Assembly: GCA_029933115.1 (NCBI GenBank) | Contig: JAOZOT010000001.1 | Coordinates: forward strand, 1-40,117 | DNA: 40,117 nucleotides | Reading direction: 5' to 3' | Source of the DNA: Anaerolineae bacterium | GTDB lineage: Bacteria > Chloroflexota > Anaerolineae > E26-bin7 | Shown here: in pieces, positions 1 to 40,117 of the stretch | How the letters are laid out: each line of letters begins with the position of its first letter | How positions within the stretch are numbered: the stretch's first letter is position 1 | Notes under the pieces: generated by a model | What the model was told of the DNA's origin: nothing | The model's input: only the letters and a program-made list of their open reading frames with translations | Database searches by the model: none | Position numbers and translations under genes: made by a program

Positions 1-135
1 AGCTCGCATTTGGTGGCGGTGAAACTACCGAAGGATTTACGCTGTCATGTACTAGGGGGCTCCCCTTGTAAGAGGCATTCTCGGCTGAGGCTCACACGAC
101 GGCTGGTTTATGTATCCGCTACGACCTGGTGACTT

Positions 136-903
136 ATGATGCGGTCAGAAAGAGTAGTACTCATCATCAGCGGCATGCACCGAAGTGGGACTTCACTTGT
201 TGCACACTACTTACAAGAATGTGGTTTGTTCATTGGAAACACACTGGTCGAGCCAGACGTGGGTAACCCCTTGGGCTATTATGAAGATCAAGAGATTCTC
301 GAATTTCACAGAAATGCGCTGAGAAAGGCGGGCATGGATGCCTTTCAAGTTGAAGAGTCCAAGTTGCCCATTCGCGTTGACGATTCTGACAGGCGAAAGG
401 CCATAGAACTTATTGCCCGCAGATCCCGAATTCCACAATGGGGATGGAAAGAACCCAGAACTACCTTGTTTCTAGACTTTTGGGATGGGTTAATCGAGAA
501 CGCAAGATACTTGTTTCTTATCAGACATCCTTTGGCGGTTACTGACTCCCTGCTTAGGCGTGGAACAGATAAGCATATTGTCAGAAAACCAATCATTGGC
601 TTAAGAGCCTGGCGTATCTATAACCAGCAAATTCAGAGATTCTCGCTTGAACACCCCCAAACCACCGTCATCTGCGAAATTGACGACGTGATTGATAAAC
701 CTGATCTTCTTCACAGCTACCTAGTCGAGCAGTTTGGACTGAAGCTAGATTTTGTGCCTTTCGATAAGATCTTCGTGGAACAGGCTTTTCGCAGTGGTCA
801 TTCCAAGCGTGTCAAGTACTTGAGATTGAGACACTTCGTTGAGTATTGGCGTTGTGTCCGGCTATATTGTGAACTCCAAGAGATGAAACTGAAGCTCCGA
901 TGA
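136..903 (+). CDS. Sulfotransferase-family protein
   Basis: This is a 255-aa ORF. The N-terminal loop 'VLIISGMHRSGTSL' resembles a PAPS 5'-phosphosulfate-binding loop. The later 'LIRHPLAVTDSLLRR' resembles a 3'-phosphate-binding motif. The stop overlaps the next start (ATGA at 900-903). Confidence 0.75.
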   Translation: MMRSERVVLIISGMHRSGTSLVAHYLQECGLFIGNTLVEPDVGNPLGYYEDQEILEFHRNALRKAGMDAFQVEESKLPIRVDDSDRRKAIELIARRSRIPQWGWKEPRTTLFLDFWDGLIENARYLFLIRHPLAVTDSLLRRGTDKHIVRKPIIGLRAWRIYNQQIQRFSLEHPQTTVICEIDDVIDKPDLLHSYLVEQFGLKLDFVPFDKIFVEQAFRSGHSKRVKYLRLRHFVEYWRCVRLYCELQEMKLKLR

Positions 904-2189
904 AGGTTCTTCACATCAACACCCTGGACAAAGTCGGCGGCGCGGCGCGGGCTATGTACCGCCTACATCAGGGCCTCCAACGTCTGGGCCACCATTCCCA
1001 ACTCCTGGTTGGCCGTCAGACTACACTGGAACCAGGCATTGATTACATCAGTCGCCAAATCAAACCCTTCCGCACCTTGGCCGACAAGCTGCTGGACCGT
1101 ATTGGCATGCGGCTGGAAAGACGTTTTGGCTTAGACATCTGGTCTTACCGCAATTCATGGCGCATTCCTCAAACGCTCACTTTCCGCCAAGCCGATGTGA
1201 TTAACCTGCATAACCTGCACGGCGGCTATTTCAATTTTCGCGCGTTGCCCAAACTGGCCCGTCATAAACCGATTGTCTGGACGCTCCACGACATGTGGGC
1301 GCTGACAGGCCACTGTGCCTATTCGTACGACTGCGAGCGCTGGCGCACCGGTTGTTACGATTGTCCGCTATTGAAGGACACCGGACAGCAGATTGTTGAG
1401 CCGCCGCCAGTGCCGGTGGATCGTACTCGCTCGGTGTGGGAAGCAAAGCGACGTGTTTACCAGATCACACCTCTGCGCGTCGTCACGCCATCCGAATGGT
1501 TGCGTGGTCTGGCTCAGGAGAGCATTCTGGCCTCTGCCGCTACCATTCAGTGCATCCCGCACGGGATAGATTTGGACGTATTTCGCCCTATAGAGCAAGA
1601 AGTTGCCAGAAAGGCTCTCAACCTGCCCATGAATGGCCACATGATCTTTTTCTCAGCCCACGGTGTTATGCATGGGCGCAAGGGGTTCTCTTACCTGCTG
1701 CAGGCTTTGGAAAAGCTGCCAGACACGAAATCCATCTGGCTGCTGACAAGCGGTGGTCACGCCGAACTGGGCCAACAGGCTGAACGCTTCAGCATATGCC
1801 AATTGGGCCACCTGAGTGACGAGAGGCTCCAACGACTGGCCTTTTGCGCAGCAGACCTGTTCGTCTTCCCAACGCTGGCTGATAACCAACCCCTTGTCGT
1901 TCTCGAAGCCCTGGCCTGTGGCACACCGATTGTCTCTTTTGACGTAGGTGGTGTGCCGGAGATGGTACGACACATGGAAACCGGCTACCTGGCCCGCTAC
2001 AGGGATGCCGATGACCTGGCTCGAGGCATACAGCTCCTCTTAAATGATGACAATTTGCGGACTCGAATGCGCCATCGTTGTCGTCAAATCGCCGAGTCAG
2101 AATATTCGTTAGAACTTCAAGCCCGGCGATATCTGGAAGTATACAAGCGGGCAATTGAACATGCTCATGCGCTGTCCAACCCTGACTGA
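900..2189 (+). CDS. Glycosyltransferase, GT4 / group 1 (GT-B fold)
   Basis: N-terminus is '[17 protein letters not shown]'. The C-terminal '[36 protein letters not shown]' is an E-x7-E region. There is a Cys cluster '[19 protein letters not shown]'. The last 8 codons and the stop lie inside repeat copy A (see findings). Confidence 0.85.
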
Positions 2190-2263
2190 ACTCTCCCTAC
2201 TCCCGTTGGGCAAAACCGGCTGGCCCTTCGACGTTGCTTAGGACAGGCCGTGGACGGAGGAGA
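2167..2263 (+). pseudogene. Stub of a GT2 gene start (copy A)
   Basis: It reads [20 protein letters not shown], then a 24-nt insert carrying an in-frame TAG, then WTEE. This is homologous to the start of the intact GT2 at 5332. It sits in a different frame from the GT4 3' end that it overlaps. Confidence 0.7.
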
Positions 2264-2500
2264 CCAGTCACATGCCTCCGTGGCCTGCCACCTCCCGACA
2301 TCACCGGCGCGGGCGACACTGTGGTCGCCGCCCTGTCATTGGCCCTGGCCGCTGGCGCTACTCTGGAGCAGGCCGCACGGCTGGCCAACGCCACTGCGGG
2401 CATTGTGGTGGGCAAAGTAGGCACGGCGACAGTATCGCTGGAGGAACTGCATGTAACTTTGTCCAACGGAGGTGACCATGCGCTGCCCACCCCTGAGTGA
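2264..2500 (+). pseudogene. 3' remnant of a PfkB-family sugar kinase (RfaE/HldE domain-I-like)
   Basis: Only the last ~65-75 codons are present. '[47 protein letters not shown]' matches the C-terminal GAGD/anion-hole region of PfkB kinases. No upstream kinase body exists. Confidence 0.7.
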
Positions 2501-2579
2501 GCTCCCGCCCCCGCCGCCGGATAAAACCGGCTGGCCGTGGACGGAGGAGAGCCCACAGCTTCCGGATGCCATGCCCGAC
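2478..2579 (+). pseudogene. Stub of a GT2 gene start (copy B)
   Basis: It reads [34 protein letters not shown] with RBS 'ggaggtgacc' upstream. By hand alignment it is about four-fifths identical to 5332-5433. It breaks off into the GC-rich repeat at 2580. Confidence 0.75.
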
Positions 2580-2642
2580 CCTTCGACAAGCTCAGGACAG
2601 GCCCTTCGACCAGGCTCCCTTCGGCCTTGCTCAGGGCAGGTC
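2580..2642. repeat. GC-rich degenerate tandem mini-repeat (about 2.5 units)
   Basis: The units are 'cttcgacaagctcaggacaggcc', 'cttcgaccaggctc' and 'ccttcggccttgctcagggcaggtc'. A related single 24-nt unit sits at 2226-2249. Confidence 0.6.
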
Positions 2643-2647
2643 ACAAT

Positions 2648-4273
2648 TCACAGATTGATGGGGTATCGGCCGTACGTTCTCATCAACAAATTAACGTCTT
2701 CCAGACCCCAGAGGTGAAGCTCTTCCTCTTCTGCCAGAGCAGGCACACGGCTGTCGTATCCGGCCAGGCAGATCAGAATCTTCTGTTCGACCGGACAGGT
2801 AACCAGGGAGCGCAACTTTTCCAGAAAACGCTTTGCCATGCCTGCGTCCACGGGCCTATCCTTCACCTCAGCGATCCAGACCCGGCCTTCACGACGGGCG
2901 ACGATGTCGTATTGCTTACCATCAATCACCTCAGCGGCGACACTGTCAAAGTGGGGGAGACGCAGCCCACGCAGCGAGGTTCGGCCATCAAAGGCGGCGA
3001 ACAGTTCCCTGATCCTGGCTTCGTTGCCCTTGCCAAGTTCCGTTTTGAAGGCGGCGATCATTCGCTCTACCTGGCTTTTGAAAAAATCATACCGCTCGTG
3101 CAGGCCCAGAATGGTCAGGTCCTCTTCCAGCGAGTAGACCTCCCGGATCCAGAGTTCCAGCAGGGGGTCCAGGAAGAAATATCGGGCCTTAGCACGATAC
3201 AGGAAACCCATATCCACCAGCCGCCGCAGGGGGGTGCTGACATTCTCCTTTTTCAGCCGCAGCGCCCTGGCGATCTCGGAGACGGAATGTTTTCCCAGGG
3301 CGATGGCCTTCAGCAGGTTGAGGTAGGTCTTGTAGCCCCGCGCCTGGAAGGAAGCCTCGATGAGATAGGCCAGGTAAGTGTAGATCGGCCCGTTGCTGGC
3401 AAAGGTCGTGGAGAGAAGCGCTTCGGTGATGACCGACTCGCTGGCGCGCCTGAGGGCCGGGGCGCGCCTGAGGATCTCATCGGTGAGGACATCGAGGTAG
3501 TAGGGATAGCCCCCGGTGGTCTGAGCCAGGAAGGCCAGTTGGGTCTCGTTGAGCAGCAGTTTGCCGGCCAGTTTCTCGATGATGAAGCCCCGAGCTACAG
3601 GGAAGGGGAAGGGCTGCACCAGTTCGATCTTGAAATGGCCAAAGAGGGGGTTCTTCCGATTGCGGAACATGTCTTCGATAGCGCTGATGGAGGAGCCGGC
3701 GACGATGAGGCCGAAACGCCGCTGATGAAGGAGATGCTGGCGCAGCCGGTGCTCGAAGGCGGGATAGCCGAAGGAGCGCACGTTCTGGAATTCGTCCAGG
3801 GCCAGCAGGTAGTAGATGTCCCGTTCCTGGCCCAGTCTTTCGGCCAGTTCAAACAGCAGGTCGAAAGTGACCTCGGCCTCTTTGGTGACCAGGGAGGGGA
3901 GGTCGAGCCATTTGCTCCCCAGGCGGGGAAAGAGGGGCAGGAGAGCCTGGGCCAGGGAGCGGAGTTTTTCCTCCCGGTTCAATCCCAGGAGCGCTGTCTG
4001 GTCGAGAGCCTGGAAGTGGAGAGCTGTGCGGGTGAGGAGACTCAGCAGAGCGGCCAGCGCAAAGTCCCGGAAAGAGCCCGGCTCGACATAGGTGTAGCAG
4101 AACAGAACATGCTCGTGTGAGCGCAGCATTTCATCGAGGCGGAAGAGGATAAGGGTTTTCCCGATCTTGCGTACCCCGATGAGGGCCAGGTTCTCGATCT
4201 TGCCCTGGGGCAACCCCTTGGCCAGAGCCAGGAGCCTGTTCAGTTCATCCTCGCGGTTGTAGAAAAAGGACAT
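2648..4273 (-). CDS. Archaeal-type P-loop ATPase (Arch_ATPase family) with wHTH and C-terminal DUF234-like domain
   Basis: This is a 541-aa ORF. N-terminus is 'FYNREDELNRL', Walker A is 'GVRKIGKT' and Walker B is 'YLLALDEFQ'. A wHTH-like stretch reads 'HSVSEIARALRLKKENVSTPLRRLVDMGFL'. The C-terminal 'QYDIVARREGRVWIAEVKDR' resembles a D..E-x-K nuclease-type core. GGAG lies 8-9 nt upstream of the ATG. Confidence 0.85.
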   Translation of the reverse strand: MSFFYNREDELNRLLALAKGLPQGKIENLALIGVRKIGKTLILFRLDEMLRSHEHVLFCYTYVEPGSFRDFALAALLSLLTRTALHFQALDQTALLGLNREEKLRSLAQALLPLFPRLGSKWLDLPSLVTKEAEVTFDLLFELAERLGQERDIYYLLALDEFQNVRSFGYPAFEHRLRQHLLHQRRFGLIVAGSSISAIEDMFRNRKNPLFGHFKIELVQPFPFPVARGFIIEKLAGKLLLNETQLAFLAQTTGGYPYYLDVLTDEILRRAPALRRASESVITEALLSTTFASNGPIYTYLAYLIEASFQARGYKTYLNLLKAIALGKHSVSEIARALRLKKENVSTPLRRLVDMGFLYRAKARYFFLDPLLELWIREVYSLEEDLTILGLHERYDFFKSQVERMIAAFKTELGKGNEARIRELFAAFDGRTSLRGLRLPHFDSVAAEVIDGKQYDIVARREGRVWIAEVKDRPVDAGMAKRFLEKLRSLVTCPVEQKILICLAGYDSRVPALAEEEELHLWGLEDVNLLMRTYGRYPINL

Positions 4274-4292
4274 GGTAGACAGCTCCGTCTAT

Positions 4293-4341
4293 AGACAAAC
4301 TTGTCTGCTATGAGTGTAGCATAGCTTCACCACCTTGTCAA
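4293..4341 (-). promoter_or_regulatory. Predicted sigma70-type promoter plus palindromic operator for the ATPase gene
   Basis: On the minus strand: TTGACA (4341-4336), 17-nt spacer, TACACT (4318-4313). A perfect palindrome AGACAA-NN-TTGTCT (4293-4306) lies between the -10 and the RBS. A further inverted repeat gctatg/catagc is at 4307-4325. Confidence 0.6.
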
Positions 4342-4531
4342 AAGGGATTCGTGTCAATTCGTGGTGAAACGACCCGGCGGAGGGACAAGAGCATTTGTAC
4401 CCAAATGGTGCTTCACAACCAGCCATTCGCCATCCAAATTCAGCCACCAGCAAACTAGAAAAGACTGTGGCCATAGAGTATTGGCAGGAAACTGAAGAGG
4501 AACACCCAGATGCCCAGGGGCCTGAGCCGTC

Positions 4532-4945
4532 TCACGTACGCTCGAGCTTTTCAATCCGGATTCGATCCTCAAGTTGCTCTGGTTCAGGGTCCCCGGTCAC
4601 CAGAACGGCACCCAGGTCCTGGGCCGTTGCGGCGGCGAAGGCATTTGCATAGGAGATGGCATACCCCATCTTGAAACGGGCGGCTGTGAACACGGCTTCC
4701 TCGGTGGCAGGAACAACGGTCAGCGACAAGCGGCGAATCTCATCCAGCGTTTCCTGGGCCTCCTTCTCCCCTTTGACCTTACCGATGCGGTAGATGACCT
4801 CGCCGAGGTTGATGATGGAGATGAACAGTTCGACGTTCCCTTCCTCTGCCTCTTCCAGCAACCCTTTGACCCGTGAGGCTGCCGGCTCTTCCTTCTGCAA
4901 GAGAGCCAGAACCGCCCACGCATCAAGGACGAACCGCTTCTTCAT
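4532..4945 (-). CDS. vapC: PIN-domain toxin, VapC-like
   Basis: This is a 137-aa ORF. It has 'FVLDAWAV' (first acidic residue), 'LGEVIY' and 'LVTGDPE'. It overlaps the upstream AbrB-type antitoxin gene by 23 nt. The position I expect to be Asp reads Asn ('ISYANAF'). Confidence 0.8.
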   Translation of the reverse strand: MKKRFVLDAWAVLALLQKEEPAASRVKGLLEEAEEGNVELFISIINLGEVIYRIGKVKGEKEAQETLDEIRRLSLTVVPATEEAVFTAARFKMGYAISYANAFAAATAQDLGAVLVTGDPEPEQLEDRIRIEKLERT

Positions 4946-5168
4946 GTTCTATCTCCCGGCGGTGTTCTGCCTCCAGGTCGGTGAGGAAATCGGCATCGGG
5001 GTATTTGCCGTACAAGGCGGCGATGGGAGAGGGGGTTATCGGCTCCAGAAGGATTCTGCCCTCAGTGACCCGGATATGGAACTGAGTACCGGTTCGCAGC
5101 CCCAGAGCCTGCCGTATTGCTTTGGGGATGACCAATTGACCCTTGGATGAAAGTTTGGTTAACATCAT
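4923..5168 (-). CDS. vapB: SpoVT/AbrB-domain antitoxin, VapB/MazE-like
   Basis: 'LSSKGQLVIPKAIRQALGLRTGTQF' is the swapped-hairpin AbrB motif. I moved the start from 5183 to ATG 5168 because GAGGTGA sits 4-5 nt upstream of it. Confidence 0.8.
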   Translation of the reverse strand: MMLTKLSSKGQLVIPKAIRQALGLRTGTQFHIRVTEGRILLEPITPSPIAALYGKYPDADFLTDLEAEHRREIEHEEAVRP

Positions 5169-5189
5169 TATTTCACCTCGCATTGGTAT

Positions 5190-5237
5190 GTCTTACCTTT
5201 AAGTCTAGATTGTAAGACGAATCAGCCAATTTGTCAA
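5190..5237 (-). promoter_or_regulatory. Predicted sigma70-type promoter plus inverted-repeat operator for vapBC
   Basis: On the minus strand: TTGACA (5237-5232), 17-nt spacer, TACAAT (5214-5209). A 7-bp inverted repeat GTCTTAC (5190-5196) / GTAAGAC (5212-5218) overlaps the -10. Confidence 0.6.
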
Positions 5238-5249
5238 ATTCGCCCTAAC

Positions 5250-5280
5250 GCGTTGAGCGTTGCGCGTTGGTGCGTTGAGC
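5250..5280. repeat. Short direct repeats 'gcgttgagc' / 'gcgttgg'
   Basis: The sequence gcgttgagc-gttgc-gcgttgg-t-gcgttgagc lies at the right edge of the insert, just upstream of the GT2 RBS. Confidence 0.5.
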
Positions 5281-5331
5281 ACATTTGGAAGGGCATTGTG
5301 CTACACCGTTTAACGTTCCAACAGAGGAGCC

Positions 5332-6360
5332 ATGCGTTGTCCAACCCTGAGTGAACTTCCGCCCCCGCCGCTGGGCAAAACCGGCTGGCCGTGGACCGAG
5401 GAAAGCCCACAGTTGCCAGACACGATGCCTGATGGACAACCCTGGCCGCGGGTAAGCATCGTCACGCCGTCGTACAACCAGGGACAGTTCATCAAGGAGA
5501 CCATCCGTTCAGTGCTGCTCCAGGGCTATCCGGACCTGGAGTACATCATCATTGATGGCGGTTCCACCGATGGCAGCGTGGACATCATCCGCAAGTATGA
5601 GCCCTGGCTGGCCTACTGGGTTAGTGAGCCGGATGAGGGACAAGCAGATGCGATCAATAAAGGTCTTCAGATAGCGCAGGGAGAGATAGTAGCCTGGTTG
5701 AATTCGGATGATGTATACCTGCCAGGAGCAATGTCGGCTGTCGCAAAAGCCTGGATGGCATACCCCAACAGCCTGATCGTCGGGGATGTAATCAACTTTG
5801 ACGAGGAGACCGGCAAGGAGGAGTTGGTCCACCAGCAGGGCATCACCCTGGAAAAGTTTATTGACTTCTGGTCCGAACCAAGACCGAGTTGGCACCAGCC
5901 TGGACTGTTCTTCCCTCGTGTTGCTTGGCAAAGGGTAGGGCCGCTGGATGAGTCGTTGTGGTATGCCATGGACTACGACTTGATGTGCCGTCTGCTGCAA
6001 TACTATCCTGTCGTCTATCTGGATCAAGTAGTGGCAAAATTTCGAAAGCATCCGACGTCTAAAACGGTTTCTGGCTCATTGCGCGGCATGATAGAGCTTA
6101 TGACGGTTCCTCGACGTTATTGGCATCTGGTGCCAACCCTCGACACTGTGGAGTATGATCGACATTGCGTCCAACATTTAGTCAGGTATTTTGTGACGAG
6201 TGTTTTGCAGCGTCAGTTTGGCAGAGCCCGGTGTGCTCTGAAACATGCTTGGGAAATCAGTCCTGTTGAGACTGTACGGAGTGGGCTGCTGGAGATGTTC
6301 TCTCGCTCTCGTGAGAAGTTACAGAGGGGGTGGAAACATGCGTCTTCCCCAAGCCAGTGA
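5332..6360 (+). CDS. Glycosyltransferase family 2 (GT-A)
   Basis: 'PRVSIVTPSYNQGQFIKETIRSVLLQGYPDLEYIIIDGGSTDGS' and 'WLNSDD'. RBS 'agaggag' is 5 nt upstream. This is the intact copy (C) of the repeated gene start. Confidence 0.9.
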   Translation: MRCPTLSELPPPPLGKTGWPWTEESPQLPDTMPDGQPWPRVSIVTPSYNQGQFIKETIRSVLLQGYPDLEYIIIDGGSTDGSVDIIRKYEPWLAYWVSEPDEGQADAINKGLQIAQGEIVAWLNSDDVYLPGAMSAVAKAWMAYPNSLIVGDVINFDEETGKEELVHQQGITLEKFIDFWSEPRPSWHQPGLFFPRVAWQRVGPLDESLWYAMDYDLMCRLLQYYPVVYLDQVVAKFRKHPTSKTVSGSLRGMIELMTVPRRYWHLVPTLDTVEYDRHCVQHLVRYFVTSVLQRQFGRARCALKHAWEISPVETVRSGLLEMFSRSREKLQRGWKHASSPSQ

Positions 6361-7180
6361 AATACGCAGCAATGGAGCGTGGCATCTTTACCGACATGAC
6401 TTGCTTGAATGGCATAACCCAAATTGGCTGTATCGTCTCGATTATAGATACCGTTTACATCGTGTTATTGAGCTTGTCAAGCGATATGCGCCCGGGCGGC
6501 AATGTTTGGAAGTAGGTTGCGCTCAGGCGAACACGAGCCTGTTGCTAGCTGAGCAAGGGTATAAGGCTACGGTTCTGGACCTGGATTCTGAATTTATTGG
6601 GTATGCTCGTTTAAAACACACGCACGGAGAGGTGCGCTTTCTGGTAGCAAACGGAGAGAACCTGCCATTTTCCAATGCCAGCTTCCATGTGGTGCTTCTA
6701 ACTGAATTGCTAGAGCATGTGGCGTATCCAGAAGATTTTTTACAAGAGGTGCATCGGGTGCTCTTTCCAAACGGCATAATTGTGCTCACTACCCCTAATG
6801 GTGCCCATCATCAAAGTGAGTTGCCAACGTTCGAGCAGGTGAGACTGGACCGTACCCCTATTGTAACTAAGCAATTTGGACCAGATGCTGGCGACCATCT
6901 GTTCCTATTCAAAATGAGAGAACTGCAGACGGTTGTTAAATACGCTGGATATCAGGTTGTACACGCAGAAGAGTTTTTTGTGGACGTTGTTCGTCGGATT
7001 CGTGGTAAATTATGGTCGTATAAAATTTGGCAAGGAGTTGGCTCGATCTTGACTAGACCTTTAGCTGTGATATTTCTTCAGCTGGATGCAATTTTGAGAA
7101 GGCTACATCTGGTTGACTCAGAGCGGTCTGCTATGGGTTTGCTGTTGGTGGCAGTCAAAGAAAATGAACCCTCTAGTTAG
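6338..7180 (+). CDS. Class I SAM-dependent methyltransferase
   Basis: 'CLEVGCAQANTSLLLAEQGYKATVLDLD' is a motif-I variant, with 'FHVVLLTELLEHV' downstream. I placed the start at ATG 6338 behind 'gaggggg'. The track ORF from 6245 is an in-frame extension overlapping the GT2. Confidence 0.75.
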   Translation: MRLPQASEIRSNGAWHLYRHDLLEWHNPNWLYRLDYRYRLHRVIELVKRYAPGRQCLEVGCAQANTSLLLAEQGYKATVLDLDSEFIGYARLKHTHGEVRFLVANGENLPFSNASFHVVLLTELLEHVAYPEDFLQEVHRVLFPNGIIVLTTPNGAHHQSELPTFEQVRLDRTPIVTKQFGPDAGDHLFLFKMRELQTVVKYAGYQVVHAEEFFVDVVRRIRGKLWSYKIWQGVGSILTRPLAVIFLQLDAILRRLHLVDSERSAMGLLLVAVKENEPSS

Positions 7181-8153
7181 TATCATCATCCCTACCTATA
7201 ATTGCCGCCGCTGGCTAGGCCAGGCCATTGACAGTGCTCTGGCCCAAACCTATCCTCACTGCGAAATCATCGTCGTGGACGATGGCTCGACCGACGGCAC
7301 CGGTGAGTGGGTACAGAGGCAGTATAAGGATCGGATCCGCTACGTTTGGCAGAAGAACAGCGGACGTGGAGCAGCACGCAATCATGGTCTGGAAATGGCG
7401 CAAGGCGAATACGTCCAGTTCTTGGACGCCGACGATATGATCTCGCTCCACAAAATCGCTGCTCATGTCAAATTCTTGGAGAAGCATCCCGAGTTTGGAG
7501 CCGTTTATGGACATTGCCGTGTATTCTATGACAATGACGAGCAGCGCACCTGGGATTGGCCTGGACAGATCCATTATGTATCCGGGGATATTCTGGAGCA
7601 AGAAATCCACAGGCCATTTTTATTGCCGATAATGGTGCTTGTGCGGAAGTACTGGGTGGAGCACGTTGGGGGATTCCAAGTTAATTTGCATAGCAACGAG
7701 GATTGGGACCTGTGGCTAAGGATCGCTCTGGCTGGAGCCAGGTTTCACTATTTACCCGGCAGGGTGGTCGCCTGGTATCGCAGACGAGCCAATGATACAG
7801 CAAAAGCGTCCGTTCATCTACAAAGTGGTGTGATCGTGCTACGCAGACTGGAATCGCTTATCAACAATCGCGAAGAACGAAGGCGCCTACACTTGAAGCA
7901 GGCTATCGGGAAATGGCAGTATAGCTATGGCCGAGCCTTAGTCGAGGAAGGACAGCGGCGAGTTGGCATAGCCGAGATGGTTAAGTCTTTGTTGTTGAAT
8001 CGCGACGATTTGGGACGTAAACTGGTGACAATTAGCGGATTAACTTTTCTGTTACCCGATCAGGCTCGAGGCGCGAAGGCAACCTTGCGGACCTGGCTTC
8101 GCTCCCTGCACGACGGAATTACCTTGCAGCTTTTTCAAGAGAGTGACGAATGA
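7164..8153 (+). CDS. Glycosyltransferase family 2
   Basis: '[42 protein letters not shown]' and 'FLDADD'. I placed the start at ATG 7164. Confidence 0.9.
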   Translation: [329 protein letters not shown]

Positions 8154-9289
8154 GAGTCGCTGTTATTAGCCATGCCTTGGTGATCCCCCGTAACCGAGCG
8201 CGTTGGATCGCGCTGTCTGAGCGCCATCCAGACGTTGAGGTTTTCTTGATCGTACCAGCCCATTGGGAAGAGAGCCGCTATGGTGCTTCTGTGACCTACC
8301 GGGTGCAAATGGAGCAGAGAGGTAACTATGCCGTATTGCCGGTGCCGATGATCAAAGTGGGTGGACATCTACTGTTCCAATCATTGGATTTACACTTGAG
8401 ACAAGTCCAACCGGACATAGTACGAATCGGCGGTTGGTCATCCAGTTGGATGTTTATGCAAGCGTTGTTGTGTCAAAGGTTGTGGGCGTCTCATGCCAAG
8501 GTTTTGTGGTCTACCTACATGAACATCTACAAATCTCCACGTTATCTACACCAGCAGTGGAAGCAAGCGTTCCTCTATCATACGGTCGACGCTGCTCTAG
8601 CAGGCGGTGAATGCGTACGCGAGGTGCTGGAACACACCGGATTTGATAAACCTATCTACGTGCAAACCGAGATTGGGGTTGACCCGGCGGACTGCATCAG
8701 CCAAGATGCTGCCGATCTGTGCGAGAGACTGGGTCTGACCGGCTGTGTAATCGGATTCGTGGGCGCACTGCGCATGGACAAGGGAGTACTGGATCTTTTC
8801 GAAGCGGTACATAGTCTATCAGGGGATTGGAGCTTGCTGGTAGTGGGTGATGGCGAGTTGCGGCCTGTGTTGGAGGAACAGGCCCAAGTGGGTAACTTAG
8901 CCAGACACCGTATCCACTTTGCTGGTCGCGTTGAACACAAAGACGTTTTTGCGTATTACAACTGTATGGATGTCATGGTCCTACCGTCCCATACCACACC
9001 GACTTGTCGAGAGCAGTTCGGATTGGTCTTGGCAGAAGCGATGCTCTCCCGGGTGGCTGTGATTGGCTCAAGCAGTGGTGAAATTCCGTACGTCATCGGT
9101 GACGCCGGACTTGTATTTCCGGAGAAGGACGTGCAAGCTTTGCACCGATGTCTTCAACGGTTAGTCAATAACCCTGAACTGCGAGGTGAATTAGCACATC
9201 GTGGGTATGAACGCGCGTTGTGCAAGTACTCGGCAGCTGTTTTGGCTGATGAGTTTTACGCGATTTGCCGGGAGCTAGTTGCGCAATGA
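8150..9289 (+). CDS. Glycosyltransferase, GT4 / group 1
   Basis: 'VMVLPSHTTPTCREQFGLVLAEAMLSRVAVIGSSSGEIPYVIGD' is an E-x7-E-type region. ATGA overlaps occur at both ends. Confidence 0.85.
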   Translation: MRVAVISHALVIPRNRARWIALSERHPDVEVFLIVPAHWEESRYGASVTYRVQMEQRGNYAVLPVPMIKVGGHLLFQSLDLHLRQVQPDIVRIGGWSSSWMFMQALLCQRLWASHAKVLWSTYMNIYKSPRYLHQQWKQAFLYHTVDAALAGGECVREVLEHTGFDKPIYVQTEIGVDPADCISQDAADLCERLGLTGCVIGFVGALRMDKGVLDLFEAVHSLSGDWSLLVVGDGELRPVLEEQAQVGNLARHRIHFAGRVEHKDVFAYYNCMDVMVLPSHTTPTCREQFGLVLAEAMLSRVAVIGSSSGEIPYVIGDAGLVFPEKDVQALHRCLQRLVNNPELRGELAHRGYERALCKYSAAVLADEFYAICRELVAQ

Positions 9290-10527
9290 CTCGAGACTTG
9301 GAGGGACACCCGGTTGGCCCTCGTGCCTGCCTCGCAATGCTCGATCCGCAGTATGGGGGTGGCATTCTCACCTTATTACGCGAACTGTGTCCGATTCTAA
9401 TTGGCTGGGGCATCAAGCCACGGCTGCTTTTTCGTTCCATCTCTGACAATGATCTCCAGCCTCGCAGACTGCTCCGCCGCTTGCGCTTGTGGGATGTCCG
9501 CTGTAGGATGACATTTAACCTGCCGAGCATGGCGCTTGGCCATGTTCCAGCCATTTGGCTCCCACTCAGGTATTTCTGGCCATACCCGGTGGTTCAGCGT
9601 TACATCAGAACATGTGACATGCATATCGTAGTCGGTGGGGCATTGCGGGGCACATCATTTGCTTTAGCGCAAAAGCGTTATCTGATCTGGACCCCCACCC
9701 TGGCACTGGACGAGTATAAAGCCAAGGCTGAGGCAGAGGATCTGCAGGCTCGTCAACTTGTCGCTGCAAGGTGGCTACCTCTGCTCGTGTGGCAGGAAAG
9801 GATTGCTTTGCGGCGAGCGAGTCTGATTCTGGCTACATCCAACTATACGGCGGCGCGGATCACGACCGTCTGTCCCGATGTGGCAAATCGCGTCCGGATT
9901 GTGCCTTGCCCGGTGGAAATTCCGACTCTTTTTCCTTCGAGTGGGAAACTCGATGCAGGCCAGGGTAAGAAGGATGTTCTCTGCGTCGGCAGGTTGCAGG
10001 ATCCGCGCAAAAATCTTCCTTTGCTACTTCAGGCATTCCACGAGGTGAGTAAGCAACGCTCTGACATTTTTCTTCGGCTGGTGGGGGGAACTGACAAACA
10101 GACTCTAGAGAAATGGTTGACTCGGTTGAAACTTCGTGATCGAGTCATTGACATGGGCAAAGTAAGTGACACAGAACTGAAAAGGCAGTATCTCCAGGCT
10201 GCAGTTTTCGTCCTGCCATCACGTCAAGAGGGATTGGGGATTGTGGTGCTCGAGGCTATGGCAGCCGGTGTCCCTGTAGTCAGTACTCGTTGTGGTGGAC
10301 CTGAGGATCATGTGATAGATGGAGAGACTGGTTATCTGGTTCCCTCAAATGAGCCGATGGCAATGGCGCAAGCTATTCTGCGTTTGCTCAACAATGACTC
10401 TCTACGCCGGCGGATGGGCGATGCAGCCCGAGATTATGCTCAGCGTACTTTTTCCAGACCTGTAGTTGAGATGCAGTTCCGTCGAGCTTTTGAACAAGTG
10501 TATCCAGAGATACTGGCTAATCTGTGA
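9286..10527 (+). CDS. Glycosyltransferase, GT4 / group 1
   Basis: 'VFVLPSRQEGLGIVVLEAMAAGVPVVSTRCGGPEDHVIDGETGYLV'. The ATG at 9286 overlaps the previous stop (ATGA). Confidence 0.9.
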   Translation: MTRDLEGHPVGPRACLAMLDPQYGGGILTLLRELCPILIGWGIKPRLLFRSISDNDLQPRRLLRRLRLWDVRCRMTFNLPSMALGHVPAIWLPLRYFWPYPVVQRYIRTCDMHIVVGGALRGTSFALAQKRYLIWTPTLALDEYKAKAEAEDLQARQLVAARWLPLLVWQERIALRRASLILATSNYTAARITTVCPDVANRVRIVPCPVEIPTLFPSSGKLDAGQGKKDVLCVGRLQDPRKNLPLLLQAFHEVSKQRSDIFLRLVGGTDKQTLEKWLTRLKLRDRVIDMGKVSDTELKRQYLQAAVFVLPSRQEGLGIVVLEAMAAGVPVVSTRCGGPEDHVIDGETGYLVPSNEPMAMAQAILRLLNNDSLRRRMGDAARDYAQRTFSRPVVEMQFRRAFEQVYPEILANL

Positions 10528-11612
10528 TGGCTATTTCAAAAGACAAGCAACGTTCATTGATCAACAGATTGCTTAATGCTTTTCTCCGGCACTCAGGCTT
10601 TATAGGAATCGTTCGACATGTGAATAGAGCTCAGATCAAGATTCTGATGTATCATAGTATTGCTCCTAAGGAAAGTTATTATGTTAGAGGAATCGGCGTC
10701 ACCGTAAAACCAACTACATTTGAGGAGCAGTTGAGTTATCTCAGACAGCATTACCGTGTCATACCGCTGCATCAACTGATATTGGAGTTACGTGATGGAT
10801 GCGTTGGTGAGAAAACAGTAGTCTTAACCTTTGACGATGGGTTTCGAGATAGCTACGAATTTGCATGGCCGATATTGCATAAGTACGGTGTGAGGGCAAC
10901 AGTTTTTCTGAATAAAGATGTGATTGAACGCGGCAAAATACTATGGATTCATAGATTTACATATCTTGCAAATTGCGCTGGGATGGAACATTTGTGGAAG
11001 TTGGCTAGTCAGCGCTGGCCTGCCCTCGCTGGCGTGCACTCTACTCGCACCGGGCGATTTATGGTCTTGATGAACTACTTGGTCGATCAAGTACTTCCGG
11101 TAGATCGAGACACTTTCTTGGCGGAAGCATTTCGTTCTTTTGAAATTGCTGATCCCGCTCATAGGGGGTCAGATCTGTATCTTAGATGGGACCAAGTGCA
11201 TGAAATGGCTGCCGATGGAATTGAATTTGGCAATCATACCCGTTCGCATGAGAATCTGGCTCGGCTTTCTGAAAGAGAGCAACAATGTGAGATCGTCACT
11301 GCTAGAGATATAATTGCCGAGATGTTACCAGGGAGCATGATTCCATTTGCGTATCCATTTGGCGGAATGCGTCATTTTACTAACTTGACCGCGCGTATTG
11401 TTCGCGAATCTGGGCATTCATGTGCCCTCTTGGGTACAGGCAGGATCAACTCACATGACACGCCGGTCTACGCCCTAGATCGGATCAAGGTCGAGGAGGA
11501 ACCGCTGTCACAGTTTGCTGCCCGGATTGAAGGTCTCTCTCTCAGGCGCTGGTTAAGAAATGTCAGGAGTCGAAAGCAATGCTGCACGGTGACATCCAGA
11601 TCCAAAAGTTGA
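10527..11612 (+). CDS. Polysaccharide deacetylase (CE4 / NodB homology domain)
   Basis: 'VVLTFDDGFRDSYEFAWPILHKYGVRATVFL' and 'EFGNHTRSHENL'. The start is either GTG 10524 or ATG 10527. Confidence 0.9.
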   Translation: MAISKDKQRSLINRLLNAFLRHSGFIGIVRHVNRAQIKILMYHSIAPKESYYVRGIGVTVKPTTFEEQLSYLRQHYRVIPLHQLILELRDGCVGEKTVVLTFDDGFRDSYEFAWPILHKYGVRATVFLNKDVIERGKILWIHRFTYLANCAGMEHLWKLASQRWPALAGVHSTRTGRFMVLMNYLVDQVLPVDRDTFLAEAFRSFEIADPAHRGSDLYLRWDQVHEMAADGIEFGNHTRSHENLARLSEREQQCEIVTARDIIAEMLPGSMIPFAYPFGGMRHFTNLTARIVRESGHSCALLGTGRINSHDTPVYALDRIKVEEEPLSQFAARIEGLSLRRWLRNVRSRKQCCTVTSRSKS

Positions 11613-12646
11613 GACCTGGCGAGGAAAAGGCTTTATTTGCTTTCTTGGATGAAGTCTACGCTTCTCAGCCGGCCAAGCGCTTACGTGCGCTTTGGAACTG
11701 GCAATATAAGGAAAATCCTTTTGTGCCCTCTGAAAGCTACTCCACTTGGGTGTGCTGGGATGGCGACCGAATTGTCGGGCAGCGACCGCTCATGCCATTC
11801 CGTTTATGGGTCGATGGAAGGGAGATGCCGGCAGCTTGGGCGGTCGATTTTATCATCCGGCCGGACTATCGTGGTCGCGGGATCGGTCTGCGGCTGATGG
11901 AAGCTATATTGCAGCAGGAGTCAGTTTTTGTCGCGATCGATTCATCTGCCCGTGCGCTAAGGATCTACGAGAAGCTAGGCTGTGTCCGACTCCCTGATGT
12001 TCCTCGCTTTATCTTCTTGCATAAGGCGGGGCAACTTCTGCAACGCTGGCTGCCCTGGTCTTGGTTGGCCAACTTGTTAACTCCTCTGGCTAATCAACTG
12101 TTGACAATCCACTATCTAGCTTTCCGCAAATCAGTTATAAATGGATTTCAAATCATTGAATTGAACCGATTTGATCCTCTTTTCGATGATCTATGGCAAC
12201 GGTCTCGGCTAGGCGGCATTCTGCTGGCGTGTCGTACAAAGGATTTTCTCATCTGGCGTTATGCTCAAGCGCCGGGGGCAGAATCGCGCATCGTTGTCGC
12301 TCAGCGGGGATCTCGGATAGTCGGATATTTGGTCTGGCGGATGTTGCCGGATCGAAGGACTCTCATCTGTGATATATGGAGCGAGAATGTAGCAGCCGAA
12401 GTCTTTGAGGCGTTATTGCGCGATGTTATACAGCGCAGTGGTGCACTAATGAGTGAAAGTATAGAATGCTATGCCACACATAGTGCATTGAAAAGAGCTC
12501 TCGTTTCCTGTGGCTTCTACGCACGGGGTGGCAGAAGCATGGTTGTGCACCCTGCTCTGAGTGGTGTAAGAAGGGGGCAGCTGGCTCGGCCTCAGGATTG
12601 GTACGTGACTGCGCTGGACAGTGATATTGACCCGATGTTCCGTTGA
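11579..12646 (+). CDS. GNAT-like acyltransferase (two-domain)
   Basis: 'AVDFIIRPDYRGRGIGLRLMEAIL' is a CoA-binding R-x-x-G-x-G loop. The C-terminal tail 'DWYVTALDSDIDPMF' is shared with the ORF at 29624. Confidence 0.7.
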   Translation: MLHGDIQIQKLRPGEEKALFAFLDEVYASQPAKRLRALWNWQYKENPFVPSESYSTWVCWDGDRIVGQRPLMPFRLWVDGREMPAAWAVDFIIRPDYRGRGIGLRLMEAILQQESVFVAIDSSARALRIYEKLGCVRLPDVPRFIFLHKAGQLLQRWLPWSWLANLLTPLANQLLTIHYLAFRKSVINGFQIIELNRFDPLFDDLWQRSRLGGILLACRTKDFLIWRYAQAPGAESRIVVAQRGSRIVGYLVWRMLPDRRTLICDIWSENVAAEVFEALLRDVIQRSGALMSESIECYATHSALKRALVSCGFYARGGRSMVVHPALSGVRRGQLARPQDWYVTALDSDIDPMFR

Positions 12647-12710
12647 TCGATCTGGCGAGCGTAACTGCCAATGGAGCTGAAATATACAGCGAGGCAAACA
12701 AGGAGCAGAC

Positions 12711-13538
12711 ATGGGATTGAGTCTTTGGTATGTTTGGTTACGGCAGCGGGCTCCTGCCCCACTGATTACGTGGCTGCATAGATGGCCACTTTTGGTAGCT
12801 ATAAGCCGTTATTTAGACTCTAGACGACCGTTGATTATCTCTTTGCCTCCTCCGTTGAATGGGCATCGAGCCCATCTTAACTTTCAGACAAGAGGTTTGG
12901 CCTACATAAAATATGAACCGCATGTCTGTGAGGTTATCCAAGATATAGTCAAACCAGGTTGGATGGTCATTGACGTTGGAGCACACATTGGGTACTTCTC
13001 TTTGTTGTTAGCCAAGTGTGTGGGGTTGAATGGGCGGGTCTTTGCTTTTGAACCACTACCGAGCAATGTTGCTCTGTTACGTGAAAACATTGCCCTTAAT
13101 AACTACGAAAGCATCGTTCGAGTCGAGGCACAGGCTGTCGCTGATGCTTCAGGCATCGTTAGTTTGCACGATGGTCCTACAACCTCAGAAGCGTCAATAA
13201 TGTGGTATGAAGAGAATACTGAACATGCGGTGCCTGCTGTAAGTCTGGATGACTACTTTCGACCGCTGGGATTTCCCCATGTGGATTTCCTCAAGGTGGA
13301 TGTAGAAGGGGCGGAGAGTCTAGTTATAGCAGGCATGGAAACGATAATCTCTCAGAGCGAACCGATCTTTCTGCTAGAGCTTCATGGCGAGGTGGCCCGA
13401 CCGGGGGTTGAGAGACTGATGCGGGCTGGTTACGAGTTGTGGAGTGTGAGTAAGCAGATGGAAATCGAAAAGCGCAATCTGACTGCGTCTATTGGGCATG
13501 AACACTGTTTGGCAATACCAAGGGGCAAAGCGCTTTGA
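12711..13538 (+). CDS. FkbM-family methyltransferase
   Basis: 'VIDVGAHIGYFSLLLAK', 'VFAFEP' and 'VDFLKVDVEGAE'. RBS 'aaggag' is upstream. Confidence 0.85.
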   Translation: MGLSLWYVWLRQRAPAPLITWLHRWPLLVAISRYLDSRRPLIISLPPPLNGHRAHLNFQTRGLAYIKYEPHVCEVIQDIVKPGWMVIDVGAHIGYFSLLLAKCVGLNGRVFAFEPLPSNVALLRENIALNNYESIVRVEAQAVADASGIVSLHDGPTTSEASIMWYEENTEHAVPAVSLDDYFRPLGFPHVDFLKVDVEGAESLVIAGMETIISQSEPIFLLELHGEVARPGVERLMRAGYELWSVSKQMEIEKRNLTASIGHEHCLAIPRGKAL

Positions 13539-13615
13539 GTCTCTATTCTCTCAATGGGAGATGTGGCGGATTGAGGCAAGGGAGGCGTGGTTGACAATGA
13601 ATTTGGTGGTGTGAC

Positions 13616-15484
13616 GTGTGTGGAATTGCTGGCATAGTTGGTTTGGCTGATCGCAATGTGATAGAGGCGATGATCGAAGTTCAGGCCCATCGTGGCCCCG
13701 ATGATCGCGGTATCTTTGTAGATGATGCGCATCAGGTTGCCCTGGGCAACTGCCGCTTGTCCATCCTTGATCTTTCGTCGGCCGGCCACATGCCGCTGCG
13801 TTTCTCCAATGAGCGCCTGTGGATTACGCATAACGGTGAAGTCTACAATTTTCGGCTCTTGCGCGCCGAGTTGGCGCGGAAAGGGTATGTTTTCACTTCA
13901 GGTACAGATACTGAGGTCATTTTGACAGCCTACGTAGAGTGGGGCGCGGAATGTCTATCGCGCTTGCGCGGCATGTTCGCCTTTGCCATTTACGATGGCC
14001 GGGAGCGAGACGGTAGGGAGCGGCTGTTCCTGGCCCGGGACCGCTTTGGCATCAAGCCGCTCTATTGGGCACAGATAGGCGGTGTCTTTCTGTTTGCGTC
14101 GGAATTAAAAGGGTTGCTGGCTAGTGGCCTCATAAATCGGCGGCTCGACCATCAAGCCATCTGGGACTATCTTTCGTTAGGTTCAGTGCCACCTCCACGT
14201 ACCATGTTGGTTGGTGTGCGCGCGTTGCCTCCAGGGCATTATATGGTTGTGCAGCAAGGAAAGGTTAGGATTGAGCAATACTGGGATCTTTACAAGCCAC
14301 CAGAGCAGAGCAATCCACTTGCCTCGTTAACATTGTCCGAAGCAGCCCTTGAATTGCGCCGCCTGTTGGAGGAGGCTACCCACCTGCACATGTTGGCCGA
14401 TGTGCCGGTCGGAGCCTTTCTCAGCGGCGGGGTGGATTCTACGGCTATCGTGGGCCTGATGAGCCGGCAGGTCTCCCGCTCCCTCAAGACTTATTCCATA
14501 GGCTTTGAAGGGGCGGGAAAGCGCTTCAGCGAACTGCGCTGGGCCAGAATAGCTGCCGAACGCTTTGGCACCGAGCACACTGAGGTGATCGTTACTGGCG
14601 AGGACGTAAAGCTCGAGTTCGACCGGTTGATCGCCGCTATTGATCAGCCCAGCGTAGATGGCGTGAACAGTTACTTTGTCTCCAAGGCAGCGCGCACAGG
14701 GGTGACGGTCGCGCTGTCAGGATTGGGGGGGGACGAATTCTTTGCTGGCTATCCACAATTCCGTTGGTTTGCATGGGCCGAGCATTTGGCGCCAACGGGT
14801 AGTCCTACTTTGGCCCTCCTGAGTCCGGCCTTGGCCATCTTGCCGGGTCGCTGGCGGGTTCCGCTGCGTTTTCTGGCGGCCCGTCCCCTTGAACGACACA
14901 GCAGCGTGCGGCGCATTTTTACCGAAAGAGAGAAGCGCTCTCTGGCTCCCTCGCTGCTGGACGGAGAGAATACCTTGCAGCCCACATCCAGGTTCTATGC
15001 CCCTTTGTTACATCCGGAGTGGGATGGCGTGACTCAGACCACTTATGTAGAGGCCAGAGGGTATATGGCCCATACGCTACTGCGTGACACAGATGTCATG
15101 AGCATGGCCCATTCGTTAGAAGTACGAGTGCCGTTTCTCGACCATGTGGTGGCCGAGTTTGCCTTCCGCTTGCCCGGTTGTTTTAAACTGAATGGCGCTG
15201 ACACCAAGATTGTCTTGGTTCGGGCGCTGAGTGATTTGTTGCCACAGGCTATCATGAAGCGTCGTAAGATGGGTTTCCAATTTCCAATGAGAGACTGGTT
15301 GGCTGGGCCTTTGAGGAATCGTGTTCATGAGGTCTTGTGCTCTCGTCAAGCTGCATACCTTTTTGACCAGCAGAGGTTGTTTAAAGTCCAGACGGACGTC
15401 TTTGAGGGGAAGAGATCTTACATACACCTTTGGTTGCCTACAGTGCTCGTTGCTTGGGCGCAACTGTATGGATGTTCACTATAG
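13616..15484 (+). CDS. asnB: Asparagine synthase (glutamine-hydrolysing)-family amidotransferase
   Basis: A GTG start is followed directly by 'CGIAGIVG' (Ntn catalytic Cys2). The PP-loop reads 'FLSGGVDSTAIVGLM'. Confidence 0.9.
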   Translation: MCGIAGIVGLADRNVIEAMIEVQAHRGPDDRGIFVDDAHQVALGNCRLSILDLSSAGHMPLRFSNERLWITHNGEVYNFRLLRAELARKGYVFTSGTDTEVILTAYVEWGAECLSRLRGMFAFAIYDGRERDGRERLFLARDRFGIKPLYWAQIGGVFLFASELKGLLASGLINRRLDHQAIWDYLSLGSVPPPRTMLVGVRALPPGHYMVVQQGKVRIEQYWDLYKPPEQSNPLASLTLSEAALELRRLLEEATHLHMLADVPVGAFLSGGVDSTAIVGLMSRQVSRSLKTYSIGFEGAGKRFSELRWARIAAERFGTEHTEVIVTGEDVKLEFDRLIAAIDQPSVDGVNSYFVSKAARTGVTVALSGLGGDEFFAGYPQFRWFAWAEHLAPTGSPTLALLSPALAILPGRWRVPLRFLAARPLERHSSVRRIFTEREKRSLAPSLLDGENTLQPTSRFYAPLLHPEWDGVTQTTYVEARGYMAHTLLRDTDVMSMAHSLEVRVPFLDHVVAEFAFRLPGCFKLNGADTKIVLVRALSDLLPQAIMKRRKMGFQFPMRDWLAGPLRNRVHEVLCSRQAAYLFDQQRLFKVQTDVFEGKRSYIHLWLPTVLVAWAQLYGCSL

Positions 15485-15515
15485 TTGCGAATGCCGGGTC
15501 TATGTGCGAAGGCGG

Positions 15516-16910
15516 ATGATGGTTGCAAAAATATTCAAGCGAACTGAAAGAGGATTTGATTTGGCAGCAGGGACAGGGCTACGTACTATCCTGATTATTT
15601 TGGCTCTTGCGCTTTCACTCCAGAGTGGTCGCATGGCGACAACTGTAAGGGGGAGTATGCTCTTGGTGGTTTCAGTAGCTGTAGTAAGCATTGCACTTGT
15701 GATTCTCATGAAGCCGCGTTTGGTGTTGTGGCTGCTGCCAGCAGGTGTTACCATTCCACGCACGGCGCCGCGTCTGTTCGGGCGATTCGGACTCTTGGAG
15801 CTTGTTTTGGCTTTAGGGGCTATGGCTTTACTAATGCACTTGGTGATCCATCGCAAGCGGATATATACAGACTGGTTCTTCAAAGTGATGTTACTGGCCG
15901 CTCTGCCCATCGGGTCTTCGTGGCTTTTAGGCCGTGGTGAGGGGGATGGCGCGCTTCTATATATCTGGTTGGGTGCCTGTCTCGCCTATTTGTTGGCTAT
16001 CAACTTGGTCACCGGTAAACGGGAACCTTATCGTGTTTTGGATGTGGCCGCTATTATCGTCGTAGGGTTGTTGGTGGCCGATGTCTGGCTAAAAGGAACC
16101 CAAAAACCATGGGAGACAGATGTACCCTGGGTTGTATATCGTCAGGCTGGAACTACGGTAGGGATGGGTAACTTTGCAATGACTTTGATGGCTATGGTAT
16201 TGCCTGTGTTGTTGGCGTATGGCATAGTTGTGAAGAATCGAGTTGTCCGTTGGATGAACATCATTGTGTTCCTGGTCGGTACGACTGTAGCTATTTCGTT
16301 CCTGACACGCATTGTTATAATCAGCCTAATTGTGTCGGTCCTGGCCATGAGTTATATGCTCCGGCGGAGGAAAGGGGCAGAAGGGAGAAAGATCGCCCGC
16401 AGAACGGCATTGATGGCGGTTCTTCCTCTTGCCATCGTGCAGTTATGGGCTGGGGAGATTATTGATGCATTTGCCGATCGGTTTGCCCGAATCTACTATG
16501 CGGGAGATCCCAGATTTGAAATATGGCGTGGTCAATTTGAAATATTCGCAGCCTCTCCTTTGTGGGGATATGGTTCCATTAACACCTGGGAACGATTTGG
16601 TGTCCATGGCAGTCATGGCCTTTACTTGCGTGCGTTGTATGAATATGGGTTAGTCTTTATGATACCGCTTGCAGTACTGCTGGTCAAATGGTTTGCCAAC
16701 AGTTGGCGACTTGTTCAGCGCGATGGTCTGGATAATTGTCGTTTCGCTTTTGCACTGGCGAACTGGGGAGTTGTAACCGGTGTATTGATTACTACTATTC
16801 CTGTCCCTTATATCTATGCGCATGGAGCCTACGCTACGTTGGCTTTCTTTACAGCCGGATTGCTAGCAACTCAGCTACGTATGCTCGATGAACGGGTTGA
16901 CGAGTTATAG
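15516..16910 (+). CDS. Wzy_C-family membrane protein (O-antigen ligase/polymerase-like), copy 1
   Basis: There are many hydrophobic spans. 'GSHGLYLRALYEYGLVFMIPLAVLL' resembles the Wzy_C loop/helix motif. I placed the start at ATG 15516. The track ORF from 15321 overlaps asnB. Confidence 0.7.
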   Translation: MMVAKIFKRTERGFDLAAGTGLRTILIILALALSLQSGRMATTVRGSMLLVVSVAVVSIALVILMKPRLVLWLLPAGVTIPRTAPRLFGRFGLLELVLALGAMALLMHLVIHRKRIYTDWFFKVMLLAALPIGSSWLLGRGEGDGALLYIWLGACLAYLLAINLVTGKREPYRVLDVAAIIVVGLLVADVWLKGTQKPWETDVPWVVYRQAGTTVGMGNFAMTLMAMVLPVLLAYGIVVKNRVVRWMNIIVFLVGTTVAISFLTRIVIISLIVSVLAMSYMLRRRKGAEGRKIARRTALMAVLPLAIVQLWAGEIIDAFADRFARIYYAGDPRFEIWRGQFEIFAASPLWGYGSINTWERFGVHGSHGLYLRALYEYGLVFMIPLAVLLVKWFANSWRLVQRDGLDNCRFAFALANWGVVTGVLITTIPVPYIYAHGAYATLAFFTAGLLATQLRMLDERVDEL

Positions 16911-16955
16911 GCATACATAAATTGAGCCTTTGGACGCAAGAGGGGAAGCTGATTG

Positions 16956-18659
16956 ATGACTATGAAAGTGTTGGGTATCCATATCGGTCACGACAGTTCA
17001 GCCTGCCTGGTGGTTGATGGACGGATTGTGGCCGATGTAGCGGAAGAGAGATTCACCCGCATCAAGCATTATGCCGGGTGGCCACTGAGAAGTATTGCTT
17101 ATTGTTTATCAGCGGGTGGGTTGGACATTGAGGATATAGACCTTGTGGCGGTGCCATCCAGTGGACCGTATCCTGAGCTGAATCATCTGCTTGGCCTGGA
17201 AGGAGATCGAGTTGAAAAATGGAGCACAGGACGTCGAGCACTCGAGTTTGCGCGACGATTGATGAAACGGGGTACCGCTAAGCCACCTCTGTATGTCAAG
17301 GCCTACCGGCTACCGGATCATGCAGAGATTAAACACGTAGACCATCATCTGGCCCATGCCGCATCCGCTTATTACACCAGCGGCTTTAGAGGGAAGCAGC
17401 TTATTGTCACCCTCGATGGTGCCGGCGATGGATTCTCTACATGTGTGTGGCGGGGCCAGGATGGGAAAATAGAGCCTCTGTACAGGTTGGGAACGGAGGC
17501 CTCGCTCGGTTGGTTCTATAGCAATGTTACCGAGGCATTGGGTTGGTGGCATGGTGATGGCGAGGGCAAGACCATGGGCCTGGCTCCTTATGGAGATCCC
17601 CAGAAAGTGGGGGCCGCACTGGACTTTTTCTATCCCAAGTTTTCTGGCGGCGAACTGGTGGAGCCTCATAATTTTGGTCGTCCATACTTTTGGAACGCCA
17701 ATGGCGCTTTCCAGTGGCACTTTGATGAGGCAGGGGAGATTCAACGTCTGGTTGAACGATATGGACGCGAGCACATCGCTGCCAGGGCTCAGGACGTGTT
17801 GGAGGAACAGGTCATGGAACTGGTGTTGCCCTGGTTGGGTCAAGAAGGGACCAATCACCTGTCGTGTGCAGGTGGGGTATTTCTGAACGTCAAACTGAAC
17901 CAGCGTCTGTGGGAGAGTGGCAAGCTGGAATATCAACATATCTATCCCAATGCGGGAGATGGAGGCCTGGCGGTCGGTGCTGCGCTCTATGCTTATTTTG
18001 AAGCCAACCCTGACGCGCCGATACCTGGTCTTGAGCATCTTTACTTGGGGCCGGAGTATTCCAACGAAGAGATCAAAGCCATACTTGATGCACGAAACTT
18101 GGCTTATCGCTTGGTGGATGACGTTGCTGGTGTGGGGGCGCAGTTGCTGGCCGCAGGCAAAATAGTGGCTTGGTTTCAGGGACGCATGGAAAGTGGTCCC
18201 CGTGCGTTGGGCAATCGCTCGATCCTGATGAGTGCCAATAAACCGGAGTATAAGGACATTATTAATGCTCGTGTCAAGTTTCGGGAGCCATTCCGGCCGT
18301 TCTGTCCCTCCCTGCTTACCGAGTACAGGGAGTCTTACCTCGTCAACAGTCGGGAGGAGCCTTTCATGATTACGTCTTTTGATGTGCAACCGGAAAAACG
18401 CGATAAAGTGCCGGCTGTGGTTCATGTGGATGGCACAGCTCGCCCACAGACGGTGCGGCGAGAGATAAACCCGTGCTACTGGAGCCTTATTCACCGTTTT
18501 GGCGAACTTACGGGGGAATATATGATCCTCAATACGTCATTCAACATTAAGGGAGAGCCTATCATTTGCCATCCGAGGGAAGCTATTCGCTGCTTTTATG
18601 ACTCGGGGATTGATGTCTTGATCCTGGGGGGGGTCATTCTGGAGAAGGGCAGGCTGTGA
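16956..18659 (+). CDS. Carbamoyltransferase (NodU/CmcH family)
   Basis: 'VLGIHIGHDSSACLVVDGRIVADVAEERFTRIKH', 'HHLAHAASAYYTSGF' and 'LNTSFNIKGEPI'. The start could be 16956 or 16962. Confidence 0.9.
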   Translation: MTMKVLGIHIGHDSSACLVVDGRIVADVAEERFTRIKHYAGWPLRSIAYCLSAGGLDIEDIDLVAVPSSGPYPELNHLLGLEGDRVEKWSTGRRALEFARRLMKRGTAKPPLYVKAYRLPDHAEIKHVDHHLAHAASAYYTSGFRGKQLIVTLDGAGDGFSTCVWRGQDGKIEPLYRLGTEASLGWFYSNVTEALGWWHGDGEGKTMGLAPYGDPQKVGAALDFFYPKFSGGELVEPHNFGRPYFWNANGAFQWHFDEAGEIQRLVERYGREHIAARAQDVLEEQVMELVLPWLGQEGTNHLSCAGGVFLNVKLNQRLWESGKLEYQHIYPNAGDGGLAVGAALYAYFEANPDAPIPGLEHLYLGPEYSNEEIKAILDARNLAYRLVDDVAGVGAQLLAAGKIVAWFQGRMESGPRALGNRSILMSANKPEYKDIINARVKFREPFRPFCPSLLTEYRESYLVNSREEPFMITSFDVQPEKRDKVPAVVHVDGTARPQTVRREINPCYWSLIHRFGELTGEYMILNTSFNIKGEPIICHPREAIRCFYDSGIDVLILGGVILEKGRL

Positions 18660-18677
18660 CCTGCCCATGCTGTCTGG

Positions 18678-19904
18678 ATGCACAAGATTCTCTACTTTCA
18701 TCACGCCGATAAGCTAGGTGGGGCACCACTGAGCCTTCTAGATCTCGTTGAGCGGCTTGACCGTTCTCGTTTCCAACCTGTTGTGTGCTGTCTGAAAGAT
18801 GGTGAGGTGGTGTCGTATTACCGTCAGCGAGGCGTAGAGACCCATGTCGTTACAGGTATCACAACGTTTGGACATACGACTGGGGGATGGTATCCACTAT
18901 ATAATCCTGTGAGTGTCTGGCGGTTTGGTAAGTCTCTAGTCCGGTTTCCGCTTGCAGTGTGGCGCACGTACAAATTGATACAAGCACAGAAACCGGCATT
19001 GGTTCATCTCAACTCACTAACGCTGGTGCCTTCGGCCATCGGCGCCAAACTCGCTGGTGTTCCCTTAATCTGGCATGTGCGGGAGACAGTTCACCAGGGG
19101 CACTGGGGCGTGCGTAAGCGGATGATTCGTTGGCTGGTACGGAATCTGCCCGACGAAGTAATATATATCAGCCGGGACAACCAGCGCCGCCTGGCCGATG
19201 ACCGCCATCGGGGCTGGGTCATCTACAACTTTGTAGATTTTGCCCGCTTCGACCGTCACCTGGACGGCATGGTTGCGCGAGAGCGGCTGGATATTCCCGC
19301 CACGGCCCGTGTTGCCCTCTTCTTGGGTGGGATCAGCTTGATCAAAGGGGCTTTGCCGCTCTCGCGGGCGTTGCCTCTGATTAGACAGCGTGTGCCAGAG
19401 TTCATCTGCCTGGTAGCTGGCCGAACTCAAGTGAGGCAACCCCGCTCTTTAGGGGAGTTATGGCGCCGATGGCGGTCACTGGTAGGGTGGCCAACGGACG
19501 TCCAGAAAGTGCAAGACCTATTCTCTGCCCAAGCGGCGGAAGGGTGGGTGCGCTTGCTCGGTTTTCGTACCGATGTGGAGCAACTTATCGCTGCTTCGGA
19601 TGTGGTTCTCTTTCCGGCAGTGGTGCCACACTTTGCTCGGCCAGTGATCGAAGCCGAAGTCATGGCTAAACCGGTGGTGGCTTCCCGACTGCCTTCCATA
19701 GAGGAGGTGGTGCGAGATGGGCAGACGGGCTTGCTAGTGCCGCCCAATGACCCGGAAGCATTGGCCGCTGCTGTTGTTGCTATCCTCACAGATGAGAGCC
19801 TGGCTACACGCCTGGGTGAAGGGGGATATCAGCAACGCCGTCAGTTTGACGCCCGTAGCAATATGGCCCAGGTAGTTAAGGTTTACGAACGGTTGTTGAG
19901 TTAG
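18678..19904 (+). CDS. Glycosyltransferase, GT4 / group 1
   Basis: 'KILYFHHADKLGGAPLSLLDLV' and 'VLFPAVVPHFARPVIEAEVMAKPVVASRLPSIEEVVRDGQTGLLV'. Confidence 0.8.
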   Translation: MHKILYFHHADKLGGAPLSLLDLVERLDRSRFQPVVCCLKDGEVVSYYRQRGVETHVVTGITTFGHTTGGWYPLYNPVSVWRFGKSLVRFPLAVWRTYKLIQAQKPALVHLNSLTLVPSAIGAKLAGVPLIWHVRETVHQGHWGVRKRMIRWLVRNLPDEVIYISRDNQRRLADDRHRGWVIYNFVDFARFDRHLDGMVARERLDIPATARVALFLGGISLIKGALPLSRALPLIRQRVPEFICLVAGRTQVRQPRSLGELWRRWRSLVGWPTDVQKVQDLFSAQAAEGWVRLLGFRTDVEQLIAASDVVLFPAVVPHFARPVIEAEVMAKPVVASRLPSIEEVVRDGQTGLLVPPNDPEALAAAVVAILTDESLATRLGEGGYQQRRQFDARSNMAQVVKVYERLLS

Positions 19905-19919
19905 AGAGGATTGCTGCAA

Positions 19920-20639
19920 ATGCAAGAGCCAAACCCTGAGAGCAAGACGATAGCAACTGCGTATGGAGAGAAGGCTTCGTATGAATATGATAAGAGAAGA
20001 TTCTCCACCCCTCATGGGAAGCTGTTCAACCAATTGGAGATGGAACAACTGAGTAGAGTGGCCCGGGACTTAGCCCATCCAAGCAGAATTCTCGAGGTAG
20101 GATGTGGTACTGGCAGATTCATGCGATCGTTATGTTCTAAAGGGCATAAAGTATATGGGCTAGAACCTTCCGTCTTTATGCTTGATAAGGCTCGAGAGAA
20201 AACTCTGCAATTTGAGTATGCCTATTATGTGTTAGGAGAAGGGAAAGCGCTACCTTTTCCTAATGATGCTTTTGATCTTGTATACTCAATTAGAGTAATC
20301 AACCAAGTGGCTTCCCTGGACTATGCATTTGAGATGATTAAGGAGATGGTCCGAGTATGCCGGTCACGGGGATGCATATTGTTGGAGTTCTGCAATAGTA
20401 GAGGAATACGTCGTCGTAAATACCGCGGCGTTCGTATGTCTGTGGGGGATTTGGAAGCCCTGCTGAACTGTGATCCGTCCGTTTGTATCGAGAGTGTAAC
20501 TGGTATTCTGTTTCTATCCCAAACTGTTATGAACATGGTGCCTGTTTATGGTCTCAGTCTGTTCGAAAGGGTGGATAGAAAGCTTGCTGGCTGTCTCCCT
20601 CAATTGTGCAGCAGATGCTACGCAGTTATCAGGAAATAA
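19920..20639 (+). CDS. Class I SAM-dependent methyltransferase
   Basis: 'ILEVGCGTGRFMRSL' and 'LPFPNDAFDLVYS'. I used ATG 19920; TTG 19911 is an alternative. Confidence 0.85.
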   Translation: MQEPNPESKTIATAYGEKASYEYDKRRFSTPHGKLFNQLEMEQLSRVARDLAHPSRILEVGCGTGRFMRSLCSKGHKVYGLEPSVFMLDKAREKTLQFEYAYYVLGEGKALPFPNDAFDLVYSIRVINQVASLDYAFEMIKEMVRVCRSRGCILLEFCNSRGIRRRKYRGVRMSVGDLEALLNCDPSVCIESVTGILFLSQTVMNMVPVYGLSLFERVDRKLAGCLPQLCSRCYAVIRK

Positions 20640-20669
20640 TTACACGTGTGGAAAGGAGACTGATATCCT

Positions 20670-21821
20670 ATGAAAGTTGCTTTGTATGTAAGTGGGGCGC
20701 AATATCCACCTGAATATTACAGATCTGTCTCAGGACATGTCCAGGTAGCTCTTAAAACAGCAGAATGTCTAGCTGCGCGGGGGCATAGAGTGACATTGGT
20801 TACGACTCACGCTCCTCAGCACTATCGGATTCCTCCTATCGTGCCGCTCGATGGTGTCACGGTTGAAATCATAACTCAAGCCACCAGACCTTGGCCTAGT
20901 CATCACTCTGTTGATATAATTAAAGCCGTTCGGCAGTTTCGTGAGCTAAGGAGATTGCTGGATAGAAATAATTATGATGTTATCCATTTTGTTGGACATA
21001 GCAAAACAGCTTGGTTATTAGGGCTGATCAAGGCATCAGGCGTTCGGGCAAAAGCTATGGCAACGTTGATTAGCTATCAAAAAAATAAGAAAACAATATT
21101 CGATCTTATTGATAGCAGGTTTTTTGCCTACATTGATCAATTTGTCGCGTTAACCGCGTACACACGATCCATACTACTGGCGTCAGGTTTTGGGCCGGTG
21201 GCGGTTGCCCATCCCGGGGTTTTGAGACAACCACCTTGCACTCAGATTCGCCCATTGACGATCCGGCCGGAAGCTAAAGGGTTGGTTTTATTTTGGCGAA
21301 ATGCAAATATTCGAAATGGTGCAGATATCGCTGGGAAGATATTTACAAAGTTGGCCGTGGAATTTGAATGGTGTGATTTTGTTTTTGCCGTTCGCCCCCA
21401 TGATGAGCTTGAGCAGCAGCTTCAGGATTTAAGTAAACAGTATAAGAATATTCATCTGTTTATTTACCCATACCCTGATAACGTAACCATCTTCAACTTG
21501 ATATGCTCTGCTGTTTGCGTAGTTCTGCCTTTTCGCGAGTTATCAATGAATCCGCAGTTTTGTGTCTTAGAAACGCTTTTGACCGGCACCCCTTTGATAA
21601 CCACTTCCATTGAGTCAAATGGGGAGATCATAGAACATCTTAGAACAGGATATTTGGTCGAACCCTCAAGTGTCGAGCAGACGTACTCAGCTGTGAGGTA
21701 CTTTCTGGAGAATCAAGACCATGGACGTTCAATTGGTGAAAGGGCAAAGGCGAGGATTCTCGAGCAGTGGAACTGGCAAATATATAGCAAGGAGCTCCTT
21801 GACATCTATGAGCAGTTGTGA
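20670..21821 (+). CDS. Glycosyltransferase, GT-B fold (GT4-like, divergent)
   Basis: 'VVLPFRELSMNPQFCVLETLLTGTPLITTSIESNGEIIEHLRTGYLV'. RBS 'aaggag' is upstream. The gene is visibly AT-richer than its neighbours. Confidence 0.7.
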   Translation: MKVALYVSGAQYPPEYYRSVSGHVQVALKTAECLAARGHRVTLVTTHAPQHYRIPPIVPLDGVTVEIITQATRPWPSHHSVDIIKAVRQFRELRRLLDRNNYDVIHFVGHSKTAWLLGLIKASGVRAKAMATLISYQKNKKTIFDLIDSRFFAYIDQFVALTAYTRSILLASGFGPVAVAHPGVLRQPPCTQIRPLTIRPEAKGLVLFWRNANIRNGADIAGKIFTKLAVEFEWCDFVFAVRPHDELEQQLQDLSKQYKNIHLFIYPYPDNVTIFNLICSAVCVVLPFRELSMNPQFCVLETLLTGTPLITTSIESNGEIIEHLRTGYLVEPSSVEQTYSAVRYFLENQDHGRSIGERAKARILEQWNWQIYSKELLDIYEQL

Positions 21822-22632
21822 AACTAGTCTTGTATCCATTGTGATGCCCTCCTTGAACCAGGCACAGTTCATAGAGGATGCCATACGGTCAGTTCTGGGG
21901 CAGACCTATCCAAGCGTTGAACTCGTTATCGTTGACGGTGGTTCAACTGATGGGACACTCGAGATACTGAAGCGATATGGAGAGAGGGTCAGGTGGGTCT
22001 CGGAACCGGATGGAGGGCAGGGTGATGCGGTTAACAAGGGTATGGCTATGGCTCGTGGCGCTATCATCGGCTGGCTGAACTCGGATGATTTCTACTTTGA
22101 TCGGGATGTGTTCTCACATGTTGTCCAATTGTTTGAGGCGCATCCCGATGTGGACCTAGTCTACGGGGGCTTGGCCTACGTTGGGCTGCAGGGTGAGCTT
22201 CTCCACGTGCGGATACCCCCTGAGCATAATCCAAGTATGTTACAGCGCATAGCTTATATCGTTAATTCGAACACCTTCTTTCGATGCGTGGTCGCCGAGC
22301 GTCACAAGGTCAACCCAACCTTTCAATATATCTTGGATCACGAGTATTTTCTGCGGGTTACTCAAGAGCATCGAGCGCTGCGGACACGTAAAATCCTGGC
22401 TTGCTTTCGGGTTCAGCCTGAAGCAAAGACTCAGGTGATGTCATCTATCCTTAAAGATGAAGAACGCCATCGCAGGAACGCTGCTCATGGGATTGAGATC
22501 AATCTCAAATTCAGGCTGGTGACATATTGGTACCGGGTGATTTACAAGATGCAACTTTGGCAGGGGGAATGCCAACACTGGAGGTTATGGAGGCAGCCCA
22601 AGCCATACGAAGCGTTTCTCTCAAGCTCTTGA
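21808..22632 (+). CDS. Glycosyltransferase family 2
   Basis: 'VSIVMPSLNQAQFIEDAIRSVLGQTYPSVELVIVDGGSTDGT' and 'WLNSDD'. I placed the start at ATG 21808. Confidence 0.9.
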   Translation: MSSCETSLVSIVMPSLNQAQFIEDAIRSVLGQTYPSVELVIVDGGSTDGTLEILKRYGERVRWVSEPDGGQGDAVNKGMAMARGAIIGWLNSDDFYFDRDVFSHVVQLFEAHPDVDLVYGGLAYVGLQGELLHVRIPPEHNPSMLQRIAYIVNSNTFFRCVVAERHKVNPTFQYILDHEYFLRVTQEHRALRTRKILACFRVQPEAKTQVMSSILKDEERHRRNAAHGIEINLKFRLVTYWYRVIYKMQLWQGECQHWRLWRQPKPYEAFLSSS

Positions 22633-23318
22633 TATGTGAAACTTGGCAGGTATTGACTCTGATTGTTTTCAGCGGCATTGACAGTGCCGGCAAGTCTACT
22701 CAGATAGCTAACCTGACGCGGTATTTTCTGGAGAAAGGAGGGTGCCCGGTTATCCTCTGGAGTCGGGGGGGATACACCAGAGGCTTCGGCGCTTTAAAAG
22801 GGCTGCTTCGTCGCCTTTTTCCAGGGTTCATTCCACCTCCAGGGCGAAGCAGGCAGCGTGAGGCAGCCTTACGCCAGGCCCAAGTCCGCCGTCTGTGGCT
22901 GGTATTGGCGCTGCTGGACCTGCTCCGCGTCTACGGGCTAAACATCCGCTGGTGGCGCTTGCAAGGGCGCACCGTCATCTGTGACCGCTACCTGTGGGAC
23001 ACTCTGATTGACTTTCGCCTGAACTTTCCGGCCGAAAGCGTGGAAGACTGGTGGCTCTGGCGTTGGCTGGTGCGCCTGACTCCTCAGCCCGACGTGTCAT
23101 TTCTGTTGATGATCCCGGTGGAAGAATCTTTGCGCCGCTCACGGGGCAAAGACGAACCCTTCCCCGAATCGGAGGAAAAGCGGAGACAGCGGTACGCGCA
23201 ATATCAGCAACTGCAGCAGGAAGGGCGTTGGTCGGTCGTGATTGATGCCACCCAACCGGTGGACCAGGTCTGGGCGGACATCCAAGCTGCTCTGCAAATT
23301 CAGAAGCCCGATTTTTAA
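22629..23318 (+). CDS. Thymidylate-kinase-like P-loop kinase
   Basis: P-loop 'FSGIDSAGKSTQ' and 'CDRYLWD' (DRY-like). The start is uncertain: TTG 22629 (a TTGA overlap), TTG 22653 or ATG 22587. Confidence 0.6.
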   Translation: MICETWQVLTLIVFSGIDSAGKSTQIANLTRYFLEKGGCPVILWSRGGYTRGFGALKGLLRRLFPGFIPPPGRSRQREAALRQAQVRRLWLVLALLDLLRVYGLNIRWWRLQGRTVICDRYLWDTLIDFRLNFPAESVEDWWLWRWLVRLTPQPDVSFLLMIPVEESLRRSRGKDEPFPESEEKRRQRYAQYQQLQQEGRWSVVIDATQPVDQVWADIQAALQIQKPDF

Positions 23319-23527
23319 GGGCTCCACGGGTGGTATGAGGCTGGCTGCAGGCGCTTTTCGTGACTGCTACTCACCTTCTCCTGCTGGGCTATCGTCCAGC
23401 AGTTTCCTGACAGGCAGTTGGCACTCAATTTCGCACATCCAGAGGTGGATTGTCATCCGCCGCGAGCACGAGGTGAGTAGCGCTTTTCAGGGGGCAGGGC
23501 GGTGTCTTTCGTACGGAGCAGCACGGC

Positions 23528-24751
23528 ATGAAAATTGCCGAACTGATACAGCGGGAGCCTTTTGGCGAGATCCTTGAGCGCACGCTGACCCACTATCTAA
23601 GGGGGCGTTACCGGCTAGATGCGCGTCTGACCTGGTGTCAAGGGCGCTCGCCTGGCCGGGCCGGGGAACAACTGTGGCGCTGTCTGCCGCAACTGAACGT
23701 ACTCTTTGCGCCCGACGTCCGCGCCGAAACCTTTGAAGTGATCCGTCGGGAGTTCAGCTACACGCCGGTACGGTGGCGCCGATGGCCGCAAAAGCTGCTG
23801 GTGGACTGGCTGACCATCCCGACCGTGGCTCACCGTATGGCCCGTTTCACGCTGGCCGTCTCCCCGGCCCTGGAGGACACCGCCCATCTGTTGTGGCTGG
23901 GCGGCAACAACCGCCTGCGCCTGGTGGACGTGGCCCGCCGACGGATAGTGTTTGTGCTCAAGCGGGGGTTTGACCCACAGACAATGCGGCGCGAAATCGA
24001 GGTGCGGCGCGAAGCGCACAGCCTGCCCATTCCGCCGATTGACCAGGTGGCCGAGGACGGTACCTGGTTCGAGGGGCCGTTGATTGCGGGCCGTCCGTTA
24101 AATCGCCTGCGTGATCCAGACACCGTGCGCTGCCTCGCAGACGAGGCGTTGTGTCTGTTGTGGCGCTGGTCGGCCTACACGCGCCGGGAACAGCCGGCCG
24201 CCGACTATGTGGCGCACCTGGCAGACCGGGTGCGGCAGTGGGTCAACGGCGGCCCGGCGTGGGATCCACCGACCCGGCAGCAGGTGGAGAGCTGGCTGGG
24301 CTGTATCCAGGAGGTTGTGCAAAGACTCTCGCACAAGGCCGGGAGCACGCTGGACACAGCCATAGGGCACGGTGATCTGCAGCCCGGCAATATCCTCTAC
24401 GATGGGGGGCAAATCTGGCTCACCGACTGGGAGTACTCGGAGCGGCGACAGTGGGCGTATGACGCTTTGACGTTCTGGCTTGACTCCCGCTTTGCCCCTG
24501 GGCTGGCTGACAGGATGGCCAGGATGTTGGAGTGCCCTGCATGGGTGCAGAACCGGCCGGTCGTAGCCGGGTGGTTGAACTGGTCAAAATTGTCCATCGA
24601 ACGCCGCAAGCTGATGCTGGTCATCTTTTTGCTGGAAGAGTTGGCCTGGCGGGCCCGTGAAAACGCCAACCCGTATTTTCACCGATTGGATGCAGGCTGG
24701 CAGGCCTACGCCGGAGAGCTGGAGACTGCGCTGACCCGGATAACGAGATAA
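23528..24751 (+). CDS. Aminoglycoside/choline-kinase-like phosphotransferase (APH fold)
   Basis: 'IGHGDLQPGNILYDGGQIWLTDWEYS' gives an H-x-D-x4-N catalytic loop plus a D-x-E metal loop. Confidence 0.75.
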   Translation: MKIAELIQREPFGEILERTLTHYLRGRYRLDARLTWCQGRSPGRAGEQLWRCLPQLNVLFAPDVRAETFEVIRREFSYTPVRWRRWPQKLLVDWLTIPTVAHRMARFTLAVSPALEDTAHLLWLGGNNRLRLVDVARRRIVFVLKRGFDPQTMRREIEVRREAHSLPIPPIDQVAEDGTWFEGPLIAGRPLNRLRDPDTVRCLADEALCLLWRWSAYTRREQPAADYVAHLADRVRQWVNGGPAWDPPTRQQVESWLGCIQEVVQRLSHKAGSTLDTAIGHGDLQPGNILYDGGQIWLTDWEYSERRQWAYDALTFWLDSRFAPGLADRMARMLECPAWVQNRPVVAGWLNWSKLSIERRKLMLVIFLLEELAWRARENANPYFHRLDAGWQAYAGELETALTRITR

Positions 24752-24756
24752 AGAGT

Positions 24757-25902
24757 ATGCGCGTCTTGTTGAACGGCATCAACGCTCTCAGCGCCGGGGG
24801 GCGGGCCGTCGTCAGCAACGTGGTCACCTGCATGGCCGACCTCGCCCCGGACATCACCTTTGACCTGGTGCTCCCCGCCGGTCAAGGATACGAGCACTGG
24901 CGGTCGGCGGGGAACCTGAACGTGCACCTGGTGCGTTGCCCGGCCAATCGGGTGCTGGCACGGTTGGTGGACGTTTATGTGCGCGTTGCCCAATGGTGCC
25001 GTCAGTTTCGGTCGGACGTCTGCTTTACGCTGGGCGACGTTGGGCCGGTCAGGTTGGACATTCCTCACGTGGTGCTTTTGCAGCAGGCCATGATTGTGTA
25101 CCGTGATGGGACCTTTGAGCGGCTCTGGACGTCGAGCGAACGGTGGAAGTTCTGGTACACGCGCCGGCACTTTGGCCGCATGGCTCCCCACTGCGTGGCG
25201 ATCACCGTTCAAACGCCGGTCATGGCCGAGCGACTGTGTCGCATATACCGTGTACCGGAAGACAGAGTGTGGGTGATTTCCAGCGCGTTGCCGGCTCATT
25301 TGCCGGGGCATCAAGCCCCGGCCTCACCCAATGCCCAAATGATGGCTGTAGACAAACCGTGTCGTCTGCTTTTTCTGGCGGCCGGGTACGAGCATAAAAA
25401 CCACGTCATATTGCCTGCTCTGGTACAGGAACTGCGCCGTCGTGGGCTGGCGGACGTTGTGCAGGTCTTTGTGACGCTAGACCCGTCCGTCCGCCGCTAC
25501 GAACGCGACCTGCTCGCCCGCCTGAAACCATACACCGATTGTGTGACCAACCTGGGTCGCCTGTCCCCAGAACAAGTGCCGGGGGCGTACGCGGCCGCCG
25601 GCGCCCTCTTTATGCCCACTCTGGCGGAATCGTTCGGTCTGATCTACCTGGAGGCAATGGCTCACGGCTGTCCGATTTTGACCTCCGACCGGGATTTCGC
25701 CTGTTGGATGTGCGGCGACCTGGCGCTCTACTTTGAGCCGACAGACCCCGTATCCGTGGCCGACGCAGTGGGACAGTTCGTCCACGCGGGGGCGCCGCCG
25801 GAATATGGGGAGCGGGCTGCCCGACGCCTGGCCCAATTTCCGGCTTCCTGGGAGCCGGTGGCCCGGCGATATATCGAGATGCTGAGGCAATGTGCGGCGT
25901 GA
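24757..25902 (+). CDS. Glycosyltransferase, GT4 / group 1
   Basis: 'LFMPTLAESFGLIYLEAMAHGCPILTSDRDF'. Confidence 0.85.
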   Translation: MRVLLNGINALSAGGRAVVSNVVTCMADLAPDITFDLVLPAGQGYEHWRSAGNLNVHLVRCPANRVLARLVDVYVRVAQWCRQFRSDVCFTLGDVGPVRLDIPHVVLLQQAMIVYRDGTFERLWTSSERWKFWYTRRHFGRMAPHCVAITVQTPVMAERLCRIYRVPEDRVWVISSALPAHLPGHQAPASPNAQMMAVDKPCRLLFLAAGYEHKNHVILPALVQELRRRGLADVVQVFVTLDPSVRRYERDLLARLKPYTDCVTNLGRLSPEQVPGAYAAAGALFMPTLAESFGLIYLEAMAHGCPILTSDRDFACWMCGDLALYFEPTDPVSVADAVGQFVHAGAPPEYGERAARRLAQFPASWEPVARRYIEMLRQCAA

Positions 25903-26003
25903 TACGATCCCACATCATCTTCCTGAACATACCTCTGGCGCAAATCCTTGCCAGCTAGCCACAGTTAGTGAGATGCCATAAATCCAGCAGTGCAGAGGGG
26001 GAG

Positions 26004-27086
26004 ATGAGCAACTCTGTCCTGGTGACTGGTAGCAATGGTTTGATTGGTTCAGAAGCAGTGCAATGGTTTGATCGGCTGGGTTGGCAGGTCTACGGTATTG
26101 ATAATAATATGCGTATGCGATTTTTCGGACCTGAGGCAGATACCCGCTGGAACTTAGCTTGGCTGCAAGAGCATACGAATCGTTTTGAACACTTTGATAT
26201 TGATATTCGTGATCGAAAAACAATTCTGCAGTTTTTTCAAGATCACTCGCTAGATTTGATCATTCACTGCGCTGCACAGCCAAGCCATGATCTGGCTGCT
26301 CGAATACCTTTTGAAGATTTTGACACTAATGCGGTAGGAACGCTTAATCTTCTGGAGGCAACTAGGCGATATTGTCCTGATGCCGTGTTCATCTTCATGA
26401 GCACAAACAAAGTATATGGAGATGCACCTAATGAAATCCCACTGGTGGAATTGGAAACACGGTATGACTACGCTAACCCTCAAGACTACAATGGCATAGA
26501 TGAAACTTGCCGCATCGATCGCTGCTTGCACAGTCTCTTTGGGGCCTCAAAGGTTGCGGCCGACATAATGGCTCAAGAATATGGTCGGTATTTCGGTATG
26601 CCTGTCGGGATTTTTCGAGGTGGCTGTCTGACAGGCTCACACCACAGTGGGGTACAATTACATGGCTTTCTCTCCTACCTGGTAAAGGTCGCTGTTAGCG
26701 GCGGATCGTATACAATCTTTGGCTATAAAGGCAAACAAGTACGTGACAATATCCATAGTTGGGATGTTGTAAGTGCTTTCTATGAGTTTTACAAGAACCC
26801 GCGTTGTGGTGAAGTGTATAACATTGGCGGTGGTCGCAATAACAGCATTTCTGTGCTGGAAGCCATTGACAAGATAAGCCGCCTGACCGGTAAGGAAATC
26901 CAATGGACGTACCAGAACCGGCCGCGCGTCGGCGATCACATTTGCTACATCTCCGATCTATCAAAACTGCAAACCCATTACCCTAACTGGAGGATCACGC
27001 GCAAGTTAGATGACATCTTGCAGGATATGGTGGCGTTTGAACTAGCGCGAGTTCAGAAGAGAAGTACCCAATGCGAATTTGGCTAA
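26004..27086 (+). CDS. NAD-dependent epimerase/dehydratase (extended SDR, CDP-paratose-2-epimerase-like)
   Basis: '[15 protein letters not shown]' (GxxGxxG), '[10 protein letters not shown]', and '[10 protein letters not shown]' where YxxxK is expected. ATG 26004 follows 'gaggggga'. Confidence 0.85.
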
Positions 27087-28492
27087 TCACTGTGGCTGAT
27101 CCCATACCCTCAGACTACATGCGCCCTATGCGCGTGATGCAGGTAGCCGACCAAGCCATTGCTCGTGGGCACGAGGTGACAATATGGACGACAAGCTTCT
27201 CACATCACCTTAAACGCCAACGAGTTCACCAAGATACAGAATATCAGGTTCAAACAAATTACCGAGTTGTGGTGCTCAAGTCATGGGGCTACAGAAAGAA
27301 CATTTCGTTGCAACGCTATCTGGCTCATTGGCACTTTGCCAAACGGCTTTCCCATGCTTTTGAGAATGCAAAAACGTACCCCGACATTGTGATCGCAACA
27401 TTGCCTCCTCTTGATACAGTATTGGCTGCAGTGACTTTTTGCCAGAAACAAGGCATTCCAGTGGTGGTTGACGTGATTGATCCTTGGCCTGATGGGATTC
27501 TATCACTAGCGCCTAAAGCACTACGCCCACTGGCCAAATTGCTCTTAGTACCACTTTATAGACAAGCCAAGCGCATATTCTCCAGCGTGTCAGCTATAAC
27601 CGGCATATCTCAGACCTATGTTGAGTGGGGACTACAACTCAGCGGCAGAAAAAATATCCCGACATGGGTATTCTGGCCCGCTGCTGATGTGAAGTTTTAT
27701 AACTCAGAAGATGATCAAGCATGCAGGGATAGGTTGGGAATACCACTCAAAAAAAATATCAGGCAGGGATCGAGGTCACCGGACGGCGCTGGAGGCGTTG
27801 AGAGGGGCAGGAGGCAGGGCTCTCAGTGGGATTCAGCGTTCTCAATGGCTCGGGAGGCAAGGTCGCCTACAGTTTTAAATGATACTCATGAGTTGGATGT
27901 GGTTCGTTTTGTGTATGCTGGAGCTTTGGGGCGATCATACGATGTGGAAACCGTAGTTAAAGCAGCCCGCCTGTTGAACAGTCAAGGGGAAAAACGAGCT
28001 CATTTCGAAATTGCTGGCACTGGTCCGAAAGCTGAGCTGATTCACAGCATGGCATCCGAATTACCCAATGTCTCGCTTTACGGGTGGTTAGATGCCAAGG
28101 CCTTGCTAGCGCTGCTAAAGCGCAGCCATGTCGGTTTGGCGCCTTACACGAAGGATTCCACTCAAACGGTCACCTATAAGCTATTTGAATATCTGGCAGC
28201 GGGATTGCCAATTTTGTGCTCATTGCCTGGTGAGATGACAGACTTTATCGTTAAGCACAGGGTAGGCAGGTTCTTTGAACCGGGAAACGCAGTGGCATTG
28301 GCGGATCTGGTGAGCGAGATCCTTGAAGATGTAAGTTGGCTGAAAGATGCAAGTCGCTTGGCCAGACAAGTGGCTTGTAAATACGGAGAGAAGTGCGTTG
28401 TGTATACTAAAATGGTGCAGGTATGGGAGACAATAGCGGAAGATAAAGTATGTTTGAAAGGGCATATCGCCACCAAGTCGAGCGCACTCTAG
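27071..28492 (+). CDS. Glycosyltransferase, GT4 (WbuB/WcaI-like) with an interdomain insertion
   Basis: '[13 protein letters not shown]' and '[30 protein letters not shown]'. A GC-rich in-frame stretch lies at 27761-27868. Confidence 0.8.
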
Positions 28493-28500
28493 TGACTATT

Positions 28501-29607
28501 ATGCAACGGGCGTCGGGCTGGGTCAGCCTGTACAAACAAACGGATGACGCCCGGCTGTGGCAGGCCGCGCAGGAGAACCGCGTCGCCTCCATCGTCGCCC
28601 ATGCCCTGATGGATACCCTCGGCCCTGAACACACCCCGGCCCACTGGCGTCGGGCTCACGCAGAGACTTATGACCGCATCTCTGCCTACCTGGCCGAACT
28701 GGACCGCGTCGCTGCCCGGCTGACAGAAGAAGGCATCTCTCTCGTCGCCCTCAAAAACGGCGGCATCGCCCGTGGCCTCTATCCCTGCCCTGGCTGCTGC
28801 CCCATGGGGGACCTGGACGTGCTGGTGGAAAAACGCCACTTTCGTCGTGCCCACCGAATTCTGCTGGCCGGAGGCTACCACTTTGAGTTCCGCAGTCCAC
28901 TGGAGGAGGCCGAGCTGGAAGCTGCCGAAAAAAGCGGTGGGGCCGAATATTGGAAAATCCTGCCCAATGGCGTGAGACTGTGGCTTGAACTGCAATGGCG
29001 GCCGGTGGCCGGACGCTGGATCCGCCCCGATCAGGAACCATCCGCCAAAGACCTGATAGCTCGCTCTGCCCCTATCGCCGGTACGGATGTGCGCCTCCTC
29101 GCTCCTGAGGACAACCTGTTGCAGGTCGCCCTCCACACGGCCAAACATTCCTACGTGCGCGCCCCTGGTTTTCGCCTACACCTGGACGTGGAGCGCATCG
29201 TTCGTCACCAGACTATCAACTGGGGTTTGTTTTTGAGTCGGGTGCTGGCTTTGCAGGTCAAGACGCCGGTCTACTTTTCCCTGGTCATCCCCCGGGCTCT
29301 CTTTGGCACGCCGGTGCCCGACGATGTGCTGGACGCCTTGCGTCCGCCGGCGTGGAAGGAGCGTGTGTTCACCCGCTGGATTCAGCGGGTGGGCCTTTTT
29401 AACCCCGACGAGCGCAAATTCGGCAAGGCGGGTTACATCCTCTTCACTGCTCTGCTCTACGACGACCTGCGCGGCCTGTGGCGGGGCGTCTTCCCCGACA
29501 AAGCCTGGATGCAAGAGCGGTACGGGTTCCGAAGTAGCCTGCTGCTGCCCATCTATCACGTTCGCCGGCTGGCAGACCTGACCTGGCGACGAACGCTTAG
29601 CTTATGA
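28501..29607 (+). CDS. Uncharacterised nucleotidyltransferase-family protein (NTP_transf_5-like)
   Basis: 'CPMGDLDVLVEKRHFRRAHRILLAGGY' and 'LLQVALHTAKH'. The start is ATG 28501 or GTG 28492. Confidence 0.6.
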   Translation: MQRASGWVSLYKQTDDARLWQAAQENRVASIVAHALMDTLGPEHTPAHWRRAHAETYDRISAYLAELDRVAARLTEEGISLVALKNGGIARGLYPCPGCCPMGDLDVLVEKRHFRRAHRILLAGGYHFEFRSPLEEAELEAAEKSGGAEYWKILPNGVRLWLELQWRPVAGRWIRPDQEPSAKDLIARSAPIAGTDVRLLAPEDNLLQVALHTAKHSYVRAPGFRLHLDVERIVRHQTINWGLFLSRVLALQVKTPVYFSLVIPRALFGTPVPDDVLDALRPPAWKERVFTRWIQRVGLFNPDERKFGKAGYILFTALLYDDLRGLWRGVFPDKAWMQERYGFRSSLLLPIYHVRRLADLTWRRTLSL

Positions 29608-29623
29608 TTATGAGGGAAAGCAA

Positions 29624-30583
29624 ATGAGCTATGGGCTTAAAATACGAGCCTATCGCTTGGGTGATGAAATTCAAATTCTACGATTGTTCCGCCAAAGCTA
29701 TGGACGAGATTTGGATAGGAAGGTTTGGTTTTGGCGTTTTCAAGACAATCCTGCTGGTCAAGGCATCATCTACTTGGGTTGGGACAAAGACACTTTGGCA
29801 GCTCATTATGGAGTCTCAGCGGTTGTCATGCGGATCAGTGGCTGGGATTGGTTGACGGGCTTATCGGGAACTACTATGACGCATCCAGATTATCGTGGAC
29901 AGGGTCTTTTCCCTAAGCTGGCTAGGAAAACGTATGATCAAATGAGACAAGCTGGTATGGCAATGGTATGGGGTTTCCCTAACACCCAATCGCATCGAGG
30001 ATTTGTCCGGGACTTGGAATGGGTGGATATTTACGAGATTCCAACGCTTCGTTTGGCCTTGCCGGGTCATCGTCTATTGCCTGTCCCTCCTCCTACTAAT
30101 ATTTTGGAACTACAATGGTTTGACGGGCGATTTGACCAGTTATGGGAGCAAGTGAGGGATGACTATCGCATCATAGCAAAACGCGATCGTGACTACCTAC
30201 AATGGCGCTATGTCAAAAATCCAGTGACGGAGTACCATATCTTGGCCTATGTGGATGGTGACGATGTGATGGGATATGCCGTGTACAAACGATACCGTGA
30301 AGAACTCCAAATAGTGGATATCCTGACCAGACCGGACATAGAAATTGGCCTTACATTAATCTCTCGTCTAGTGCAAATTGGTCTTGAACAATCGCTTTCG
30401 TCCGTAGGTCTTTGGCTAAACGTGTCACATCCTCTGCACAGAGCGTTAGAGAGATTAGGGTTTTATAATGATAGGCCTGTTATTTACTTTGGAGGGCTGT
30501 CATTGCAGTCCCATTTGCAGGAAACCGAGATATATGATTTTCGCAATTGGTACTTGACGATGGGAGACTCTGATGTGTTTTAA
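29624..30583 (+). CDS. GNAT-like acyltransferase (two-domain), paralog of 11579
   Basis: 'TMTHPDYRGQGLFPKLARKTY'. The C-terminal tail is 'NWYLTMGDSDVF'. RBS 'gagggaaag' is upstream. Confidence 0.7.
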   Translation: MSYGLKIRAYRLGDEIQILRLFRQSYGRDLDRKVWFWRFQDNPAGQGIIYLGWDKDTLAAHYGVSAVVMRISGWDWLTGLSGTTMTHPDYRGQGLFPKLARKTYDQMRQAGMAMVWGFPNTQSHRGFVRDLEWVDIYEIPTLRLALPGHRLLPVPPPTNILELQWFDGRFDQLWEQVRDDYRIIAKRDRDYLQWRYVKNPVTEYHILAYVDGDDVMGYAVYKRYREELQIVDILTRPDIEIGLTLISRLVQIGLEQSLSSVGLWLNVSHPLHRALERLGFYNDRPVIYFGGLSLQSHLQETEIYDFRNWYLTMGDSDVF

Positions 30584-31241
30584 AATCAGCGAGAGCAAGC
30601 TCCTAGCCACATTGAAGACTGTGAAGGATATCGGGCGCCAATTTCAGCTGGCACTTAAGCGCTTGCTAGATATAGTTCTCTGCATCATTGTGCTTGTTTT
30701 AGGCTTTCCTTTTTTCGTGTTAATTGCTTTTCTGGTTAAATTTTCGTCTCCTGGTCCTATTTTTTTTATGCAGCAGCGAGTTGGTCGCGGAGGTAAGATT
30801 TTTGTAATGATTAAGTTTCGGACAATGGTTGCTGACCATCAGCTAAGTGTACCTCATGTATGGAATCTAACTGAAGAAGCAAGGATAACCTCAGTGGGTA
30901 GGTTCTTACGCGATTTTGGTCTTGATGAGCTGCCACAGGTGTTTAATATCCTCAAGGGAGACATGAGTATTGTTGGTCCACGGCCTCCTTTGCCTATGCA
31001 GGTAGATGATTACACGGAGCGTCAGGCACTTGCGTTTAACATGCGACCAGGAGTGCTTTCCTGGGCTGCGGTTAATGGTCGTCGCTCTATATCTATGGAG
31101 CAACGCCGAGACCTTCATGCTTGGTATGTACAGAACTGGTCTTTATGGCTTGATCTTAAAATACTGTTCCGCTCTTTTCTGGTTGTCCTTAAGAGAGAAA
31201 ATGCAGGTGAACGGCTGGAGACCATCATTACAAAGAATTGA
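30573..31241 (+). CDS. Small phosphoglycosyl transferase (bacterial sugar transferase family, PglC/WbaP-C-terminal-like)
   Basis: It has a re-entrant helix 'LKRLLDIVLCIIVLVLGFPFFVLIAFLV'. Other motifs are 'PGPIFFMQQRVGRGGKIFVMIKFRTM' and 'GLDELPQVFNILKGDMSIVGPRP'. Confidence 0.9.
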   Translation: MCFKISESKLLATLKTVKDIGRQFQLALKRLLDIVLCIIVLVLGFPFFVLIAFLVKFSSPGPIFFMQQRVGRGGKIFVMIKFRTMVADHQLSVPHVWNLTEEARITSVGRFLRDFGLDELPQVFNILKGDMSIVGPRPPLPMQVDDYTERQALAFNMRPGVLSWAAVNGRRSISMEQRRDLHAWYVQNWSLWLDLKILFRSFLVVLKRENAGERLETIITKN

Positions 31242-31254
31242 TTTGAGCAAGGGT

Positions 31255-31926
31255 ATGGCCACGCGGGTATTAGTGATTGCTGCTCATCCTGACGACGAGG
31301 TGCTTGGTTGTGGGGGGGCAATTGCTCGTCATGTTGAAAATGGAAGTCAGGTCTATGTACTTATAGCAACACGTGGTGCTCCTGACGTGTTTCCTTCTGC
31401 CCAGGTTGAGACAGTCTGGCAAGAAGCACATGCAGCTCATGAGATGTTGGGTATAACGGAGACATACACTTTGGATTTCTTAGCTCCCCGCCTAGATGTC
31501 ATACCTACGCACGAGCTGGTTGATAGCATTCATGAGCATCTTATACAACTTCGACCGGAAATCGTGTATCTACCTCATCGTGGGGATATTCACAATGATC
31601 ATCGCTGCGTCTATCATGCTACCCTAGTTGCTGCTCGTCCAATTGACAACTGTGGAATCAATCGTTTGCTCTGTTACGAAACGCCTTCGGAGACCGAATG
31701 GGCGCCGCCATCTGGAGATAATGCTTTTGTCCCCACTGTATTTGTTGACATTAGCCGACATTTGGAAATCAAGCTACGAGCAGTTGCCTGTTATCGCTCG
31801 CAAATTAAGGAGCCGCCCCATCCACGTTCATTGAGAACTGTGGAGATTCAGGCCCGTTTACGTGGGAGCACCGTAGGGTTGTCTGCTGCAGAGGCATTTA
31901 TGCTAGTGCGCGAAATAGTCAAATAA
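31255..31926 (+). CDS. PIG-L / LmbE-family deacetylase
   Basis: 'VLVIAAHPDDEVLGCGG' and 'HNDH'. The start is ATG 31255. The track ORF from 31006 overlaps the sugar transferase. Confidence 0.85.
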   Translation: MATRVLVIAAHPDDEVLGCGGAIARHVENGSQVYVLIATRGAPDVFPSAQVETVWQEAHAAHEMLGITETYTLDFLAPRLDVIPTHELVDSIHEHLIQLRPEIVYLPHRGDIHNDHRCVYHATLVAARPIDNCGINRLLCYETPSETEWAPPSGDNAFVPTVFVDISRHLEIKLRAVACYRSQIKEPPHPRSLRTVEIQARLRGSTVGLSAAEAFMLVREIVK

Positions 31927-32196
<270 letters not shown>

Positions 32197-33119
32197 ACTG
32201 CTGCGGGCCTTTCGTCAGGCCTACCAGGCCCTGGGGCTGAGCGGCCGCATCGTGGCCGTGGACATAGACCCGCTGGCCCCCGCTTTGCAGGTCGCCGATC
32301 GCTACTACCTCGTCCCTCGCCTCACCTCACCCCATTACATCCCCACCCTGGTCGGCATCTGTCAGCGCGAACGCATCAACCTGGTTTTCCCTTTGATTGA
32401 CCCTGACATCCCCGTGCTGGCGCGCCATCGAGAGGATATTGAAGCGACGGGCGCCCGCCTGGCGGTGGTCTCGCCGGAGGCGGCCGCCACCGCCGCCGAC
32501 AAGTGGCTGACTGTTCAGTTCTTTCAACGCCTGGACTTGCCCACACCGCGTTCCTGGCTGCCGGGACAACTGGACCCGGCCCAGGTCAGGTATCCGCTTT
32601 TCATCAAACCGCGTTTCGGCAGCGCCGCCAGGAGCACGTTCAAAGTGCGCAACGCCCGAGAGTTGGCCTTCTTTTCGGATTACGTGCCGGATCCCATCGT
32701 GCAGGAATACCTGCCCGGCCCCGAAATCACCAATGACGTCATCTGTGACCTGGAAGGCGAGGTGCTGGCCGTGGTCTCCCGCCGGCGCATCGAAGTGCGT
32801 TGGGGCGAAGTGGCCAAAGGAGTGACGATTCACAACCCGTTCATAACCCGGGCCTGCGTGAAAATTGCCAGGGCGCTGCCGGCCATCGGCCCCATCACCG
32901 TGCAGTGCATGATGAAAGGGGTAACGCCGCATTTCACCGAGATCAATGCCCGGCTGGGTGGCGGGGTGCCACTGGGCATCGCCGCGGGCGTAGAATTTCC
33001 CCGCTGGCTGCTGGCACAAGCGGCCGGACGGCCCATGTATATCCCACCGCCGGACACCTACCTGGTTGGCCTGTACCTGACCCGCTACGATGATTCCTTC
33101 TTTCTGAGCGAAGCCGAAC

Positions 33120-33818
33120 GTGAGCAGGTGGCAAGCCATCGTCTTTGACCTGGACGATACCCTTTACCCGGAGCGAGATTACGTGCTCAGCGGCTTCCGG
33201 GCTGTGGCCGCCTGGGCCGAAGCACACCTGGACATCCCGGCTGCGCTGGGATTGGCCGAGCTACAAAGCCTCTTTGAGCAAGGCGTGCGTGGCGACACCT
33301 TTAACCGCTGGTTGGCGGCGCACGGCCTGGCCTCCGAGAGCCTGGTGCTGCGACTGGTCCAGGTCTATCGAGAGCACGAGCCGGCGCTGACCCCTTTTCC
33401 CGAGGTGCCGGGTTTGCTCGCCTCATTCCGTCGGCGCTATCGCCTGGGCATCGTCAGCGACGGCTACCTGGCCGTGCAGCAGCGCAAGCTGGCGGCCCTG
33501 AACCTGGCCCATCACTTTGAGGCCATCGTCTTTTCCGACGAGTGGGGGCGCAGAGCCTGGAAGCCCAGCGTCATACCGTTCCAGGCCGTCCTGCAGCGGC
33601 TGGCAGTGTCCGCCGCCGGTTCAGTCTACGTGGCGGACAATCCGGGCAAAGATTTCCTCGGTGCCCGGCAGGCCGGTATGTTCACCGTCTGGGTGCGACG
33701 GCCCGGCGGAGAATACGCCCGCTCGACTCCACCGACAGCACACCATGCCCCTCATTGGACTATCACCTCCCTGCTGGAATTGGAATCAACCATTGTGGGA
33801 CAGGAGACGCCTCGTTGA
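33120..33818 (+). CDS. HAD-superfamily hydrolase (subfamily IA-like)
   Basis: 'AIVFDLDDTLY' (DxDxT), 'GIVSDG' and 'VYVADNPGKDF'. The start is GTG, and no in-frame ATG lies before the DxD motif. Confidence 0.8.
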   Translation: MSRWQAIVFDLDDTLYPERDYVLSGFRAVAAWAEAHLDIPAALGLAELQSLFEQGVRGDTFNRWLAAHGLASESLVLRLVQVYREHEPALTPFPEVPGLLASFRRRYRLGIVSDGYLAVQQRKLAALNLAHHFEAIVFSDEWGRRAWKPSVIPFQAVLQRLAVSAAGSVYVADNPGKDFLGARQAGMFTVWVRRPGGEYARSTPPTAHHAPHWTITSLLELESTIVGQETPR

Positions 33819-33829
33819 CCCCCATCCCC

Positions 33830-34930
33830 ATGTCTGCGCCTGATCTGACCGAGGCCGAGATCGAAGCCGTCACTCAGGTCCTGGCTACTCCTCACCTCAG
33901 TATGGGCCCACGCCTGGACGAATTCGAGCGGCGGGTGGCCGGGTACATTGGTGTGTGCCACGCCGTGGCCGTCTCCAGTGGCACAGCCGGGCTGCACCTG
34001 TGTGTCATCGCCGCCGGGGTCAAGGAAGGGGACGAGGTCATCACCACGCCGTTCAGCTTTGTCTCGTCGGCCAATTGCGTCCTGTTTGAGCGGGCCAGGC
34101 CGGTGTTCGTGGACGTTGTGGCCGATACATTATGCCTTGATCCTGCTCGGATTGAAGAGGCCATTACGCCCCGGACCAAAGCTATCCTGGCGGTGGACGT
34201 CTTCGGCCAACCGGCGGATTACGACCCCATCCGCGAGATCGCCGAGCGGCACAACTTGGTGATCATCGAGGACGCCTGCGAGGCCATCGGGGCCGAGTAC
34301 AAAGGGCGTAAGGCAGGCACCCTGGGCAACGCCGCCGTTTTCGCCTTTTACCCCAACAAGCAGATGACTACCGGCGAGGGGGGCGTGATCGTCACCGACC
34401 GGGATGACTGGTCCGCTCTCTTCCGTTCGCTGCGCAACCAAGGGCGTGACGTTTTTGACGGCTGGCTTACCCACACCCGGCTGGGCTACAACTATCGCCT
34501 GGACGAGTTGAGCGCGGCGCTGGGTGTAGCACAGTTGGGCCGCATCGAGGAGTTGCTGGCCAAGCGCGAGCGGGTCGCAGATTGGTACAACGAGCGGCTG
34601 ATAAACATTGAAGGGGTGCGCATCCCGTACATCGCGCCAACGACCACGCGCATGAGCTGGTTCGTCTACGTCGTCCGTTTTCGGCCGCCTCTCAATCGGG
34701 ATTGGATATTGGCCGCCCTCAAGGCGCGGGGTATCCCTTCACGACCCTATTTCACACCGATCCACCTGCAACCGTTCTATGTCCAGAAGTTCGGCTATGA
34801 GCGAGGTGACTTTCCCCAGGCAGAAGCGGCGGGCGATTCGTGCCTGGCTCTGCCCTTCTCCGGCGTAATGACCGAGGAGCAGGTGGACCGTGTTTGCCGT
34901 GCTCTGAAGGAGATTGTTGCGGAAGGGTAG
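33830..34930 (+). CDS. DegT/DnrJ/EryC1/StrS-family sugar aminotransferase (PglE/PglC-Nm-like)
   Basis: 'AVSSGTAGLHLC', 'ITTPFSFVSSAN' and 'FAFYPNKQMTTGEGG' (PLP lysine). The start is ATG 33830 or TTG 33815. Confidence 0.9.
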   Translation: MSAPDLTEAEIEAVTQVLATPHLSMGPRLDEFERRVAGYIGVCHAVAVSSGTAGLHLCVIAAGVKEGDEVITTPFSFVSSANCVLFERARPVFVDVVADTLCLDPARIEEAITPRTKAILAVDVFGQPADYDPIREIAERHNLVIIEDACEAIGAEYKGRKAGTLGNAAVFAFYPNKQMTTGEGGVIVTDRDDWSALFRSLRNQGRDVFDGWLTHTRLGYNYRLDELSAALGVAQLGRIEELLAKRERVADWYNERLINIEGVRIPYIAPTTTRMSWFVYVVRFRPPLNRDWILAALKARGIPSRPYFTPIHLQPFYVQKFGYERGDFPQAEAAGDSCLALPFSGVMTEEQVDRVCRALKEIVAEG

Positions 34931-35089
34931 AGGGGTAAGGAAAATCTTTGAGAGACACATCGGCACTCCTTCCCGGATATTTCGGTCAAGCTCAGGAGCC
35001 GTTTGGCAGCCTCCTTGATTGCCGCAGGTCTCCTGGCCGAGGCCGGAGGGAGTTCGGTGAGGACACTTGCACCCATCGTGGAGAGAGAA

Positions 35090-37117
35090 GTGAGAGTGCG
35101 TAACCGGCATTTCCTGATCCTCGACGTTCTGATCCTGAGCCTGCTACCGGCTCTGGCCCTCAGCCTGCGCCTGGACGGTTGGAGTTGGTGGCCACGCTAT
35201 GCTTCAGGGCTGGCGCTTTTCACTGCCCTGAGCCTGGTAATCAAGTTGGCTGCCATCTACAGTTTTGACCTCTACACCCGCTACTGGCCCTGTGCCACCA
35301 TGGACGACCTGGTCCAGATTGTGATCGCTGTGGCCGTGAGTACTGTGGTGACGGCAGCCTTGTGCACCATGACCCATCCCACTCTGGCTATCTACGGCGC
35401 AGCCCTGCCTCGCTCGGTCCCCCTCATTGATGGGCTGCTGACTTTGATTGCCGTGGGTGGGCTGCGGTCCAGTGCCCGGATCCTGGCTTGTCGAAACCAC
35501 CGGCGGATCGAGCAGGCCCTCGGCCAACGAGCTCGCCCTGAGCAGGGCCGGAGAGTGCTGGTGATGGGAGCCGGTGAAGCCGGGCGCTTGATTGTGCGCG
35601 AGATGTTCACCAACCCCCAACTGAGACTGGAGCCCGTAGGCTTTGTGGACGACGACCCAAACAAGCTGGGAACGCGCATCCACGGCCTGCCGGTGCTAGG
35701 GACCCGAGAGGACATCCCTGCCCTGGTGAGAGAGCACGGAGTCCAGCAGGTGATCATCGCCATGCCCAGAGCCCCGGGCACAGTGGTCCGCCGGGTGCGG
35801 GCCATCTGCGAAGGAGCCGGTGTGACGGCGCGGACTATCCCCGGCCTCTACGAGATCCTGTCAGGCCGGGTGAAGGTGAGCCAGATCCGCGATGTGACCA
35901 TTGAGGACTTGTTGCGGCGCGAGCCGGTAGTGATTGACCAGGCAGAGGTAGACGCCTATCTGCGCGAGACCACGGTCCTGGTGACGGGAGCTGGGGGCTC
36001 CATTGGCTCAGAGTTGTGCCGACAGATCGCCGCTCACAGTCCGCAACGGCTGATTCTCCTGGGGCATGGCGAGCATAGCATCTTTACCATCCAGATGGAG
36101 TTGCGCCAGGCCTTCCCCGCCCTGACCCTACACAGTGTCATCGCCGACGTGCGCGACGAGGCACGCCTCAACCGGGTCATGGACACCTACCGCCCCACGG
36201 TGGTGTTTCACGCTGCTGCCCACAAGCACGTGCCTCTCATGGAAGCCAACGTGGCAGAAGCCATCACCAACAATGTGCTGGGCACCAAAAGGTTGATCCA
36301 GGCGGCCGAACGCTGTGAGGTGCGCCGTTTTGTGCTCATCTCCACCGACAAAGCCGTCAACCCGGTGAGTGTCATGGGAGCCTGCAAGCGCATCGGCGAG
36401 ATGCTGGTGCAAGAAGCGGCCCGACGGAATGGCAGCATCTTTGTAGCCGTGCGCTTTGGCAACGTGTTGGGCAGCCGAGGCAGCGTGGTAGACGTATTTC
36501 GGCGCCAGATCACCGCCGGGGGGCCGTTGACGGTGACCCACCCCGAGATGCGCCGTTATTTCATGACCATCCCCGAGGCAGTCCAGTTGGTGTTACAGGC
36601 AGCGGCGCTGGGCCAGGGCGGTGAGATCTTTGTGTTGGACATGGGAGAGCCGGTGCGCATCGTGGACCTGGCCCGTGATTTGATCGAACTATCGGGGCTG
36701 ATACCGGGGTGTGAGGTCGGGATCACCTTCTGCGGAGCCCGGCCCGGCGAGAAGATGTGCGAGGAGCTATTCAGCCAGGAGGAGAACTGCACCCCCACCA
36801 GACATTCCAAGATTCTCGTGGTCAGGCGCGCCCCGGCCATTGCCGGGGAAAAGCTGCAACAGGCTATACGCGAGCTAGAGTGGCTGGTAGAAAGGGCAGG
36901 GGAGGACATCCTCCGGGCCAAGCTCCAAGAGATCGTGCCGGAATATCGGCCGATGGAGACGGTGAGAGAGGGCGCTCTCCAGGCTGGGCTCTCGGAGACT
37001 GTGCTCAGGTATCGGCCGGCGGGTCCTCGCGCTCTGTCAACTCTCCAGGCACTGCCTCGGCACCTGTCCTCACCTCGTCTTCACGACCGGCTACCGTCAC
37101 TTGGTGCTGAACGGTGA
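35090..37117 (+). CDS. Membrane-anchored CapD/PglF/WbpM-type nucleotide-sugar 4,6-dehydratase
   Basis: The N-terminus has hydrophobic helices. 'VLVTGAGGSIGSELCRQI' and 'FVLISTDKAVNPVSVMGACKRIGE' follow. A GTG start (35090 or 35096) lies behind 'ggagagagaa'. Confidence 0.9.
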   Translation: MRVRNRHFLILDVLILSLLPALALSLRLDGWSWWPRYASGLALFTALSLVIKLAAIYSFDLYTRYWPCATMDDLVQIVIAVAVSTVVTAALCTMTHPTLAIYGAALPRSVPLIDGLLTLIAVGGLRSSARILACRNHRRIEQALGQRARPEQGRRVLVMGAGEAGRLIVREMFTNPQLRLEPVGFVDDDPNKLGTRIHGLPVLGTREDIPALVREHGVQQVIIAMPRAPGTVVRRVRAICEGAGVTARTIPGLYEILSGRVKVSQIRDVTIEDLLRREPVVIDQAEVDAYLRETTVLVTGAGGSIGSELCRQIAAHSPQRLILLGHGEHSIFTIQMELRQAFPALTLHSVIADVRDEARLNRVMDTYRPTVVFHAAAHKHVPLMEANVAEAITNNVLGTKRLIQAAERCEVRRFVLISTDKAVNPVSVMGACKRIGEMLVQEAARRNGSIFVAVRFGNVLGSRGSVVDVFRRQITAGGPLTVTHPEMRRYFMTIPEAVQLVLQAAALGQGGEIFVLDMGEPVRIVDLARDLIELSGLIPGCEVGITFCGARPGEKMCEELFSQEENCTPTRHSKILVVRRAPAIAGEKLQQAIRELEWLVERAGEDILRAKLQEIVPEYRPMETVREGALQAGLSETVLRYRPAGPRALSTLQALPRHLSSPRLHDRLPSLGAER

Positions 37118-37150
37118 GGCGTAACGACGAGAAATAAAGGTAAAGTCGGG

Positions 37151-38467
37151 TTGAAAAGATTAGCCACCCGGATCACCCGGGTAGAGTTGTGGCTTCTGCT
37201 GCTCATCACACCATTGCTACTCTTCCCGAATCCCCTCACCCCTCTGGGGCTGGTCTTGTCCCTGACGCCCTGGCTAGGCCGCTGGGAGGTGAGAGGTCAC
37301 CTCACGGCGCGCACGCCGGCCGACTGGCCCATCGTGGTGATGATGCTGATGAGCATCGTCGGCCTGTATCCTTCTGTCAACCTTTCCCTGAGTCTGGTCA
37401 CATTGTGCCAGCTTGTGGCCGGGGTGGGGCTCTTCTACGGGGTGGTCAACTGGACCTGGTCTACCTGCCCCGAGTTCCACCGAAGAAGCCAAAGGCTATG
37501 GCCGGTTGCGTTTCTGCTGGTAGCTTTGGGCCTGGCTCTGGCCCTGGTTGCCCCACTGGGTATCAACTGGAGTCATACAAAACTTTTCTCCAGCCCAATC
37601 TACGACCACGTACCGTCCTTGTTGCAGCGTTATGAGACCATCAATGCCAACGTGCTGGCCGGAGCCCTGGCTTTGCTTGTCCCTGTCAGTATGGCTTTGC
37701 TCTTGTTCGCTCCTTTCTCCTTTTTATCCAGAGGGCAGGCCTGGTTGGCCCGGGCCGGCCTGTTCGCGGCCACGCTGGCTATGCTGGCCGTCGTCTTCCT
37801 GACTCAATCGCGGGGGGTCTACCTGGCCCTGGCTCTCGGCTTGTTGATCATGGTCCTGCTGTGCCGTTCAGAACTCTTGTGGGGCACGCCTCTCTTGCTC
37901 GTGGGAGCCGGAGTAGCCATCCGTCGTTTTGGTCTGTATCCTCTTCTAGAGGCCATATTGGTAACAGATTCTCTCAGTGGGTTGGAGACAAGGCGGCAAA
38001 TCTGGTCTGCGGCCCTGGCTATGATCGGCTATTTCCCTCTGACCGGCATCGGCCTGGGGACTTTTAACCAGACCCTGTCCGGCATGTATCCGTTTTCCGT
38101 CCAATATAGCCCCCAAACGAGCGTAAACCACGCCCACAATCTATTCTTGCAAGTGGGTATAGACCTGGGCGTGCCTGGGCTGTGCGCTTTTGCGACTCTG
38201 GTGGTCCTCAGTCTGCGGGCTGCCTGGCAGGTGTGGCGCTCCCGCACGGTGACAGGCCGGAAAGATACCGGCGCCCTGGGCCTGGGCCTTTTTACCAGCC
38301 TCATCGTCATGGCGTTGCACGGGGCGGTAGATGCCGTCACTTGGGGCACAAAGCCCTCGGTCATCCCCTGGCTGGTGATGGGCTTGAGTATGGCCGCTTG
38401 TAACCTGACAAAAGTGGACGTTCTCGACGCGGAGATTTCAATTGGTCACACCAAGACAAAACCCTGA
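37151..38467 (+). CDS. Wzy_C-family membrane protein (O-antigen ligase / polymerase / O-oligosaccharyltransferase family), copy 2
   Basis: The protein is polytopic. 'SVNHAHNLFLQVGIDLGVPGLCAF' is the Wzy_C motif. It starts at TTG; the next in-frame ATG would remove the first helices. Confidence 0.7.
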   Translation: MKRLATRITRVELWLLLLITPLLLFPNPLTPLGLVLSLTPWLGRWEVRGHLTARTPADWPIVVMMLMSIVGLYPSVNLSLSLVTLCQLVAGVGLFYGVVNWTWSTCPEFHRRSQRLWPVAFLLVALGLALALVAPLGINWSHTKLFSSPIYDHVPSLLQRYETINANVLAGALALLVPVSMALLLFAPFSFLSRGQAWLARAGLFAATLAMLAVVFLTQSRGVYLALALGLLIMVLLCRSELLWGTPLLLVGAGVAIRRFGLYPLLEAILVTDSLSGLETRRQIWSAALAMIGYFPLTGIGLGTFNQTLSGMYPFSVQYSPQTSVNHAHNLFLQVGIDLGVPGLCAFATLVVLSLRAAWQVWRSRTVTGRKDTGALGLGLFTSLIVMALHGAVDAVTWGTKPSVIPWLVMGLSMAACNLTKVDVLDAEISIGHTKTKP

Positions 38468-40117
38468 AGGTCAGACGGGCTCATCACGGCCGCCCGTCGA
38501 AGGGTTCTGCCCTCACCTGGGCCTGGAAGAAGATAAGGCTTCACACTTTTCGTATTCCGAGAGCGCCCATCGCTGCTTCGCTGCCGGGTCGCCTGAAACC
38601 GTCGAATTGGAGCACCAGGAGAAATTCTGCCTGGGAGGGGAGTATCGGTTCTGTACACGTTTCGTCGAGACTCCTGCCCCGGTGAGACGGCCCGATAAGG
38701 CGAAGGCGATGCCCGCTGAAGAGGCCGGTGATTACCGATACGGCCGTCGAGGGCTCTCCAGGGGATTCGTTGTTCCGCTGCGGGTCACCCTGTGGGCCCT
38801 GACCGGGGTGCTGACCGTTTTGGCCCTCTTGTATCTGGGTTTCTCCCTCGTCAATGCGCCTTCGGCCCCTGGCGACGCCGAGGGCTTCGGTCACACCGAA
38901 GGGCCTGCCCTGAGCGCGGCCGCAGAAGCTTCACCGCCAGAGCCGGGAGCCATTGCCGGGGCACTCACCCCTACGCCGTTGCAGTTCGACCGCCCCACGC
39001 CGATCCCTACCCCACCGCCAGGCGGTAACATATTTATCCTGACGCCGGCCGCCAGGGCGGTGGGTTGGGTAGCCAGCCCCGGGCCAGGCGAAGAGGAAAA
39101 CAACCACTTTGGTGACTCTTACCTGCACGCCGGGGTATACGGAGGGTTGGTGTATCATGGAGCCATACAATTCGATCTATCGTCGGTCATCACCCCCGGC
39201 ACCCCCATCTACTTTGCCGCTCTCCAGGTGACCGGCCTGAGCCGAGAGCGCCTGGGCACCGGCGGCCGTTGGGAACTGCAATTGCTCGGCCTGGAAATGG
39301 ACCCCGACTGGTCTTCCCACACTTTCCAGGACGTCCACAACGCCAGAATTGATGAGACTATTCCCCCGGCTTTGGAGAACGGCGACCTGGACAAAAACAA
39401 GACCAACGTTTTCACTTTCAGCGCCGGGCAGTTGATTGTCCTGGAAAAACGGGTGTACGACAGTGGCCTGGTCTCCTTCCGCCTGGATGGCCCTTCTTCG
39501 GGTGAGAATAACCTTTTCACCTGGGATAGCGGCTATGGCCCCGGCAGCCTGGGCCATAAGCCACTGCTGATCATCGGCGTAGGCCCCCCACCATTGACGC
39601 CGGTACCGACGCGCACTCCTTTCCTGGTGGTAATCACCAGCACGCCCACGCCGTCGAATGCGTTGGTGGCCGCAGCCCAGGCGGCCACTGCGGTCTTCCG
39701 GGCTACCGCGACCGGCACGCCGACCCCCTTGCCTACCAATTGGGTCACGCCCATCGTGGTCACCAGCACGCCCACGCCGGAGAACGAAGCCACGGCCACC
39801 TACATCGCAGCCCGGGCTACCGTTGAAGCCTTCACCACCGGTACGGCCACCCCCACGCCGCCGCATCAGTTCACGGCTACGCCCACGCCCACCTGGGTCG
39901 TGGTGACCAGCACGCCTACGCCGGAGAATGTACTCACGGCCGTGGCCATGCTAGCCCCGCTCAACGCCCGGACCACGGGCAACATACAGCTCGCTGCTAC
40001 GCCCCTCCCATCCAACTGGGTCACGCCCATCGTGGTCACCAGCACGCCCACGCCGGAGAACAAAGCCACGGCCACCTACATCGCAGCCCGGGCTACCGTC
40101 GAGGCCTTCACCACCGG
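38442..40117 (+). CDS. Partial CDS (3' end beyond the window): Cys/His-rich N-terminus, one TM helix, unknown ectodomain, Thr/Pro-rich tandem repeats
   Basis: I checked codon by codon and this frame has no stop from 38409 to 40117. It is not in the ORF track because it has no stop. The proposed TTG 38442 lies 7 nt after GGAG; ATG 38709 is the alternative start. The N-terminus reads 'CPHLGLEEDKASHFSYSESAHRCF..HQEKFCLGGEYRFCTRF'. The TM helix is 'LRVTLWALTGVLTVLALLYLGFSLV'. Confidence 0.65.
   Translation, partial: MVTPRQNPEGQTGSSRPPVEGFCPHLGLEEDKASHFSYSESAHRCFAAGSPETVELEHQEKFCLGGEYRFCTRFVETPAPVRRPDKAKAMPAEEAGDYRYGRRGLSRGFVVPLRVTLWALTGVLTVLALLYLGFSLVNAPSAPGDAEGFGHTEGPALSAAAEASPPEPGAIAGALTPTPLQFDRPTPIPTPPPGGNIFILTPAARAVGWVASPGPGEEENNHFGDSYLHAGVYGGLVYHGAIQFDLSSVITPGTPIYFAALQVTGLSRERLGTGGRWELQLLGLEMDPDWSSHTFQDVHNARIDETIPPALENGDLDKNKTNVFTFSAGQLIVLEKRVYDSGLVSFRLDGPSSGENNLFTWDSGYGPGSLGHKPLLIIGVGPPPLTPVPTRTPFLVVITSTPTPSNALVAAAQAATAVFRATATGTPTPLPTNWVTPIVVTSTPTPENEATATYIAARATVEAFTTGTATPTPPHQFTATPTPTWVVVTSTPTPENVLTAVAMLAPLNARTTGNIQLAATPLPSNWVTPIVVTSTPTPENKATATYIAARATVEAFTT
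39615..40117 (+). repeat. In-frame tandem coding repeats (42-48 codon units, at least 4 copies)
   Basis: The core 'accagcacgcc(c/t)acgccg' (TSTPTP) recurs at 39636, 39762, 39906 and 40038. The 106-nt stretches 39736-39841 and 40012-40117 differ at 4 positions. Confidence 0.85.

Follow-up and report, generated by a model that had tools for sequence, protein, structure and literature searches.

A candidate mobile defence gene of Chloroflexota joining an ATPase_2-class NTPase, a winged helix and an Mrr-like nuclease domain behind a conserved dyad leader

What might a solitary gene that combines an ATPase, a DNA-binding domain and a nuclease-like domain do for the bacterium that carries it? The question is raised by an open reading frame encoding 541 amino acids (2648..4273, minus strand) in DNA from an Anaerolineae bacterium (Chloroflexota). 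The window, that is, the whole stretch that was analysed, comprises 40,117 nt (assembly GCA_029933115.1, contig JAOZOT010000001.1, positions 1-40,117, forward strand). A sequence-only reading of this DNA had described a stand-alone NTPase, winged helix-turn-helix (wHTH) and nuclease-like gene with its own promoter, and had proposed a part in sensing or defence. The interpretation put forward here, for which we consider the case evenly balanced, is that the gene is a self-contained, mobile module with an ATPase_2-class AAA+ domain, a wHTH and an AF1548/Mrr-like nuclease domain, controlled through a dyad leader and probably engaged in DNA-targeting defence or conflict.

The three-part architecture is borne out by Pfam matches, an AlphaFold model and Foldseek comparisons, and all of the motif strings first quoted for the protein (FYNREDEL, GVRKIGKT, LALDEFQ and DIVA-x9-EVK) are found in the 541-residue product. 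Pfam matches and family conservation delimit an AAA+/ATPase_2 module at residues 4-260 (3494..4264, minus strand), with FYNREDEL at residues 4-11. Walker A (GVRKIGKT, residues 33-40; nt 4154-4177, minus strand) follows the P-loop pattern GxxxxGK[ST], and Walker B (LALDEFQ, residues 157-163; nt 3785-3805, minus strand) contains the AAA+ pattern hhhhDE as LALDEF. Among 153 family representatives, G38 and K39 are retained in 152, and D160 and E161 in 143-144. The protein matches AAA_16 above the Pfam cut-off (37.7 bits); its match to ATPase_2 (PF01637; 28.4 bits, E 1.7e-6) lies below the gathering cut-off of 33.2 and covers profile positions 1-222 of 225, and PF01637 is matched by 57 of 61 family relatives (E<=0.01). 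No PDB sequence was significantly similar to the full-length protein. The full-length AlphaFold model (pLDDT 87, pTM 0.79) found its top two PDB fold matches in 2qen (E 5.5e-14, TMt 0.67) and 2fna (E 4.6e-11, TMt 0.62), followed by Orc1/Cdc6 and RuvB; in this model the N-terminal ~385 residues adopt the fold of solved ATPase_2 members, with AAA+ core, lid and wHTH. The wHTH occupies residues 318-366 (3176..3322, minus strand) according to Pfam matches, model secondary structure and conservation. MarR/ArsR-type matches (Pfam MarR_2, HTH_5 and TrmB) span residues 318-361, and the recognition helix, KKENVSTPLRRL, is conserved in groups 1 and 2 of the homologues as KENV(S/N)TxLRRL.

How the gene is expressed can be approached through its upstream region. 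The near-consensus promoter that had been reported is present as a sigma-70-type element on the minus strand (4313..4341), with TTGACA at 4336-4341, a 17-nt spacer and a TG-extended TACACT at 4313-4318. Promoter-like sites in 2300-5500 number 5, with 0.7 expected, and of 10 homologous loci that were aligned, 9 have a promoter at the equivalent position. An independent transcription unit is supported. Between the -10 box and the ATG lies a 32-nt dyad (4276..4307, minus strand), cAGACAA-GTTTG-TCTATAGA-CGGAG-CTGTCTA, which encloses both the Shine-Dalgarno sequence GGAG (SD; 4283-4286, minus strand) and the palindrome to which the sequence-only reading had drawn attention. That palindrome, AGACAAnnTTGTCT, is indeed exact over 14 nt (4293-4306). 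It is not unusual by itself, as the whole window holds 14 perfect 6-2-6 palindromes, and it proves to be part of the longer dyad; chance statistics were accordingly dropped as support, and its significance rests on conservation in homologous loci. There the consensus is TAGACAA-N5-TCTATAGA-N5-TTGTCTA. The element is kept in 11 distinct loci, including where the proteins are 48% identical, at a fixed spacing from both the -10 box and the ATG, and paralogues with other recognition helices carry other palindromes. An arrangement of two separate small hairpins or operators (TAGAC..GTCTA twice) was rejected: two of its pairs break in 5 of 5 group-2 sequences and nothing covaries, and the single 32-nt dyad fits the alignment better. 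A metagenome scan with the 15-base core TAGACAA-N5-TCTATAGA proved unhelpful; among the matches listed almost all were chance, several falling in one recurring coding context, and only L029, L037 and L091, in which the extended motif is present, lay at the start of a homologue.

Two functions suit the dyad, either singly or together: that of an operator for autoregulation and that of an mRNA hairpin sequestering the SD. The original suggestion that the protein regulates its own gene by means of its wHTH is plausible, since the element and the recognition helix show joint conservation and both are different in paralogues. For this regulatory step, however, a purely RNA-based explanation has a chance only a little below even: the leader may be mainly a 5'-UTR hairpin in which a U-rich anti-SD pairs with the SD and limits translation, the start codon also being paired in some loci, and not an operator for the wHTH. 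The RNAalifold consensus is one hairpin with a 7-bp outer stem, a 6-bp inner stem and a UAUA loop, and the minimum-energy fold of single sequences is this same hairpin in 7 of 7 loci tested (z-scores -1.8 to -5.3), although in the window it is a weak one (-11.4 kcal/mol, z -1.76). Compensatory double changes are seen at two pairs (GC/UA in 5+5 sequences, CG/UA in 4+3), but they probably represent one event separating two clades, and the loop and outer arms are invariant and do not covary. The pairs opposite the SD use G-U wobble (54-67 is UG in 8 sequences and UA in 2; 55-66 is UA in 5 and UG in 4), which gives no DNA symmetry and so favours RNA pairing; a hairpin that hides the SD explains this tolerance of wobble at least as well as an operator does. 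Against it, 2 nt separate the end of the -10 box from TAGAC in group 2, which probably leaves the left outer arm out of the transcript there, the leader has no Rfam match, and the identity of the element follows the wHTH recognition helix across paralogues.

The C-terminal part of the protein bears on whether the gene encodes an effector. The sequence-only reading had seen a PD-(D/E)xK core in the string DIVA..(x9)..EVK and had proposed a structure prediction of this region. The resulting model (pLDDT 86.5) supports a genuine PD-(D/E)xK fold with a complete predicted catalytic set at residues ~412-541 (2651..3040, minus strand), delimited by the model together with Foldseek, HMM alignment and conservation. 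It contains an alpha-beta-beta-beta-alpha-beta core (H417-427, E444-450, E453-461, E464-471, H477-488, E495-502), on which E418 (3020-3022) is placed in helix 1, D456 (2906-2908) in strand 2, and E469 (2867-2869) and K471 (2861-2863) in strand 3, all encoded on the minus strand. For residues 385-541 the nearest Foldseek match is AF1548 (1y88; E 1.3e-4, TMq 0.60), and further matches include NucS/EndoMS, Cdn1, VC1899, AspBHI, MspJI, Can2 and Card1; E-values for the domain are modest (1e-4 to 1e-2), and most top matches with probability >0.9 are PD-(D/E)xK nucleases. In a profile alignment to AF1548, to which sequence similarity is marginal (E 0.14), D456 and E469-x-K471 fall on the EIDVVA...ECK motif. 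In the string first noticed, D456 and E469-V-K471 are thus the predicted core. The designation of this C-terminus as DUF234-type did not hold up: DUF234 (PF03008) is matched neither by the full protein (E<=1), nor by 13 C-terminal domains (E<=10), nor by 61 relatives (E<=0.01), and both fold and weak sequence matches place the domain with AF1548 and Mrr instead. The nearest Pfam model is Mrr_cat (PF04471), which the 541-residue protein itself does not match but which is matched by 3 of 13 close C-terminal domains (best E 0.0032) and 12 of 61 wider relatives (best 6.9e-8). Across the 153 representatives, E418, D456, E469 and K471 are present as a block or absent, an all-or-none pattern which argues that the set is functional where present. 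D456, E/D469 and K471 are retained in 46 of them, including this protein and all its close relatives, whereas the complete motif is missing from the other 107, about two thirds of the wider family; cleavage is therefore not needed for the family's common function.

Where the gene is found is informative as well. In the window it lies in an inserted segment next to a toxin-antitoxin (TA) pair, as had been noticed. Direct repeats of 103 nt, 83% identical, flank the segment. The left copy (2476..2578, plus strand) comprises the RBS and first ~34 codons of a GT2 glycosyltransferase gene, and the right copy (5330..5432, plus strand) is the authentic 5' end belonging to the intact GT2 gene (5332-6360); part of the repeat recurs at 2166-2276. 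GC content is 0.58-0.61 inside the segment and 0.45-0.55 in its flanks. The adjoining vapBC-type operon (4532..5183, minus strand) encodes a PIN toxin (4532-4945) and an AbrB/MazE antitoxin (4923-5183); the operon has a promoter to itself at 5209-5237, and 4505-4518 resembles a terminator. A terminator or REP-like structure 3' of the stop codon (2560-2660) was considered and discarded, since this region folds no better than shuffled sequence, and no motif from it is repeated elsewhere in the window. Homologues are likewise solo genes in variable contexts. One is located within a type I-D CRISPR locus, with cas2 on one side and a WYL gene plus a CRISPR array of 13 repeats on the other; others are found in a TA/HNH cassette array, next to transposases, with a DNA methylase gene immediately upstream, with a YafQ/YoeB toxin, with HicB plus three paralogues, or with DpnI and a type I restriction-helicase-like fragment (T1RH-like_C). 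Defence, TA or mobile genes surround 10 of 14 distinct loci, a raw count from genomes in which TA genes are common, and 4 of the 14 contain nothing defence-related, which speaks against a defence role. The only part common to the loci is the unit of promoter, leader and gene, with DNA similarity that runs from the -10 box to the stop codon and no further, and the best explanation appears to be that the three move horizontally together into variable regions. Gene copies are disrupted in three loci, as expected of a costly accessory gene.

Two other accounts of the gene's role need to be weighed. The first, which we judge unlikely without being far-fetched, holds that the protein is an ATP-dependent DNA-binding regulator or chromatin-type factor whose nuclease-like domain serves DNA binding or oligomerisation and is not an immune effector. 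The many representatives with Walker A and B but without the full catalytic motif are in its favour, as are the closest folds, Orc1/Cdc6, which are DNA-binding switches and not nucleases, and a weak match of one C-terminal domain to a Pfam 'inactive restriction endonuclease' family. The contexts lend it some weight too: archaeal and some bacterial members lie among ordinary genes (RNA polymerase/ribosomal genes, a CHASE2 kinase, pilus genes). On the other hand, the full E-D-ExK set is kept in this protein and all close relatives, and there is no conserved neighbour to regulate, as homology between loci ends at the gene borders. The second account, of a selfish mobility or addiction gene whose wHTH and nuclease aid cassette insertion or retention in a homing-like manner without protecting the host, agrees with the sharing of the promoter-leader-gene unit alone, with cassette-like insertions bounded by duplicated host-gene ends both in the window and in one homologous locus (L001), and with the transposases adjoining another, but is improbable in that at least 8 other cassettes in L001 have the same flanking repeats without such a gene, which is thus not needed for that insertion process, and in that the loci have no cassette-end sequence in common, no homologue was found in a phage collection or IMG/VR, and a plasmid search yielded only distant relatives on haloarchaeal replicons, so that phage or plasmid carriage was set aside.

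The defence or conflict module can then be outlined as follows. The gene's own strong promoter would drive expression, which the 32-nt dyad between the -10 box and the ATG would hold down as a wHTH operator, as an mRNA hairpin hiding the SD, or as both. The AAA+ and wHTH part may bind DNA in an ATP-dependent manner, by analogy with its structural relatives Orc1/Cdc6, after which the C-terminal domain, to judge from its fold, would cut DNA with Mg2+. Promoter, leader and gene would transfer together, by horizontal movement into variable regions. As the most likely role we see defence or conflict directed at DNA, of the kind predicted for PDC-S27 and PDC-S01, which combine an ATPase with a PD-(D/E)xK domain; the evidence for a plausible defence role is circumstantial. 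A more ambitious version is doubtful: that the unit is an undescribed mobile, single-gene, restriction-like immunity module, with an ATP-driven wHTH/Mrr-like nuclease and dual control by operator and SD-hiding hairpin, resident in integron-like Chloroflexota cassette arrays delimited by repeated, diverged copies of a host-gene end.

PDC-S27 and PDC-S01 candidates reportedly rank with the most abundant of all predicted defence genes, above all in archaea, and none has a demonstrated mechanism. The present subfamily offers a clean test case: the gene stands alone and its catalytic set is intact, inactive relatives occur naturally, and the conserved control element is short. If a defence role is confirmed, a function will have been found for a family that comprises 350 or more sequence clusters (50% identity); if it is not, the family will be another widespread ATP-dependent DNA-binding switch. 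The cassette arrays that harbour the gene may be of independent interest with regard to the accumulation of accessory genes in Chloroflexota.

Several known systems resemble parts of the protein. The archaeal ATPase_2 proteins PABY2304 (2qen) and SSO1545 (2fna) come closest in structure to residues 1 to ~390, but at 350 and 352 residues these solved proteins lack the C-terminal nuclease domain. Orc1/Cdc6 initiators and STAND NTPases (Avs, CED-4, NLR), with significant Foldseek matches, likewise have an AAA+ or P-loop core followed by a winged helix, and Avs-type STANDs also bear nuclease effectors. The 541-residue protein, however, is much smaller than Avs and has no repeat-type sensor domain, and no origin-like AT-rich element accompanies the upstream dyad. 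AF1548 and Mrr-type nucleases (Mrr_cat; MspJI, AspBHI) provide the best fold for residues 385-541, with D...ExK aligned to AF1548; the differences are the extra N-terminal AAA+ module and the marginal sequence similarity. In Mrr, a winged helix lies upstream of the Mrr-like domain, a layout that the present protein resembles. The prokaryotic, uncharacterised COG1672/DUF234 ATPases (PD-(D/E)XK family 76; Steczkiewicz et al., 2012, PMC3424549) share the general layout, with a PD-(D/E)xK domain C-terminal to a DEXX-box AAA+ ATPase, although PF03008 is unmatched here and the nuclease domain is nearest AF1548 and Mrr_cat. The earlier statement that the family has no assigned function was supported. 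The PADLOC comparison proposed at the outset led to PDC-S27 and PDC-S01, single-gene candidates with an ATPase and a PD-(D/E)xK domain (PMC12988326), as the nearest models. PDC-S27 is matched by 19-21 of 61 relatives (best 3.6e-20) and PDC-S01 by 11 of 61, while the 541-residue protein matches PDC-S27 weakly and over part of the model (E 1.2e-7, 29 bits; residues 135-360, model positions 87-299 of 474), through the ATPase-wHTH part alone and with no match in the nuclease part. Both are unvalidated candidates, and one PDC-S27 gene, challenged in E. coli B with T4, T5 and T7, fell outside the four candidates, out of eight, for which protection was seen (bioRxiv 10.1101/2024.09.26.614923). They belong to the same architecture class as the present protein, whose homologues are, like them, embedded in or adjoining defence loci, and the gene looks like a single-gene defence candidate of an already catalogued kind rather than a wholly new one.

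The minus-strand ORF at 2648..4273 encodes a 541-aa protein (N-terminus MSFFYNREDEL) built as an ATPase, a winged helix-turn-helix (wHTH) and a nuclease-like domain. The motifs quoted in the sequence-only reading are present in its translation: Walker A GVRKIGKT (residues 33-40), Walker B LALDEFQ (residues 157-163) and the string DIVA-RREGRVWIA-EVK, which holds D456, E469 and K471. In Pfam, the AAA_16 match exceeds the cut-off and the ATPase_2 match lies under it (28.4 bits vs. 33.2); MarR/ArsR/TrmB-type HTH matches cover residues 318-361, in agreement with the proposed wHTH, and no match was reported for the C-terminus. NCBIfam contributes wHTH similarities only. The full-length AlphaFold model, for which 17 homologues were the input, is confident (pLDDT 87.3, pTM 0.79), and its top PDB matches are the solved archaeal ATPase_2 proteins PABY2304 (2qen) and SSO1545 (2fna), followed by Orc1/Cdc6 and RuvB and, lower in the ranking, by STAND proteins including Avs3, CED-4 and one plant NLR.

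Modeled on its own, the region of residues 385-541 (pLDDT 86.5) is closest to AF1548 (1y88; E 1.3e-4, TMq 0.60), with subsequent matches to NucS/EndoMS, Cdn1, VC1899, AspBHI, MspJI, Can2 and Card1, all of which we take to have PD-(D/E)xK nuclease domains. A profile comparison of the C-terminal domain with AF1548, weak at E 0.14, places D456 and E469-x-K471 on EIDVVA...ECK. In the model, core helix 1 carries E418, strand 2 carries D456 and strand 3 carries both E469 and K471, a predicted placement that is the canonical PD-(D/E)xK arrangement. The earlier description of the C-terminus as DUF234-type did not hold: DUF234 is matched by none of the relatives, and Mrr_cat is matched instead by 12 of 61 (best 6.9e-8); PDDEXK_10 is matched by 2 of 61.

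An exhaustive profile search returned 350 representative clusters at E<1e-30 and 2,164 at E<1e-10, the top 150 of which are mostly 500-570 aa and align across almost the entire profile. Walker A and B are essentially invariant among 153 full-length representatives, while the nuclease residues E418/D456/E469/K471 are all-or-none: D456, E/D469 and K471 are kept in 46, each also with E418; of the others, a few retain the E, D and E with the lysine at 471 missing, and most are devoid of the whole set. Because of this all-or-none pattern, the alignment indicates that the catalytic unit is putatively functional in a subset of the family to which the window protein and every close relative belong, and that the nuclease-like domain is probably inactivated in other members. 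The close relatives found in reference genomes are Chloroflexota MAGs, and one is a Ktedonobacter, so a Chloroflexota origin is probable for the window too.

Upstream of the ORF, both the near-consensus promoter noted previously (TTGACA-17-TACACT with a TG before the -10 box; 4341-4313, minus strand) and the exact palindrome AGACAAACTTGTCT (4293-4306) are present; the palindrome alone is unremarkable because the window holds 14 perfect 6-2-6 palindromes. The apparent significance of the leader is its conservation across loci: TAGACAA-N5-TCTATAGA-N5-TTGTCTA lies between the -10 box and the ATG, with the SD inside its right-hand spacer, in 11 distinct loci (the window, L001, L009, L017, L141, L005, L015, L029, L142, L144 and L146), at protein identities to the window protein down to 48%. 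The window's DNA resembles that of the other loci only from approximately the -10 box through a point just short of the stop codon, and since the similarity ends at those borders, promoter, leader and gene form a conserved, mobile unit. The leader holds as a single dyad, in which alignment pair 56/65 is divided evenly between G-C (five sequences) and T-A (five) and a switch is also seen at pair 53/68; a fold into two small hairpins was rejected, as two pairs break in all five sequences of group 2, one of two sets of leader-bearing homologues. The leader had no match in Rfam. On a short contig, L045, a leader-like TAGACAAATTTGTCTATAGACATATTTGTC (245-300) comes immediately after a reading frame whose end, ...DPLLAVWLKSRS, is similar to the family motif DPLLELWLRE; tblastn detected no homologue there.

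The leader may be a DNA operator bound by the wHTH of the protein itself, as proposed from the sequence, or an mRNA hairpin, and the two stand close to even. The operator is favored by the invariance of the outer arms and centre, by a fixed position at +1, with the group 2 left arm probably upstream of the transcription start, and by co-conservation with the protein: every locus with the element also conserves the recognition helix KENV(S/N)TxLRRL, and three paralogues at L141 and the archaeal relatives have other helices and other upstream repeats or palindromes, e.g., AAGGGTATATACCCTT. In turn, RNAalifold and 7/7 single-sequence folds agree on one hairpin (z-scores of the latter -1.8 to -5.3), the U-rich stretch pairs with the SD, reaching the AUG in some loci, and the SD-opposite positions form G-U wobble pairs, which a symmetrical DNA site would not require. 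The two mechanisms are mutually compatible.

At L141 (371-7656), four ATPase_2-wHTH-nuclease paralogues lie together and adjoin a HicB gene. D...E-V-(K/R) is kept in all four, with K in two and R in two, and the recognition helix and the sequence upstream of the start codon differ in each. The start called for one of them, P0008, is an artefact: it reads the conserved leader as coding sequence, and the real N-terminus lies in a different frame. Archaeal relatives are without the bacterial dyad; immediately ahead of the gene they carry AT-rich repeats or palindromes of their own, with three copies of GTATATATAC at L012 (3750-3947), two of ACTATAGTTG at L019 (490-590), and TATTAAGCAC-type inverted repeats common to L014 (7800-8000) and L145 (6860-7000).

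The gene had been placed in an inserted island beside a toxin-antitoxin (TA) pair, and the borders, GC content and neighbors agree. The next same-strand (minus) neighbors are a PIN/VapC toxin gene (4532-4945) and an AbrB/MazE-type antitoxin gene (4923-5183). Because this vapBC pair has its own near-consensus minus-strand promoter (TTGACA-17-TACAAT, 11/12 matches, 5209-5237) and is followed by a terminator-like hairpin (4505-4518, minus) that separates it from the ATPase promoter, the pair and the ATPase gene make up two transcription units inside a single inserted segment. Elsewhere, the window consists of a run of plus-strand ORFs, and the ones checked to either side of the insert encode sulfotransferases, glycosyltransferases and methyltransferases. 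Bracketing the segment, whose interior is higher in GC than its flanks, are two copies (2476-2578 and 5330-5432; 83% identity) of a 103-nt repeat comprising the RBS and first ~34 codons of a GT2 gene starting at 5332. A third, partial copy lies just upstream (2166-2276), and between it and the left 103-nt copy is a plus-strand 88-aa ORF (2234-2500) that matches only the C-terminal end of PfkB sugar kinases (profile positions 253-299 of 302), a remnant. At L001 (1-15822), at least nine diverged copies (63-91% identity) of a 100-300-nt UDP-GlcNAc 2-epimerase-type gene fragment set small cassettes (TA, HNH or ATPase) apart from one another. The window and L001 share a layout of cassette-like insertions between repeated, diverged copies of a host-gene end, reminiscent of tandem site-specific accretion or of an integron-like array; no integrase was seen.

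Homologues are solo genes in every locus, and their surroundings vary. One lies within the TA/HNH cassette array at L001, between transposases at both L009 and L010, near a YafQ/YoeB toxin at L018, near HicB with its three paralogues at L141, 3.5 kb from a CopG-type antitoxin at L142, close to DpnI and to a fragment resembling a type I restriction helicase (T1RH-like_C) at L145, and adjoining a PDDEXK-HTH gene at L012. At L005 (7614-11787), the homologue P0010 (48% identical) has cas2 on one side and a WYL-domain regulator on the other, and a 13-repeat CRISPR array comes next; the system is type I-D (Csc2, Csc1, Cas3, Cas4-Cas1, Cas2), and several samples yielded this locus. At two related loci, L029 (7480-10272) and L144 (6936-9596), the homologue directly follows an N6/N4 DNA methylase gene. 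L029 has an intact methylase and an ATPase gene with a frameshift at residue ~421; L144 has a split methylase, and its ATPase gene lacks residues ~467-519, the ExK motif among them. This may hint at an R-M-like dependency or may reflect assembly errors; disrupted copies occur in three loci. Other neighbors include a CHASE2 kinase, pilus genes, sugar-nucleotide genes and archaeal housekeeping genes. No homologue was found in phage and IMG/VR collections, and plasmid matches are distant relatives on haloarchaeal replicons.

By raw count, 10 of 14 distinct contexts have a defence, TA or mobile gene within ~5 kb, which is suggestive of a defence-type role. We give that explanation an even chance. 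What the analysis establishes is the domain architecture, the folds, the conservation of the catalytic site, the mobility of promoter, leader and gene as a unit, and the variability of the accessory surroundings; the protein would bind and cleave DNA in an ATP-dependent way, and the gene may repress itself and would serve defence. That the product is a non-immune DNA-binding switch seems unlikely, and that the gene is a selfish mobility gene is more improbable still.

Against the PADLOC models, the match of the window protein to the candidate defence gene PDC-S27 is weak and extends across the ATPase-wHTH part only; PDC-S27 is matched by 19-21 of 61 relatives (best 3.6e-20) and PDC-S01 by 11 of 61. 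Both candidates fuse an ATPase domain to a PD-(D/E)xK domain, are abundant in archaea and are unvalidated (PMC12988326). Protection against T4, T5 or T7 was seen in E. coli B for four of eight candidates, and the one PDC-S27 representative lay outside those four in that host (bioRxiv 10.1101/2024.09.26.614923). The design of a DEXX-box ATPase with PD-(D/E)xK was catalogued in 2012 as DUF234/COG1672 (PMC3424549). The subfamily is an unusually tidy test case for this uncharacterised class. The window protein shares the general design of COG1672/DUF234, although its relatives lack DUF234 matches, and is similar in architecture to PDC-S27/S01; the gene is not a categorically new system but a divergent variant of a known, uncharacterised class.

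Follow-up and report, generated by a model that had tools for sequence, protein, structure and literature searches.

Which enzyme acylates the 4-amino sugar in a bacillosamine-type locus that lacks PglD? The question is raised by a gene block in the window, which here means the whole 40,117-nucleotide stretch of an Anaerolineae bacterium contig that was analysed. The first-pass annotation had read positions 30573-37117 as such a pathway, with an ATP-grasp protein and a HAD hydrolase in place of the usual acetyltransferase, and every element that it named was found where it had been placed. The absence of a PglD-type acetyltransferase holds for the whole 40 kb, as four PglD-like left-handed beta-helix queries gave no match in the window better than a tblastn E of 0.05. 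The cassette most likely makes a bacillosamine-like sugar, in which an unusual 4-N-acyl group is introduced by a ligase and a phosphatase; with the mechanism as proposed below, this reading is given moderate confidence. The locus contains the following features:

28450..29607, + strand: NTP_transf_5 (PF14907) gene (Pfam E 1e-45)
29624..30583, + strand: two-domain GNAT acetyltransferase (Pfam Acetyltransf_9 and Acetyltransf_1)
30573..31241, + strand: intact small monotopic phosphoglycosyl transferase, PGT' (Pfam Bac_transf 1-179/179, E 6e-62)
31246..31926, + strand: PIG-L/LmbE-family de-N-acetylase (Pfam PIG-L E 1e-24)
31927..32197, + strand: PglC-type PGT relic (Bac_transf 128-179 only, E 4e-17)
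32124..32129, + strand: GGAGGA Shine-Dalgarno, 5 nt 5' of the ATP-grasp TTG start, read from the sequence
32135..33148, + strand: PylC-like ATP-grasp carboxylate-amine ligase (Pfam PylC-like_N and ATP-grasp_3)
33120..33818, + strand: HAD-IA phosphatase (Pfam HAD_2)
33830..34930, + strand: DegT-family sugar 4-aminotransferase (Pfam E 6e-120)
35003..37117, + strand: PglF/CapD-type membrane-anchored UDP-GlcNAc 4,6-dehydratase (Polysacc_synt_2 E 4e-117 and CoA_binding_3)
37151..38467, + strand: Wzy_C-domain O-antigen ligase/polymerase-like membrane protein (Pfam Wzy_C E 5e-20)

All genes of 30573-37117 lie on the + strand. The complete PIG-L gene inside this interval and the GNAT gene abutting the PGT had been omitted from the first-pass annotation. 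Wzy_C-like genes also occur 3' of the cassette in loci L002, L029 and L061.

More than 10 phyla are represented among the 83 related loci with which the cassette was compared, among them Chloroflexota, Acidobacteriota, Planctomycetota, Bacteroidota, Nitrospirota, Myxococcota and Bathyarchaeia. The HAD gene lies directly 3' of the ATP-grasp gene in 72 of 76 loci (95%), an arrangement which is far beyond chance; a few loci (L039, L046, L053) are without it. In 42 of 69 loci, a PglC-like PGT is found upstream at a distance of at most 1.5 kb, and a DegT gene directly follows the HAD gene in 50 of 67. Any PglD-like gene is present in 9 of the 83 loci and none in the other 74. The cassette PGT is PglC-like, with 228 bits to 8g1n and the C-terminal extension included. 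On plasmids of Priestia, Palleronia and Ensifer, the ATP-grasp/HAD pair, at only 33-37% identity, adjoins an aminotransferase, PGT or PglF-like gene. The core appears to consist of five genes, for a PglC-like PGT, the ATP-grasp protein, the HAD protein, a 4-aminotransferase and a PglF-like dehydratase. Such synteny supports the placement of the ATP-grasp and HAD genes in the position of PglD, within a PglC/PglE/PglF-type cassette recurring across many phyla.

The window departs from this arrangement at its 5' side. At least 10 related loci carry a gene of 59-69% identity to the NTP_transf_5 gene just 5' of their PglC-like PGT. The NTP_transf_5 gene, whose GC of 0.62 is like that of the cassette, is a conserved upstream neighbour and marks the left boundary of the ancestral synteny. 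The homology of the window DNA to related loci stops at about 29531-29582 and restarts at 31925-31942. Between these points, a 2.3-kb low-GC segment carrying the GNAT (GC 0.46), PGT' (0.44) and PIG-L genes appears to have taken the place of the 5' two-thirds (about 140 codons) of a PglC-like gene. The relic, 70 residues long and keeping about the last 66 residues of the original PGT, has no start codon and has lost its normal stop. It aligns with residues 143-208 of the 210-aa PglC-like PGT of L004, and its identity to the C-termini of PGTs lying 5' of the ATP-grasp gene elsewhere is 42-92%, mostly 55-92%. The transferase remnant overlapping the ATP-grasp gene, reported in the first-pass annotation, was seen again, as the relic runs to 32197, past the ATP-grasp start at 32135, and contains the ribosome-binding site of that gene. 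The insert/relic junction was seen in each of L005 and L006, which are independent assemblies.

Since the PglC-like gene was cut by the insert, priming would now be carried out by a different enzyme, PGT', and with the cognate PglC-like PGT dead in the window, the present role of the sugar as a priming sugar is not certain. PGT' is probably not of the PglC type: its best match in the PDB is WbaP 8t53 (137 bits, vs 128 bits for PglC), it has neither the GxLLP loop nor the C-terminal extension, and its identity to the PGTs at related loci is no more than 36-48%. The closest NCBIfam model of the PIG-L protein is BshB1, at a score under its cutoff; its relatives in the PDB are TT1542, BshB and diacetylchitobiose deacetylase, and its homologues recur in PglF-DegT-PIG-L-PGT modules. 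The GNAT has no NCBIfam match and no PDB relative, and it is missing from all 83 related loci. The PIG-L and GNAT proteins, brought in with PGT', may change the 2-N-acetyl group or even add an acetylation: the former probably strips the 2-N-acetyl group, and the latter may, at low confidence, re-acylate the freed amine.

The first-pass annotation had recognized the established Pgl enzyme set in this block. The PGT, DegT and CapD/PglF dehydratase are present, but the set is a mosaic, in which the PglC-type relic is dead, PGT' is nearer to WbaP and the DegT protein is not PglE-type. The latter scores 295 bits to PDB 3bn1 vs 140 bits to PglE 1o61, which suggests a perosamine-synthase-like rather than PglE-like lineage, closest to GDP-perosamine synthase. 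At most related loci, the DegT slot is occupied by a PglE-like aminotransferase, with 332 bits to 1o61. Against C. jejuni PglF 5bju, the dehydratase reaches 288 bits, and its true start may lie 3' of the TTG at 35003.

The ATP-grasp protein is proposed to N-acylate the UDP-4-amino sugar in PglD's stead. It scores 321.6 bits against NF009405, whose cutoff is 390, and its catalytic residues E269, N271 and R273 are conserved. It has more than 1500 homologues, and among the matches listed (119 besides the window protein) the identity is 68-81%. The AlphaFold2 model (pLDDT 95.5) was matched by Foldseek to 2pn1 (TM 0.84), an unannotated structural-genomics entry, followed by PylC, L-amino-acid ligases and PurT; the predicted fold is thus nearest to these carboxylate-amine ligases.

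The HAD gene overlaps the ATP-grasp gene by 29 nt, which is the mode of an overlap conserved across the related loci, and the two genes are probably translationally coupled. Conservation among 66 HAD sequences is ≥95% at the motifs FDLDDTL, WKP and DNPGKD. The earlier idea that the HAD protein may process a phosphorylated acyl donor fits with its intact, conserved phosphatase-type DxDxT motif. The protein is a C1-capped HAD-IA enzyme, and such enzymes act on small substrates as a rule, which favours its action before the ligation over action on the UDP-sugar amide.

Natural fusions bind the same enzymes together. PGT-ATP-grasp fusions (P0122, P0229, about 70 clusters) reach 59% identity to the window ATP-grasp protein in P0122, an ATP-grasp-HAD fusion is found in P0233, and all three domains are joined in P0238, P0435-P0439, P0442 and P0444; the domain order in all of these follows the gene order. 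A PglD-like (P0160, P0204, P0121, L174) or a FemAB-like (P0133) protein is fused to, or encoded beside, several other family members. At L174, the PglD-like gene lies 3' of a triple fusion, and in Palleronia and Ensifer a formyltransferase gene is located directly 5' of the ATP-grasp-HAD pair. The PglB2 analogy of the first-pass annotation stands as far as architecture goes, since the family of the window ATP-grasp protein includes PGT-ATP-grasp fusions; its interpretation as a whole is partly supported.

On the basis of family membership, PglF would turn UDP-GlcNAc into UDP-2-acetamido-2,6-dideoxy-4-hexulose, which DegT would convert into UDP-4-amino-4,6-dideoxy-HexNAc. The synteny, the fusions and the precedents of Pyl and PglB2 suggest that the ATP-grasp enzyme, replacing PglD, then converts a carboxylic acid into an acyl phosphate and couples it to the 4-amino group as an amide. 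The ATP-grasp reaction gives off Pi and its product carries no phosphate, so a dedicated phosphatase makes sense only if a substrate is phosphorylated. The acid would be a hydroxy-acid phosphorylated in central metabolism, and its phosphate would be taken off by the HAD enzyme, which could act on the finished amide or, ahead of the ligase, on the free acid. No donor-making enzyme co-occurs with the cassette, and the donor is therefore probably a common metabolite. The best guess is 3- or 2-phosphoglycerate, which would give a 4-N-glyceroyl sugar, like the GATDH of Neisseria. Finally, a PGT would move the sugar phosphate onto undecaprenyl phosphate. The cassette is widespread, and 4-N-acylation by ligase and phosphatase instead of the usual acetyltransferase is predicted for it.

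The second acyltransferase beside or fused to several family members would be more readily explained by an amino acid as donor, for example O-phosphoserine, than by glycerate. The donor would then be a phospho-amino acid (O-phospho-L-serine, O-phospho-threonine or O-phospho-homoserine), the HAD enzyme would dephosphorylate the 4-N-(phospho-aminoacyl) sugar, and a separate acyltransferase would cap the alpha-amine. The cap could be added by the GNAT here, which adjoins the PGT, and elsewhere by the PglD-like, FemAB-like and formyltransferase partners, including the PglD-like gene after the L174 triple fusion and a formyltransferase gene adjoining the HAD gene in N. oralis; among characterised folds, PylC and L-amino-acid ligases come nearest. 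This explanation is nevertheless judged unlikely, as the core cassette has no second acyltransferase in most loci, the window GNAT came with the insert, outside the conserved cassette, and the sole documented product of a PGT-ATP-grasp fusion, that of Neisseria PglB2, is glyceramido (PMC11130364). It is quite unlikely that an ordinary non-phosphorylated acid is ligated and that the HAD enzyme serves a sugar phosphate, a nucleotide or a housekeeping role. Such an arrangement would resemble Pyl, which works without a phosphatase according to Hwang et al. 2014, as recounted in PMC11626204, and it would agree with the few loci lacking the HAD gene and with the generic best NCBIfam matches of this protein (CTE7, YjjG nucleotidase), but the 95% adjacency, the conserved overlap and the ATP-grasp-HAD and triple fusions bind both enzymes into one step sequence.

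Decay of the pathway in this genome would mean that it no longer feeds a glycan, or that the GNAT acetylates the 4-amine to a diNAcBac-like sugar. The truncated PglC-like gene without its normal stop is consistent with decay, as is the adjacent GNAT, because GNATs such as PseH acetylate UDP-4-amino sugars (PMC5378307). It is very unlikely, given that the ATP-grasp, HAD, DegT and PglF proteins are full-length, with intact catalytic motifs and 54-76% identity to homologues, that the relic keeps a strong Shine-Dalgarno for the ATP-grasp gene, that the junction is identical in two samples and that the same insert supplied an intact PGT. In C. jejuni capsule synthesis, the partner joined by the ligase Cj1438C is phosphorylated, and its phosphate is subsequently removed by the HAD Cj1435 (PMC11800397), a biochemically proven precedent by which a uronic-acid carboxylate in the polymer would be amidated with ethanolamine-P or serinol-P. 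This is highly improbable here: the window proteins have no similarity to Cj1438C or Cj1435 by BLASTP or family HMM, their partners are DegT, PglF and PGT rather than UDP-glucose dehydrogenase or enzymes making amino-alcohol phosphates, and fusion to a priming PGT suggests action on the nucleotide sugar. For the preferred reading, 4-N-acylation with a phosphorylated hydroxy-acid, both the nature of the acyl group and the sequence of the steps are inferred.

Several known systems share parts of this logic. In mycothiol and bacillithiol synthesis, a PIG-L deacetylase (MshB/BshB), an ATP-dependent ligase (MshC) and a GNAT (MshD) are employed, and in the window, too, a PIG-L protein closest to BshB1 is encoded side by side with an ATP-dependent ligase, a HAD phosphatase and a GNAT of two domains. 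However, the scores all fall well short of the family cutoffs, the genes belong to a polysaccharide locus, and PIG-L and GNAT arrived by separate insertion; this likeness is one of reaction types only. Cj1438C and Cj1435 follow the same logic, with an ATP-dependent amide ligase that uses a phosphorylated partner and a HAD dedicated to removing the phosphate, but they belong to unrelated families, and Cj1438C joins an amine phosphate to the carboxyl group of glucuronate within the polymer rather than acting on the amine of a UDP-sugar.

The Campylobacter diNAcBac pathway (PglF/PglE/PglD/PglC) resembles the window in its PglF-type dehydratase, and the related loci also in their PglE-like and PglC-like proteins. 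In contrast, the window has no PglD, its aminotransferase is perosamine-synthase-like, its intact PGT is slightly nearer to WbaP than to PglC, and the ATP-grasp and HAD genes lie between the PGT and the aminotransferase. In the B. cereus Pdeg/Pat/Pyl pathway (UDP-Yelosamine; Hwang et al. 2014, cited in PMC11626204), an ATP-grasp enzyme acylates a UDP-4-amino-6-deoxy-HexNAc, as proposed for the window: Pyl ligates 2-oxoglutarate to UDP-4-amino-FucNAc, it adjoins a small PGT, and a dehydratase and an aminotransferase make its substrate. The two are likened by reaction, and the HAD gene is almost invariably coupled here, while none is described for Pyl.

Neisseria PglB2, in a pathway with PglC and PglD, yields the glyceramido-acetamido-trideoxyhexose GATDH, and pglB2 was inserted along with an extra 'ORF8' (PMC11130364). 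The mechanism of PglB2 itself is only proposed. Unlike in that system, the PGT and ATP-grasp genes of the window are separate, a relic is all that is left of the PglC-type PGT, PIG-L and GNAT genes are additional, and the aminotransferase is of another lineage. The window and the Neisseria GATDH pathway nevertheless share a dehydratase, an aminotransferase and a PGT with an ATP-grasp protein instead of an acetyltransferase domain, and the PglB2 architecture recurs in the PGT-ATP-grasp fusions of the window protein's own family. A HAD hydrolase is also present in the pgl locus of N. oralis, a GATDH producer (PMC6959607).

The 27-38.5 kb part of the window consists of closely packed genes on the + strand. 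Their identities were assigned by comparison with Pfam, NCBIfam and the PDB, and are as follows:

27071-28492, +, GT4 glycosyltransferase (Pfam)
28450-29607, +, NTP_transf_5 protein (PF14907; Pfam)
29624-30583, +, two-domain GNAT (Pfam)
30573-31241, +, small monotopic phosphoglycosyl transferase (PGT), here called PGT' (Bac_transf profile positions 1-179 of 179)
31246-31926, +, PIG-L de-N-acetylase (Pfam PIG-L)
31927-32197, +, start-less reading frame, relic of a PglC-type PGT (Bac_transf profile positions 128-179 only)
32135-33148, +, PylC-like ATP-grasp protein (Pfam; AlphaFold2 pLDDT 95.5; Foldseek)
33120-33818, +, HAD-IA hydrolase (29-nt overlap with the ATP-grasp gene)
33830-34930, +, DegT aminotransferase (Pfam)
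35003-37117, +, PglF-type dehydratase (288 bits to C. jejuni PglF)
37151-38467, +, Wzy_C membrane protein (Pfam)

The first-pass annotation had described a bacillosamine-type block in which an ATP-grasp gene, overlapping a transferase remnant, and a HAD gene take the place of the acetyltransferase. This description of the genes, including the remnant, is correct, because the gene table agrees with it and the 40-kb window holds no PglD-like hexapeptide acetyltransferase (tblastn with four PglD-like queries, best E 0.05); Hexapep likewise matched none of the scanned ORFs. What had been overlooked is the PIG-L gene within the reported interval and the abutting GNAT gene, the product of which has no PDB or NCBIfam relatives. 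The claim that the block encodes the Pgl enzyme set stands for the dehydratase, but not for the aminotransferase, which is not of the PglE type, or for the intact PGT, which is not of the PglC type.

The remainder of the window (136-27086) forms a single large polysaccharide locus on the + strand. Its predicted products are a sulfotransferase, numerous GT2/GT4 glycosyltransferases, a polysaccharide deacetylase, another GNAT, an FkbM methyltransferase, an Asn-synthase-type amidotransferase, a carbamoyltransferase, a thymidylate-kinase-like protein and an APH-like kinase. Its GC content varies from 45% to 64%, and the locus is therefore a mosaic. The sole sizeable minus-strand gene (2648-4273), the product of which is an AAA_16 ATPase carrying a MarR/ArsR-type HTH, may code for a regulator lying within the locus. 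The 38500-40117 end is of high GC, and its ORFs, on both strands, are all Pro/Arg/Gly-rich.

Judged by family membership, the ATP-grasp protein is a predicted carboxylate-amine ligase; its Mg ligands and catalytic Arg are conserved. Foldseek, run on the AlphaFold2 model, places 2pn1 first (TM 0.84), followed by PylC, L-amino-acid ligases and PurT. The nearest named model is NCBIfam NF009405 (PRK12767.1-4, 'carbamoyl phosphate synthase-like protein'), which scores 321.6 bits, under its curated cutoff of 390, and the name of which is a legacy label only. A true carbamoyl-phosphate synthase is rejected, as CPSase_L_D2 does not match the protein, and so is a D-Ala-D-Ala ligase, given an E of ~0.1 to Ddl/VanA and 21 bits to the Ddl NCBIfam model against a cutoff of 243. 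A grouping with carbamoyl-phosphate or D-Ala ligases, which the first-pass annotation had named as the outcome that would speak against its proposal, is thus not what the Pfam, NCBIfam and Ddl/VanA scores indicate. The HAD protein, again by family membership, is a predicted phosphatase-type member of its superfamily. It matches Pfam HAD_2 (E 1e-19) and, in PHROGs, only a generic HAD entry; its FDLDDTL (motif I, DxDx(T/V)), WKP (motif III Lys) and DNPGKD (motif IV acidic pair) are at least 95% conserved among 66 homologues.

The ATP-grasp family is large. More than 1500 homologues share words with the window protein, and the 119 listed besides it are all 68-81% identical. An exhaustive phmmer search yields 840 50%-identity clusters at E<=1e-30, and a scan in which each species was represented by one genome yields 263 relatives in more than 10 phyla, including archaea. 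The best 80 of these 263 are all from MAGs, mostly of Chloroflexota/Anaerolineae, with Acidobacteriota, Planctomycetota, Bacteroidota, Nitrospira, Myxococcota, Verrucomicrobiota, a CPR bacterium and Bathyarchaeia also represented. On these best matches, the window itself probably comes from a member of Chloroflexota. No Neisseria protein is among the matches listed for the window ATP-grasp, for a PGT-ATP-grasp fusion profile or for the divergent fusion P0229.

The conservation of the cassette was assessed by mapping the window's proteins onto 83 non-redundant related loci. The HAD gene lies immediately 3′ of the ATP-grasp gene (start-to-start 0.9-1.3 kb) in 72 of the 76 loci with enough sequence, and the overlap of the two genes is kept, with a mode of 29 nt. 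A small PGT gene is found upstream of the ATP-grasp gene, within 1.5 kb in 42/69 loci and within 8 kb in 59/69, and a DegT gene follows the HAD gene immediately in 50 of 67 loci and within 8 kb in 58. The PglF-like dehydratase is within 8-9 kb in 19/58 loci. More distant pairs (33-37% identity) adjoin an aminotransferase and a PGT on a Priestia filamentosa plasmid, and a PglF-like gene on Palleronia and Ensifer replicons, where a formyltransferase precedes and, in Palleronia, DegT is present too. Organisms in culture that carry the pair include P. filamentosa H146, Palleronia sp. THAF1, Ensifer spp. and Thermus scotoductus. PglC-type small PGTs are characterized by the GxLLP loop, an aromatic box and a C-terminal extension, and the loop and extension are linked to diNAcBac-type substrates (PMC10186338). 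The cassette PGT of the related locus L004 matches C. concisus PglC over its full length (228 bits, E 8e-67), covering the GELLxD loop and, at the C terminus, the ATMEEF extension, and the aminotransferase of that locus is PglE-like (332 bits). A PglD-like gene of any kind occurs in only 9/83 loci. Because of these three features, 'ATP-grasp plus HAD in place of acetyltransferase', as originally proposed for one locus, accurately describes the family, and the conserved cassette reads as 'Pgl without PglD'.

Several further genes accompany the cassette. In related loci, at least 10 in number (L009, L010, L014-L016, L018, L022, L032, L034, L041, L061), an NTP_transf_5 gene 59-69% identical to the window copy lies just 5′ of the PglC-like PGT; this 'uncharacterised nucleotidyltransferase' is a conserved cassette partner with no obvious role. 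In 17/83 loci, of the Anaerolineales group, a class I SAM methyltransferase (Methyltransf_11) is located between the PGT and the ATP-grasp (e.g., L075:9334-10017), and L002 carries a gene resembling it; this slot might suit an enzyme modifying a newly exposed hydroxyl, for which it is weak evidence. Two Bacteroidota MAG loci, L046 and L053, encode an ATP-grasp fused to a PglD-like LbH domain (P0121 type), with two PIG-L genes upstream and the HAD absent, which makes them a HAD-less sub-variant of the system.

Gene fusions connect the same activities. PGT-ATP-grasp fusions are seen in P0122 (59% identical to the window protein), P0229 and ~70 clusters, mainly of Clostridiales. P0233 is an ATP-grasp-HAD fusion, and PGT-ATP-grasp-HAD triple fusions (P0238, P0435-P0439, P0442, P0444) have the gene order of the window. 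The contexts of the fusions are similar: DegT, [PGT-ATP-grasp], HAD in L087; PglF, DegT, [PGT-ATP-grasp-HAD], PglD-like in L174; and DegT, [PGT-ATP-grasp], [HAD-LicD] in L175. Such fusions and their contexts give strong evidence, of a non-biochemical kind, that ligase and phosphatase would act in a single short reaction sequence, at the nucleotide-sugar stage and beside the priming transferase. In L089 (1783-4559), an [ATP-grasp-HAD] fusion is directly followed by a NeuB-like nonulosonic-acid synthase, which hints that the same chemistry could decorate pseudaminic or legionaminic acid precursors. A LicD phosphotransferase domain is fused to the HAD in L175 (8665-10140) and comes after it in L087 (9668-11150), both with Clostridiales PGT-ATP-grasp fusions and with cytidylyltransferase genes nearby; once the HAD has exposed a hydroxyl, this group may there receive further phospho-substitution.

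The copy of this cassette in the window is a rearranged one, altered at the priming step. Its DNA similarity to related loci spans NTP_transf_5, ends at ~29531-29582 and restarts abruptly at 31925-31942, right after the PIG-L stop codon. In L009, L010, L016, L022, L032 and L061, NTP_transf_5 is directly followed by the PglC-like PGT and then by the ATP-grasp. The intervening 2.3-kb insert (29608-31926; GNAT, PGT', PIG-L) has a GC content of 46%, versus 62-63% on both flanks, and has replaced the 5′ two-thirds of the PglC-like gene. The remaining relic of 66 residues aligns to residues 143-208 of 210 and has lost the normal stop; it keeps the PglC-type signatures W..KF and ATMEEF, as well as the GGAGGA ribosome-binding site, 5 nt 5′ of the TTG start of the ATP-grasp gene. 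Two independent assemblies (L005 and L006), made from different runs, both show the junction, which is therefore not an assembly chimera. The truncated gene offers a clean natural example of a module swap in the priming of a glycan pathway.

The incoming PGT' is not of the PglC type. Its best PDB match is WbaP (137 bits, versus 128 bits for PglC), it is devoid of the GxLLP loop and the C-terminal extension, and its identity to the cassette PGTs is only 36-48%. The DegT of the window scores 295 bits to the perosamine synthase 3bn1 and only 140 bits to PglE (1o61), and this lineage holds the post-HAD slot in roughly a third of related loci. The perosamine-synthase-like (window 33830-34930) and PglE-like (L004:11685-12845) lineages are 33-38% mutually identical and may give different C4 stereochemistry. 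Relatives of the window PIG-L are part of a PglF-DegT-PIG-L-PGT module that recurs in the metagenome loci L121, L125, L129, L141, L160 and L161; no acyltransferase gene was detected inside these modules, which suggests a route to a 2-amino (de-N-acetylated) 4-amino-trideoxyhexose. Because PIG-L relatives recur in them, a deacetylase acting on 2-acetamido-4-amino sugars would be a recurring theme. For the window, a low-confidence reading is that PIG-L takes off the 2-N-acetyl group and came in together with a PGT adapted to the sugar so changed.

In the proposed mechanism, the 4,6-dehydratase and the 4-aminotransferase would, by family membership, generate UDP-4-amino-4,6-dideoxy-HexNAc, and the amine acylated by the ATP-grasp would be this DegT product. 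The product of an ATP-grasp reaction carries no phosphate, yet a phosphatase is dedicated to the pathway; because of this, the acid itself is probably phosphorylated, or the free acid is derived from a phosphorylated metabolite. Related loci hold no recurrent enzyme that would synthesise the donor, which should therefore be a common metabolite. Glyceroyl from phosphoglycerate is the best guess for the acyl group, because of the precedents of the B. cereus ligase Pyl, of Neisseria PglB2 with its glyceramido-acetamido-trideoxyhexose (GATDH) and of N. oralis. A phospho-amino acid is a serious alternative as the donor, since second N-acyltransferases are often fused to or adjacent to family members. 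The acyl group, the sequence in which ligase and phosphatase act, the stereochemistry at C4 and the parts played by PIG-L and GNAT are all putative elements of the scheme.

The N-acyl groups of bacillosamine-type and nonulosonic sugars influence antigenicity and immune evasion, an example of which is the meningococcal pglB versus pglB2 switching. To our knowledge, the installation of non-acetyl groups such as glyceroyl has never been demonstrated enzymatically. The window is a member of a very large locus family in which ATP-grasp and HAD are locked together, and sometimes fused mutually and to the priming transferase; literature searches found no paper describing the pair or a characterised sugar acylation by ATP-grasp plus HAD. 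The genetic basis of N-glyceroyl substitution in Tannerella (Pse5Am7Gra) was still termed a major open challenge in 2017 (PMC5378307). A tentative and rather unlikely generalization is that the pair is a general two-enzyme route, in bacteria and some archaea, putting hydroxy-acyls from phosphorylated central metabolites, e.g., 3-phosphoglycerate, onto sugar amines, with N-glyceroyl as the prototype. If true, this route would supply the missing enzymology for GATDH, and could also account for N-glyceroyl nonulosonic acids, that of Tannerella among them, as suggested by the ATP-grasp-HAD fusions beside NeuB-like synthases. Interest in the family would rise if the pair turned out to be how N-glyceroyl or N-hydroxyacyl amino sugars are generally made, and establishing its chemistry would also give better names to thousands of genes currently called 'carbamoyl-phosphate synthase large subunit'.

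Among known systems, the Campylobacter diNAcBac pathway is matched at its entry point, where the window encodes a PglF-type membrane-bound retaining UDP-GlcNAc 4,6-dehydratase (5bju, E 1e-84; Polysacc_synt_2 with an N-terminal CoA_binding_3 region), but the window is without PglD, a PglE-type aminotransferase and a live PglC. Cj1438C, a TupA-like ATP-grasp, and Cj1435 provide the precedent in which a phosphorylated partner is ligated and then dephosphorylated (PMC11800397); they were rejected as homologues, since BLASTP and a family HMM gave no significant match, and because the sequences are unrelated the precedent is an analogy only. Precedents for ATP-grasp acylation of a UDP-4-amino sugar are Neisseria PglB2/GATDH (PMC11130364) and B. 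cereus Pyl (as cited in PMC11626204). N. oralis produces GATDH, and a HAD hydrolase adjoins a formyltransferase in its pgl locus (PMC6959607), a neighbourhood mirrored by the formyltransferase-ATP-grasp-HAD order of Palleronia and Ensifer. In PglB2 the PGT and ATP-grasp domains are fused, whereas they are separate genes in the window; pglB2 alleles that are split reportedly still function (PMC4569582), and the PGT-ATP-grasp domain order described for PglB2 matches that of family fusions such as P0122 and P0229. Like the Pyl (Bc5272) system, as far as the citing source presents it, the window encodes, judged by fold, motifs and synteny, an ATP-grasp carboxylate-amine ligase beside a 4-aminotransferase and a small PGT. 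The locus would work like PglB2 and Pyl.

What the first reader, a model, noticed from the sequence alone, without database searches (positions are those of the whole stretch)
38442..39614. Long ORF missing from the ORF track, with a four-Cys/His N-terminal module and an unknown ectodomain
The frame is open from 38409 to the window end, with no stop over more than 560 codons. The track shows only antisense ORFs here. Upstream of ATG 38709 the frame encodes 'GFCPHLGLEEDKASHFSYSESAHRCFAAGSPETVELEHQEKFCLGGEYRFCTRF'. This gives C-P-H...H-x-C...C...C spacing that looks like a small metal-binding domain. I recall similar 'CP(H/Y)LGL..D' N-termini on otherwise unrelated membrane proteins, but I have not verified this. 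That argues for the TTG 38442 start (GGAG 7 nt upstream). The predicted topology is a cytoplasmic Cys/His module, one TM helix (LRVTLWALTGVLTVLALLYLGFSLV) and a ~200-aa ectodomain (GNIFILTP...LLIIGVG) with no motif I recognise. That resembles an anti-sigma-like or signalling layout with no partner in view.
Basis: partly seen in the sequence, partly recalled or inferred. Interest (0 to 1): 0.65.

Follow-up and report, generated by a model that had tools for sequence, protein, structure and literature searches.

The report
Chloroflexota polysaccharide-cluster membrane protein, new Cys4 module
The open frame is a real gene cut off by the window end: a single-pass membrane protein found in Chloroflexota polysaccharide-synthesis clusters, with a sugar-binding-like outer domain and a widespread, unannotated four-cysteine module on its cytoplasmic N-terminus.

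Summary
The frame is open from 38409 to 40117, and TTG 38442 is the only canonical start that includes the Cys/His segment. That segment is conserved and under purifying selection (dN/dS 0.08-0.20 against two orthologues), whereas the Met of ATG 38709 is not conserved.

The ORF is the 5' two-thirds of a gene of about 790-890 aa. Full-length orthologues contain, in order:
- a Cys4 module
- one TM helix (N-in)
- a Pro/Thr linker
- a ~190-aa beta-sandwich (AF2 pLDDT 96) whose best PDB matches are chondroitin-sulfate- and alginate-binding CBMs
- ~45-aa Thr/Pro-rich repeats
- a TolB-like beta-propeller

All 29 genome loci found are Chloroflexota. In 27-28 of 37 loci the gene lies beside a same-strand Wzz/tyrosine-kinase gene, usually with Wzy_C, a phosphoglycosyl transferase or glycosyltransferases nearby. 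No sigma factor is present, so the anti-sigma reading is not supported.

The N-terminal module (C-P-x-L-G-x3-D...H-x-C...Q-x3-C-L...C-x2-[YF]) is a large unannotated family: 3,337 clusters, with no Pfam, NCBIfam or PDB match. It sits mostly at the N-terminus of single-pass proteins, and 39 of the 83 longer ones scanned carry LysM.

The proposed function, a glycan-binding accessory of Wzx/Wzy-type assembly with a cytoplasmic metal-binding module, is inferred and not shown.

The parts
37151..38467 (+). Upstream gene, Wzy_C family (O-antigen ligase/polymerase-like). Its last 26 nt overlap the start of the finding's gene.
   Evidence: Pfam PF04932 Wzy_C, E 5e-20. The same Wzy_C-then-gene order occurs in orthologue loci L007, L008 and L009.
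38431..38434 (+). GGAG ribosome-binding-site-like motif, 7 nt upstream of TTG.
   Evidence: Read directly from the sequence. Orthologue L009 has GGAGG 4 nt upstream of its ATG.
38442..38444 (+). Most likely start codon (TTG). It is the only canonical start between the stop at 38406-38408 and the conserved module.
   Evidence: The module downstream of it is conserved and under purifying selection.
38508..38663 (+). Cytoplasmic Cys4 module, residues 23-74. Conserved positions are C23-P-x-L-G-x3-D31, H43-x-C45, H58-Q59-x3-C63-L, and C71-x2-F74.
   Evidence: Invariant C/C/Q/C/C, with P, G, D and L at >=93% and H at 87%, in 172 instances. HMM search found 3,337 clusters at E<=1e-3. AF2 pLDDT 86.7. 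No Pfam, NCBIfam or PDB match. dN/dS 0.08-0.20.
38709..38711 (+). Internal ATG (codon 90). This is the rival start and is rejected.
   Evidence: The Met is not conserved in orthologues L007 and L009, and the upstream codons are conserved.
38778..38852 (+). Single transmembrane helix LRVTLWALTGVLTVLALLYLGFSLV (residues 113-137), N-terminus inside.
   Evidence: Hydrophobic segment with 4 K/R in the 20 residues before it and 0 after it. Conserved in homologues.
38853..39020 (+). Pro/Thr/Ala-rich extracytoplasmic linker.
   Evidence: Translation. The alignment shows a variable PT-rich stretch.
39021..39596 (+). Conserved ~190-aa beta-sandwich ectodomain, CBM-like. Motifs include GWV, NHFGDS, YHGAxQFD, FRLDGP and LFTWDSGYG.
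   Evidence: AF2 pLDDT 96, pTM 0.91. Foldseek best PDB matches are 8wab (chondroitin-sulfate-binding CBM, E 7e-7, TM 0.60) and 7vbo (alginate-binding CBM96, E 1e-4). 89 homologues.
39597..40117 (+). At least four ~42-48-aa Thr/Pro-rich repeats (VVTSTPTPEN..TA.A...A..TGT.TP.P.N.VT). The ORF and the window end inside this array.
   Evidence: Direct repeats D1 (4 copies) and D2 (39723-39841 vs 39999-40117, 92%). The repeat is conserved across the family. Orthologues continue into a TolB-like beta-propeller.

Best explanation
Window 38442-40117 holds the first ~558 codons of a gene of about 790-890 codons. It encodes a type II (N-in) single-pass membrane protein that is a lineage-specific accessory component of Wzx/Wzy-type polysaccharide gene clusters in Chloroflexota (Anaerolineae, Caldilineae, Ardenticatenia).

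Shown:
- Translation starts at TTG 38442.
- The N-terminal 52-residue four-cysteine module is conserved and selected.
- One TM helix follows.
- The ectodomain is a CBM96/CBM100-like beta-sandwich.
- Orthologues continue with Thr/Pro-rich repeats and a TolB-like beta-propeller.
- The gene lies between or next to Wzy_C and a fused Wzz/tyrosine-kinase (PCP) gene.

Inferred:
- On the outer face, the beta-sandwich, probably together with the propeller, binds the polysaccharide made by the cluster. It would guide, retain or anchor that polymer at the cell surface, working alongside the co-polymerase/kinase. This is analogous to the carbohydrate-binding domains of the membrane-anchored BcsB subunit in cellulose secretion.
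- The cytoplasmic module binds a metal through its four invariant cysteines, most likely structural Zn. It would serve as a docking or regulatory domain for a cytoplasmic partner.
- The same module performs this cytoplasmic role for many other single-pass proteins whose ectodomains bind cell-envelope glycans (LysM, SH3b).
For: Gene and start:
- (74% orthologue P0101, which starts MPTPSKRLCPHLGL).
- (L009 orthologue, 889 aa).
- (module dN/dS 0.196, 0.076 and 0.181; Met90 not conserved).

Ectodomain fold:
- (pLDDT 96).
- (8wab E 7e-7, TMq 0.60; 7vbo E 1e-4; BcsB 7l2z also listed).
- 7vbo is the founding CBM96 alginate-binding module, related to the DNRLRE domain (PMC9971899).

C-terminal propeller in orthologues:
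- (TolB, E 4e-18).

Context:
- The window is one long + strand glycan cluster with several GT2/GT4 genes, PseB/PseC-like genes, Bac_transf and Wzy_C.
- Homologue neighbourhoods contain Wzy_C, Bac_transf, glycosyltransferases and Wzz+CbiA/ParA/AAA_31.
- 27-28 of 37 loci have a same-strand Wzz/BY-kinase gene within 600 nt. The closest relative, L009, has the order Wzy_C, then the gene, then the BY-kinase.
- All 29 genome loci are Chloroflexota.

Module:
-.
- N-terminal position in 126 of 144 proteins, with a TM segment after it in 104 of 144.
- LysM in 39 of 83, plus PD40, SH3 and Germane.
Against: - No experiment or characterised homologue exists. Every database name seen is 'hypothetical', 'PD40 domain-containing' or 'TolB family'.
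- Similarity to CBMs is structural only (TM 0.53-0.60, 13-14% identity). The DNRLRE/CBM96 sequence model is not hit. TGF-beta prodomains and viral capsid jelly-rolls also appear in the list, so glycan binding is not proven.
- 13 of 37 family members lack the module, so it is dispensable for the core role.
- The module has no CxxC knuckles and no structural neighbour, so the metal and its identity are unverified.
- Neighbourhoods of three module proteins with other architectures (LysM, two-copy, no-Pfam) share no common partner.
- The downstream gene of this particular locus lies beyond the window.
Confidence: 0.55

Rival explanations
1. Anti-sigma-like or one-component transmembrane signalling protein. 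The cytoplasmic Cys/His module would sequester or release a transcription factor in response to ligand binding by the ectodomain.
For: The layout (cytoplasmic Cys-rich domain, one TM, sensor-like ectodomain) resembles ZAS anti-sigma factors. The module recurs on many single-pass proteins with ligand-binding ectodomains.
Against: - There is no H-x3-C-x2-C motif and no zf-HC2 or other anti-sigma Pfam hit at E<=1.
- No sigma-70 family domain hit appears among the window ORFs scanned, in eight homologue neighbourhoods or in three neighbourhoods of other module proteins.
- The conserved neighbour is a Wzz/BY-kinase.
- 13 of 37 family members lack the module altogether.
Confidence: 0.08
2. The Cys4 module is a redox- or cofactor-sensing domain (Fe-S cluster, or heme bound through the invariant Cys-Pro plus His) rather than a structural Zn site. 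It would couple the cytoplasmic redox, iron or heme state to envelope-glycan handling.
For: - Four isolated, widely spaced invariant Cys without CxxC pairs are more typical of Fe-S sites than of zinc ribbons.
- The Cys-Pro dipeptide (P 99%) followed by a hydrophobic residue matches the heme-regulatory-motif pattern. This rests on my own knowledge of HRMs. The only literature hit for the motif strings was a heme-binding peptide probe paper, PMC6350759.
- His is 87% conserved and Gln is invariant.
Against: - In the 5-copy proteins the His is replaced by Asn while the Cys are kept. That argues against His as an essential ligand.
- No Fe-S or heme family match was found.
- There is no experimental evidence.
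Confidence: 0.2
3. The protein is a structural surface or sheath anchor, or a cell-wall-binding protein that merely shares an operon with the polysaccharide genes. It would not take part in polymer assembly or export.
For: TolB-like propellers, SH3b (the L009 C-terminus; SH3_3 in P0064) and PT-rich repeats are typical of envelope-associated scaffold proteins. The module's other hosts are mostly LysM peptidoglycan binders.
Against: The tight, same-strand adjacency to the Wzz/BY-kinase in 27-28 of 37 loci, often with gaps under 100 nt or overlaps, suggests co-function with the assembly machinery.
Confidence: 0.15
4. Translation starts at ATG 38709, and the upstream 267 nt are untranslated or a chance open frame.
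For: ATG is a stronger initiator than TTG. The TTG start overlaps the upstream gene by 26 nt.
Against: - The upstream codons are 64-70% identical to orthologues, with third-position-biased substitutions and dN/dS 0.08-0.20.
- The family-wide invariant residues lie there.
- Met90 is not conserved.
- Orthologues start 8-9 codons before the first Cys.
Confidence: 0.02

Closest known systems
CBM96 (alginate-binding module of Dp0100, PDB 7vbo; DNRLRE-domain relatives) and the chondroitin-sulfate-binding CBM of a chondroitinase (PDB 8wab)
   Same: The ~190-aa beta-sandwich fold. These are the top Foldseek matches to the ectodomain model (E 7e-7 and 1e-4, TM 0.53-0.60). Both are non-catalytic binders of acidic polysaccharides (PMC9971899).
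   Different: Identity is only 13-14%, and the NCBIfam DNRLRE model NF033679 is not hit at E<=1. Here the domain is attached to a membrane anchor and a propeller in a biosynthetic cluster, not to a lyase. Binding is untested.
TolB / PD40 beta-propeller proteins
   Same: The C-terminal domain of full-length orthologues matches TolB propellers (PDB 4r40, E 4e-18; TIGR02800, E 7e-20; PD40).
   Different: - Scores are far below the TolB equivalog cut-off (71 vs 343 bits).
- There is no TolB N-terminal domain and no Tol-Pal context.
- The protein is membrane-anchored rather than a soluble periplasmic protein.
- The propeller lies beyond the end of the window.
BcsB, the membrane-anchored periplasmic subunit of bacterial cellulose synthase
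   Same: A single-TM-anchored extracytoplasmic protein with carbohydrate-binding beta-sandwich domains, encoded in a polysaccharide secretion operon. 7l2z_E appears among the fold matches (E 2.8e-3, TMq 0.46).
   Different: The pathway is different (synthase-dependent vs Wzx/Wzy-type). BcsB's anchor is C-terminal, it has no Cys module and no propeller, and the structural similarity is weak.
ZAS-type anti-sigma factors (zf-HC2, e.g. RsrA, RslA, ChrR)
   Same: An N-terminal cytoplasmic Cys/His-containing domain, followed in the membrane-bound members by one TM helix and an extracytoplasmic domain.
   Different: There is no H-x3-C-x2-C motif, no Pfam hit, no adjacent sigma-factor gene, and a different predicted fold (two short strands plus one helix).
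Zinc-ribbon / rubredoxin-type 'C-P-x-C-G' knuckles
   Same: The invariant C-P-x-L-G turn resembles a metal-binding knuckle with its second Cys replaced by Leu (my inference from the motif). Four Cys are available as ligands.
   Different: There are no paired CxxC knuckles. The ligands are spread over 49 residues, and Foldseek found no zinc-ribbon or any other PDB neighbour.

Membership tests
ZAS anti-sigma factor (Pfam zf-HC2, PF13490) | H-x3-C-x2-C zinc-binding motif in the N-terminal anti-sigma domain, detectable by the Pfam model | tested here: not met
   The motif is absent from residues 1-90. There are no Pfam hits at E<=1 for the whole product.
ZAS anti-sigma factor (Pfam zf-HC2, PF13490) | Co-located or co-transcribed ECF sigma-factor gene | tested here: not met
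   No sigma-70 family domain hit among the window ORFs scanned or in the called genes around eight homologues. The window does end inside the gene, so its immediate downstream gene is unseen. In the closest relative, L009, that gene is a Wzz/BY-kinase.
CBM96 / DNRLRE domain (NCBIfam NF033679) | Match to the family sequence model | tested here: not met
   NCBIfam scans of the whole product and of the isolated ectodomain at E<=1 returned no DNRLRE hit. A profile search of PDB sequences did not return 7vbo or 8wab.
CBM96 / DNRLRE domain (NCBIfam NF033679) | Beta-sandwich fold superimposable on 7vbo | tested here: met
   Foldseek: 7vbo E 1.1e-4, TMq 0.53; the related 8wab E 6.9e-7, TMq 0.60. The query model has pLDDT 96.
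CBM96 / DNRLRE domain (NCBIfam NF033679) | Binding of a polysaccharide, Ca2+-assisted in 7vbo | not testable with these tools
   This needs binding assays.
Component of a Wzx/Wzy-dependent polysaccharide locus | Encoded within a cluster containing an initiating phosphoglycosyl transferase, glycosyltransferases, a Wzy-family protein and a PCP/BY-kinase | tested here: met
   Window: Bac_transf 30573-31241, several GT2/GT4 genes, and Wzy_C 37151-38467. Homologue loci: Wzz/BY-kinase adjacent in 27-28 of 37, with Wzy_C or PGT frequent. The PCP gene of this locus itself is beyond the window.
TolB-like PD40 beta-propeller protein | PD40 repeats forming a beta-propeller | tested here: inconclusive
   Present in the full-length orthologues P0101 and L009 and in most homologues. 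The corresponding part of this gene lies beyond window position 40117.
Zinc ribbon / treble-clef zinc fingers | Two CxxC (or CxxH) knuckles and a recognisable fold | tested here: not met
   The module contains no CxxC. The Foldseek PDB search gave no match below E 7.
Heme regulatory motif (Cys-Pro) | Cys-Pro dipeptide followed by a hydrophobic residue, and heme binding | tested here: inconclusive
   C-P-[YFH]-L is present with P at 99%. Heme binding is not testable here. Four invariant Cys point to a different kind of site.

The most novel reading that the evidence does not exclude
The C-P-x-L-G...H-x-C...Q-x3-C...C module is a new class of cytoplasmic cofactor-binding (Fe-S, heme or redox-active Zn) sensor domain with a fold not represented in the PDB. 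In thousands of single-pass proteins it would transmit the cytoplasmic redox or metal state 'inside-out' to extracytoplasmic glycan-binding domains (LysM, SH3b, CBM-like/propeller). In Chloroflexota it would thereby gate Wzx/Wzy-type polysaccharide assembly through the adjacent Wzz/tyrosine kinase. The fusion of five module copies to a receiver-MinD/ParA-type ATPase (P0091-P0093) hints that the partner is a MinD/ParA/BY-kinase-type P-loop domain.
Probability: 0.12. Interest if true: 0.75.

Novelty: new variant of a known kind. Interest (0 to 1): 0.45.

Why it matters
Two unannotated domain families are delimited here, each with a testable hypothesis.

- **A compact four-cysteine cytoplasmic module.** It is present in more than 3,300 protein clusters, has no Pfam, NCBIfam or PDB counterpart, and is almost always attached to single-pass proteins with envelope-glycan-binding ectodomains. 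Defining its cofactor and partner would annotate thousands of 'hypothetical' proteins. It might also reveal a new way of coupling the cytoplasm to the cell surface.
- **A CBM-like ectodomain plus TolB-like propeller protein.** It is a conserved neighbour of the co-polymerase/tyrosine kinase in Chloroflexota. The envelope architecture and polysaccharide export route of this phylum are poorly understood, to my knowledge, and this protein is a candidate lineage-specific component of that route.

For annotation, the practical result is simple: call the gene from TTG 38442 and flag it as truncated by the contig end.

Tried and rejected
- **Word-indexed homologue searches with the short module alignments** (A2; A4) returned one hit and no hits. 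This is a limit of the 5-mer index, not evidence of rarity. The index-free HMM search found 3,337 clusters.
A six-sequence alignment (A6) worked.
- **Searches for a known relative of the module** found nothing:
  - PDB sequences: best E 0.98, a WWP1 HECT domain, which I take as a chance match.
  - Foldseek PDB: best E 7.4.
  - Pfam and NCBIfam at E<=1.
  - Literature search for the motif strings: one unrelated heme-probe paper.
  - Literature searches for LysM/zinc/Chloroflexi and for Anaerolineae EPS: nothing relevant.
- **tblastn of a LysM-type module protein against plasmids** matched only the LysM part. The taxonomic range of the module outside Chloroflexota could not be established.
- **Cluster look-up for names** found only 'hypothetical protein'.
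- **Neighbourhoods of module proteins with other architectures** (P0114, P0096, P0094, P0092) showed no shared partner, so synteny gave no clue to the module's function.
- **Tandem Repeats Finder** found nothing in 38400-40117. The protein-level repeats were found with the repeat finder.
- **The promoter/terminator scan of 37000-39000** showed nothing above shuffles, which is consistent with co-transcription with Wzy_C.


Full report
**1. The observation**

The + strand frame that follows TGA 38406-38408 is open for 569 codons to the window end. The only ATG/GTG/TTG between that stop and the Cys/His segment is TTG 38442, preceded by GGAG at 38431-38434 with a 7-nt spacer. ATG 38709 is in frame at codon 90.

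The quoted peptide, the hydrophobic helix LRVTLWALTGVLTVLALLYLGFSLV (residues 113-137) and the GNIFILTP...LLIIGVG domain are all present. The ORF lister omits ORFs that run off an end of the source (tool description).

**2. It is a real gene and the upstream segment is translated**

A search with residues 1-391 found 89 homologues, the best at E 9.5e-130. A 788-aa protein, P0101, is 74% identical over the whole available length and begins MPTPSKRLCPHLGL.

A second full-length orthologue comes from an Anaerolineae MAG (L009, 889 aa). It is 83% identical in the ectodomain and starts at an ATG with a GGAGG 4 nt upstream, 9 codons before the first Cys.

Codon alignments of the three orthologues gave these values:
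- The 54-codon module has dN/dS of 0.196, 0.076 and 0.181, with substitutions concentrated at third positions.
- The ectodomain has a comparable dN/dS of about 0.15.
- The Met encoded by ATG 38709 is not conserved in either orthologue.

It overlaps the upstream gene by 26 nt. No promoter- or terminator-like site stands out, which is consistent with co-transcription.

**3. Anatomy**

- **Topology.** Residues 23-74 are the Cys/His module. The TM helix has 4 K/R in the 20 residues before it and none in the 20 after it, so the N-terminus is cytoplasmic. A Pro/Thr linker follows.
- **Ectodomain.** Residues ~194-385 form a domain that AlphaFold2, given a 68-sequence alignment, models at pLDDT 96 and pTM 0.91 as a beta-sandwich. 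Its best PDB matches are a chondroitin-sulfate-binding CBM (8wab, E 7e-7, TMq 0.60) and the alginate-binding CBM96 founder (7vbo, E 1e-4, TMq 0.53). TGF-beta-family prodomains, BcsB and viral jelly-rolls score lower.
- **Relation to CBM96.** CBM96 is related to the NCBI DNRLRE domain (PMC9971899). That model is not hit at E<=1, and identity to the CBMs is only 13-14%. The resemblance is one of fold, not family membership.
- **Repeats.** From residue ~386 the protein consists of repeats of 42-48 aa (VVTSTPTPEN..TA.A...TGT.TP.P.N.VT). Two DNA copies are 92% identical, and the window ends inside this array.
- **C-terminus in orthologues.** Orthologues continue into a TolB-like PD40 beta-propeller. 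L009 carries an extra C-terminal stretch that looks SH3-like by eye; it was not scanned against Pfam.

**4. Context**

The window is essentially one + strand polysaccharide-biosynthesis cluster. It contains:
- a sulfotransferase, several GT2 and GT4 glycosyltransferases, methyltransferases, a deacetylase and GNATs
- an Asn-synthase-like gene, a carbamoyltransferase, an epimerase/dehydratase and an ATP-grasp gene
- PseC- and PseB-like genes
- a Bac_transf initiating transferase
- Wzy_C, immediately upstream of the finding

No sigma-factor domain hit appears among the ORFs scanned.

Around eight homologues, the called genes are again Wzy_C, Bac_transf, glycosyltransferases and, strikingly, a fused Wzz + CbiA/ParA/AAA_31 protein, that is, a polysaccharide co-polymerase/BY-kinase.

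A genome scan returned 29 loci, all Chloroflexota: Anaerolineae, Caldilineae and Ardenticatenia. Across all 37 loci:
- 27 have a same-strand Wzz/BY-kinase homologue within 600 nt. The count is 28 if L019 is included, because the script mis-scored its overlapping downstream kinase.
- Several of the remaining contigs end at the gene.
- 24 of the 37 carry the N-terminal module.
- In L009 the order is Wzy_C, then the gene, then the BY-kinase.

For this locus, the kinase gene is predicted to lie just beyond the window.

**5. The N-terminal module**

An HMM built from ten instances was searched without a word index against 1.84 billion representative proteins. It found 3,337 proteins at E<=1e-3 and 1,012 at E<=1e-10.

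In 172 instances:
- the four Cys and one Gln are invariant
- Pro is conserved at 99%, Gly at 99%, Asp at 95% and Leu at 93%
- His is conserved at 87%, and is replaced by Asn in the multi-copy proteins
- a terminal aromatic residue is conserved at 96%

The pattern is C-P-x-L-G-x3-D-x11-[HN]-x-C-x13-[HYF]-Q-x3-C-[LF]-x6-C-x2-[YF].

Position and architecture:
- The module starts within the first 60 residues in 126 of 144 proteins. A TM-like segment follows it in 104 of 144, at a median of 37 residues.
- Of 83 module proteins of at least 200 aa, 39 carry LysM. Others carry PD40, SH3 or Germane domains.
- Three proteins combine a receiver domain, a MinD/ParA-type ATPase and five module copies.

The module has no Pfam, NCBIfam or PDB sequence match. 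Its AF2 model (pLDDT 86.7; two short strands and a helix) has no PDB fold neighbour. No database name other than 'hypothetical protein' was found, and no paper mentions the motif in this sense.

Metal binding is an inference from the four invariant Cys in a cytoplasmic domain. The C-P-x-L-G turn resembles a degenerate rubredoxin or zinc-ribbon knuckle (my inference). Fe-S or heme (Cys-Pro) ligation cannot be excluded.

**6. Mechanism**

Most likely (about 0.55): the protein is a lineage-specific accessory of Wzx/Wzy-type polysaccharide assembly. Its CBM-like sandwich and propeller would bind, guide or retain the polymer on the outer face, beside the co-polymerase/kinase. The cytoplasmic Cys4 module would be a metal-stabilised docking or regulatory domain.

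Shown: gene, start, conservation, fold class, synteny and module distribution. Inferred: glycan binding, metal binding and the partner.

Rivals:
- a redox or cofactor-sensing module (0.2)
- a purely structural envelope anchor (0.15)
- an anti-sigma-like signal transducer (0.08)
- an ATG 38709 start (0.02)

**7. Novelty and verdict**

The individual folds on the outside are of known kinds. However, the protein family, its conserved place in Chloroflexota polysaccharide loci and, above all, the Cys4 module are undescribed in the libraries and literature I could search.

I rate it a new variant of a known kind (an unannotated domain family within a known pathway type). It is of moderate interest: a solid lead for domain annotation and for Chloroflexota envelope biology, but not a surprising new system on present evidence.

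Noticed in passing
window 39597-40117 (copies at 39723-39841 and 39999-40117): The ORF ends in an array of ~42-48-aa Thr/Pro-rich repeats that is conserved across the family. Two DNA copies are 92% identical, and the window stops inside the second. Such near-identical repeats could be why the assembly breaks here. The repeat unit (PTPEN..TA.A...TGT.TP) matches no Pfam family.
   Followed up: partly
window 1-38467: Almost the whole window is one + strand glycan-biosynthesis cluster of more than 30 genes. GC content is strongly patchy (0.44-0.65 per kb), which suggests a mosaic or horizontally assembled locus.
   Followed up: partly
window 2648-4273 (- strand) and 2537-4120 (+ strand): This is the only long minus-strand gene. 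It encodes an AAA_16/ATPase_2 NTPase with a MarR/ArsR-type HTH (STAND-like regulator). It is almost fully overlapped by a 527-aa + strand ORF with no Pfam hit, which is probably spurious.
   Followed up: no
window 15321-16910 (+): A 529-aa ORF in the middle of the cluster has no Pfam hit at E<=1e-5. No Wzx-type flippase was identified anywhere in the window, so this ORF could be a divergent membrane component.
   Followed up: no
window 28450-29607; locus L005 9822-13710: An NTP_transf_5 ('uncharacterised nucleotidyltransferase') gene sits in the window's cluster. In L005 the same family lies directly after the homologue of the finding and is followed by PqqD and two radical-SAM/SPASM genes, a RiPP-like set inside a polysaccharide locus.
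   Followed up: no
proteins P0091, P0092, P0093 (L041 2151-5288): Three proteins of 1,045-1,298 aa combine a response-regulator receiver, a MinD/ParA-type ATPase and five tandem copies of the Cys4 module. In these copies the conserved His is Asn and the 'HQ' is Y/F-Q. A TM-like segment near the C-terminus was predicted in P0092 and P0093. This is a possible Rosetta-stone hint that the module works with MinD/ParA/BY-kinase-type P-loop domains.
   Followed up: partly
L009 7485-10154: The closest genomic orthologue has Leu instead of the 99%-conserved Pro in the first motif (CLHLGL). It also carries an extra C-terminal stretch that looks SH3-like by eye, absent from P0101.
   Followed up: no
L007 9026-9926 and L008 5634-6534: In the P0101 orthologue loci, a DUF3368 / UPF0175 pair (toxin-antitoxin-like) is inserted between Wzy_C and the orthologue. 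In the window those two genes overlap directly.
   Followed up: no
window 32135-34930: Three adjacent genes encode a PylC-like ATP-grasp ligase, a HAD hydrolase and a PseC-like aminotransferase. This suggests an amino-sugar decorated with an amino acid or similar acyl group. The ORFs at 33120-33818 and 33542-34930 overlap by ~275 nt, so one start is probably mis-set.
   Followed up: no
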